A program made the position numbers and the translations under genes. 64,000 bases of DNA from NCBI GenBank assembly GCA_903813345.2, contig CAIIXF020000001.1, positions 18,352,001 through 18,416,000 on the forward strand. Direction: 5' to 3'. Under the pieces are notes generated by a model. It was not told where the DNA came from. It worked only from the letters and a program-made list of their open reading frames with translations, and did not search any database. Each line of letters starts with the position of its first letter. Position 1 is the stretch's first letter. This DNA is from Owenia fusiformis (lineage: Eukaryota). Shown here piece by piece: positions 1 to 64,000 of this stretch.

Positions 1-1355
1 AATACGGAATCAGGAAGATATTAGGATTCATCGGGTGAACACAATTATTTTGAAATAACTTCATCTGAATTGACAAATCAATTAGACTGTGTGGGCAACA
101 TATTGGAAAACGATAAAGTATTATCCTTCTAGATAGTAATGGGAAAGCTTGTTGCGTCAAACAAATTGAGGATAACAGTTGTAAAGTTCAAATTTCATTT
201 GTATGACTATAATTGGAAATTATAGAACCGTAGATCCTTTGCTTCATACACATTTTCTCATTAAAATAAGTTCAATGTACTTTAATCCCATAACGTTGGG
301 GTCTATCCCAACATCGTTTTTGCATGTGACCTGGACGTTTACAACAACCGTGTCTGTACAGATAACTCGGGATATACATCTAATTGAATGAATGAAGTAA
401 ACCTTAGACACTTGTTTGCCTTTGGGCAAACCTCTCTTTTGAACCAAAACAGAGTCAACAAAATTTCAACATTTCAAATATATTTCTAAACAAAGCGACT
501 ATGACATACGTACAAATCAAATATGAATATGAAATATAATAGTATCCATTCGCACACGATAAAATAGCTTAGTCGTGTAATTAATTTAAAAATGACGTTC
601 CTTTTCATTGTAAGTGTAATTAGACACTTTATGACATTTCTATTTGATTGATTTTTTGACATTTTTTTCAAGGGGTAGCGGTAATCTAAGATCATAGAGG
701 AATTGTTTATTCTTCAAAATGGCCATAACACTTATCTTGATCGTTACATTCAATCACAGTCTCCAGAAATAATTTATCAGTAAAACCAATGGCAACACAT
801 TGCATAATGTCATATACAATTGTTCCCTAGCGTTATGCCTGCGCAAAACTTTGTCGGGACTATTCGATAACTGAATGAAACTGTGTGGCATGCAGAGTGT
901 AATGATAAATACATTATTCAATTCAGTCATGATAATTATGGCCTTTTAATTTTTATGACCTATTAGGGGTTCCTAATGGTTTGTGAGGTCAACGCGCTTT
1001 AAACATTCCCATAGCAATACTAGAATCAAATGGGATGGGGGAAGAAATTTATCAAATGATACAAAAGGATTGGAGAAAGAACCCAGTGAACTCGGCAAAA
1101 ACATATAAATCATGATTTTGTGGATTGGACTAACGACTTCGATGTGGTGCAGCATCATATGCCATAGAATGCCACATCCATACACTTCCCCAGTTTCATC
1201 ATGTTCTTTCTCAAAACTAGACGAACAAAATGGAGAAAACGGTAAGTCTTTTTGTTTTGTTCTGTATAAATTCTGATTGTTTTACAGGTTTTGTTTGTCA
1301 GGGTTCGCTTTCAATTAAGCTAAGCAACGCAAATATATGTTCATTGTTACAATTT

Positions 1356-1383
1356 CTCAAACTATAAAGCTCAAACTATAAAG
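1356..1383. repeat. 14-bp perfect tandem duplication
   Basis: (ctcaaactataaag)2. Confidence 0.85.
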
Positions 1384-4300
1384 ATTACTTATTTTAGGCA
1401 ATTTTCGTCACGATCATTTTACTCTATGGGGAAATAAAGGAATCCAGTTATTTGCCTACCTAATTTGATTGGACATGCTAATGATGTAGGCTGATTTGAA
1501 AATATCTGGAATCCATTAGAATCTACCAGTGGTTCTATACTGTTGAAATCCCATGTTACAGATCGTCTGAAACGTTGTATGTTATACATTTTCCTCCAAG
1601 ATTGCTTTAATGCTAAACATGTGTCATTGCCTCATCAGAAGGTCATATAAAGGTCTAAAGTTTCACAATTCGACTTGATGCTGAACGTTTAAATCTCCCT
1701 CTGTTTGCTGTCTCCAATAGCAACGTATGTAAGTAAGCGATTATCGCAGTGATTCCAAAACGAGGCAATCGTTATCCGCAATATATCTTTTTAGAAACTA
1801 CAAGAAATTGACTTTTCGGTCTTAAATGGCATATAAATGTATTTCTAATGAAATTGGTAAATTATTTGGTGTTCACATCCTAAATATCTAGTCCTTTAAA
1901 TGCTGAAAATATCTCGTCGAATAAAGACAAAATGGCCGACTAAAGATTTGGAGATTTGGGTAATTATTACCCAACAAAAACAGTGTGTACAAAGAGAAGC
2001 ATAGTTCATGATCACATATGGGGGTACGTATACGCATGTATGCCCTGGAGAGGTCAGCCCAATGGTGTCCAGGTTCAGTGGTGTCTACATAGACCTTTCA
2101 TTCCGGTATTTCTCAGTTGTGGTTGGCTTAATAGGTCTGCTGCATAACCAGGCTGACAAGTCATTTTTTATTGATGGAAAAGTTCGGTAAACTTTAAAGC
2201 CTCGATGGTGATCCAGAGATCTCATTGTATTTCATACAATTGATAATTGAAAATAGTTGATCCACATTACTGGGCGCGCGGTGGAGTCGTCTGGATGTAC
2301 ATTTTCTGAAACTTTGACTTTGATGCAGAGTGTTATTGAATGATAGCGGATATTATTTCCCTATGAAGTCTCTAAATATCTTATTTTACGGTTGTGCATG
2401 ACATGGAAATTGCGTGTTGGGACTTTTGTGTTCTGTATCATCAATGAGTTCTAAGGACCGATGATTTATCTATTCGTGTTAATAGTTTTGAACAAAGAAT
2501 AGTTGCATTGAATGGTTCATCGCCCCGTCCTCGGAGACCCAATTGAATTCTTATCTACATTGTCTGTGAAGCAAGGATCGTTCCCTAGGATATTTGATTT
2601 TAAATTAGTGGCTTTGGAGGATAGATTGAAACCCTTTATTTCCAAATAATTGAAATTGATAAAACCGTTTGTGATGAGTCTCACTCTAATACACATTGAA
2701 GGAGTAGTACTTCAAACAAATTATATTTTTAAATGTTGCCATTCGTAATTTCTCATTCAAGAACAACAGATCAACATATCATTGAAATTGTGTATTTCAT
2801 TAAAAAAAGACGAAAACTTGAACTTCATTCAGATTTCGGCATCGCTGATATCTGGTACAAATTGTTTGTCACTATCTGTGTTTGATTTGTCCTTGAAAAT
2901 TACTCCCGTACATAGTATTAATTAATTACGATTGATCTTGAGATATAGTTAAGTAAAAGTTCAAGATGGAGATCATGATCAAACGTCACTTCATCATACA
3001 TATGAACGTGATTAATGTAGTGAAACAAGTTTGTGTATGTAGTTGTGAGAGCATCATGTGTCACCGTACCTTCTTAATTTGTTTTCCCAGTCATCAATCA
3101 ATGTCCATTTAATAGATACCAGTGAAGTTGTACAGGTTTCATATTTCAAATACTTAATCTCGTTACAAAAATATCTTCATCACAACTTTCGATCTTGATG
3201 TTATGTTGGATAAGTCATGTTGATGAGTTATTTCTGGGATATGATTCCGTCTTAAAATATACATATATTGAAATGACGAGGCATTTTCATTTTATTAAGT
3301 CTATATTTTTTTTTATAATTGTTTCCTGTTGCTTTGTCAGGTTTGAACACCTTTTTTAACAATATTTTCCTTGGCTGTGTCCATTTGGACATTAATAGCC
3401 AAATTTTTACATGGTATCAATAGGCAAATAAAACATTATTCCCATGTGTAAAACTCCCAGGAATGTTAGCTCCTATCGGTCTCTGATGGCCATCTCCAGA
3501 TATTTACAGCTAAGCTGTAACAAGGAAAAGTGAATTTTGAGGGGGTAATATTTGGAGCCATACAAAAAAGTAGGTTTGTACACTATGCATATTACCGACT
3601 CTAGAATGATGAACGTATTACATTTGTTAGATGCAGGATATTTTTTATTTTTCAAGATTTTTGGAGGCTGATTAAAGTGTTACTCTTATTTTCAAATAGT
3701 TCACTTCATAGTTCCATCTAGTTTGGCCAATGTTCATCCATGTAAAATATGTTCGACAAGACATGGACAAGACAGAGAATGTTTCAATCATTTTTGTTTA
3801 TTTTCTCCAGTAGAAGTATTTCTTCAAAGAATTTTCCTAAGTGGTTGGATAGAACACACCAGGTGATACTTTTGAGCATTTGACCCAATTCATCTCCCAA
3901 ATTCAGCTACCAATTGTTAAAAGCATACACAGGAAGGCCTGTTGTATATCTACCTTTGAAGTTAGTTTCAATTTTGAAAGATGTGTCAAAGATAATATAT
4001 GGTGTTTAAAAGTTGCTTTTAGGAGTGCCAAGTGTCACATTCAAATGGATATATTCAAGGACTGGTTACTGTTCATGCATATTTTGATTTCACTTTTTGT
4101 GAAAATGATGAACTTATGATGTTGTAATTATCCCGTGACAAAGGCTTGCATCACCAAATAGCCTCATCCATCAAACTTTGGTCGCTAATAACACACATCA
4201 TTCATAACATACAAAGCAATGTGAAATAGAGTAATTAGAAAGTCCTTGTTATGAAGTAGAAAATAATATTGTTCTGACATATTTAATAATGGCAAAAAAG

Positions 4301-4869
4301 AAATAATGACGTTGATGAAATTAGAAGTCTTGGTAAATTACCAGCACAGCACATGTTCATTTTTCTAACTGCTTTGATGAATATTTCGAGCTTGATCCCG
4401 CGACATACAACTTTATCACTAGTACTACCAGAGGACCAAATTTCAAAACTTGAATTATTTTCCAACTTCCCAGGATTGTCATCATTATTAGATTTGAAAC
4501 GTGCAGGATGTTTACTAGTTCTTGTCAAATTGTGGTATATTAACATGCTAGATTCATTGATGGTCGACATACTACTCCATGTCTAATGCTCATTGATAGT
4601 CAAAAGTTTATTTTGTGGTTTTGTTACAATTTGCAATGTTTCTACCACTTCTTAGAATTTTTCTACCACATTTAAATTTACAAGAAATCTTTGATATGAT
4701 ATACTCCCATCTGCCATGTTGTATTAGATATAATGTCAATGGCCATTTCACTACTTTAACTTGTTCAATGGCCATACACGACATTGAAGTGAGATGTGTT
4801 ATTGTTCTGAATATGTTGGATATCAGGCGCATTAATTTCCATATATTTGAAATGACCATTGTCAAAGTT

Positions 4870-4917
4870 TGACCCTTGACCAATCACGTGACCAAGTGAT
4901 TGCAATATTCAAAATGG
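4870..4917. promoter_or_regulatory. Dense promoter-like motif block
   Basis: TGACCC-T-TGACCA (DR1-like), CCAAT, TCACGTGA, ATTGCAAT and CAAAATGG within 48 bp. Confidence 0.35.
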
Positions 4918-7900
4918 TGGTTGATCATTGAATATGAAATGATCATTGAGATTTGCGCACAGAATACCTATGGGAAATCATGAAGTCATGTAGCGTCGAG
5001 TTTTGAATTGTACTGGGGATTCCATGTGAGATAAAATACACGGCCAAAGAAATAGTTGTTGATTTGTTTAAAGGGATACCCATGGGAACCATAATCAGTA
5101 CCTCACTGAACTGCAACTAATAATTCCTAACTACCTCTGACAACTTCTGTGCTGTTGTGTCTTCAAAATGATAAACTGTAAGAATTATACACTTTGCACT
5201 TATTTTGTGTAAACGTAAATTCATCTAGGTACTTACTGTAACCATCATAAATCTTCCCTAAACGTTTATTGGTCATTAGTGTCTTCATAGCATAGTGAAT
5301 GAAACACTACGGTTCCACAAAAAAAGTGCCTTTAGTATTGTTAATAGGCTTCCCAACACGCTTTTACAGCATTTAGAAAGAGTAATGTGCTCTCATCACC
5401 TTAGTGTTTTTTATAAAATTATTTAAGATTTTGGCCTATCATTCTCTGGTAATTTAGTAAAGAGAATGAGGTAATTTTCAGCGAGGTCAAATGTCAGGTT
5501 CTTATTTGGCAAAAAGTTGTAAAGGCAATCTTAAAGTTCGTTCCATAACTTTAAATAATAAATCTCGTTGGGGTACAAATTGTTTCTGCCATAAGAGACT
5601 GCCTAGTGCAAATTCTATATTCATCATACATCTTTTTTTCTATTTGTATATCTTAGAAGATTGGATTTCTTCAAAAGGGACAAGGAATTCATTTATCTTT
5701 CATTATTTCATAAGATTTGATTGGCGCTGGTCTGTCACATGATTAAGCAAGACATCGTTCAAATTGCTTTCTCGTGTAAGATAAACAAATCGCTACATTT
5801 ATCGAAATGGTTTTGCTGTTTGATATCTCATTACTTAGAGAGAAATAAATGAATCTTTACATATAAAATCAAATTTGGAGCCGTCCAATAATTCTCCATC
5901 TTTATCTAGAGGAATGAAAGGTGCGTCTGTTTGTTAGAATCGTCTGCTGTTTCTTGAAGCTTTCTACAATATTTGACACAGGAATAAGCAAATTGGAGTA
6001 AGTTTTAAATTATTTTATAGCTAGTTTATGTTGTTAAGAGTGCGTTGATCTGTAGTCGAAGTATTTATTGTAGAATGAACAAAACGTGGCGCTAGGAATC
6101 GATTCGGTTCTTTTCGCTCATAGCTCGGTCACTCCGTATGTAATATCGATAAATCAAGAGGATTTTAGTTTAGAAAGTGGTGTAAACACAAGTGTATATG
6201 TAAAGGTTTTGTTTAGATAGAATGTCTTACCTATAGTATACTGTACGTGACGAGAGAACTGTTCTTCGTGATGATGCTGCTTTGGGATGACCTACTTTCA
6301 CTTTTCCCGGCTGCCATGTTGGAGTGTTTTAATTATTTAGTTGGATTTTGAATTTTCCTGACTCAATGATGATGTTAAGTTCCAGTATTTCACATGTTTC
6401 TGACTTGATGTGTTACTTATTATCATCGAAAATTGTTTCTACGAATTTTAGCACTTTGAATCAAGCGTTTTTAACGATTCAAACGAATTTTCCTTGGCTT
6501 TCTTTATCCAAATAATTTGAAATTATAAACTGTTAATTTCTCACGGTTAATCCTACTAAAAAGGCACATTCTGTCTACAAAATACAAAAACTGAGCACAT
6601 GTTAAATTTTGAAAAGTATTTTATAAAACACGTGATAAGCTTTGCTTTGAGATTTAGATTTTGGGGTCTGATTTGCATACTTTGTTATTGCCGCATTCAA
6701 AGACCATGTATTGTCTGCAGCATTGTGTGGGTATATTCATAGAAATCGTGGAAAGACAGACTGTTGTTAGATTACCGTTATGCTGTAATTGCCTGTGTCG
6801 GGCATTGTTATGCATAGATAGTTTAAAACCATGCCTTTGTGTAACAATTGTGGTGGGCATATATTAAGTTCAGAATATTCTGGCAATACATGATCTTGGA
6901 TCTGCTTCACAAATTCAGTTACCTCGCTTCTCACAGGTTTAGATACCTCGATCCTGACAAACAGAATAGAGACCTTCGATCGATATTGGGAGACATTTAA
7001 GATGATTTTACTTTTTTAAGTTTGAGAAGCTTGGTATTTTGCAAATGCACTTATTGGTATTTCACTTGGAATACATTTTGGGGTTTTCAGGAGGATATGT
7101 CGGAATTCATATCCTGGTCAAAATGAACTGGGATGTCAAGAAAGAGAAAAACGAATATTTTAAATTCATTTAGATAATATGGGCTTTTATTAATTTTCTA
7201 AATGGTTTAATTTCTGCATTTCCTTTTGGCAAATGTATTCATGGCATTTATGCTCTTGTCATTCGTAAATAAATATCCTCGTTTGATATCGAAGATCAAC
7301 CTAAAGTAACAAATTCCCACATACAATCATATCTTGACTCTTACATTGTATTCTAATTTAAATAAGATTATAGTCTATACTGTATATACAGATTGTACAT
7401 GGAATCATTGTTTGGAAGCGTTTACAGTTTTTTGCATGTCGAACCCGGCAAAAGTGATTATTCATGGTAAAAAATACATGTAACAATAATGATTTATGAC
7501 TCATTAATCATTTTTAAGAGTTATTATTAACCTGAAGAAAAGTGAGCAATTCTAAATCCAACATATACTCCTAATATGGATGATCTTAATAACGTACAAT
7601 TAGTTCAATATGCATTGTATACAATACAGTCAATGTCAAAGTCAATTTGGTTAAAACAATATATCATAATTTGATAACAGTTCATTTTTTACCGTTAATG
7701 TCAATGCGTGATATTCGTGGTCATTGAGCGTTTGAGGTGAGATTGTATTTTCTTTTGATATATCCCTTTGCCTTAGGCTCCCTCTTTTTACTTTCTTCAA
7801 ATCTATTTCCTTTTATCGTTTACAATTCAAAATCAATACAAGTCATTGATCAAAAATATTTATTTATTTACTGTATATCGTCAAAGATACTAAATGCAAT

Positions 7901-8716
7901 AACACCTGAAGTACACATACAGATTTGATATATTGAACTATTCAATAAAACTTTTTAAATCATATATACAATTTGAAAAACAACTAATAAATCAAATAAT
8001 TACAATGTATGAAAACATGCATACGTTTATAAAATACTTTTTAAACACTTTATTCTTGAATACGATTCAAATGATACCAGCCATATAAGAGATCGTCTCT
8101 TTATACCAATGCATCACAATCACCAAATCTCATTAGGGACATAGAAAACTCATTAGCTGTAATACACAATATTACAATCAATAAATCCCATCGTATCAGT
8201 ATGTTGATAAAATAACACTATAGAAAGGATTGAATTTTAAAAGAATACACATATTTTTTATCATCCTTATCACTTTGAAAAGTACCTGTGTTAACAACTA
8301 TGTATATAAAGTCGAATGGTAAAGTTACTTCTCTATCGACCAATAGATGTCTCTAGGATAAGTTCCTCTGTTTACCAATATTAATAACAAAATAACAGTG
8401 AACCTAGAATCATTTTAATCACAAACAACAACAAAGTTACTTTTTCTTTACAAATAAACATATATATGTATGTATTTTGTATCCACCAAGGTTGTACCTG
8501 AATTCTCTAATTGCTCAGATAAACGTATTAGTCATACACATATGTTATGAATTAAAGTTGTGTTAATCAATAATACTGTGTTTTCAGTCTCATAGTGTTA
8601 TTTGCACGAGAAATGTTTCGTGATTTCAAGCCTGTGAGACAATGATAAATATATTTCCATTGTTTTTTCGATTCTTCCTTTATTCCTTGCCTTCACCTGG
8701 GATCAAATGCTTTGCA

Positions 8717-8730
8717 GTTACCATGACAAC
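8717..8730. promoter_or_regulatory. RFX X-box motif
   Basis: GTTACCATGACAAC. Confidence 0.45.
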
Positions 8731-10444
8731 ACCTATTCGCATGTAAATGTACAGGGAACTGATGTCAAAAAGGTCAGTTTGTTTTTATCATGCAAAAAAG
8801 AAACTCTTTGTATACAACTTTTCGTTTTGTTAGCAATATGAATATGAAACCATGAAGAAAAACGCGCTTTGAAAAATGAACTTGTTTATCGTTTCAGAAG
8901 TTATCGCTGAACTACTCACGATGTTTGTCATTTTCAAACTTTATTTAGATGACTTTATAAAAGATTGAATTATTTTGTACTTATGTGTTTTACTTCTGTT
9001 TCGAAAACATCTTTGTTAATTACTTTTTGCCCTGAGAAACCCAGATTTTCTGATGTGATCCTCTGGTTCGTTTTTCTCTCGATTTTTCTGGGATTTACAA
9101 TTCCCTTTCTCATTGTTTATGCAGATTAAATAGTTCTAGCTATGACTTTCTGGACGCTTGAGGATCGGAGAATTTAGTAATGTGTTCTGTCTTTCCAAAG
9201 GAGCTCAAATCCGACCTGTCTAAATTGCAAGATTTGAGTAAATTGAATAAAAATGTCTAAAATGGTTTGCCAATTTACAAGTGACACGGTACATCCATCA
9301 AAACACTCCCCGAACCCTACACCATTCTACTCTCACCCCGTTCGCCTAATGTGATTATACTCCCTGGAATATTTCACGGGCTCGAGAAAATTGAATAACT
9401 CCATTAATAAATAGAAAGTTTTGACAAGTTCTTTTAAAAGTTTCAGCCTTATGAAATTCCCTATTGATCTGTGGTGAACGTGATTGATTTCTTCTTTAAG
9501 AGACTCGGATGGGGCTATCAGTTATTTTCGCACTGTCGTCTGTTCGTTAATATTAGAAATTTAAGAAACCGTCAATTCAAAAAAGACTTTTAGAAATGAA
9601 TCCCTGATATTAAACCCTCTCATATTGATGTATTATTACTCGGTTTGGTGTTTTTGAAATCTTTATATTTAGATATGTGGTATGTTGCATCTTTTTGGTG
9701 TCTGATTAAGGATTATAGATAATCCAGACAAAACAGTAAGCTTTAGCCACAAATGTAGGTTCCCACGAACAAATCTACGAAGAAATGAGGAATCAAAACC
9801 GCATCCTTGAAGATGTCTTACCGCAAGGAAGTGGGTCAAAATCCGCCATATTTTACACGTGTGTGTCCTCTAACTTTCTTTAGAAATTGTAGAAATCATC
9901 GACACTTTCAGATTCTAGCATCATAACAGATAGGTTTTAACATTGTACAATTGCTACGGACCGAACCGTATTTATTGCGTATAAAATCTCAGAAATACAT
10001 TTATTTAAGTCAATATGTTTCATTTAAAAACAATTATTGTCAAAATCCTCAGATTAACCCTCCTAATGATTTCCTGGCCCTTTCGAGAATTCCGTTTCCT
10101 TCCTCACCTCTTGATTTCTCTTTTGATACAAGTATTTAATTAATATTTGCCAGCAAGAAACAATGTCATCATGGATTTTAAGCAATGGCTTGTTTTCTCA
10201 ATTATTCAATTTGCCATTTGCGACTCAACTGCTCAACCCAAAAGACTGACAAAGGTGTGAAACATTTCGTAACTGGGTAAGTTTTAAACTTAAATACCGT
10301 ATTTATTTCAGAATAACAAATGCAGTTATCGTTTTAAAGACAACGAAATATATAATTTGGAAATTCAATTGGAAATATGCTATATCTATTTATCATCGGG
10401 AAATGACTCATGTCGGTATAAGATATTGGTCAGCATAGGGACCA

Positions 10445-10458
10445 GTTTCCATGACAAC
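10445..10458. promoter_or_regulatory. RFX X-box motif
   Basis: GTTTCCATGACAAC. Confidence 0.45.
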
Positions 10459-11870
10459 AGCAATTCCCCGATTCCTGAACTCAATTAAAGATATTAAAGA
10501 AGCGTTTATTAATCAAATGAGATATTCATTTGCCTTGTTTGCTCGAGACCGATATTTACTTATAAGATATTTGAAGAATTCCCACATGATCTGAGAAATT
10601 AGATTCTTCGTTTTATCAATTCCTGGGATCAAATACTATAATATTCTATGTAAATACTGAAAGTCACTTTTAAATGAAAATCAAACCAATATAGAACGTT
10701 TTGACAAATTAAAAGTCTCAATTTATTTGTGTTTTGTATTTCTCTTTCAAGGATTTCAATCTTGAAGATAATTTCAGAATAAAAAGTTTCCAGGTTTGAC
10801 ATTCTACTGTTTTCGTCCCAATTATCTATAAAGAATGATTGAAATTAAGGAACTAGATTATGGAACAAAATATTACTGCTCAAATAGTCCGATTTACCAT
10901 TGATAGAGTATGGATATTAATGTGATATTGTTAGATTAAACTATTGTTTTTGGGTTTTGGTTTAAATATGGCAAAAACGAGTTGACTTCACAACAATCTG
11001 CTGAATAATTGAAAGCTAATTTTGTTTTTTCAAAACGCTATCTAGGAACAAGGAGATATATGACAAGAAAACAATAGGTTAAAAATTATCACAGTGATTG
11101 TTTTTGCGAAGCGAAATATCATAGTTTTATGTTATCTCAACTTGATTGTTTAGGCATTTCATGGAAATTAAAAACGATCGCAATTTCCAGCTAGTCATTT
11201 TCAAGTTCATTTTCACAGATGTAATTTAAATTAACGTTCTTTAGTAAAAGGCGTTTAATTGCTAAAGTACAAGTAGATCCTTCATCATGCGTAGTCAACG
11301 TTTTAATCAACATTAAAATTTTGTTTCCAAATATGCACAGATCATAGAGATTACTCCGCTATGCTCACATATTGATCACACCATATTAAAGTAACTAAAA
11401 AAGCAAAAGCTCGAATCGTTTGACGGTGCGCAATATCTAAATGGGGTGTATAGTTGACATGGCTGTATATAGTAAACAATTCATAATGCACATATTCGGG
11501 AATATAAAAAGTAACCCTTGTAACATCTTGAATGGACTTATGGTCATAACTATTTATTTTTTACACTTAAGTTCTACTTTAAATATGGCTTAGCTGGTCA
11601 AGGACGTATAGTTCTAGTCGATTTGAGTTTTGCCTTCCTTCGATTGTGTAGCAAAAATGAAATGATTCTATCCTTTACCACGTCCATACCTATCTACGAA
11701 AAATATCATTCAGAAAAAACATCAAATTGGGGAAATTTAGCCACAAAATGTGATCGTATCTCAAAGCAAATTCAAGATGTAATCGGTAGATTAGAATACA
11801 ACTATTACAAAATGATGCTTCATAGTGTTACACGAGAGACTCATCGCGTACTAGATCTAAGTTATAACAT

Positions 11871-11895
11871 GTAGTGTAGTGTAGTGTAGTGTAGT
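11871..11895. repeat. (GTAGT)5 microsatellite
   Basis: gtagtgtagtgtagtgtagtgtagt. Confidence 0.9.
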
Positions 11896-12042
11896 TATCC
11901 CAAAAAATAAAACAATTTGTTTTTTTATTTTGTTTAATATAGGCAAGTTTTAATGTTTGAATTCATAACTCCAGTGAGCACTGTAAATCTTTACACTTAA
12001 AATTACATTCATCATCACAGTTGCTTGTACAAAACATAAATG

Positions 12043-12056
12043 GTTTCCATGGGAAC
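12043..12056. promoter_or_regulatory. RFX X-box motif
   Basis: GTTTCCATGGGAAC. Confidence 0.4.
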
Positions 12057-15000
12057 CATACACTAGTAACTATGTGCCGTTTGACACAAATATGCGATAT
12101 GCTACTAGTGTTGGAGTAATCAATCATTCTCATATTACTTGAAGTTAAACTTATTTTTCGTCCAAATAAGATGTTTACTTGATCCTTTCATTTTATTTAC
12201 ACAATTGATCATTTCATGAGAACCTTGTTCATTTAGTAATATCTCAATTCTCAATAACCGTCCTGTATTTTTGAGAGTTTGAATCTAGCATTTTTAAAAA
12301 AAGCATTTAAAATATTGGACATTTCTTCATAAGGTTGAATCAGGTCTATCAAGATTGCACTGATGGAAGAGACAAAAGATTTTTCAATTTCAGAATATTT
12401 TGGGCTCATATCATTCCTTGTCATGGATATTTTCTAAAAATCCACAAAGTATAGACTTAATTCGTGGAAAACTAAAGATTTTTGCTATGATGCATTCATT
12501 TTCGGAAACAAATGGTTACCATATTTATTATTTGGGGGATTTCAATCATTTTTCCTCATTTCTGCACTTTGACACTTAAACAACTTCAATTTTAATGTAA
12601 CAAATCGTGTATCTTTCGGGAGGTATTATATTTGAGATTGAATTGAATACATTGACAGGTCAATTGTATACCTTGCTTGCAATTTTGTCACTCCCTCTAG
12701 ATCTAATTCTGTCTAGATTTCTGACATTGAGAGAACTGTTTTCTTTAGTATGCATTTTAAGGATGTGTAGTCTTTGTATGTTGTATTATTGTTTGGGATG
12801 TTGGTGATTTGCTCCGTAATGCCCGTTTGTTGTCTTATAATGCATATCATAGAAAAATGCGGATTGACAAAGTGGATGTGTTTGTTCGTTGCATTGGGTG
12901 TTACACCTTTGGCCTGCTACTTCATGAATGTCAAAGTCATAAGTGAAGATTTCCAAAATATTGCAATATGCAAGTGGGATATAAGTTTCTATATTTTAAA
13001 AAAAAGAAATTTTCCTTGTGTTTAATGACGGAATATATAAGGAACACCATCGCCCCTTCACAATGTGTCCCATCTAGTTTGGACTGATGGAGTATTACTT
13101 AAAAGCTCAATTTACCAATTTATTCACTCTGCGTATGTCAGAATGATACTTGAAACAGATGCAAATGTTCAGCATTTTCGTGGAGTACTTTTCAAACTTC
13201 AACCCTCGATGTTATGGTAAAGGCATTATTAGTTCCAGACAGATGCCTGTGTTTACAAAACCTGCCAACTTTATCTGATGTGTTTTACTTTAACAGGATG
13301 AGGGTTATAATTTTGCCCCCAGGAAACAGTGATTTATTCAAAAAGGTAAAGCCTTGACAAACATGTGTATATGATTTTGAAACAGCACTGTTTGTTTTGC
13401 CAGTATGTAGTAGCCTTCGTTGGTTGTTTGATCTCCTTCAACAAGGCACGTGCCCAAATTACGTCCATGGTTGTCGAATGTCTAATGATCCGTGACGATT
13501 CAACCATACTGACCCAAGCCCATGGTGACATCTGGCGGATGGAGCTTCAGTGAACTGGTCGTGAATTTGAACGTGCAAGTTTTAAAATATTCAGCCCTTT
13601 CATAAAACTGCCATTGTGTGGTGTTCCAAAATATTCAGTGGTCTAATTTGAAAAATGACTAGTTGACGTCTAAAGAATGAAATTTAGTTTGCTTCAATTA
13701 AAACGAAAACCGCATTTCATGATTGTGATTTTCATAAAACCACAGTAGCTCGTAAGTTCTTTGGAATCAAGACATGTGCAAAGCATGAGATAATGGTTTT
13801 ACGTTCGTCATCATTTCTGATTTGAACAAACGTATGAATTGTCATGTTCAGATCGTGAACTTCTTTTTTAGCTTCCGTTGTATGATATGCAACGTTTTCG
13901 CAAATTGAAACGTATGTATGTAAATATTGACACTTTATTTTATTGATATTATGTTCTTACTGTAGGTTCATTTATTTACCAATGCTGGGTGTTGTTGTTT
14001 TAACCAGTAACGGATGAGTGCGCACTTGAAATAATATTTGCTCCTGAACAATTTAATGTGAAATACCTTGACGAATGTGATATATTTCCCATAAATAAAT
14101 ATTATATTAAATATTACTTCACGGTGTTATGGTAATCTAGTTTATTGAACTGTGTTATTATTCTAATTTTAATTCACCCTTCTTGCTTTCTGATAACATT
14201 GAAATGTAAAACTGTAAAATGATACTTTTGTAAAAACAAATGGGCATTGTTCAGCAGATGTATATTCTATTTAAGTTTATCCTCAAAACAGTAAACCAAC
14301 GCGGTACATATATTGCAATTGTATGATGGACATCTCATTTACAATGTAGAGCATGGTCTGGCTTCGTTATGTTACGGCTACTATAATACAAGGCATTTTG
14401 CTTGACCAAGATGACAGAAATTGAAGCCCCTTATTGAATACTATAACTAGTGATGCAACAAATGGTATGTGAACTATACAAAAAAAGCACTAAATAGATT
14501 TGCAAAATTGTAAAATCGGATTAAACTCTTGATATTGTCTATGAAACTAGAAATGACAATACTTGTTTTGAGATTGTATTGATTAATTCGGTATTGCATT
14601 TATCAAATTGGACGATTTTGTTTAGCATCATAGTTTTGATTTATTCCCTAAACTATCATATATGGAAGTATTAAATATGTTTTAAGATGAAATACCAGAA
14701 AATACGACAATGGAAAGAAAAAGCCTATGCAAATCATCGAATTGCACAAAACGAAAACAAACCCCAACATCTAAAACTATGATCTTACATAAAGACCAAA
14801 TAAGATATTTTTGAATTATTTTTTTTACAACTGCTCAAATTATTTGTGATTGTGAAATTTATGATTTATACGCATACACGTGTTGTTCAGTGTTTGTTTT
14901 GCGTATTTTGGCTTGATCCGTTTTCCATCGCATATTTACCATTACCTTCTGCTTTGGAGATTTGGTCCAGGAGCAGTGCACAATATATAAAACGATGTGA

Positions 15001-15076
15001 AACCCAAACTATTTTGTGATTAAATAAGGAATTTAAGAGGTGGATCAAAGGATATACATTCCCCTCGCGTATTAAT

Positions 15077-15090
15077 GTTGTCATGGTAAC
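15077..15090. promoter_or_regulatory. RFX X-box motif
   Basis: GTTGTCATGGTAAC. Confidence 0.45.
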
Positions 15091-15532
15091 GAATATTTGA
15101 TGAATTACCCGTTCTGTCTTAAAGGTTTCAGATTCTGGCAGTTTGACTTTGAAGTAAGAATTATAGAATGTTCGTTTCGTGTTTCTGTTTGCGCCTGTTG
15201 TCCTGTCTTTTGGAAATGTTACTGTTCCTCTACGTCAACCAGTCTTATGCGAAAATCATGACTGAACGTCATTCCTTTAAAAATCTTAAACGATTATCAC
15301 GATGATGGTAGATGCTTTGATTCATTATACTTTACGTAAACGTAAACTAGCAGATAAAGTGAAGAAATCGTGTCATTTATATCATATTTGCCCCGTATAT
15401 ACATTTACCTTAACAAATCTTTACTGTCAACAATTATGATTGCTCACTATGATTAGTTTTTTCTGCAGACAGGCGCTGAGCTTAATTCAATTTATTATTG
15501 CAGCATACTCTACATCTCTGTTCCTTTTATCC

Positions 15533-15546
15533 GTTGCCATGGTAAC
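15533..15546. promoter_or_regulatory. RFX X-box motif
   Basis: GTTGCCATGGTAAC (near-perfect consensus). Confidence 0.5.
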
Positions 15547-18500
15547 AAATTTAATTAAAACTAGTTAATCCATAGTGGTGTTTTCATGCAAGAATGGTGC
15601 TGTTTTGTCTGGATTCGTTCAGGTTTTGACTTCATTCTTCTCTGCAACTTCTTTGAATAGACACGTGAGGGGTGGGATCTATTTAATATGCTTATGAATG
15701 CATGTAGTTGACAATTATACAATGGCTATTTTACAGTGTTATGATTTATGACGGTATGTACGAGATATTGAGAATACAAAATGAAGTTGGTCATTAGCTT
15801 GATGGCCTCCTTTTGCCTGTTTTCATTCTTTGAGCAAAAGTGTTGAATCGCCCCATTATATAACAACACCCTTGATGCCTTATGGGTGGTTTGTCCGTCC
15901 TAATAGCAAACTGTTGTTTCTTAAGATACTCTCTGAGTGATCCGACGTTCTGCGATATGAAACATTGTAATTGAACTTGGTAGCCATTAGCATGTATCAA
16001 CACATCTTAACATTCAGATAAATGAAGGGGGGAAGTTATATTAATAGTTGATGCTTTAAATGTTCACTTTTCTTTTTTCATGACCAATAATTCGATAAGG
16101 CCTCTGCAAAGGTCAATTGACTTGGAATTTACACATCACAGCACGCCTGGTCAATTGTTAATGAACAGAAACTACTTTTGTGACAGTCTTATGATTAATG
16201 CAAACAATTTATTACGAATACATCATATTGATTGAAACTAAGAAAATCTAGAGAGATTTGGAACATGAAGCGTAGCAAATTTGAGATTATGATTTCGATG
16301 TTAAGATTAGAGTTCAGGTTGAGTTCTTATTCGAGAACCAAGCAGAGGTCATTGGTAAAAGTCACACACTTGTGAACTTTTCAACTGACTCTACATTTTC
16401 ACACAGACATTGTTGAAATAACGTACATGTTTGTCATTGACCAGGATGGATATGTTTACATTTGCAGATATCCTAGTTAGACGAGCTATCGCAAACAAAC
16501 ATGAAAACGTTACAGATTTGCTTCTCACTTAACAAGCGTCCAGAAATCTTAGAATACCTAATAGATGCATACTAAAATAGTTTTAACGATCATCCTTAAA
16601 TATAGCATCAATTTTAAAATTTTATTTATCATATTGATAAAACTGTTCCTGGTTTATTTTCAAAGCTTGTAAAAAGTATACTTTGGTGTCAGCAAAGGGC
16701 ACCATTGATACAAACAGAGCTTTCAAAGCTGTGACAAACGTGATTAATGTCCTTTCACTGGCACCCATTCAACAAAACAATACGTTATATAGCTCTTTTA
16801 AAACATTTTAGGTACACAAAAAACTTCCTTTTGATAAAAGAAAATGTACTTTGACATATTCTTTATTTATTTTGATACAAATTGTTTACATTTTTGAGTG
16901 GGTTTTTACCCCTTTCGTTTGCTACTTGAAATGTACAATACTAAGTTTGTGCAGTGAATACCAGTGAAAATCATTACGTGTCTATTTCCACGACACTAAA
17001 TGATTTATATGCAAATCGAAATAACATAAATCATCGTATGTCAGAGTGTAAAAAGAGCAATTTTATTATTTCAAAAATCCAATAAATATGCATGTAAACC
17101 CGTTATGCTTTGACAAAGTAAAGAAATATTAAATTTGAAATACGCCCAGAAACAAAAATTCAGATCGATCTTAAATATTTCATTAAATTGAAACTATTGA
17201 TATCTATTACATTTTTATATGGTTAATTATCAGTTCTAAAATGCTTTCTCTTTGTCTTTTTGTTTTGATAAAATAACAACATCTGATATGGCATCATCTT
17301 TTTAAATACATTGTAGTGGTAATTAAATCAAATGAGCCCTTACAACTAAAACTCAATGCATCTGCAATTTACCCTAGTGATATATGTTTAGTGAATTATC
17401 CTGAAATGTGGATATCGATATTTTCTACAAGGGGATAAAGTTTCTAGTTGCAAGGCCTACTAAGTTCCTGCGTAACATGCAGGGGGTGAACTGAGAATGC
17501 AAATCCGCATCTGCTTCCAGTTTATCTTAGGTATTACTATTTCATTATTTTTCGTTGTAAGCGATCACAGTGCCTTGTCTTAGTCTCCGTGATATATGGT
17601 CTCGGGTCAAAGGCCATTGAGGCCTACATTCACTCAAGCCATTATCCAAATTACCTCACACTATGTTGCGTGAGTCGGGTTTCTTTCCAAGCATTTTCCT
17701 TTGCATGGAATCACCTAATACAAATATTATTGGGATCACGCATCCCTAAGAGCTTTCTCAGATTTGAATTTTGAGATATGAGCGTCAATTCTAATATCGA
17801 GTTGATGTTCATCAGCGAGCTGTTCTAAAACTTGAGATATGGGTCCGTGCTAGTTGGTATTCTATCAGAGTGACGGGTTCAGTTGTGTCACTAATGAAAA
17901 GGATTTCTAGGCTTATCCCTATAAATCCCCGTGGCTCAGTGGACTCTGCACACTTCCATCAGCCCTATCAATAATCTCGGTGTTCCCTATTACACAATGT
18001 CATCATCACGTCGTTCTTTTAAAATCCCAATCTGCAGTGTTTCTCACGAGAATCAGAAAGAAACTTTCACACAGAAATCCTGGTACTCCAAACCGTCAGG
18101 AATCCCTGAAAATAGAGGTATGTAGTTTCGGTTTATTTTCAGAATTAACACAGACATTTGGGCAATAATCTTTACAAAAATATGAACAAGATAAAAGGAA
18201 CATGGTCCAAGGGTAGAACGTTTACATTTAGCTGAATTATTCATGATATTATATAATTGGTCAAATGGCCTTGCTCTACCACAAGACCTTACAAAATCAA
18301 AATAACGAATTTTAAGAATTGGTAGATTAATTAAATGTTTTTATGTTCTTTGTACCTCGATATGATATTTAACTAAAAGTTAAGATGATAAAGTAACACA
18401 ATCGTTGCGTTGTTTAATCATAATGGGCCTCGCTATTCAGCCTCTTGGTCAAGCAATATGCCCAGTATAGAGTAGCCATAACATAATGAAGCTGTGCTCT

Positions 18501-21500
18501 ACACTGGATCGTTATTGTTATTCATTTACTTTAATGCTAAGAGTATAAATCCTAAATGGGATACATATCTACTGAACAAAGCATTTATCGTTACAAAAGT
18601 ATCATTTTACAATTTCTATGATATTGTTCGTTGTTTGCAAAAGCCAGGATATTGCAAAACAGTGTTCGGCTAAAAGTGGGTAATATTCATATGAAGTCGG
18701 CTATTATTCAGCCTATTATTCTATTATATGACTGGTTGGGCACGACACTGCCAATCGATAACTAAAATGTCATCTGATAAAACGAGAATGATGGATACTA
18801 AATTACTGTATCGAGTGATATAGTTTTTGTTGCAAGTTAGCATTTACGAAGTATCTCTAAATTCACGTTGAAAAGTGTGTTTTATTGTATTTAGTTACTA
18901 TTAGGATCCTCTGTCTTACAATTAGTTAAACAGTTTATATCAATCGTTCTTCAGTTAAAGTGATGTGTTTTTGAATTTGGCGCCAAGAAGATGTACGGTA
19001 ATTAACAACTCCATCTTTTGTTTGAAATCTTTAAAATTAGAGATATCTGTTTCTGGTTGGTTTAAATGAAATGGAAAGTCAAATTTTAGTACATTTTTAT
19101 GTCTAATAGCCACCGTAAAGGCCATACCCCTTATGGCAATCTGATAATGATACACTATGGGATCAGAGAACGTATCTAAGAATTAAAAAGGAAGTTTCAT
19201 TCTAGTCTGATGGCGTGAATGCCCGAGTTAATTTGGTAATGCAGTGGTGAGCTCTCAGTCTCAAATCAACCCTGTTCCCTAAGCTATTTAATCAAATTAC
19301 TAAGCACTGTCTAATTGGTACGGTATGTTTCTTCCTGAAAGTCTAATGAAAATAGAAGTTCGGATTGAAACTAATGACTTGGTAGATTTTGCGTGTTGCT
19401 TGTTTTGATGACGTGGGATTAGAAATACGTTAGTCGTCACGCAGGGTGAATAGATACATCCAATTGCCAAATTAACCAGTAGAGACCAATTCGAGCAAGA
19501 CCTAGAGATACATCTAAACCAACATTACACCATTCTCGTAACATCACGTTACCTTGTACGCCATTGTTCCAGACCTTGTAGTATATTTTTAGATTCGTTA
19601 TAAATACTAAATCATGTCACTTAACCCAGACCCCTATACACAACTGACATTGAAAAATAAAGTATAACATCCGGTGCATTCTGACATCGGTTCCTCGAAT
19701 AAATCAAACCCTTAAAATATATTGCCATTGTGTTTTCACTCGTGACATGACTTAGATGTATGTGTATATCACAAACATGTCAATCTATTGTCTGGATTAT
19801 GTATACATATAGGTACATATATAACAGTTGTTGACAATTGTCATCGGGTGATATATGTTATATTTATTTGCTGTTATCGTACGTGAAATGTTACGAAGTC
19901 ATCAAACATTTTATAAAGTTTGCTTTTTCTTTTGTATGTTTTGTATTGCACGAGTCATTAATGGGTCCCTTACACTGTAATTGCAGTATCATATAAATTT
20001 TTCTAAACTTAAAATGCAAGTCTAAGTGTTTATATCACATACACTCACCGTGGTGATATACCAAAATATCAACTGGTCACATGACTGGAGTATTGATGCA
20101 TGATAAATCAGCCAATGGAACATATTATATTCCTTTGTTGCAAGAGACATGATATTAATATCATGTTCATTCGCATTCTGTAATCAGAAACTGGTATCAA
20201 GAATTCAACGTTACGTGAAAAGTTTTAAAATAATTGTTATCAAATATAGTATATTCATGATGAGATTTAAATAGTTGAGACATTTGAACATGTTTCACGC
20301 ATATGATTTTTCATATATTTGAATGCCCATAATAATTTTGACAGTGATCACTTAAATGTTCAGATTATCAAATACTCATGAAATATAAAATACATTATTT
20401 TCACATTAGTTACAGAAAGAAACTTTTCCCATCAGTTAATTTGTTCCTTGCATTAGTTTTTTCACGATTGTTTGATGTCACAGCCTTTTTAATAGGCATG
20501 ATAAATCTAAATATAAAAGATTAATGTGTGTTGTTCATCCATGTCACTCATTGCCAAACAAGAGTCTATTGTTCTTGGTGTGAGACGATTGGGAGGTATT
20601 TTAAAGTCGACTGTATTTTGAACTTTTGAGCATTAAGTTTTAATCCTAAAAAATCATGACATTTTTCCAATCATTTAATGTACAAACGTAAATTATCATT
20701 GTCAAAGACAGTACTAACATTTTACTTGTGTCTGAGTTGTTGTTTTATTCTCTATTGATCAAATATTGTTCATTGATTTTATTATTGTCTCTTTGTTTTT
20801 CAAATGTTGCCCCTTGTGTTTAATATGAGTAAATAAATGAGCTATCCATGTGTAACACACAAGCATGATGCACTAACAATAGATTCAGGTGGTTTTTAAA
20901 GTCATTGAAAATAAACGTATTCATCATGTACCATCAATGAAACTGGATTAATCATGAGCTTTAATTATGCTCTAAAAGTACACCGAGGCATATACAAAAC
21001 ATGCAAAGTTACCGAGTTCCAAAGTAACCAAAGTTACCTAGTTTTATAGCAATCAAAACGCTGAATCGAAAATATAATTTCATAAATTATTGACATTTCA
21101 TATTGATGTTTTATTTGTATGATGTTAAATGTTGTAGATTAAAAATTGAACAAATGTAAGGATCTGTGTCAAGTCACATAAATAAAACTAAATAAATGAG
21201 TTTATTCACTTGAAACACAAGAACAAAAATATACATTCCCTAAAACAACAGAATGGAATTCAATGCAAAATAAGTCAAAACGATTAAATAACGATCTAAA
21301 TGTACTGAGCACGATGAAAAATCTTGAAAAGTTCGAAACTAGTTATACCGATATCGTTTTAGATTAAAAAGGATTAGATTTTCGATCTGTTACCAAACAC
21401 GTCTAATATTTGATACACATCTTATAGCTCTTTAACAATTGGATTTTGAAATATGATATTGCCATAAATCATATCATGTTTGATACATGCTATCAAGCCA

Positions 21501-23334
21501 TCTGGCTATAACGGTTCTGATCGCAAATAACAATAGCAAAAAACTAGACAAGTTAAACAATCTTGTTTATTCAATAATACATTGATTGATGTTAAAAAGG
21601 GAACACCAATTTTCTTATTAATTAGAGACAAAAGTACATCTGGGGTTGAATACTGTTGAAGATTCCCGTCGAGTTTTTTAAAGAACACTACAGCGACAAT
21701 GCTATTACAGGTCTGAATTTGTTATAGAAAAGTCATTAGAATTTTCATTAGATAAAACTCCCAAGGTACATTAGACATTCATCAAACTCCGTAGCGAAGA
21801 TTACAATCTCTGAATGCTATTCCTTATAGACCCACATCTGTGAATTCTAAACACCCATGACCCGCCGCAATCGAAACTCTGACCTTTGTGCAAAACAACT
21901 ACTGAATAGTGAAGGATTATGCCTGGATATATCACAACTCAAGTAGATAAAACAAGAGTTCATTTTGAATTGTGCATTTGTTATTATATTCATGGAATAA
22001 GTGGGAATCTCAAATGCTTTTCCTTTAAATCACCATTTTGAAACTAGAATGGAATGGCTCCGCCCACTTACGCAACTCATTGTAAAAGATGCCCAAAGGT
22101 CAAATGGCAACCATTTTGAATCTTAACATGATGTGAACTCTGACTAAAGGCCAGATGATTTAGTGCTATGTGAAACGAATATAACGCATCCAATAAAAAA
22201 TCCTTAGAATCCCAGCCACATTCAACACCTAAAATGATAATAAAAAGTAGTTGAATACCTTTAAAATGAAACGCGATCATGCCAACAGCTTCACTTTCAT
22301 AATCAAAACCAACATCAAACAACATAGTGGATATTAAGCACCAATACTTCCTGTGTGTAAACAAAAGTGGTTGTAAAAAGTGCACCGATTTTGGGGTAAG
22401 TGGGGTTTAGACTGCATACTCGTATGTTAACTCACATACCATCTTGAGAAAGCCAGAACAAATGATCTCATGGGTAAAGCAAAGTAGGTGACTCGGCAAA
22501 GCAGTCACCGCATCATTTGAAAGTTCACGCAGAGAGGAAGTTGTTTATTTTAACTGAGTATCTCCGCATATCAGGACATTCTAACCATCCACGAAGGTTC
22601 CTTTGACGTAAGTTTCTTTAAATATTTAGATTCAGACTTCAGATGCATCAGTTATAAATGGAGGGTTGTTTGTTGTTAGGAGGTTATTCTCTGGATGATG
22701 GACGCCTGAAAGATCGCTGGGTGAACTAGTTGTAGACGAGCTACACGTCTGTTTTATATTTACTGCAACGTCGCCTTCAATCACCAGTGAGAGGCATCGA
22801 CTTGATACCAAAGCAGTATCGTCATCAAAACCAGCTTTTTTATCTCTTTCAGAACTATGCTCGACATGCTCTGTTCCTGGTGGTCCAGTCTGTTCTTTAA
22901 TTTCAAACTATGTCCAACCCCCATGACAAGTTTATTCACGAGTAGATAGGTCATCAATCATATATGTGTGTAGTAATTTTAAAAATTAAAAGATAAGGTC
23001 GGCCTGACTGACTGTGACAATCAAGAAGATAAAAACGACGCAAATAAAATGAATCTTCGCCATGGATGGAATATGTTATTATCTTATATTTGCATTGATT
23101 GTTGGTGTTTGATTTTCCATTAAGAAGGAGGTGTCTGCAATCAGAAATCACTTCATTAGAAAATTACCAGGTATATTGGTATTTTATTAGCTTACAGGCT
23201 TGAAGTACCATTAGCCAAAGTCCTTTCAGAATGTGACAGGTTTGTATGGCTGATTACATCTAGAATCTTAGGAGTCTCCAACTATCACAAAATTCATCTT
23301 TTAGTAGAGATATCTAATTTCTGGCAAATAAATG

Positions 23335-23348
23335 GTTTCTATGGCAAC
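23335..23348. promoter_or_regulatory. RFX X-box motif
   Basis: GTTTCTATGGCAAC. Confidence 0.45.
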
Positions 23349-26300
23349 GATATTTCGACATTAATGCAAGAACGGTTTATATTAGTAAGATTATTCATGC
23401 ATTACCGAGCGCTCAAGTCTTTCTTGATAACAACAAACGTGCTATCTCAACGGAGTGAATTTAATGATGAAACGTCTTCTGGGAATCTTATTTTCGAACC
23501 TATTCAGAATTCTGAATTAATTCTTGAAGATTGTAAATCGCTAGGGTAGAGAAGACATTATCGCTCAGTATGATTTGAATCTTGAATTTGATCTTGAGTG
23601 AAGGCTGAATCCCACTCCCTGTGAGTCAACCGTATTGCTCAGCAACCGCATACACCCTGTGGGATATGCTTTATTTACCCTACCAATCATTTTTCTAATT
23701 ATCAAATTAAACCGTAATTGATCTGAATCAATGATAATGGTATTAAATATCAATAAATATAATAAGTTTTGATATATCATACCTCTCCATACCCGGTACC
23801 CGTTATATCAGTTGTCTGCACTCCATGTTAGAAATCTCGAGACTGAGGGAAGAATATTACATGAAGCATATAGGTATTATTATTTTCCATCAGCTTGGAA
23901 CAAAAGTTAGTGTACAAATTGAATTTTATTTATTGTTTGGGGATCACGTGGGGCCATTAAGTTTACATGTGAAAGAACCTGGTCTCATCAATAGTTTCCC
24001 GTTCCTTTAGATATCTGTCGGAGCTTTGTTGTTGTTCGAAGTTGGTATTGTCTGCTCTAAGTCGCGTTGCAAGATTAATCGCTAGAATTGTTCCACCTGA
24101 CCTGGAGCATTCACCAGTGTAGAATAGATGCCAAGGGTCAATGGAGATTTTAACATTCACATCTCCAGAACATAGTGGGAGATATTTTTGGACCATTGTT
24201 TCAACTTGATCGTAATTTACATTTAATAACTTCCCAATAATGTTGCTTGTTTTAAGAATATGTGTTTTATTATCAAATGAAGTAGTTTAGCCATCAAACT
24301 AATCTTATTTCGTTGTAGTACGTTTAGCCTTGGTTTATTACCTAAGGGGCCTATTAGAATCCATTATCGTCATTATTTTATGGGTTTACTAGCCCTTGGA
24401 TCTCATCCAACCATTATTTATAGGTCTAACTCGACCCAAACAGAGAACATATATCAAAGCAGCTATTATGACCAGGGGATTTCTAATATCTTTTGTTTTG
24501 ACTGAAACAAAAAAAATATGTGACATGGACAAAACCCCTCATTATTAATTAGCTGATTTAACAGTATGTCATCATTCTAGACATTGAGACAGATATTTTA
24601 ATAAAATTACATATCAATACCCAATTAATCATTTGCTTGTCGATCATATACGTTTTTAATAATACTCGCCCGGACTATACATCATATTTATCAACGTCTG
24701 AGTCTTTTCGTCATTGTATCTCCAATATGTTCTCACAATAATCACGAACGTTAGCATTATCAAACATTCTTGTCTTGCTCCATTATGGATTGCCTTTGTA
24801 TGGTGGGCTTTTTGGCTTGAATTTTTCCTGTTCATGATTTATATGATTGGATATAATATCATTTGTGAATATGATTGAAGCTAGTATCCGGATTATTTTG
24901 TTGTGTTCTTGTTCTATCGGTTAATATTGCTTGTTTTTGTAGTTGTTGCTGTTTTCTTTTTTTCAAATTTCTGCCCCTCATGCTCTCTTATTATGGAACC
25001 TCATACCTTTAATGTTTATTTCAGATTGATTGATGCCACAATATTGAGCATATAATATGTTTTGTTGATAAGGTATCGATGTTGCAAAAGCTCAAGCAAA
25101 CTCAAAACCTGGAACAACTCAAACTTGGTCAAACTTTAATCTATACATGTTTAACTCGTAACACATTGGATTATGGTCTGGGATAGTTGGGTTTGTTCAT
25201 CAATTAAACAAATATGAGAAAGGGTTACAAACTTCACCAAAGGATTTTATATATTTGCTCGATCATATATTAATGATGATGTCTAGTTCAGTGTGTTTTT
25301 CCTGAAATCAATAACGTATCAAAAATGCAAGAACACTTGGTATATCAAATGCGTTAGTTATTTCATTGTTTGTGATAGATAAACCTTTTCGTGTCTTCTA
25401 GTTTGTTTGCAGTGTGAAAAAGATTAATTATTGAGGTATGTAATAAACTAGCCATTCTCCCTTAAAATGGATGATTTCAAGACATTTGTCTATCTCGAAC
25501 ATGCATTTTATAATTTCTGGAAAGTGTATGATATTGTGTCGACTCCTGGTGAAAACAACATTGTGGTAAACTTAAACTTAAAGGCAACTTAAAAATAGTA
25601 TCAAAATTGGTACCATAATCGGAATTAATGAGAAACACTATATCAACATTTCTGGTATATAGTTCATAACTTTAGCTAGAAAAGTTCATCATTCCTTGCA
25701 ATATGTATAGTAGATAGAGAGATTGTACAAAACTAAATAAATGTTTAATGTGAAGGTTGAGTTTGGATTTGAAACAAATCTTGTTCAGATCAGAAAAGCC
25801 TACATCTGTTTCGAGCAATGCATCATAATCATTTCTCTTTAGAAAGGGTGGGAGTGACTACTTTGAGGGTGGGGGAGTGTTAAGACCATAGTATTGTGAC
25901 AAAGCAGAGACCTCAGCAATTAGACTAGCCATTTTGTGATCTCCCTAAAGGCAGGGCATCATACCGCCTGTCAGAATGTCTTTTCTTCTAGCCATTGTAG
26001 ATTAAAATGTATCGGTTAGCCACTTTATCATAATTATCGCACCTTGACTTTCTAATTACACATCCATTGTCCATTCGCTTGCCAATTGTCAAATCAACTA
26101 GAGCACTTATTATTAAGTTTTGCTGCTTCCTCAATGTAAAAGTTTACAAATGAAACCGTTACCATAAGAAAGGTAGAATTGTTTGATATCTGATCTGTAT
26201 AGATGCTAGTAGATCTAGGCAGGCAGTCGCCTCTTTATGAAAGTGAATAAGTAATGTTGATTAGCGTGGAAGAGACCTCTGTGATTCAGTGGGTGAACTA

Positions 26301-27550
26301 GACGACCAAGTGATTTATAGAACACGACAACTTCTCAAACTTGTTCTCGAGAAGCAGCAGAGGGCCAGCACGCAGGTAATTAGTCATTTTTTAACTTTCG
26401 TCTGTCTAAGCATTGTTAGTTGATGGGACTACATCCCCATTGCGCTTGTTAGCAAAGAGTTAGGAACTTTGAATAATTGACTATGAAACTGTCTAAAACG
26501 AATGACCATAAATTACCTGATTGAATTAATGGAGATGATAGTCTTAATTCATAAACTACTCTCAGAGTAACAATTAGAACTAACGAATGGATCCATTGAG
26601 GTTTACTATGACATGAAGTTAAGGAAAAGTTACAAACAGCTATTTTATCGTGTAAACTAGGAAAAACTAGTTCTTATCTCTAACAAGATTAACTAATCAC
26701 AAGTATAGTAAACTTTTCCAGTGACCTGTAGCCTAGTATGTTACTTGAAGGACCGTGTCTCTTTTATTGCCATTTATTTTCATTTAGGCTTTCATTTCTG
26801 ATTTGAAGGTCATTGAGACTAAGGAAGATGATTAATGAAATTCTTGGTCACTCAGGCTTCATTTTTCAGTTATACATTTCAAATCATTGAATCCCTTTTG
26901 CGACATGCAAAATTGCATTTTCAGGTAGAAGCAAAATTCAAATAAAGTATTAAATGCAAATGCTTGATATTTTAGACAAACGTTTTAAAAACAATTGTAA
27001 ATAATAATTGAATGAATGTAAATAGATGAATTCATTTGTGAGGTGAGATGATTTATAATATTTGAATTTAGACATGTACATGTACTTCATGTATCGATTA
27101 TTTCTAAAACAAAAGAATCAGATAGATATAAATATTTTATTCTTTTAGTTAACAGTTACAAAATCATTGACTCTGTAAATATTTTGCAAACGTGTTATAT
27201 GACAGCAATTTGATATCCCTCTTTGACGTTTGAAAGACATTCATAAAGAAACACAAAATCCTGGAGATTTTTGGTTCACTTATCTTTCTTCCTGTCAAAA
27301 CAGTGTGTATCCATGGTCATTCAATTAACACTAGTATCGGTAAATCCAAATGGATATAAATGAATGTTATAATCCATGGATCTGGAGTATTGAGAAAGTT
27401 CTAGTATGATCAGATGAAGGTTAGTCATTCCTCGTGGTTATCCGCAGTCTACAGCGGCCATTTTTGATCCACCCTCTTCATTCCTACGGTCTTTTTGATC
27501 TCAGATCAGCGAAATGTTATGTTGTTTTGTTGAATTAGAACAAGTCATCA

Positions 27551-27609
27551 TATACCTGTAGAACTGAGCTTCTGTTTACAACGATACACAAACCCGGATC
27601 TACAGGGTA
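27551..27609 (-). ncRNA. mir-993: Pre-miRNA of the miR-10 family, miR-993 (Mir-10-P4) type
   Basis: Minus-strand 5p arm UACCCUGUAGAUCCGGGUUUGUG (27609-27587) has the miR-10 seed and two differences from miR-10. A 12-nt loop follows. The 3p arm CAGAAGCUCAGUUCUACAGGUAUA (27574-27551) matches the miR-993-3p pattern GAAGCUC...UCUACAGGUA rather than miR-10-3p. The arms pair with 1 bulge, 3 mismatches and 2 GU pairs. It lies upstream of Hox3, where miR-993 sits in other Hox clusters. Confidence 0.9.
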
Positions 27610-30600
27610 AACTCTAATATGTTCGACAAACTGCCTGCGAAATTTCACCTTGCCGTCTGCTCATTCCCGCCATTAATGCTCTCTTCCGTCTGCTGACCTA
27701 GATTTCGGTAGAGACCTCTCCTTGAGATTTAATGCCTTTATGTTCTTCTAGATTCTTCTTCAACCGCTCATCTTCATGCTAAGCTCACCAAGTATAATTT
27801 TGATTAATACATTTTGCCGTTGTTGCTGTTTTTGACAGTTGCAGACCATGTTGGACGTTTTGAAGCAGACTGTTGCAGACCTCAATACAACCTCTATCCA
27901 GGGGCTATACATATGCATATAGCTCTGTACACCTTGAGTCCATAAATATTATTCACTACCCGATGTACATGATTCATTATCTCCAAATAAAAAAATCAAG
28001 GTTGAATTTTCATTGCAATAAAGATCTCAATTAATTAGGCTGTCATTTTTATTGCCGTTTAGGTGTGCGAATGTACTAACTTCTAATGTCACTGTGATAT
28101 GAAAATATGGTTCTCGAAGAGAATTTCACCGAAGATGATATTAACGAGCTCTAATGGCTCATTAGTGCTACACAATTGTACACACTGTTGTGAAAATACG
28201 AAAATAACTTATTAAATATGACTAAGGTCCATAAAAGAGCGCATGTTACAATTCATCCATCATTGATACTTTTCCCAATATAATTTGACATTAATTGAGA
28301 GCGAAATACATTTAATATGGCACGAGTAATCATCTAATATAGAGGTTTTTGTTACTTCTGTTTTAAATTCCATGGTTTTATGAAGAAATTATCAATTAAT
28401 ATAAAAATAGGAAATGAATTTTCCACAGTTAGGAAGCTTACAAAATATGATTTTGATATCAAATGATCACAACTAAAATTGTTTAACAGGTTTTTTCATT
28501 AGTTCTAATTCTGAAAGGTGTATTTGCAGATAGGATATACAAACACCAAGATAGATAACTTTAATAACTGCACTAAGAGCTGAATAAAATACGATATAAG
28601 GACAAGTACATATTGCATCTAGACTTAATTCCGAGATGATGTTGACTGATGCTGCATGAATGCAGGGCGATAGAGAGATGCTCTTAGAATTAATATGAGA
28701 AAAGAGAATATTCTTGATATCTGATTAAATGTTCCGTCAACAAAAGACCGCTAAGTAATGTTCTCAAATTCCGAGCAACCTTGACATAAAATCAATGAGA
28801 ATCCTAGAGCGATCGGAGCTCTTGTCTCGGTTGGACCGCTTATCTTTTCAGTCTCAGTAAGTTTGGCATATTTAGCGATCCCGATTGTCAATTGGCTGGT
28901 GATTTCAATTTCGCATGTCTCTCTCTATATCTTGCAACTAATCCCTGTCTTACGTTGCCACCCAAAGGAAGACTAGATAAATTACTTTAGACATAGCTAC
29001 TCTTCAATCGGATTATTATTAATTGAAAAGTTCAATTTCATCTTTGAATCGCTACAAGATAAGTGGCTTTGTAGCATGGAATTTTCATAACTTTCATTTC
29101 CTAATTCGAGACTAATGCCAACATTAATTGCATTCTTCGAAACAGTTATTGTAAAACCTGAAGAGGATTTGAACACGGATATCTAAATCCATATTACTGG
29201 TATTGTAGTGTTTCAAGTGTTTCTAAATTGTCATCGTTTTTATCATTATGATGTGAAATATCAGCATTAGAAAAAACATAGAAACACCCAATATCAACCC
29301 GCAAATGTAAGGTAAAGTCCAGCAGGTTGAAAAATGAGATGTTTTTGAAAAATATGGAAGGCTTATTATGTACCGTCTATAAGATAGGGCGGACGTTTCA
29401 AATGATACTGTCGCCGGCTTTTTAACTTTTAAAAGTCAGTCAATCAGGTTTCTAATCTTGTCAAAATCAAACTTTGTGTATATTGTACTGTAATGAAACT
29501 TTCTTTAATGTGGTGTTATTTACTGTTTATCAACCATAATATCTTGTTATAGTATTTCGCTTCCCTTGATGGTACCCATTGATCATCGTATATTCATTTT
29601 CAATATTGATACAAAATTGTGTCTTAACATAGACAGCTGTTCCCGTGATAATAATGTAAAAAATAACTCTATGATATTTAAATCTAGTATTACACTCCCG
29701 TCAAAAAGTGTATAATTTTCCAATATATATAAATGATTATGCTATCTGTATTTTTTCCCAATTGGCGATTACAATCTTAACTAAATTGACTTATTTGTCT
29801 CTAAATCTTTTGAAAAATAGCATTGAATTAAAAATGAATAAATTTGATTCGGCAAATATTGGATCATCCTTGATTCAAATGTGTTTCAATTTATTCCAAG
29901 TGCAGGGACAGTGATGCCCGATCACAAGGATGAGATTGCATACATTTAGTATTTTTACTCTGAATAGTCTGCTTCAGGACCCTGCTCCCCTTTATCTTCT
30001 TTAACAGCCTGTTGTAAATTAAATATTGGGGACCAGAGTCTTGGAGCAAGACTCTCCTCTGAAATATTCGGTCTATTTGATAACGTGTCGTCATTACTTC
30101 TGGCCATGAACGTCACAGAGTCAATATGTTTACAGGGCAGTGAAGAAGAATGGACCCCACATAAGTGTATGCATATTTGGAAAGGTGACATAAAGTTACT
30201 TTTCAGCGCAAAATATCAATAATGGTATTTTCTCAGACTTGTTTGAAACCTGTTTTGTACAAATTGATATTGTATTGAAATTAAATACTTTTTGGATCTG
30301 ATGTTTCAGGATTGCAAAATCAGTCATTTTGACTGTTTTCTGCAAAGTGGAACTTAGATTTGGTCCATATATTTCTGATCAGCCTGTAGTTACAATAATA
30401 TGTCATATTTTTTGTTTTGAAACGTATGTATGGACCACTCGCTAACTTTTGTTTTGAAAAAATCAGTTTATTTTTTGTGAAATAATTCTTGGCATCGTAA
30501 ATACAGCATTTTGAAGGCTTGAATAACAAAATCAGACGTATTCATTTTTATTTAGAATTTATTAAAATTTATATAGAGGCATTTAAAACTTATACATGTA

Positions 30601-31447
30601 TTTAAAGCGGTAGTGTGGACAGAATTATGATGAAAACTATTCCAAAGTGTTATCTTCTCTACAATAAATTAGAAAAAGATATATATAGAGTGTAAATTAT
30701 ATCGTTTTGTAACTTTTTGAGGTGAGTGTAATTATTTTAAAACTCATGAAGTCAATTACTTTCATACAGCAAAGTATATTCGACCAGGTTAATAAACTGT
30801 CTGATGAGGTTTAGTGTTCACAAACAGCACAATATTCAAGTTTGTACTGAATAAAATCCATTCTCTATGTGTAAAGTTTGCGTATTTATATTTTATACCA
30901 GTTTAGCCAGGAAAAATACACCCTGTTATCTTAATATTATTGTAGTATTGTGACAATAAGTCCGTATGTATATTGTAATTGTTATTTAATCTAAAAATCC
31001 AGAAACTAGATTCTGCGCGAAAGACTATTATGTTTCCGTATGTTAAATGTATTATATAAAGCTTATAGATTTCCTGTTAAAGACAGACTAAGAAATTCCC
31101 GTAATAATTTTAGAAATCGGAGCTTCTTTATCGGTTGATGCAGAGTAAGAATAGAGAATAACTCATACACAATACAAACTTCTCTTCAAAAATGATTAAT
31201 TGTGATGTAACATATTTTCAGTGATTTTAGATAATACAGGTATTCAGCAAACTACCTTAGATGTATCCCTTAATGCAAACGTGAAATAATGAGTCTCGGG
31301 GCTAAAGTTTAGAAGTTCTGTGTCTAAGTCTGCGACAGACTAAACAAACTATAGCCCTAATATAATTCTCCAAGTGTGATGTTTGTCACATCTTGGCAAA
31401 ACACATTTTAGCGTGACTACAGATGTCTTTTGATGTCCAATTCAACC

Positions 31448-31579
31448 TGATGGATGGTTTTCGGTACCCCCAGAAATATGACAGATGCATGGGTTCGCTG
31501 TCATGAAACTGATAGTGATGTTGAGCAGTCAAAACAAAAGGAAGTGAGATCAAACGCCCCGCTTACATAGAGTTGACAG
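31448..31579. promoter_or_regulatory. Candidate Hox/Pbx-Meis composite element
   Basis: TGATGGATGG at 31448; TGACAG at 31479 and 31574; CTGTCA at 31498. Confidence 0.4.
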
Positions 31580-32812
31580 TAGAAGTCATCTCCAAGATGA
31601 AGCTACCAAATTGTGTTTCCCACAGTTGGCTCATCTGCAATGTTTATGGGGTGCTTACGTAGATATCATCCCTAGCCTGGAAAGGGTTAGATTACCTCTA
31701 TGTGCAGTCAGTGTGCATCACCTCGTGTCTATCTCAGGCCCAATCATACTCGGATCGGAATCAAAGGCATATTTGTTGAAAGATTGTTCCTGAATATTTA
31801 TGCAAGGAAGTTTTGCGCAAGACATTGCATTTGTCTCAATGATTGAACCAATATTTTTGGCAGGAGAGTACAAATATTTATTTTTCCATATTGATATTGT
31901 TTTTGCTGCATGTTCAGGCCATGTATGTTTTAATTTAATAAAAAAAGTTTTAATTGTCTGAATGAGTTATTAGTATCGATACTTATGAATTTTATAGGTT
32001 TATATAGCTTTAATGTTGTCATTGCTACGTACAGCATCATATGGAGTACAAAGCACAAATGGCTTTTGCATGTTAGCGAATTGAAACATTTCCAAATCAT
32101 GTAATGGAGGGAAGACATTCTATAGAAACAAAGTCATTTTAGAGTAAGATTTATGTCTCTTAGAATCACATTTTATTTCACAATAACTCAAGCAGCATTT
32201 TGTCATTAGTCGACTGACATATTTATTTCTGGAGGAAAGGCATTAATTGAGACGTGTCGTATTTTGTAGAAGAGGCTATAACATACGAAGACAGATGATA
32301 TGTCTCTTCGTTTAGATCAGACATTTTAAAAGACATTCCTTTGATAAGTAATAAATATTATCTCGTTGACATTGAAGCGTCTTAAATTGTGAAGTTGCTC
32401 TGAAGTCGTGTAAATGTGAAAGAGATGTAGAGGCGGGATATGACATTGTTTGCGAGTGGATACGTCAGTAGGATTTAGAGGTCTCGAGGGATCTCAACTT
32501 CTTGTGCTTGAATTAGTTTCTTTGTGAAGACCTATACTTCATTTGCATGGCGTTACTTTACACAAAAACTAGCAATTAATATTTTATCATGCCCCTGTCA
32601 ATCATTCTGGTTTTAGGTGAAATCCCAGTCAGCCAGGCTGAAATTAAATCTATGTGTTTGTGAGAGTGAACATAAAGCGTTGTCTGTGGAGAACTTGATC
32701 TATTCTATGTATAAACATTTCCGGGAAAGTTCAACGGGTAGACAAGTCTGGGTAACTGAAGAACATACTACAGTACATTGATTAACAGTCGTACTATCTT
32801 TTTTGTTGCCAG

Positions 32813-33008
32813 GAGACAGTATACTCGAGTGGATATCAGGGGGGAACGCGACCCACCGAGCAAGACCTACGCCCCGGATCTACCATTTCAAACTGTGATA
32901 CCAACTGTTACCTGTATCTGTGTTCAGCTCAGCATCGATTCTACCCGCACCAGGATCTTCACTCTCAACTAAGGACTGTAGATTTCCGGTGGTGCTCTTC
33001 ACATATCG
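32813..33008 (+). other. Candidate non-coding (5'UTR) exon, possibly of Hox3
   Basis: Acceptor ctatcttttttgttgccAG (ends 32812) with TTAAC upstream and donor TCG|GTAAGT (33009). The 196 nt between are GC-richer than the flanks and contain no ATG. Confidence 0.55.
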
Positions 33009-35779
33009 GTAAGTTTTGATCCAAAATTTATTGCTTTGCGATAAACTTAATGAATTAAATCCATATGAATAGTTTCACATTTAACAGTGTTGTAAACTGA
33101 GTTGAACTGATGCGACTGCTATTCCGCACCTGTAGTTTGAAAATGCAGCTTTTCAAATTGTTTTTAAAAATAACGAATTTTCGTTGTTAAAATGTTTTGT
33201 TGACTTTTTCTCATTAATACTGTTTATCATTAAGGCTTTTATTTAATATTTGGGTGAGTGCTTATTCATAATAGAAATTGAGAATGGATGTTAGGAGTGA
33301 TAAATTACTTTAGAAAAAGCCGCCATATTTGTATATGATAAAAGTACAGTGGCGCACCTATAGGGTAGTTAGGATACCAAAATCATGTTAGTCTATGTTA
33401 TAGTTTGTCTTTGTGGTATAAACGAATGCTACTGTATGAAACAGATATTGATAGTATAAAATAATACATAGCAATCACTATAAATCGTAATTGAAATTAT
33501 TTTGATGTTGCCAATAAACGACAATAAATAAGTGTTTAGTTTTGTCACATAGGAAATAAATATATCCTCATGCGCGACACCCAGACGACTGACTTACAAT
33601 GTAGCTTAACCATATATCATCACTGATACCTATGTTCTATATCTTAATCTTTTCCGAAAGTTTAATGACTTTTTAATAACACTTGAAAATATCTTGGCTT
33701 TAAAGTAAGTTTAAGTAAGATTCTGCGTGTGAATATAAAAACGATCAATTTAACAACAGTAAGCCCCTTTGTGCCTTTGATATTAATCCAAATTCTTGAC
33801 AATTAAATGCTTTTATCCAGCATGGGTTTATCCCCATTGATCCTCTTTTTCATCTTGGAATCCGCTCGTGAAGATGCATGTAATGTTTTCCATCTGTGTT
33901 TGTTTTTTCTCCTCTTATAGCGGTTATGTTTTAATCTTTACGTTGTGAGGTTGGTTTGATTCAGTTACTAGATATAGAATGGCTTAGATAAGCACTAAAT
34001 GATGATTAATCATATTTATGTACTTATGTTTCTAACTCAAGTCATACTTTTCATATTTAGCACTGTATAAACGCACACCAATTAGGAGGATGAATTATGG
34101 TCATTTTATCCCAAAGTTCTCACATATTTCATTCAAATGGCCTCTACCGACAGGCGATGGCAGAAAAACTACTACGGCTCTGCCCTTTGACATTGTGTAA
34201 AGGGAAATATTTATTGCTCAATATAATGCTACTTATTTACAATTGTCCCGACGTTTGTAGAAATTAATGAGGTCACGTAGCACTTTTGGTGCTATAAATA
34301 TGGCTTGGTTTTGCTATGCTAACCCGATATGAAAACATTCTTTGAGGGATGGGTAGATTTAATATAATATAGATATAAATTGAGTCACTTATGATTATAT
34401 TGAGTGTAAAACTATAGGGAATAGCACGATATATTTTATTCTATCTTTCCTCTAATGCAATAAACTTGCGGTTATGCTTCATTCCCCGGTGACCAATCCA
34501 ATCAACCATGAGAGCTTTATTAATTTGGTATGTTCCCCGCAATATCGAGATGTATAAATCCAAATAATATCGCTATTGGAAATGAAAGATAACAAAGAAG
34601 CATTTGCATATCTGTCGGGAATGTTTTTCTATTGATCAGTTTGAATATTGTTTTGTGTTCAACTCAATTATTAGTTGCATCTCCGGTTTCAAATATAGTC
34701 TAGGAAACTCAACTTATTCAGCGTATCAAAGGTATCAGTGTTAATGATTTCTAGAGACAATATATTCCTAGTTCATATTGTACCGTGTCTTTGTTAGAAG
34801 CAGCTATTTAAAATCTCATTTCACTAAAACGTTGGTAATAACGAACATACGAGATCTATGTGATCAAGAACACTAAATCGTTGCTGATATGAATGCAGGA
34901 AGTGACTTTTTGAGTTTTAGGAAAAGCTTTTAGGAGTACTTAATTTTGAGGATTTGGATAATAATGGTTAAAATTGTGATATCTTTGCTTATTTTAATAT
35001 AATTGGCAGGAAAATTGATGGTATCTCTTGCTTGATTCCATGCAGTGATATTGTTTATTCACATGCATTAACAATGATTGTAATCATGCAACATGCCAAT
35101 CAACATCATATTAGTTGATATTTGTTTGTTTTCATGCAACTCTCCTGTTTCTGATCCTGGAGTATGGACATTGTACTTGTTCTCATGTGTTGTCATTGTT
35201 CGTTGTTGTTGTTGTCCTCGTGTATTGTTATTGTTTGCTGTGTTTTATGCCTCATTCTTGTTTATCCTCACCAGACGCATTGATCCTGAATATGAATTAT
35301 TGCCAATAACCCCTTGATCGTTTCACTCCTGCAATATAAAACATATTCATCAGTACATCTTGCAAGTATAGAATATCATATCAGTTCATGTTAAACAGAG
35401 CTACAAACTCACAAATGTTCCCTTTAAATGGAGAAGTATCAGAATCCTTATACTTTCAACAACTAATATGAGATATGGGTGATCTAGTTTGTTTTATTGT
35501 ACAAAGTGTATACTTTATCCTTTTGGCTAGGAAACGGTTGTTTTGCGGTGAACGAATTCGTCTTTCGTTACTAGGATTCGGGGTGATAAAAGCTTGCACC
35601 CGAGACCTTCTTACTTAAAATATATAAGAAGTATTTCTTGGTAACAAAAACACTACAGAACATGTATGTTTCAGATGAATCTCACAATACAGATTCAGGG
35701 TTATGTTTTTCTGCTATGCGGCCCTTGATCTGGACTTTTTACTGAGAAACAGTTTTCTGATATTTATCGTTGTGGCATC

Positions 35780-35988
35780 TGACAGCTGAAAGTTTGAGGC
35801 AAGGGTCTGACAAAATCAGTCAAGATATTCCCTCCTAAGCCTTGCAAGCTGTTCTACCGCGGAGTTTTCATGACAGTTACTCAACCCAAAGAATTTTAAT
35901 AAGAAATAACTTCATCTGTCAGACAATCTTTTGACTTTTTATCCATCAAATGATGCAACTCTTGCGGATACTTTCCAACAATTGACAG
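35780..35988. promoter_or_regulatory. Candidate Meis/Pbx-Hox site cluster
   Basis: TGACAG at 35780, 35871 and 35983; CTGTCA at 35916; ATCCATCA at 35941. Confidence 0.35.
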
Positions 35989-36353
35989 AGGTTGTGTCTA
36001 TACTGTCTGTTTTGTTTGACACATCCAGTTGTTTTTCTAGAAGGTTTCAACAGTAATTATCAAAAAATGGAAATCCGAAACATATGTGTGCAAATATAAG
36101 TGTATTGATAGCCATACTGATAAATATCACAAGTTTTAGATTGTAAATCTATACTGACCCCTCGCCGCTGTGCAAAACACCAAATATAGAACGCATTTAT
36201 ATTTCTGAAGACTCTCTGAAGATTATACACTCGTTAGGTGTTTGAGAAAATTAATGTTGATGTTTTCATTATAACCAACACCAGGTTAAATCATATAAAT
36301 TAAGTTAAATTGACTGAAAATAAAGTACATAAAAAGCGAGTGGTTTTGTGTGC

Positions 36354-36628
36354 CTATGTACAGACCATGAGATCATACACTCGTTTATTTTTATCAGTTT
36401 GGAAAATATACTTTTCGTTATTACCAAAGGTACAACTGAGAAATAATGAATGCTGGTATACCAAAAGCAAGTGTTTCGTGTAGCTATGTACAGACCATAA
36501 GATCATACATTCGTTTATTTTTATCATTGGAAGACACGTTTGGAAGATGTTGATGCTTTGCGTTATTACCAAAGAAAAGTTGAATTGAGTGAAACTGCGA
36601 AATAATGAATATAAAAAGCAAGCGTTTC
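36354..36628. repeat. Diverged tandem duplication (two copies, about 130 and 145 bp)
   Basis: Both copies (36354 and 36484) start ctatgtacagaccatRagatcatacaYtcgtttatttttatca. They share cgttattaccaaag, gaaataatgaat and aaaagcaagYgtttc in the same order. Confidence 0.85.
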
Positions 36629-37242
36629 TTTCTTGTGGCAAATCATACCCTGGTTAGTGGTTTCTCTTTTCAATAAGATTTGAAATACATTTTGATGGAT
36701 CCATTTAAAACAGTTACTTTTTTCTCAGCTGTAACAAATCATTTCAAAACATCATTCACTTTGATATATTTCAAATTAATGAAAAATGACTTTAGGTATT
36801 CAATAGCAATTGAAATAGTACACACAAAGGTGACTGCAAAAAATGAAAAGATTCTCAAATTATTTCGAAATATGTCAAACTATGCGCTAAAGAGGTTGAA
36901 GTCTACATATCATACCGCCAATCTATCTTCGTTACTTTTTGACTCATTTTGACTAAGAAAAATTATTTAGAAATTTACAATTGAAATTGAAATAGAACAG
37001 AAAAAGGTTTGGAGACATTTTGTTATTTCTGTTGTCTGAGGTTGACGGTGTGATTACTACCTGTGAATTAAAGGACGTCTATGTGACGTGTTAGCATTTG
37101 TAATTACTGCCCAAGTTATTATAGCTTGTATCTGATGCCCCGAGAGGACCAATCTAACTGTCAAACTACACACATGCAGTCTATAATCTCAAACAAATTG
37201 CTGGGTTCACCCCAGATGTGGTGGGAGAAGGTAACTACAAAA

Positions 37243-37256
37243 GTTTCCATAGCAAC
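37243..37256. promoter_or_regulatory. RFX X-box motif
   Basis: GTTTCCATAGCAAC. Confidence 0.45.
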
Positions 37257-40200
37257 GATTTTGTGGGTAAAGTTTTCCATGAAATTCACAACGCGGCTTT
37301 CGCTCCTCGTTTATTAATAGCCTAAAGAAGCGGAAATTTCTCTGTATTAACGTATGTGTATCTATATGGTTCTTCTGTATCAGTAAGTCTTGCCCAATGT
37401 GGTCTAAGAAAGATCACTTTGCTTCGCAAATGCATCTTTTGATGTGTTAGATGGTGGTTTCCAAGCTCATAAATACGAAATAACTTTAGCACTTGTTTCG
37501 TTTTTCTTTGCAAAGATGCCAGCCACATCAAAAGTGAAAGTCAAAAGGCAGTAGATCATTAAATATGTACTGGTTTTGTGGCCAGACCATGTTTTCGTAG
37601 ACAGTTCAAGCCCATACGATTGAGGCCTGGTTCTGATGGTGGCCACAAACCAACTAGGGGTCTAAAACACGTGGCTGAACTCTATACCAGACCATTGAAA
37701 CAGAAGAACTGCGTTTGTATCCAGGTATCATTATTGCAAAATCGGAATCAGTAAAAAGATATTTACATTTGAATAACATAATTTAATTAGTTATTCCTTC
37801 AAAGTCTTTGATATTCAAGGTCTCGTTGTTCGTTTTTTACTTCTAGTAAGTTGCAATACTTTGTTTTTCTTATTCATAAATCTAATGTCTTTCATCAATG
37901 TTATTAGTTATTCACATTAAAAGATAAAAAATTATGAATATATGGTTAATGGAAATCAATATTGTCTCATTAATATTTCATAATATCGACTAGATGTTGA
38001 ATCCCTTGTCATTCATCCTCTTCTGTTGCAAACAACGAATGATAAAAATTCTGTTCTTATCATTTAACGATTTGTCTCTCAAGTTTTTTAAAATAAATTG
38101 TTTTTGACATGTGTATATTTAGTAAAGGTTATTCTTAGGGCCATGAGTGAATACAGTATACAGTTTAGTGAAATGACTTGGACCAAAACCGCTGTCTTTG
38201 TGATTAATGGTTTTTGGAAGTGGCAAACTGGTATCAGAGGAGATATTGTCCCAGAATGCCCGTATTGGATAATGTGATTACATTTACCTGTAACATATCC
38301 TCATTCTGAAAGTATATGCAAAGACTCATGGGTTGGTGTGACCGTCTGATTGCTGTAAATGGCGTGATAACATTGTTTCTAGAACAACAGAAATATTACA
38401 ATATTGTGAGAAAACTTGTTTGAAGATCACGATGTAAGCCTCGTTGTATATATACACAAATGCCACGCTTGCTTTAATAACAACAGTGAGTATTCCACGA
38501 CCATTATATGTCTGATGCAAGGGAGAATCATGGTCATTGTCTGTCTACAATATTACTGTCTATCGCGGCCATTATGTGTCTACCTTGTGGAAAACTGAAA
38601 TTTGCATATATTTATTGTGACATTGAATTGTGCTAATATTAGGTATATAGTGCAAGTACACATTTTGAGATGTATCGAAACGTTTATGGCGTTTCTACAT
38701 AGTCCTTTGATCTGTTGACAATATATTCAGAGAGTGGATAACGTACGATTGTATAAGTATAGTGCAAAAGTCCGGGACATGATGACCGAAAATATATCAA
38801 AAAAATGCTTAATGGCCTATCAGTCTCGGAGGCCATTGGTTCAAAAATTGCATATAGTTCTAGAGGAGCGGTTGTTTTATTTTCCTGGTGATACCCATTG
38901 CATTTGTTCGACTTCGCTTTAAAAGAGAGCTTCGTCTTGATAACTAGACTCTGCTCTCAGGGTATGCATCACATGTGATGACTCGGTGATCTTTTGTAAT
39001 CTCTGACTGGCGGAGGGAGGCAATATACAAGAAATATGGAAATATCTTGGACAGTTAATGCAACCTTTCGGCAAAGCACAGTCAAATGTATTTCGGTATA
39101 CTACTCACCATGTTGTTCATGACCAAGTTGACTAAATGTCCAAACAAATCTATGAAGTATATTTATCATTTGAGAAAGTTTTACAAATAAGTAAGGCGAT
39201 TACGACTCGTGCCGTCAAATCGTCAAAACAGCTAATTCCAACAATATCTGATGAGATTCAGAACACTATTGTCAATTTGATTATAAGTATTTTCAATAAC
39301 AGATCTGTACTGGAGGATATGATATTTGATACGCAAGCAATTTGAGAAATAGTTGATGTTTGACTAAAAGATGGCGAGGTGAGCAAACTCCTCACATTCA
39401 CATCAACTTGGTAATATTACGCAACAATTAAAATGGAATTGTGCTAATACCCGTCTTTTGAATACGTCCTCGCCCAGCAGTGGATATCTACGAAAACAAT
39501 TTGTCAATATGCACGTATCCTAGATTTAAAAACATTGACTTATACAAACATTATAACTTTGAATGTCGATAAACCTAATTATTTTTTAATATGAGAAATT
39601 AATTAAGCGTTGAAAGCTTGACACTTTCCTTGATAAAACTTTTTTAATATCATGGCCGTCGAAGTTTGTGATTATCTTCAAGGTCCATACTGGTAAGTCA
39701 GTTTGCCTTTTCACCCAGTGGCTAATCTTTCTGCTAGTAAAGGAACCTACACGTAGCCTCTGGGAAAATTTCCATTTTAACATTTGCCGAAACATCTGAA
39801 GATCTAAACAAAGTGCCGGGACCACGCTATAAATGTTTTGAGTATGTCACATCTTTATCACTTCTGATCGGGCAAATTTTTTTAGATCAGGGTTCGGTAC
39901 ACTTTGTAGATATCATATGGTTGCATGACATGTCAAAAACTTCATCAAAACAAGAAAAAGCATCTGTATCAAAGAAATATGGTTTCCATTCATGACGATG
40001 TGTCCTCAAAACAAAGTCCTGAGGATGTGATTGTAAACTTTGAATAGCCCATGACCATATTGCACAATGATCAGCGTTTCGAGCCATTTAACTTGAAAGC
40101 AAACTGCATCTAGAATCATATACCACATAGAATCATCTTCACATTGTTAAATGTTGTTTAGAATTGGCGAAGAAAAGTTATCATCCCTCTGGCTAGTGGA

Positions 40201-43200
40201 AATGTGATTATATTTCAATGGCAAGGTATGATTCGTTTCATTGTGCAACTGATGTCTGAAATTCATGGCTTTATTGGTCTCAGTTAGACGCGTTTCTGGA
40301 AGTGAATTTAATTTCTTGATTTATTGTTTCTTATCTGTCTAACTGACTGTATGTGAAGTAATAGTTGGACGCATCCAGAGGTCAGATTTCTGAGTAGCCA
40401 TGCCTGTACCCCGCAAATGGTATTATATTTCTACCAGAGGCAATTAGCGCTAGAAATTACCGAATGTGCATCTGTGTCCGTTGCATCCTCGTTTGGATCC
40501 GAATTCCTTGACTTATCTGATGACAGATCATTTCTGATATACTGTTAGTACATTGGCAAACAATCTCTTTCACGTGTGTAAATAAAATATTGAACAAAGA
40601 AGCAGTACATCATTTGCGGATACTGCAACAGATAAAGCAAGAAGCGAAAAAGAAGGACATGCTACGGCAGTTAGAGGTATTGTGACAGCACTTACAAACA
40701 TCTCCAACTAAGAAGGTAATGTTAGAATATTCTACCTAATTGAAGTTGAAGGCTCGTCAAGTTAACATGCTTGGTTACGCCTGTCTTAACTCAATCCAAA
40801 TGCCAATGGTCGCTCTTTCATTAACCATTTTAATTACAAAAATATTGCATTGGACGTCTCGGATATGCTTCAATGGTCTTTCCAAATTCTCTATTTAAAT
40901 GATTAGATGCTAGATTAAATATGATATTGATAATGAAACGCAACGGATTAACGATAAAGTTTAATTTAAATTGCTTATGAGACAATCTACGCTAGACTGA
41001 TTTTGTCAAACAGAAATCCAATTGAGCTTGTTATATTTCGTCTTGAGAGTTCTATTTGTTAATGGTCTATTTCGTCTGAAGTAAATAATCCAATCTTACC
41101 AGTCTAGTTATCTTGAGATCCAATGCAAATACTATAAATCCCAATTACTTGTTAATAATCAGTTGAATCAGTTAGTTAAGCTGTCCCTCCTTGAATTTCA
41201 CGTCCTTTGTATTTTCAAACAAGTTAAAAACTATTTGAAATTGTGTGACAATTTTTTGATACATTGATAAGACCTGGTTAGTCTCCTTCCATGACAGATC
41301 ATAGGATACCACATCAAAACCCCTAAAGCGAAAGCCTTTCAAATGAAATACTTAGAAGTAAACTTCAAATAAAACGTCATCATCGATAAAATATAAGTTG
41401 GTTCAACTTTGGCTTCTAAAGTTTATCAAAGTTTCATACTACCTGAGGTCGTGTGGTTTTTCCAATGTGAAGGATTCGGAAAATGAGAGGGACCTACATG
41501 GAGGGTATAATAATGGTGCATTTGCATATGAAGGGCTTGTTTGGTAATGTCTTGTCTATTGCTCTATAGGTACTGTATGTGATATTAGCCGCGCCAATTA
41601 AAACACACTCTTCTATTGTTATGCATGAGCAGCTAGCCCACGTGAACTTATATGTCATGTTTTATGCAGTATGTAGCTATAGTATGTAGATGGTAAATAT
41701 TTAGCATAGTGTAACACACATCGAACGCTAGCCGCGGAATTAATACACCAAGCTACTCTGCCGACGGAGATCAAGGTAATTGCATTTTTTGTTCATTTGG
41801 CGGATCATTTGGCATCATACTTTTCTCAAGATTAATGTTGTCGTATCTCCTCTCACTTTCTATGCATATGGCTCCTAGGGCCCGCACCGCGTGAAAGTTA
41901 GTTAAGGTGATGACACCGGTATCATTAGTCATAATTTTATGAGTTGGTGTGTCGAGGTGATCATTGGGAGCAATCCAAAGCATTATTAGTCATCTATAAT
42001 AAGGACCAGAAGTACAATTTGTTCAATTTAGTGGATCGTCAAAGTGCGAGAGATCATCCACACGCAATCCATCATATAAGTCCTTAAGACACACAAACAA
42101 TAAAATTCACTCATTTTTGGGATTTTACTTTTAGTCTGTTTATTTTTGTTTGTCGTGCAAATTTTGCATGGTAAGCTAAATCTTTGCGCCTTTCATCGTT
42201 CATTCTCAAAGTGACATCAAAGGGAGAAGAAGCTCATACGTTGATGTGCATAGTTGATAAGTCAGGTGTAGTTTAAGTTCATATCTTGGTCAGTTGATCT
42301 AGTTGGTCAACGCCTGTTGGGAATAATCTATTGGGATATAATCATTTTAATCCATTACACTAATGGAAAAATAACTTGTAAAATGTATTACAAGGATTTT
42401 GCAAAATCACTCTTAATGAAAACAAACGTCAATGGGTCAATGTGAAATAACATTAACCGGGCTTTTATCATCTTTATGTGATAATAAGCTTACTTAATCA
42501 ACGGTTTGATAGCTTCTAAATTAAATCATCCTTACTAGAGAGGTGTTCATATTAGTTGCCTATTATTGTCTCGTAAACTGTGATCTGTAGATGTTCAACA
42601 GCAAATTAAGCAATCATTTTGTCACCGAATCCACTGATAGGTGGATAGATGCGAAAATGAACGCCGATTATAGCTTCCCGTCGTTTATACGGAATAAACT
42701 ATTTATTGACCAAAAGATGGACACAGTGGTAAAGTGTTCCATAAAACAGCGAAAATAAATAACTAGTAATATTCTCTTATACGGATTTACTTTGATGTAT
42801 TATTTAAATCTCTTTAATCATGCTGTTGTCTTACAGAAGATAACATATTAGAAAAATCAAAGCGATCTGTTATGTTTATTTCATTCAATATTACTGAAGC
42901 TGTTTAAACACATGAACATCTACGAACGAATGATGTATGAAATAACAGCTAAATGCATAAATCGTCCGTTTTAAAAATGGACGTGGTTAAATATTGTACA
43001 CATCAGAATTTATTTTTGAAATGTAGTAGTGTGTTAACAATTGTTATCTGTTTAAAATGATGATTTAAAATCAAACATATAAAGGTTCACTTACCATTTA
43101 CTCCTTTTAAATGCTTCCGTGTCTGGCGAAAAATGTTCCATTGCTAGGGTGATTAGCTGGACCAAACAATCAGTAACCAAAAATAGGGAACTTGAGCAAA

Positions 43201-46200
43201 ATATGGTTTTGTGATAACCCACATGTTTAAACTCATTGTTTGTCAGTGAGAACTTGATGAAACTTGACAAGTTCTCCACATTTGTGATATGGTTTGTTTT
43301 TATGTTAAGATTAGAATGTAAGGAATGTCAGAGAAGAGAGATTATGAAAAAATGGTATAATGATGGGAATGAAATGATGGAAATCATACAAAACATTCTT
43401 CATTCAGGATATGGAAACGTTTGCCACGGAAGCAAGCTTACTTGGCTTTCTTAAACCTTTTGTATTTTCTCACTGCCTCGTGATAATGCATTTTTATGAT
43501 GTGATTCATAACATCTGCAAAAGTGAGAAATCGCGCTTGAATTGTTGTGTTTTTACAGAAAAAGATGGATTAAAAGTGTACCATCTGCCGTAAAGGTAAT
43601 CTTCCCCCATCGATCAAGTTCCAATTAATCCACGTCGCTGTCTATATGATATCACAAATAAGCTCGTCGGAAGCTCCATACAAGACAAAGCCTTTATTTT
43701 TTCATCCTTATGATGAATGACTCTTCCTTATCTGGGCACCGGTTTTGAATAATGGCCAAACAAGACCCAACTCTGGATTACCTGCATCAATAAACCAATG
43801 AATCTCAGAATGAGCACATTTTGACAACAAGAAAACTGATCACATTGCTACATGGCCTTAATAACATGATGGATTATAAGGTTTTAATACCTCCAGTAAA
43901 TAGATAAAAGTGAATGGATTATCCATCAACTAATTTCAAAATGCAACCAATCTGAAATTATTTTTTATAATTTCATTTTGGGATTAAATCACATCCACCT
44001 ACTTAGTTCGTGCTGTATTTGATCTTCATGATTTTAAATATGTTGTGAATTGATTAATGAATTTGTTTAGGTATTAATTGACAAGTTAAATCACTCTTGC
44101 GTATGATTTTGTCAAATATAAAGCCCACGGATTTTAATTGCAATTTTATAAAACTTTGACAGGAATTTTGCTGCAATATGTGACATTTATCTCGTGAGTA
44201 TTTCCTCTTTAGTAGGGAAAGACTTAAAATTGACCTGTATTTTCTAAATTGTTACAATTGAGTCACAAAACCACTTCCTGATGTGGGAGTCGATCCAAAT
44301 ACCAGGATATTATGGGTGTCATTTCTGAATTGATTGCTAAGATGCTAAGATTCCCTGAACTGATCATTACAATCTTTCCCATCGGTACATGTTCTCATCT
44401 AGAATACGAATCAAATATTTGCAGGTGATGTTTTTAATTAATTTTACGATATTTTCCAAAGGGTTTCAGGCGCTAGCGATCTGGTTCTGCTTAAGTTACT
44501 TTGTTCTTCACATCAGAATCCCAAGTTTGAACAATTAATATTTGTGTATTATTGTAGAGTATTGTTTTGTTGTGTCTGAATGGTATATCGGTTGTGTAAA
44601 TAGTATTAGTCATTTGTGTACATGATATATTACTTTCGAAATACGTAGTAAGATATATAAGGGGTAGAAAATGTCGGGTAGCGGAAAATTGATATGAATA
44701 CATCTTGAACATGCATTCTTGGAAATATAGTAGCTTCCATGAAAAATGATTTGTCTTTCGGGTTCGGTTATTTAAGATTTAACGTGAAGAAATGTGTAAA
44801 TTCATGAAAATGATAAAGGTGTAGAGTCACGAAATTGTTAAAATCTCCATGAATATGTTGTTAAATTAAAGCAAGTCAAAGAATGATACTAAACCTTTTA
44901 GAATTTATATTGAAATTATCCATAATTTCATCCATCTGGGTATTTTGAAAACTCGGATAGGACAAGGTTGCTATAAACTGCCAAACAGAATGTCTATGGT
45001 AAAGCGAATTGTCTAATAACCTTTAAAGTTAACAAATACACATCAGTGCAAGAAGACTGAACAATTAATATTTGACAATACATTTCAGGTGTTTTGAAAA
45101 ATGAGATTTTGTTGACCTTTTACACAATAAGAGTGACTGCCATTTTGAAGTGAGCCATTATTATAGATGTACGTTGAAGCATATGCTCTGTGAAATCACA
45201 AATGAAATGTTAGAATTAGATCTTAACTGGAGACTATGAATTTAAGATTTTATTGAACATACGTCAAATGTGATTTATGGAGTTTTTACCGTCGGATGAC
45301 TTGTTTTGGCAGCTGTTATCATTTTAAAAAACAAAACAAAACTTCATTAGATTAACGTTCTCTTCCTGAATAAGATAACATGCAGTTGCTAGTTAACTCC
45401 TTTATTATGTATCCTAAATACTAAACATAAAGATAGTTTAAATGCAGATATGTAAAACAAACATTTCCTGAGATTTACAAATATTTTCTAACCGCAAAAG
45501 CAGGTTGATCAATCTCGTTCTATTTTATTCTATTTTATGTTTTTAATCGTGCCATATCTAATAACAATAACCTGCTGCCATGTTATCATGATATGATATT
45601 TATTGAGGATTTTGTAATTGTTGCATATATACAGTCGATAAAGCAATAATTAATTGCAATAACTTTTATTAATAGTCAGAATGTTGCTGTATTACACTAT
45701 AATACTGGCATAACATGTATCCGTGTATATTTCATATACAATGATATATCATTAAAGTTGGTACACGAAAAATATAAACCATACATGAACTAAAATAAAA
45801 CATTAATCTTATATATTCTTGCAGTCTAAGAATATCAATAAATCGATGGAAAATAGTTGTAATGATTTCATTGGTATGATTTTCTGAAGTTTAGTGTGTT
45901 TCATTTCTTAAATGTTACACTCTGTGCTTTCTCATCATATGCAATAATTACATACATTGGAAATCCTATCAATGGAAATAGAAATGAAATCATAATTCTA
46001 GTCTCGCTCATGTTGCAAACAGAGTCTGGAGCAACTGAACGTTAATTTCTCCTGAGAACTGTAAGTGGTTTCAATACATGATAGCAATGTGGTACATTCA
46101 CAGAATCATAATGGCTAGTTAAAATATTGACTAATTGAATGTGACTCCCTCGAATGATTACAAATAGTGGCACTGAATACTGTGTTCCTACATCAAGCCA

Positions 46201-48238
46201 TTTCAATTTTGATTTGGATCTTTTCTATACAAGTGACATTGGTATGATTTCATCTCCTCAGTATAATACCAGATGGTATATTAAATTGAGTAGATAAGCA
46301 GATAAAATTAGCTTTTGCTATCATGTATACACTGATTTTCATGAAGAATCGTTCCATTCAAATAAGGGTTCCATCGCTAGAATTGCATGTAATATTGAGT
46401 TTTGTGATTTCGCAGATCTTGACTGTCAAAGTATTATGAACTATAATCATCTCTGAACAAACAGGACTGGTCGATGTTTGAGAATCATTATACATCAAAG
46501 GTGATATTTATTCTTTGGAATTATATATCATTATTTTCGACTATCATCCTGCTTCTTGTGTCTCAGTTTCGTTCAACCAATCTCTAGTGTAAACAAAGAT
46601 GAATATTTGCTTCATAAAAAGTAATTAATTTTGATTATTTTCTCACAAGACTCACAATTTGACAGTGTGTATGTTTTGTATCTACAGTAATCATGATTAC
46701 GATATTACATCTGTTAAATTACACTTTCATCTAAACTGATGAGCATGAAAAAGCTAGAATATGAGTTATCAGAGGAATTATATTGGATATTGGTTTTCAA
46801 CTGTTTTTGACAACTTGATAGTATTAAATTACAAATATAGATTTCTGAGATGAGGTGTAATTCACTTGAGGTTAGGGCTTTGATGTCATCTGACAGATCA
46901 AGACTTGAACATAAAACTATCATGCTTCATTCTCTTGGGGCCTCCGACTTTCAACCCAATAAACGGATGACTGGTTGTCCATTTCAGTTTTCCATACTCC
47001 TGAGAGTTTCGTAAAATGATTGACGAAGCGCTAGAAAACCATACATGTGATAATCGTTAATTGTATTCCAAATCCTTCTCACTCATAAACGGAACATAAA
47101 CCAATCATATGAATTACCTATTATTGCTTGATTTGTAGTTTATGAAACGTTTTATTGTATCCGATTTAAATATTCAGGTATAATCAATATTACAAGGGAA
47201 TTTACACGTTAATTCAAGTTTCCATGTGTGTATTATAAAGAATATTTGGCACAGTGGTCGAGACGTTCTCAGACACTCCATGTAACAGCTTTTTAAACAA
47301 ACGAAAGCGAACTAAGTGGTTCTAAATTTATATCATTGATTTTCTAATTTTAACACCAATCATTTGATTTTTGATTTAGAGGTATCGCAGATATTTTTTA
47401 GTGTTATACTCAATGACTTATTTCGGATCTAAGGAATAAAGTATGTAAGTAAGGAATCATATATTCTTCTAACGTGTCAGCATCTAGCATTTGTAAAGAT
47501 GCAAATTACTTAATTACGAGAGATTTATTCAGGATCTATGTATGTAGCATTGCATAACATCCCAGATTTACTCTTTCATCTCTCAGCTCACCATGACAGT
47601 TTGACATCTTAGGCAACTGTAAATATGTATAACTCATCGCCGTATCTGTTCTTATAACGCTAGCCTGGTTATAGAAGACTGATATTTAGAAATCTACAAT
47701 GCCATGTGCAACCAGTATGTCAAGGTTTATTATGAAAACAACAAATGTACGATTGTTCATAATTAAAGAAAATTGGTTAAATTCTCATGATGCTCAAAAT
47801 CAATAGCACTAAACTTTTAGATAATTACATTGCTACATATCGATGATGCGGAATTATATTTCCAATTAAAATAGAAATTGCCTCAGAATATTTCCATTTA
47901 CTTGAGCTATGACTATTGAATCAGATAAGGGGAACCGACAGCTGATATGAAATAATTTTCAACCGATTGTCACAAACTCGTCAAACCTGAAGTTAATTAC
48001 TTCTAGAGAAAGCTTCCAAACAAAGAAATACGAAGAATTTCTAGAATCAATTCGATCGTTAACTGGTCAAGATTTGAAGCCTGTCATAGAGCTCTCAGAA
48101 ATGGTGGGAAAACGTCAAAACACCAGTTTGTAATTCAACGATAAATACGTCAACTTTGTTGTATGAAGTTAGACTGAAAGACATGGTCTTTGTTTATACT
48201 CATTAACAGACTTTCCAAAACAATCTGGACAGATTGTC

Positions 48239-48252
48239 GTTTCCATAGTAAC
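48239..48252. promoter_or_regulatory. RFX X-box motif
   Basis: GTTTCCATAGTAAC. Confidence 0.45.
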
Positions 48253-48581
48253 TGATACCATCGCTATAAACTTTAGCCCTCATCTACCCATATTCTCAAA
48301 GTATTATCGTTTAGAATCGGTCCTCATTGAAACTAATGGAAAAAGAATGCAAAGGAATTGATTAAACTGAGAGAGGGATCTCGCTTGTAGTACTTGTATA
48401 TTCTATTAAGGTCTCTTGGATCTCTTTCTCACTAGCAGGACAATTTAATTTAAGGCATGGACTCTTTTGGAATCCAGATAATCCCCTGTTATCAAAGTTT
48501 AATTTGAAAGGATTTTAACGAAATTATTACTTTAGTTAATGGCTTTGCTTCAGGAAGGTTAGAACGGAGGCTGTGGAGTCA

Positions 48582-48595
48582 GTTTCTATGGCAAC
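48582..48595. promoter_or_regulatory. RFX X-box motif
   Basis: GTTTCTATGGCAAC. Confidence 0.45.
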
Positions 48596-51500
48596 GCCAA
48601 TTCTTTTATTAGACGTATCAGCAGAATTGAAAGGTATTGATTGTCCTGGAAATGCTAGGGAATTAGCCCCGTGACAGTTGAAAAGGAAGACGCGATTTCT
48701 TTGTTTCAATTGATTGAGAGATAACGACCATTCATGAGTTTCTACATCATAATATGAAATTCATATTTCTGCAATATCATGGTCCTATTTATCATGTATC
48801 ATTCCAGTAACAGACTTATCTCAAATGTACCATGTTGTTCACAAGTAAGTTACACATGCCAAAACACTTCTATGATTGTTTTTCATCTGTCCATTCGGGA
48901 AAGTTGATGTACAAGAACAGTTCTGCTTGTTATCGACATAAGATTTCAGCAACTGTTCCATTTTCATCACAGAATAGCAAAACAGCGTGCATCACTTGGC
49001 GTCCGACTGACATTTATGTTACCGATGTTCGTTCGGTTTATTTCCATTGGTTCCTATCTGCATATATGTCGTCTGCCAAAAGAAGATTTTCAAATGCAAC
49101 ATATTCGAAAAGTGATTGTTTCTTAAAACAGCTGCAAATACTTGATTCCTTCCTGCATGCTTTACTATTCGTATTTAGTTTAGAATAAGTGGAAAGAGTC
49201 GTATTGTTTAGAGTTAGTGGTATTCACACCTTTGAAGTATGGGAAATATAGCAGTTGGAGAGTCATGGGTTACAGTAAGTCGTTCTTATTTTGCATGCGT
49301 CTATATAGGCGATCTACTCGAGTCTTAGACAACTATGGTAGACACCATTTTCTCTATCTATTGTTTCGGGAACAATAGAGCGTGATTCGATGTAAACCCT
49401 CACTTCAGCGAGAATTTCTACGCAATTCGGCCTGTCATTTCACCCCTAAGGGCATCATTCTCTCTTTGTCTGTATGCGCACATTGCGAGAAGGCTAAGTG
49501 GTCCATAGTGCTCCATTGGAGGATGGAGAAATTGACGGCTTTGGACCCACTGTTTGTAAGATCTGGCCGGGTGACGAACGGTTGCGACAAGCACCGGGTA
49601 TTCCTAAGTGTCTGCATCCGAAGCTTTATAGAGATCCCAGTCTGTATTATGTGCTCCTGAAATTATCAAAAATACCGTTTAATAATAGATGAGTCATGAT
49701 TTATCACTACCTATGCAATATACATTTTCTATGATACAAAGGTACAACAGTGTGGTTGATGGATTATCTTGAGGTTTTAACATTAACGAAATATAACAAA
49801 TTCTATGCAGATTTGTACCTTTTAAATTTATAACGACATAATCAATACAATGTCATCACTTTCTGTTGATAAACATTAGTTTTGCATTTAGACAAATAGA
49901 GCACCATTTAATATAGCGAGGAACCCTTTTGAAATGTGCGCCATAAAGGAAATTAAACATGGCCGCCAAAAGAACGATCATTATTCATTATAGCTGACAG
50001 TTTTAACTCAAACGCTACTAAATAGCGGATCTTATTACAAACCATGTTCTATGTATCGAAACATTGTTTCTTTTTACACAGTTTCTATTTAATGTTACAG
50101 TTTAGAGTTTTTTATTTTGTTATTCATATTTACTGTTCACATGGGAAAATATACAACGGATCACAGAGTAAAATTAGGATCATCGAAATTAATTTGACAA
50201 TCGTAGCATTGTAAATACAAATACCATTATTGTAAAGTTGTATCCTGACTGTCAACGTTAAGTGGTAGAAATAGTTTGCGACATAAACGGTGCTCTCAAC
50301 ATTGTTAAACACTTACATGTACTAATAACAAATGTTTTAAATCCTGAAATGTATAATATTTGAACTATTTCATGTATGACAACATAACAATGCATGAAAT
50401 GATGGATGAAATAAAATGTATAGAAAAGATGGTCGTTTCCTATGAAGGCTTAATGCAAAGTTTGATATAAATGTCGATATATTCTTTTGATCTTACAGAG
50501 GATAGAAAAAATGTCAGTTCAAATGAATTCATACAAAGGCGAGAAACTGGCCGATGTAGATATTCACTTTGATTTTCCAATTCAATGTAGAATTGAACGT
50601 TATCAGAAGCTTATCATTGATATAACCAACATGGATGTCACTATAATGTGAGAATAAATCATAATTTGTAAGACAGAAAAATAAACAGTGAAAATGTACA
50701 AACTTTTGCGCTAAGCTGTCCAGTAAATATCTCGTCTAGTACAAGTTTCACTTAATAGAGAGCGCTAGGTGTATTGATGTGTAAAATTTTGAACACATGT
50801 AGCAGTTGTCAAAGGCGCGAATATTTAATTGCCAGGGGGTTAAATATTTTCACGTGTATAATACCTTTGACATTTCAATGATTGCAATTATTACGATTGT
50901 TTGAATAATATCCAGACAGGTAAAGACAATTACATTTTGAGAAAGATTGATGCTAAATTGTTAATTACAAAATAATGTTTCTGGATTAAGGGGATTTTAA
51001 ATTAAAACCGTCGATTAAAATTGAAATCAGAATTTTCTAAATGATTGTGATGGTACAAAAGGCACACTTTGGGTTGATTTGATAACAATAGTACTTCATA
51101 CATTGTCGTTTGACCAACGTTCTTCACTTTATATGCAAATTCTCTCTCTTTTACATTTATAAGCCTTTGTTTGTTTAAAACGATAGCGGAACAAATAAGC
51201 AACTCAGCATGTAAGTTTTGACTTATGATTTTTGATAGATGTAGTATGATACAGTTTCTGAAGGTGTTAGGAAGAGACTAGGATCTGTCATTGTACAATC
51301 GTAATTACAGGTAGGCTTCTTGTTTTTAATTTACCTTTCATTTATCATTTATTCTATCGTAGTCATCCCGTCTCCTATGAAGAACTTCGTAGCCAGAAGC
51401 CACGAGTCCAATCTGTAATAGAAATTGTTCATCAAACACATTTCAATCTATGATCGGAATGCTATTCAAAAATACCTAAATTATAACTAAAATGCGATGT

Positions 51501-52917
51501 TTATTTGGGTGGTTTATTTAAATTTTTGTCTCATTTTTGTAATATTGACTAATTGTAATTCTGAAATGTTTACAAGGGTGAGCAACTTTTTAATAATGGA
51601 TATCGATTTTTGACTGAGAAAGTCATTTTAATACGATGATTTTAATTGGATATGTCATGTAGGAAAATGATATGTAAACTTACATAATGTCAAAACCGTT
51701 AATTGAACTAGTATAATCTAAATTGTTGACGGACGGAATAGCAATTTTGACAAGTTTCTGGTAATTCAATCTGAATAAGATTAATTAGGTTGAATTTCAC
51801 TGATTATTTCATCTTAGTGGATCCTAAGGGAGTTCAGGATGGTTGTATGGTGTAGCAGATGCGACCATGTGTGGCGCAGAGAAACTTGTACTAAGCCGTT
51901 GGGACTATGAAACATGGTGCATCATATCACCGAACGCTCATGAGACTGTCAACATGGTCAAAACTCATGCTGAGAACCTTATCCAAAATCTTCGTGATCA
52001 TCTCATTCGAAATTCAGTTTTTATTTGCTTCTCTGTATGCGAACACACAGTTATGACCACAAATTTTAAGTCCAAACAGTGATTACATCTCAAATAACCC
52101 CAAGACTTGTAACTGTGAAATGAACAATTAGTTGAACATCATCAGATTGTATAGATATATTTATAATTCTTTATGCATCTCATCATTTATTCTGACGTAA
52201 GATTGGATTAGATCCTAGTATCCTATAGAAAGTTATCTAGTTCTATACGTGTAGTTTACATTTCTAAAGAATATATAAACACGGCTTACCTCAACAATAC
52301 AATGAACATCGCTGGCAAACATACGAAGACAACTCTCGTCCATACCTCTGCAATCAGACACAGGTAAATATGATTAACTTGGATAATTTTGGAGTTGTTA
52401 TGTTTGTATTTTATCCTGTTGTACAGCTTGATGTTTGAATCGGTATGAGGAGTTTTATTAAGACATTTCATTGTGTACATCTGAGTCGTTTTGCCTCGGG
52501 ATCTCATACATCATTAACCAGAGCAGTTCAACAAATAGTTGAAAATCATTATCCTCATAGTTAAATTAGAGAACATTTTGTGTAAAGTATATCACGTGGG
52601 ATGCAATTTGTTTTATAACTGTTCATTTTGACAAGGATTTTGTATCATGTAAATGGGTGAAGTGATTGTTAATTGCTCTTAATGGTAGCGTCTTCAAAGC
52701 TAGTGGTGATTTCAAGGCCCTCATTAATCATATCTGATCATTAAATTAGATGTTCTCCCAACAAAATGAGAACTAGAAACTCATAAATGCATTTGTAGTA
52801 TTTGCATGGGTCTAATTTAGCCATTTATGAACTTGAAGTAGGAATCAAACAACTCCTTAGTTGTTAACTGGTAGGATCTAGAGAAAAATTGGTAGAATTA
52901 CGCAGATCGAAAATTCG

Positions 52918-52931
52918 GTTTCCATAGTAAC
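52918..52931. promoter_or_regulatory. RFX X-box motif
   Basis: GTTTCCATAGTAAC. Confidence 0.45.
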
Positions 52932-55900
52932 GAAATAAAAGTGAGGGGCTTTAAAACCTCTGCAAACACGTAACTGATTTCAGCCTCAAATATAATACAT
53001 GCATTATGCAGATTAAGTAAATATTATATATTGACATTAGATAGAATATGGTGAGAAGAATAATATGGTATGATAATGGACAAACACAATGAGACACTAA
53101 CAGCTATACAAAGATACATTTTTAATTCAATTGCGAACAATAGACGGCAGCACAGGTGAAAATTTTGAAATGAAGCCCTGAATCGAAAAATGAACAGTTG
53201 GCTGGTAATCTTTGATCTACTTTGCAGTATCTTGATGTGGTATACACGCAGAAATACAGAAAAGATAAAACAAAACTTTAAAACGGTTCACTCTTCCCGA
53301 AACCACCGCGGCCATTTGAAATTCTTTGTGATGTGACTCGGAGGACTCCAGAACACGACATTTCAACTCATATGAGTTCCTCAAAGGACATCAAAGTCTT
53401 ATCAACAAATGTTCAGTTTCAAAAACGTCTTTCTAACAAATCCTAGCCATTTTGAGAAATACTGTTGCGCGCTGTAAAGATGCTGAGTGTATCGGTAGAT
53501 TAGGATGATGATGTGTCATAAATAGTACACCGGACAACAGATATGATCAATTGGCGTCATAAAACCCCTATTTGCAGTTTACTACTGAATGAAGCGTATC
53601 TTTGTCTCATTGAAGTGGCGTTTAATACCCCATATAAAACAATAATATGTTAATTGCTTCAACATAATGCGAAATGATATTCATATAACACCAGACAGTC
53701 TCGTTTACAGATCGATCCATTGCAAACAATATGGACTCACGAAATTAATATTAAGTCAGAAGGCTGAAATGATCAATCTCCTTTTAATTATTGCTTAACA
53801 ACAAAACACAGCTCGATCACGAATTTTTTACAACATTTTGCAAAATAGCCTAGCCTTATTTTAAAATTGTAATCATAAGAATAACTTTATTATTTAGATG
53901 ATAAATCAGCAAACTAAATTGTTACCTTACGCTGTTGTGTTAAGTACCAATGTTCAAATTGCGCATTTCATGGCTGTATCTGCGTATAACTAGTCCAAGA
54001 ATTTAAATCTGATTTGTGTTTTAGTTTCTTTTTGTTTTAATTTCTGTGTAGGCCTGTCTTCCTTAGAAGAATAACTGAGGAGAGTAGACCAGGGAGGCTA
54101 GATGTACAGAATTAAAGCATCATTAATATCATCCCTGTCACAACCCGATATTAGAAGGCTGTGGCTTTCAACCGAAAATTTCCAAAAAACAGATCCATAT
54201 TGAATACCTGCAAATTCCCCGCTATCCTAAAGTTCCAGGAAAATTGCGAAAAATATATCACTGCAAGAATTCAGGGTCTATTTTGAGATTTCACTTGATA
54301 CTTAATTTGATTTAAAAGAAAATAAATTAAAAGGTTACTTTTTGGGAAATCTGATGTTTTGGCAACCCATTTGACCTTTGTAGGCGAATAGGTACAGAAC
54401 CATAAATCATCCTAGATTGTGGTAGCATGCTATGGGCTGTTTTGACTCATTTTTCATTTTAACACACCGTTTGTAACCTCTCTATAACACGCACATATGT
54501 GTATGTTGTGATGAGATTTTTGAATTTTCATGTTAAAATACTATGTTCTTGATGGGGGTCATTGATTTTAAATTTTTCCAACCCGCAGAAAAATCATTTT
54601 CAGAATACTCAAAGCAAGTAAAATAGAAGTTCTAACAATATACAAAAATAGTGAAAATATATTCAAATGCATAATTTAATGAGCATCTGTTGTAAGATGT
54701 TTGCTAGCTAACTGGATTGGAAAACCGTGTTTTGAAGTATAACATGTGTTTTAGATGTTCACTGAAAACCGACGTGCTGACAGCATCAATTATTTTTGGG
54801 TAGATGCTGGTAAAGATGAACAGTGAAACGGAATAGTTGCTGTATTTTTGTGACTCGAGTTATTGACAATAACACATGTATAACATAGCAAAAGTTTTAC
54901 TATAGTAGTGTCATCCATTTTTGCTGAATTGGGAAATTATTCGGATATGATTTGTTAAGGCAAAGTTAAGGCGCAAATTGATCTAAGAATCGTGAGACAA
55001 GACCCATCTAAATGGTATACCTGAAAAAAATAAAATAAAATTGTAAAAAGTCGAATCTAAGTGTATATAAGAGTGAAATTGACATTGTAGGCAGGGTGTA
55101 ATACTTTGATTTGTGTAGCCTGTGCATGGATAGGGTCATATAACAGTCATAGGGGTTGTGCAATGTTTGTTATGTTACCTTCCCTGGGACTGCATCTGTC
55201 AGTAACTATATCTTGGAAATATATCTCAGTTGAACTGACTTCACATTTGATTGACCGACCATATTGATGGAGTCACGAAATGTTTATTATTCTGTCCGCA
55301 TTACGTGTTAGTCACAACCATTACGGGTATTGTTCTTCTATTCTGTGTCTGATTCCAAAGATTTCTCTCGGTAATCTATGTGGATTTAAACATTTCAATT
55401 GCAGCAAAGGTTTAGATTTTATTTAATCTTTATCCCCTATACTATCTATTTCCCCGACGAACACACCAAGGGTTTATTATCATGAAGACGCCGGTATCTG
55501 ACTTACAGTATTAGTATTCTGTTAATTCTCATGCCAAATTATTTATTTGCAGTTTCATTTCTTATGGTTTAATGCCACATTGTGACTCCTTTCTCTAATC
55601 TACCACAACCATTCACAAGAAGCAGGTCTCATTTATCAAACTTTGTCAGCCAAACCTTTTCTTTAATATCTTTATGTCTAATCTGGAACTTTATACCAAA
55701 ACCACATAACTACGCAATCATCTAACTCTGTGCATTTTCGGGTATATCTATAAATTGCATACAGCGGTTCACCATGCTCGCAAAAGTAGAAAAATTATTG
55801 AGAAACTCAAAGGCAAAACAATGTGGAGCATGTAACATAATACAAGCAAATAGTTGATTGTTTACTAACTGCATTTTTTAGATTTTTGTAATTGATTGTC

Positions 55901-57526
55901 TCGATATTTAACGCCTTTTCAAAAATGTAGTTGTAAAAACATTTTGTTTTTAAATTGCTAAATGGTAGAGACATCATTCATCGTGTTTAAAGTATAATAA
56001 AGCAATTTGATGATGTACTAACTGTATTTAAAACACTGGTCTCATCTAATTGTTTTTTACAATGTTAACGAGTCCTTTGCCCTTTATCAACATGTCTACG
56101 ACCTGGAACGCATTCCGTAGTACTACGAATGATTCAGATTTACCATGGCCTTGAAATGGGGCCATTAATCTTAAAACACTGACTTTTATGTAGAAATAAT
56201 TGCAATCCGTGGATATAAATATCTCGTTTATAGCAGAAGTGTAGGTCAATGAGCCAGCTGATCGCTTGCGTGGAGAGTAGTTGAAGGTATGAGGGTATCA
56301 AGACATAATTGAAACTTTATTGTTTGTTTTCTTTAAATGGATATTAAGGCATATTCTTCATCTCTAAAATATTTTACATTGTGCCCCATCATTCCCAATC
56401 ATCGTGCACCTTTTTAGACGTCATATTTTATCAAAGTATTTCAAGTATTTCATTTTAGGAAACTTAAATAATGCCTTCATGAGTTGGGTAGGTTGGTATG
56501 GAACATTTTGAGGGATACTCGTAATCATATATAATAACTCTCTCAGCGTTTATAAGAAAACACAAGGGCAATATTCGAAATTAAAAAAAAACATTAATAA
56601 AATGAACTAAATTAAATCTGCAAACTTATGAAGATATCAGCTTTCGAAAGCCCCCATCCTCATTCCACATTTCTCATCAAATTATATTAAAACATTATTT
56701 TGACTAGAAGTCAGAAACCAAAAGTTTTTAATATCTATTGCTGGAATTGTACACGTTCAAACTGACAGCATTGAAATTGAATTTCTGAATATACAAAAGT
56801 TGCCTATTTCATTTGGAGGAAAATATTAAAATCCTTATTAAGATATCATTTCCAGAGTCTAATTTGCGGTCTCATTGTCGTCAGAAGCGATGGCTTTGTG
56901 CAAGTAATAATCTTCCTGAAAGCTTTTTAGATGAATTAACCTGAATGTTCCGTAAACCACCGCATGAAAAGAGACTTCTGCGATGTCTCAAACGATGTTG
57001 CATCGCTAAATCCTGACAAATGTCACTAGTCAGAAAAAGTCATAGCTCATCCTTAGATTAGACAATTGAGAAGTAGAATTTAATTTAAGTCCATTATTAC
57101 TGAAAGAGCCTCTCGTCGACCATTGGCTTTGATATAAGGGATTTCATAGGAGCTGGCATTCTCGATAGCAAGACAAATGGGACACTAGTAACTCCTCTCC
57201 CGATGCTCTTTATTCTAAGTTTAAACAATTCATTTAAAATGGAGTAGAATAAATAACATATGGGAGAATGCTGAACAAGTAATTCCTCATGATACAGTGA
57301 TTTGTTTATGATATTAGGCAAAGGTAGAAACACATTATGCGCCCACCCATTGACACACACCATGACCCCCTTCCCTCACTTCTCATCCTTCTGAGAAAAT
57401 GACCAAGTTTCACACCATCCCCTTGTAAACTATGCTTCCATCCTCTATTGTTTAACTCCCACGATTTATTTAAGTGACCTTGATTAATAAAGGGTATCTT
57501 AATTGTTTTGTTTCTAGTACTCAGCA

Positions 57527-57590
57527 CCCCCCCCCCCCCCTCCCCTCCTACAACTCCCCCCCCCCACCAACACACACATACACACACTCA
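57527..57590. repeat. Poly-C tracts followed by an imperfect (CA)n
   Basis: C14 at 57527, C10 at 57556, then cacacacatacacacactca. Confidence 0.85.
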
Positions 57591-57783
57591 TACCAACTTC
57601 TCGACGCCTTTCTTTGGAAAGCACGAAGATAAGTTAATATACACTCCCTTTAATAAGTTTGGCAACAAGAAACATTCAAAGACTTCCAGTTGCCAAACTT
57701 ATTGAGGGGAGTGTAGCAGAGTGTCACAAAAAACATCTAACACATGTTTTAGCAAATATGTAATCTTGCTACATAACATATAA

Positions 57784-57836
57784 CCCCCCCCCCTCCCCCC
57801 ATCTACTTCACCAACACAATACATGTATACATGTAT
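57784..57836. repeat. Poly-C tract plus (TACATGTA)2 palindrome
   Basis: C10-T-C6 at 57784-57800; atacatgtatacatgtat at 57819-57836. Confidence 0.75.
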
Positions 57837-59646
57837 ATGGGGGGCTCGCAATGGCTTTTAGCTAGACAGTAAACATAATGACTTTCAGGAGAAGTCTATC
57901 AGATCAGAGATGGGAAGTTTTTGAGATAACTCATCTAAAATTCACACTCATGAGAACGTCAGCTCGAGGCTCAAAGACCCTGGTGAATTACACAATTCTT
58001 GGTCAGTTATATGGTTATTGATGCTTCCTTATTTCCATATAGTGAATTGTACATTTCAACAATTATAAACTCATTATTCTCAACCTATCATAAACATGTA
58101 ATAAACAAAAGATGAATGAATCTCTTTCGTCAAATAAACAAAAGATGAAATGAGAATGCAAAAGTTGCTGCCAAACTCATGAAAAGGCTTGGAAAACAAA
58201 ATTTCCCGGGTCTACATTGCCCAAAGGGTATGATATCAATCATATATACTCACACTTGGTATTGACAGTGTTTGCAGCATCTAAAGAGAGTATTCGAAGT
58301 GTGGTAAAGACAGATCACAATTACATCTAATGCCCCACGGTTTATAATAAAATTGCCACGAAATACACCTGTTATTTTCAATTATTTCATTATATGGGGA
58401 CATTTATTTTTCGAACATATTTTTGACACAGCCATTGCTTCATTCTGAAAATGAATATCCCCAAATGAAATTCTGTAAAAGTTCAAAAAATATGTTCTAA
58501 AATAAATATTCCCAAATGACATTCTGCAAGTGTATGATAATGGTCGTGGTTTACTCTCTCAGCACTAACAAGTGGCAGATTTATGATAAGAATGACGTTT
58601 CCTGTAGGTACCCTTTCCAAAAGTCCGATCTTGCTTCTTTAGAAAAGAGAGCTTTATCTACATGTACTATAGGCACTGACAAGCAGAATGTGTTTCTCAA
58701 ATCATTACCATGTCCCCCCCCCTCTCCCCCAACGAATATGGAAAACGCTCAATAGATAGTTAGGGTCTCTGATTCATTGATCAATTGATCACTACAAATC
58801 TATTCTGAACCCCCTCCCAAAGCATATATTGCATTTCTGGATATACTGCGGGAGGGGTAGATACTTGGTGTAAGGCATGGGTTACGTAATGCCTATATAT
58901 CAAGATTTTTATGAACATGTCATCAAGAATTATTATTCAGTCGGATTAGCATACTCGCTCTTTCACCCTTATGTGATGCCTTGAGCTATTATATCGGTTC
59001 TATTCAGAGATGCGCACCTACAATACCCCTATTGTCACGGTCTTCTGGCATATTTGCATAGTGTCGCATTATCTATCTCATGTCAATTTTGGGGGTGGTC
59101 AATTATATGGCTATTAGTGCATAGTGTATCAGTGTACATATCTGTTGAGTCACTTTTATACTGGTCAAGTCAGGTGAAGAAGCAAAGAAAAACCCAGGAG
59201 ACTTTGACATTTTTTGGGATTCTTTTCACGGATATAAAAATACACAATACTTTTGTAAGTAATATATAGGATTTTAAACAGGTGATCTATCAATAATTAC
59301 GTTTTATTTTCAACGTCATTAGTTGTTGATAATTGATGTAGATATGTTTGCCAGGTGTAAAAAGATACAGGTATATCGTGTGTATTTTTTATCAGATGTG
59401 GAAGCTGATATATTGCTACATATTATCTTGGAACTAGACACTGCAATTATAAAAGAGTAATTTGTGTTGTTAAAAGTGAATCTCCCCGAGGGGAAACGTA
59501 GGGACGTATATACATGACCTATACGGTTATGGAGAGGTTCTTGTAGGTGGTCGCATCAGGTCAACAACATCAAAGGGTAGATTCCTGTTCAATTATATTG
59601 ATATGTATCTCATGTGCATGTGTTTTCTGATGACATGTAAGCTTAT

Positions 59647-59736
59647 CTAATAGTATTTGTATTTCCAGGCCAGGTAGACCCAGTGATTGGCCCGCATCCC
59701 ACGTGACGGTGATACCTGGAATGCTGACAGAACATC
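59647..59736 (+). promoter_or_regulatory. Splice acceptor and 5'UTR part of the first Hox3 coding exon, with inverted CCAAT box, E-box and TGACAG
   Basis: Branch-like CTAAT 59647, tatttgtatttccAG ending 59668, ATTGG 59686-59690, CACGTG 59700-59705, TGACAG 59725-59730. Confidence 0.65.
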
Positions 59737-60130
59737 ATGTCAATGACGTGCCAGAATGAAGTCAGTTTCGACATGCGAGAAATGGGAAAAGCATACCAGT
59801 ACGACTCTTCCGCTGGACAGCAGTATCAGGGCTATTATCCGAATGCCTACTCCTACGAGTCAGCGCCTCAGTACCAAGCAACGAACGATAACTACAGATC
59901 GTCCTGTGTCATGCAAAATCCGATGGTGAATACAGTAGGACAGATTGACTATCAGAACTCTTATATACACCCTAGCTCGTGTATGCAGAACATGGGCCCT
60001 AATCCATACCATATGCCCGGGTCACCACTCCCCCCGAACTCTCCGATCTACACAAAGGCGCACCAAGAGGTGTATCCGTGGATGAAGGAATCGAGACAAA
60101 ACTCCAAACAAAGAATACAGGCAATATCTG
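59737..60130 (+). CDS. Hox3: Hox3 coding exon 1 (N-terminal region plus hexapeptide). The conserved start may be ATG 59782 (MGKAYQYDSS).
   Basis: ORF contains EVYPWMKESRQNSKQ, the Hox3-type hexapeptide context (YPWM at 60073-60084). MGKAYQYD resembles the chordate Hox3 start MQKATYYD. The exon ends at a strong donor TCTG|GTAAGT (phase 1). Confidence 0.93.
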
Positions 60131-63100
60131 GTAAGTAAAATATCATACTCGGTATAAATAGTCACTTTAATGGAAAGTTTAAAACTTTTCAAAATGGAAA
60201 AAGTTAACATACTTTTAACTCATAGTTCCACCACCAGAGTGCATTGGTAGTCATTTGTTTCTACGTTGCCATATCAACCACTGCATTCAATTTAAGATGC
60301 AGTCGGTTATTGTTATTCTTCCTATATCTTGCTAATGAACGTAATTATATTCATAGCTTCCATTTTAGCTGGATATTTCATTTCCGGGTACCCTGCAAAA
60401 CATTTCTTAGGCGCTCTGTCATCGCATCAATCATGCGTTAGTGTGACATTCACATCGCACTGCCAGTGACTGGTACCGCTATGATCTGTACCTCTCCTGT
60501 CAGAACCAAACGTCACTTCACATGGGGCAAATTCAGGTTGGATTTCACTTTGGAATCTTATCATCAAATGACATCATCTTTACAACTTCCTTTTTAAAAA
60601 TATCATTTGGTAAAAAATATTTTGATTGATCGTTTAGGTTCATATAATTGTTATATTGTGTTTTTATGACTTGTTTTGTGAAAATGCCGAGTTGTTTTTG
60701 TTTAGGACTTGCCTGATGGGAATTTATAAATCAACTTCAAATATGTATTCTGTTGGTTCATAAATAATCTGATGTTAGCATGGATTAGATCTAGAAGTTA
60801 CAAAGCATGAATAATGTCCGGAAATGTCCGAGTTTACACATGTTGTAACACTACTATTTTAAACCTACTGCACGATATCAAACATCAAAGTGCTATGTTT
60901 GTTAAAGTGCACTGACACGCTTGACTTTTGACTCGCTCTAAAGTAATGAAAAGATAAAAAAAACATTTTTTGTTGATTAAATGATAGGTAGTCAGCCAAC
61001 CTGAAAACATTTTATAGAATAGAAGCATCGTTCTGTTGGATGCTTGCTATTGTCTACCTAATTTTTATGCATTTCCATTTCATTTATTTCATCTGTAACA
61101 CTACACAATAATATAAACATAGATTTTTTAGTTCCAATTCAATTCATTTTTCATCCCGAATAGATCAAAGGAGCCGTGTTAGTGATGATGCTGAAATGTG
61201 ACATGTTGTAATTATTCTCGACGATTAAAAACAAAATTAAAAAAGCTATATTGAACTGATGCGTGGCTTTTTGAGTAGGTGTTATCAAATAATAATGACG
61301 TAAATAATATTCACACTTTTAATCAAGCTAAGTGATCGTCCCTAGATCCTTAAGTTGATGAGCTTTTTAAATTCAGTTAGTTTCATTGTCTTGAGCGCCT
61401 GTTGGTTCAATTATTATTTAAAAACCACAAAATCTTCATGTTTCACAGTACAATGTTCTAAAACATTCAAAATACATTTTGGTCTCTTGAAGTCAGCTGT
61501 GTGTTAAGAGAGCGTTGTTTGCGTACCCCTTGCCCCACGTCACGTCATCTTACTCACGTTCTGAGATGATGGATGGTTTTCAGATTTTTGCAATCCTCGT
61601 CACCTTTTTATGCAAATCTTTATTTGCAAAACCTCCCTCTGAGTTTTATTGTTTACACAACAATACAATTACTATTTTAGTTTTTTCTTAATTTGACTTC
61701 TGCCCAGGTACAAGATTGTAATCTATTAGCAATGCTCTTATAACAAAAAGCATGCAAATATAATGATAAAAACATCTTCCAAAAGCATCCAGGGCATGTA
61801 ATCAACTCAGTATTAACTGTTAACAATAAAGACATAACGCAAATAATAGCTTTTACATTATTCATATCGGCTATACGTTATCAAACAATGTCTTGTAGGA
61901 TGGGCCTTGAATGTCGAAAATTGACTAAAATAACTTCGGATGTTGGAACGTACGGGGCGAATATTGTTCGAAAATGTAGTGCAGAAAAATGAAGAAAGAT
62001 GTCTCTCTCATTTCAAATAATTTTGAAAATAATTTCAAAGCAAATTATTTTTAACTCCATTTTAAACATGAAATGTATGAAATAGCATCGTGATTTTCGA
62101 TGATAATTGTCGAAGGGTGATGGAAGATTATTTGTATTTGGAATCCTGAACCAGGGAGGTGTTTTGTTAGAGCTCTCATGATTTTATTGTTGGACACTTC
62201 TATCAATAAAATAGTTTTGTTTATAAAACTGACAACTTCAAATCAAGAGCAAAGATACTGTACTAAAGTTATAAAAGAAAAAATTACAGATATGACATTT
62301 TAATTTTTACTTAGCTGAGATATGAGTTATCCCAAAGATCTTTTAATGGATTTACATGAATGTTGTTTAATCTATTGTGCATCTCCTGTATCTCATACTA
62401 CCTGGGCGCGACAGGTAATGCCTTTGATCTCATAACATCAAAGGCAACATCCATTCAGATATACTGGATATGTTTTGTTAAAAAATGAAGTATGAAATGA
62501 AACAATGGCGGACTAATACAATAGGAGGTGGTTTAGAAAGAGGCAGCTTGCAGGAAACAGGTTGATTCTTCACAAAGATACGATCTATTGTGATGCTAAA
62601 TACGACAATCACAACATCGTCCAGACATTTAAAATGTATGGTTACTACATACTATCATACTGCTGTCGGGTTTTATATTCGAACCTGGTGCAGTGGAGTA
62701 CATGACGTTAACATCAATTAAAAATAAAACAATATCAAAGTCAGCATAATAAATAGCAATTAAGAAAAGTCGAACGTGTGCATCTTTAAACCTATTGAAA
62801 TATATTAGTTCATACGGGTGGGCTCGTGTCTTTTCGTACTTAATGCACTGAACGACAAATTCGAAATGTCATTGGCCTTGCCCTTTTAATTGTAACAGTT
62901 TGACTCTTGGTAAAACTTTGGTAGTGATTCTCTTATACATGCATATTATATGATGTGATATTATGTGATGTTTTAATTATACATCTGGAATGCAAGTGTT
63001 GTACAAACTTCTATCCCTTCCCCCACCCTTCCTAAATGCCAAATGTGTTTATAAAGATGTTTACTCGATGTATGATTTAATACAATTGTTTGTGCAAGAA

Positions 63101-63151
63101 AATGTTGTCATGATTTTGACTTTAACAAGGTTTTTTCTTTGTGTTTTCCAG
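60131..63151 (+). other. Hox3: Hox3 intron (3021 bp, phase 1) between hexapeptide and homeobox
   Basis: GTAAGT donor at 60131 and acceptor ttttttctttgtgttttccAG ending 63151. Joining G+AA gives Glu and keeps the frame (...[14 protein letters not shown]...). This is the usual Hox intron position. Confidence 0.92.
62419..62446. promoter_or_regulatory. Inverted pair of TCF/LEF consensus sites in the Hox3 intron
   Basis: TGCCTTTGAT-ctcataac-ATCAAAGGCA is a perfect 10-bp inverted repeat. Both halves match CCTTTGATS. Confidence 0.55.
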
Positions 63152-63909
63152 AATTCGAACAACCAACGAAGCGTGCTCGAACGGCCTACACCAGTGCCCA
63201 ACTTGTGGAGCTGGAGAAAGAATTCCACTTCAATCGTTACCTCTGTCGCCCCAGGCGGATAGAGATGGCAGCCATGCTAAACCTTAGCGAGCGACAAATC
63301 AAGATCTGGTTCCAAAACAGACGCATGAAATACAAGAAAGAGCAGAAACAAAAGTCGACAGGGGGCGCTGAAATGTCACCTGAATGCGACAGTGACAATG
63401 AGATGTCGCCACTGTCGTCACCTTCTGGTATGAATGATTGTAACGGAGGAGGACAGATTACCCAGTTACCCCCGTCTGACTCTAATTGCCAGGCATTGCC
63501 CCCTGGGAACATAAATCAGTCGTGTGTAATCCAAAGCAACAACTCAATGGGCAATCAACAGCAAGTCAGTATTGATATTGGCAACATGGGTAACGGTATG
63601 TCTTTACCGGTTGACATTGATCAAAACAGATCTCAAAATAACACTGGGGTTGGATTAGACCAGGGTCAGTCCCCACTTGGCCAGCCTGCGAGTGGTCCTA
63701 TGGGGCAGCCAAGTACTCCTGTGGGAGCCTCCTTGGGACAGTCATATAACAACTCCAGGGGTACTCAACCACTTAGTCATCCGCCAAAGCAGTCATCCAT
63801 GAATTCCTGCTCGGTTGCCCCTTCCACTTACAACACATCTCAGGTCTCGTATTCCCAGCAGCAACAACAGCAGCAGCAGGACTATAACACAAAGCTGACA
63901 CATCTATGA
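63152..63909 (+). CDS. Hox3: Hox3 coding exon 2 (homeodomain and long C-terminal tail)
   Basis: [60 protein letters not shown] is a diagnostic paralogy-group-3 homeodomain. The protein ends TKLTHL-stop (TGA 63907-63909), like chordate Hox3 PKLTHL. Confidence 0.97.
63166..63345 (+). other. Hox3: Homeobox (60 codons, PG3 class)
   Basis: [30 protein letters not shown] and [13 protein letters not shown] motifs in the translation. Confidence 0.97.
63856..63879 (+). repeat. CAG/CAA repeat encoding Q8 near the Hox3 C-terminus
   Basis: cagcagcaacaacagcagcagcag. Confidence 0.9.
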
Positions 63910-64000
63910 GCACCAAGCATCTCCTAGATCTTATACATTGACTTTTTAATCATGACTCGTCAAACCGCATTTGATTGATCGCTAAAATCCATGTTTGTTC

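What the first reader, a model, noticed from the sequence alone, without database searches (positions are those of the whole stretch)
27536..27624. miR-993-type (miR-10 family) microRNA in the non-coding DNA upstream of Hox3, on the opposite strand
Seen: the minus strand gives UACCCUGUAGAUCCGGGUUUGUG, loop UAUCGUUGUAAA, then CAGAAGCUCAGUUCUACAGGUAUA. There is extra basal pairing (GAACA/UGUUC, UAUUA/UGAUG) and a UGUG motif at the 5p/loop junction. Established: miR-10 lies between Hox4 and Hox5, while its paralogue miR-993 lies between Hox3 and Hox4 and is best known from protostomes. Here the 3p arm is miR-993-like, but the 5p arm is intermediate: it has the GGG of miR-993 and the UUUGUG end of miR-10. 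Inference: the linked Hox3 looks deuterostome-like to me (MxKAxxYD start, AAMLNL, KLTHL end). If the host is a hemichordate or another deuterostome, this is a syntenic miR-993 orthologue bearing on a pre-bilaterian-split miR-10/miR-993 duplication. I cannot tell whether it is already catalogued.
Basis: partly seen in the sequence, partly recalled or inferred. Interest (0 to 1): 0.85.

Follow-up and report, generated by a model that had tools for sequence, protein, structure and literature searches.

The report
Annelid Hox-cluster microRNA mir-993 (Mir-10-P4)
This is a real microRNA hairpin of the miR-993 type lying upstream of Hox3, but the animal is the annelid worm Owenia fusiformis, where such a gene is expected and almost certainly already catalogued, so the finding is correct but ordinary.

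Summary
The hairpin is real. The minus strand 27538-27624 folds at -30.1 kcal/mol (z -3.8, 0 of 200 shuffles as good). It is the only Rfam match in the 64 kb: mir-10, 30.9 bits, below the gathering score of 47.5. Its 3p arm matches published arthropod miR-993 at 19-20 of 23 bases. A model built only from arthropod-type miR-993 hairpins finds it at 46.1 bits.

The host is not a deuterostome. Both Hox3 exons are identical to a protein of Owenia fusiformis, an annelid and protostome.

miR-993, now called Mir-10-P4, has been reported inside lophotrochozoan and annelid Hox clusters since 2011-2012. Owenia's microRNAs were curated for MirGeneDB 3.0.

The "intermediate" 5p arm is not peculiar to this locus. 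The same form occurs in 19 distinct hairpins on metagenome contigs.

I could not show expression: three RNA-seq runs gave no reads over the locus and no small-RNA run was available. Hox4 lies outside the window.

Verdict: observation confirmed, miR-993 identity supported, evolutionary significance not supported. Low interest.

The parts
27538..27624 (-). Whole predicted pri-miRNA stem: lower stem, miRNA duplex and loop
   Evidence: RNAfold MFE -30.1 kcal/mol, z -3.81. Model R1 matches 27531-27632(-) at 46.1 bits.
27587..27609 (-). 5p arm, UACCCUGUAGAUCCGGGUUUGUG (predicted passenger or co-product)
   Evidence: Sequence. Ends inferred from the structure with 2-nt overhangs. Matches the class B consensus at 22 of 23 and the class A consensus at 21 of 23.
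27573..27586 (-). Terminal loop region (includes a weak 3-bp apical helix)
   Evidence: structure. The loop columns are the variable part of the alignment: 3 of 34 invariant.
27551..27572 (-). 3p arm, GAAGCUCAGUUCUACAGGUAUA. Predicted dominant mature product by homology with miR-993; seed nt 2-7 is AAGCUC.
   Evidence: Matches printed mature miR-993 of Parhyale/Daphnia at 20 of 23 and of Bombyx-1 and Diabrotica at 19 of 23. 3p dominance in Mir-10-P4/miR-993 is stated.
59737..60129 (+). Hox3 exon 1 (131 aa, MSMTCQ...QAIS)
   Evidence: The ORF is identical by eye to the N-terminal part of P0123.
63151..63909 (+). Hox3 exon 2 with homeobox (252 aa plus stop)
   Evidence: 100% identity and 100% coverage to Owenia fusiformis protein P0123.

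Best explanation
The locus is the Owenia fusiformis gene for Mir-10-P4, formerly called mir-993. This is the Hox-cluster paralogue of miR-10 that protostomes carry next to Hox3.

Inferred mechanism, not shown here:
1. A primary transcript from the minus strand, antisense to Hox3, folds into the roughly 87-nt stem at 27538-27624.
2. Drosha/Pasha crops it one helical turn above the basal junction, giving a roughly 59-nt pre-miRNA (27609-27551).
3. Dicer cuts next to the loop.
4. The 3p strand (27572-27551, seed AAGCUC) is loaded into Argonaute as the main guide and represses mRNAs with matching sites. The 5p strand keeps the conserved 5' sequence of the miR-10 family and is the minor or co-product.

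Shown here: the hairpin, its strand, its family and subfamily likeness, the conservation of both arms against variable loops and flanks, and the host species.

Inferred: processing sites, arm dominance, expression and targets.
For: - Stable strand-specific hairpin: minus strand -30.1 kcal/mol, z -3.81; plus strand -19.2 kcal/mol, z -1.88.
- Full-length match to Rfam mir-10 over model positions 1-74, 30.9 bits on the minus strand against 16.1 on the plus strand. It is the only match at E <= 0.1 in the window.
- The 3p arm equals printed mature miR-993 at 20 of 23 (Parhyale/Daphnia) and 19 of 23 (Bombyx miR-993-1 and Diabrotica). Bases 1-7 are identical.
- A pattern scan of metagenome contigs found 51 loci and 28 distinct hairpins.
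- The 9 class A hairpins include 3p arms that match printed arthropod miR-993 letter for letter (by eye, for example L011, and L006).
- The 19 class B hairpins share the window's 5p form and the same mismatch geometry.
- Window against class B consensus: 22 of 23 (5p) and 20 of 22 (3p). Window against class A consensus: 21 of 23 and 19 of 22.
- Among columns not fixed by the pattern, 11 of 15 5p columns are invariant across all 29 sequences, against 3 of 34 loop columns and 1 of 41 flank columns.
- All 14 representatives I folded form one hairpin whose lower stem is built from unrelated sequence.
- Covariance model R1, built from class A alone, hits 27531-27632(-) at 46.1 bits, rough E 1e-11. 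The only other hit is the antisense of the same locus at 17.8 bits.
- Host is Owenia fusiformis, Annelida.
- Literature, passages read:
  - MIR-10-P4 is the former MIR-993 and lies between Hox3 and Dfd (PMC12220506; PMC4862073).
  - miR-993 and extra copies lie in lophotrochozoan Hox complexes (PMC3049427; PMC3290615 figure legend).
  - Annelids have mir-993 / Mir-10-P4 with the 3p arm mature (PMC6160089; PMC12257675).
Against: - The Rfam mir-10 score is below the family's gathering score (30.9 against 47.5). The same is true of 8 of the 11 related hairpins tested: 3 of 6 class A pass and 0 of 5 class B pass.
- No evidence of expression was obtained. Three raw RNA-seq runs under the same species label, each sampled at about 6-12%, gave zero depth over 20001-38676, which includes the hairpin. 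No small-RNA library could be laid.
- Hox4 is not in the window, which holds one homeobox only. 'Between Hox3 and Hox4' is therefore inferred from orientation, not seen.
- Base 8 of the 3p arm is A here, U in class B and G in class A, so the 7-mer seed is not strictly conserved.
- The metagenome hairpins were retrieved with a pattern taken from the window's own arms. Part of their likeness to the window, and of model R1's score, is by construction.
- The organisms behind class B are unidentified. No homeobox or convincing coding ORF lies on those contigs.
Confidence: 0.9

Rival explanations
1. It is one of the other lophotrochozoan- or annelid-specific Mir-10 paralogues in the Hox cluster (P5-P8; old names mir-10b, mir-10c, mir-1991), or a lineage-specific duplicate of mir-993, rather than the one-to-one Mir-10-P4 orthologue.
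For: - Pleistoannelids primitively have five Mir-10-P1-derived paralogues in the Hox cluster.
- Eisenia has three mir-993 genes plus mir-10b, mir-10c and mir-1991.
- Hox4 is not in the window, so position alone does not settle paralogy.
Against: - The 3p arm is the miR-993 sequence: 19-20 of 23 to printed arthropod matures, with bases 1-7 identical.
- The paper distinguishes P5 from P1 by a seed shift and P7/P8 by changes at nt 13-16 with the P1 seed kept. Use of the 3p arm as the mature product is stated only for P4.
- The window holds only one Mir-10-family hairpin.
Confidence: 0.06
2. It is the canonical miR-10 (Mir-10-P1), displaced next to Hox3 in a rearranged cluster.
For: - The best Rfam family is mir-10.
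- The 5p arm ends in UUUGUG, as in the mir-10 consensus printed.
Against: - The score is below gathering (30.9 against 47.5).
- The 3p arm (GAAGCUC...CUACAGGUAUA) departs from the mir-10 model's 3p consensus and fits miR-993.
- The miR-993-type model scores 46.1 bits.
- The UUUGUG end is shared by all 19 class B hairpins, which carry miR-993-type 3p arms.
Confidence: 0.02
3. It is a decayed or unexpressed copy: a hairpin that keeps family likeness but no longer makes a microRNA.
For: - Zero RNA-seq depth over the locus in three sampled runs.
- Base 8 of the 3p arm differs from both other classes.
Against: - Both arms differ from the related consensus sequences at only 1-3 positions.
- The duplex keeps the same mismatch geometry as class B.
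- The fold is stable.
- Primary miRNA transcripts are short-lived and often missed by ordinary RNA-seq (established knowledge).
Confidence: 0.02

Closest known systems
Mir-10-P4 (MirGeneDB name) = mir-993 (miRBase name), the protostome Hox-cluster paralogue of miR-10
   Same: - Hairpin of the MIR-10 family with the shared 5p start.
- The 3p arm carries the miR-993 sequence: 19-20 of 23 to printed arthropod matures.
- It lies next to Hox3.
- It is known in annelids, with the 3p arm as the mature product.
   Different: - Base 8 of the 3p arm is A, against G in the arthropod type.
- The 5p arm has ...GGGUUUGUG rather than the arthropod-type ...GGGCUUUUG.
- The window shares this 5p form, and the internal mismatch positions, with 19 metagenome hairpins of unidentified animals.
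- It lies on the strand opposite to Hox3. I found no text saying whether this is usual for mir-993.
Canonical miR-10 (Mir-10-P1; Rfam RF00104), between Hox4 and Hox5
   Same: - Same family and same hairpin architecture.
- 5p arm nearly identical to the model consensus.
- Hox-cluster location.
   Different: - Below the Rfam gathering score.
- Different 3p arm.
- Different intergenic position: upstream of Hox3.
- In P1 the 5p arm is ancestrally the mature one.
Other annelid or lophotrochozoan Mir-10 paralogues (Mir-10-P5 to P8; mir-10b, mir-10c, mir-1991)
   Same: Hox-cluster duplicates of Mir-10-P1 in annelids.
   Different: - The paper distinguishes P5 from P1 by a seed shift and P7/P8 by changes at nt 13-16 with the P1 seed kept, and names 3p-arm usage only for P4.
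- This hairpin instead carries the miR-993 3p arm.
- I could not see their sequences, which are only in figures and supplements.

Membership tests
MIR-10 family (miR-10/100/125/993) | Hairpin precursor whose 5p arm carries the conserved family 5' sequence, aligned over the full covariance model | tested here: met
   RF00104 model positions 1-74 align to 27545-27616(-) at E 1.2e-5 locally and 0.002 over the whole window. The 5p start is invariant in the 29 aligned hairpins, partly by construction.
Rfam RF00104 mir-10 | Bit score at or above the curated gathering score (47.5) | tested here: not met
   30.9 bits. Of 11 related hairpins tested, 3 of 6 class A and 0 of 5 class B reach it, so the model covers the miR-993 subfamily poorly.
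Mir-10-P4 / mir-993 | 3p arm with the miR-993 mature sequence (GAAGCUC...CUACAGGUAU) | tested here: met
   20 of 23 to the Parhyale/Daphnia mir-993. 19 of 23 to Bombyx miR-993-1 and Diabrotica mir-993. Bases 1-7 identical, base 8 differs. Compared by eye.
Mir-10-P4 / mir-993 | Match to a covariance model of miR-993-type hairpins | tested here: met
   Model R1, built from 9 class A hairpins with the window excluded, scores 46.1 bits at rough E 1e-11 over the full length. It is the only sense hit in 64 kb. Caveat: the training hairpins were found with a pattern taken from the window.
Mir-10-P4 / mir-993 | Genomic position between Hox3 and Hox4/Dfd | tested here: inconclusive
   The hairpin is about 32 kb upstream of the Hox3 start. 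There is no second homeobox in the window and no genome is held for it, so Hox4 on the far side is inferred.
Mir-10-P4 / mir-993 | 3p arm is the dominant mature product | not testable with these tools
   No small-RNA run was available. Ordinary RNA-seq gave no reads. Dominance is stated for other species.
Bona fide microRNA gene (MirGeneDB-style criteria) | Reads from both arms with 2-nt offsets, and at least 16 bp of pairing in the duplex | tested here: inconclusive
   The predicted fold places 2-nt overhangs at both cuts for 5p 27609-27587 and 3p 27572-27551, and the duplex has 20 paired positions (my reading). Reads were not available.
   The Hox3 protein is identical to that of Owenia fusiformis. 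Lineage: Protostomia, Spiralia, Annelida.

The most novel reading that the evidence does not exclude
In the form of Mir-10-P4 seen here and in the class B hairpins, the 5p arm is as tightly conserved as the 3p arm. Among 19 distinct class B hairpins, 15 of 15 unconstrained 5p columns are invariant.

From recall, not tested, this 5p arm keeps the same seed as canonical miR-10. The locus could then be a two-product gene. It would supply a miR-10-seed guide from a second promoter, oriented antisense to Hox3, alongside the miR-993 guide. That would differ from a simple arm-switched paralogue.
Probability: 0.25. Interest if true: 0.3.

Novelty: already known. Interest (0 to 1): 0.08.

Why it matters
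It matters little beyond annotation. The locus marks the Hox3-proximal part of the Owenia Hox cluster, and it adds a palaeoannelid example of a microRNA that the literature already places in the protostome ancestor.

It gives no evidence for a miR-993 origin before the protostome-deuterostome split, because the host is a protostome.

The one modestly useful by-product is the comparison set. It shows two conserved forms of the hairpin, an arthropod type and the type shared with this annelid. They differ at base 8 of the mature strand and in their internal mismatch geometry.

Tried and rejected
- **Whole genome.** None is held for this window. I could not look for Hox4, Hox5 or a separate canonical miR-10.
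- **Earlier scan notes.** Nothing relevant by place, words or sequence.
- **Sequencing runs.**
  - No RNA holder was listed.
  - The six holders are unlabelled contig sets. The one I laid (X1) carries tagmentation-adapter loose ends, so I treat it as DNA.
  - The three raw RNA-seq runs gave no depth over the hairpin.
  - No small-RNA run was offered.
- **First protein search.** It used the wrong length class and gave only distant Hox proteins. The second search gave the species.
- **Strand of mir-993 relative to Hox genes.** No text states it in the papers I could read. It is shown only in figures and supplements, which I could not see.
- **Two papers held no printed miR-993 sequence**, and neither did the Eisenia main text.
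- **The 17-nt core of the window's 3p arm, and that of class B,** occur in no searchable main text. Supplements and databases were not searched.
- **Identity of class B organisms.** There is no homeobox on any of the 51 contigs and no convincing coding ORF on the 34 class B contigs. They remain unidentified.
- **Flank conservation.** Only the hairpin (window 27550-27612) matches the 51 loci, and nothing else does in 22001-33000.
- **RNAalifold on all 29 hairpins.** It gave 15 duplex pairs with no compensatory change, because the arms barely vary and the lower stems do not align in register. Structure support therefore comes from the single folds.
- **Seed sites.** Neither arm has a 7-mer site in the Hox3 exons or the 91 nt of 3' UTR inside the window. 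This says nothing about targets.
Full report
**1. Observation**

  - The 5p arm UACCCUGUAGAUCCGGGUUUGUG lies at 27609-27587.
  - A short loop follows.
  - The 3p arm GAAGCUCAGUUCUACAGGUAUA ends at 27551.
- Folding 27530-27630 on the minus strand gives a single hairpin of -30.1 kcal/mol. The z-score is -3.81 and 0 of 200 dinucleotide shuffles fold as well.
- The plus strand folds to only -19.2 kcal/mol, z -1.88, with 7 of 200 shuffles as good.
- The minus-strand helix contains several G-U pairs, which become C-A mismatches on the other strand.
- The outer helix GAACA/UGUUC (27624-27620 with 27542-27538) is in the predicted structure.
- No Rfam family reaches its gathering score anywhere in the window.
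- In E-value mode, the only match at E <= 0.1 in 64 kb is mir-10 (RF00104) at 27545-27616(-). It scores 30.9 bits against a gathering score of 47.5, over the full model 1-74. The antisense scores 16.1 bits.
- The window holds only one such hairpin.

**2. Host and neighbouring gene**

- One homeobox lies in the window, on the plus strand near 63.3 kb.
- Its exon 2 (63151-63909) is 100% identical, over 100% of its length, to a 383-aa protein recorded from Owenia fusiformis.
- The upstream ORF at 59737-60129 is the N-terminal 131 residues of the same protein.
- Other best hits are Hox3 proteins of annelids, brachiopods, phoronids, molluscs and arthropods.
- Owenia fusiformis is an annelid: Protostomia, Spiralia, Lophotrochozoa.
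- The hairpin lies about 32 kb upstream of the Hox3 start codon, on the opposite strand.
- No genome is held for the window. Hox4, expected beyond the low-coordinate end, could not be seen.

**3. Which member of the miR-10 family**

- Three papers print mature miR-993 in their main text: Bombyx, Parhyale mapped on Daphnia and Diabrotica.
- Read from G27572, the window's 3p arm matches the Parhyale/Daphnia sequence at 20 of 23 bases. It matches the Bombyx-1 and Diabrotica sequence at 19 of 23.
- Bases 1-7 are identical in all of them. Base 8 is A here and G there.
- The fold geometry agrees with that start. With 5p at 27609-27587 and 3p at 27572-27551, both ends of the duplex have 2-nt 3' overhangs (my reading).

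**4. Comparative set**

- A pattern built from the two arms found 51 metagenome contigs. These collapse to 28 distinct hairpins with flanks. They fall into two classes.
- Class A has 9 distinct hairpins on 17 loci.
  - The 5p arm reads ...CCGGGCUUUUG.
  - Where I compared them by eye, the 3p arms are letter for letter the published arthropod miR-993. L011 matches, and L006 matches.
- Class B has 19 distinct hairpins on 34 loci.
  - The 5p arm reads ...CCGGGUUUGUG, the same form as the window.
  - The duplex has the same bracket pattern of mismatches as the window.
- The window matches the class B consensus at 22 of 23 (5p) and 20 of 22 (3p). It matches class A at 21 of 23 and 19 of 22.
- The "intermediate" 5p arm is therefore a shared, conserved form, not a peculiarity of this locus.
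- Among columns not fixed by my pattern, across all 29 sequences:
  - 11 of 15 5p columns are invariant;
  - 3 of 7 3p columns are invariant;
  - 3 of 34 loop columns are invariant;
  - 1 of 41 flank columns is invariant.
- UGU at the 5p/loop junction is invariant in 29 of 29.
- All 14 representatives I folded give one hairpin whose lower stem is made of unrelated sequence. Their z-scores run from -1.54 to -8.52, and 13 of 14 are at or below -3.29.
- Only the hairpin itself is similar between the window and these contigs.
- RNAalifold found no compensatory change in the duplex because the arms hardly vary.
- Caveat: the set was retrieved with the window's own arm motifs, so part of the likeness is by construction. 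The animals behind class B are unidentified.

**5. Model tests**

- I ran Rfam's mir-10 model on 11 of the 51 loci.
  - Class A hairpins score 36.8-60.5 bits, and 3 of 6 are at or above gathering.
  - Class B hairpins score 26.3-28.5 bits, and 0 of 5 are at or above gathering.
- The window's 30.9 bits is therefore typical of its type. The failed Rfam threshold reflects the model, not the locus.
- I built covariance model R1 from class A alone, without the window.
- R1 finds 27531-27632(-) at 46.1 bits, rough E 1e-11. The only other hit in the window is the antisense of the same locus, at 17.8 bits.

**6. What is known (passages read unless stated)**

- MIR-10-P4 is the former MIR-993 and lies between Hox3 and Dfd (PMC12220506; PMC4862073; PMC9933525).
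- Griffiths-Jones et al. 2011 (PMC3049427) make three relevant points:
  - Its 3' arm is dominant.
[quoted passage not shown] See also PMC3394115.
- Eisenia has three mir-993 genes (PMC6160089).
- The Platynereis genome paper describes Mir-10-P4 in annelids with the 3p arm as the mature product (PMC12257675).
- MirGeneDB 3.0 added Owenia fusiformis as a curated species, from supplied samples (PMC11701709).
- I could not open the database or any supplement. That this exact locus is listed is therefore very likely but not verified.
- The core of its 3p arm is printed in no searchable main text.

**7. Expression**

- No RNA holder was listed for 24000-31000.
- Three raw RNA-seq runs under the same species label were sampled at about 6-12% each. 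They gave zero depth across 20001-38676.
- Run X1 carries tagmentation-adapter ends and is best read as DNA. It covers the hairpin's bin at depth 14.8. Among the 40 differences shown, none lies inside 27538-27624, but 60 more rows were not shown.
- No small-RNA library was available. Processing, arm dominance and expression therefore rest on homology.

**8. Mechanism and verdict**

- Most likely (0.9), this is the Owenia Mir-10-P4 (mir-993) gene. It would be transcribed from the strand opposite to Hox3 and cropped and diced in the canonical way, giving a 3p guide with seed AAGCUC and a conserved 5p co-product.
- Targets are unknown. Neither arm has a 7-mer site in the Hox3 exons or the 91 nt of 3' UTR inside the window.
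- Rivals are:
  - another annelid Mir-10 paralogue or a duplicate of mir-993 (0.06);
  - a displaced canonical miR-10 (0.02);
  - a dead copy (0.02).
- The finding is a correct identification of an expected, previously described kind of gene, in a species whose microRNAs have already been curated.
- It does not bear on a duplication before the protostome-deuterostome split.

Noticed in passing
window 59737-60129 and 63151-63909 (+): Complete two-exon Hox3 gene with an intron of about 3 kb. It is identical to the 383-aa Owenia fusiformis record P0123.
   Followed up: yes
L001-L051 (metagenome contigs): miR-993-type hairpins occur in two conserved forms. The arthropod type has 9 distinct hairpins on 17 loci. 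A second type has 19 distinct hairpins on 34 loci, with invariant arms and variable loops, and shares the window's 5p form and mismatch geometry. Base 8 of the 3p arm is G, U or A in class A, class B and the window respectively. The class B animals are unidentified.
   Followed up: partly
window 20001-40000 (run X1): A DNA-type run of the same species shows about 100 single-base differences and about 21 small indels against the assembly over 20 kb of this intergenic region. None of the rows shown falls inside the hairpin, but 60 substitution rows and 9 indel rows were not shown.
   Followed up: no
window 38919-38964: A few RNA-seq reads (X8: 3, X9: 1) lie only partly on the window, with an opposite-strand joint at 38919/38941 and a shared loose end. 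This looks like a short inverted repeat or a repeat copy expressed from elsewhere.
   Followed up: no
window about 57300-57590: A low-complexity GT/G-rich tract on the minus-strand reading (translation VCVCVC...GGGG), with a local GC-skew dip of -0.139 in 56-58 kb. It lies about 2 kb upstream of the Hox3 start.
   Followed up: no
L006 3111-3185: A second, palindromic hairpin on one class A contig gives sub-threshold hits on both strands to unrelated Rfam miRNA families: mir-4433 at 33.2 bits against a gathering score of 77, and mir-4716. It is probably an inverted repeat.
   Followed up: no
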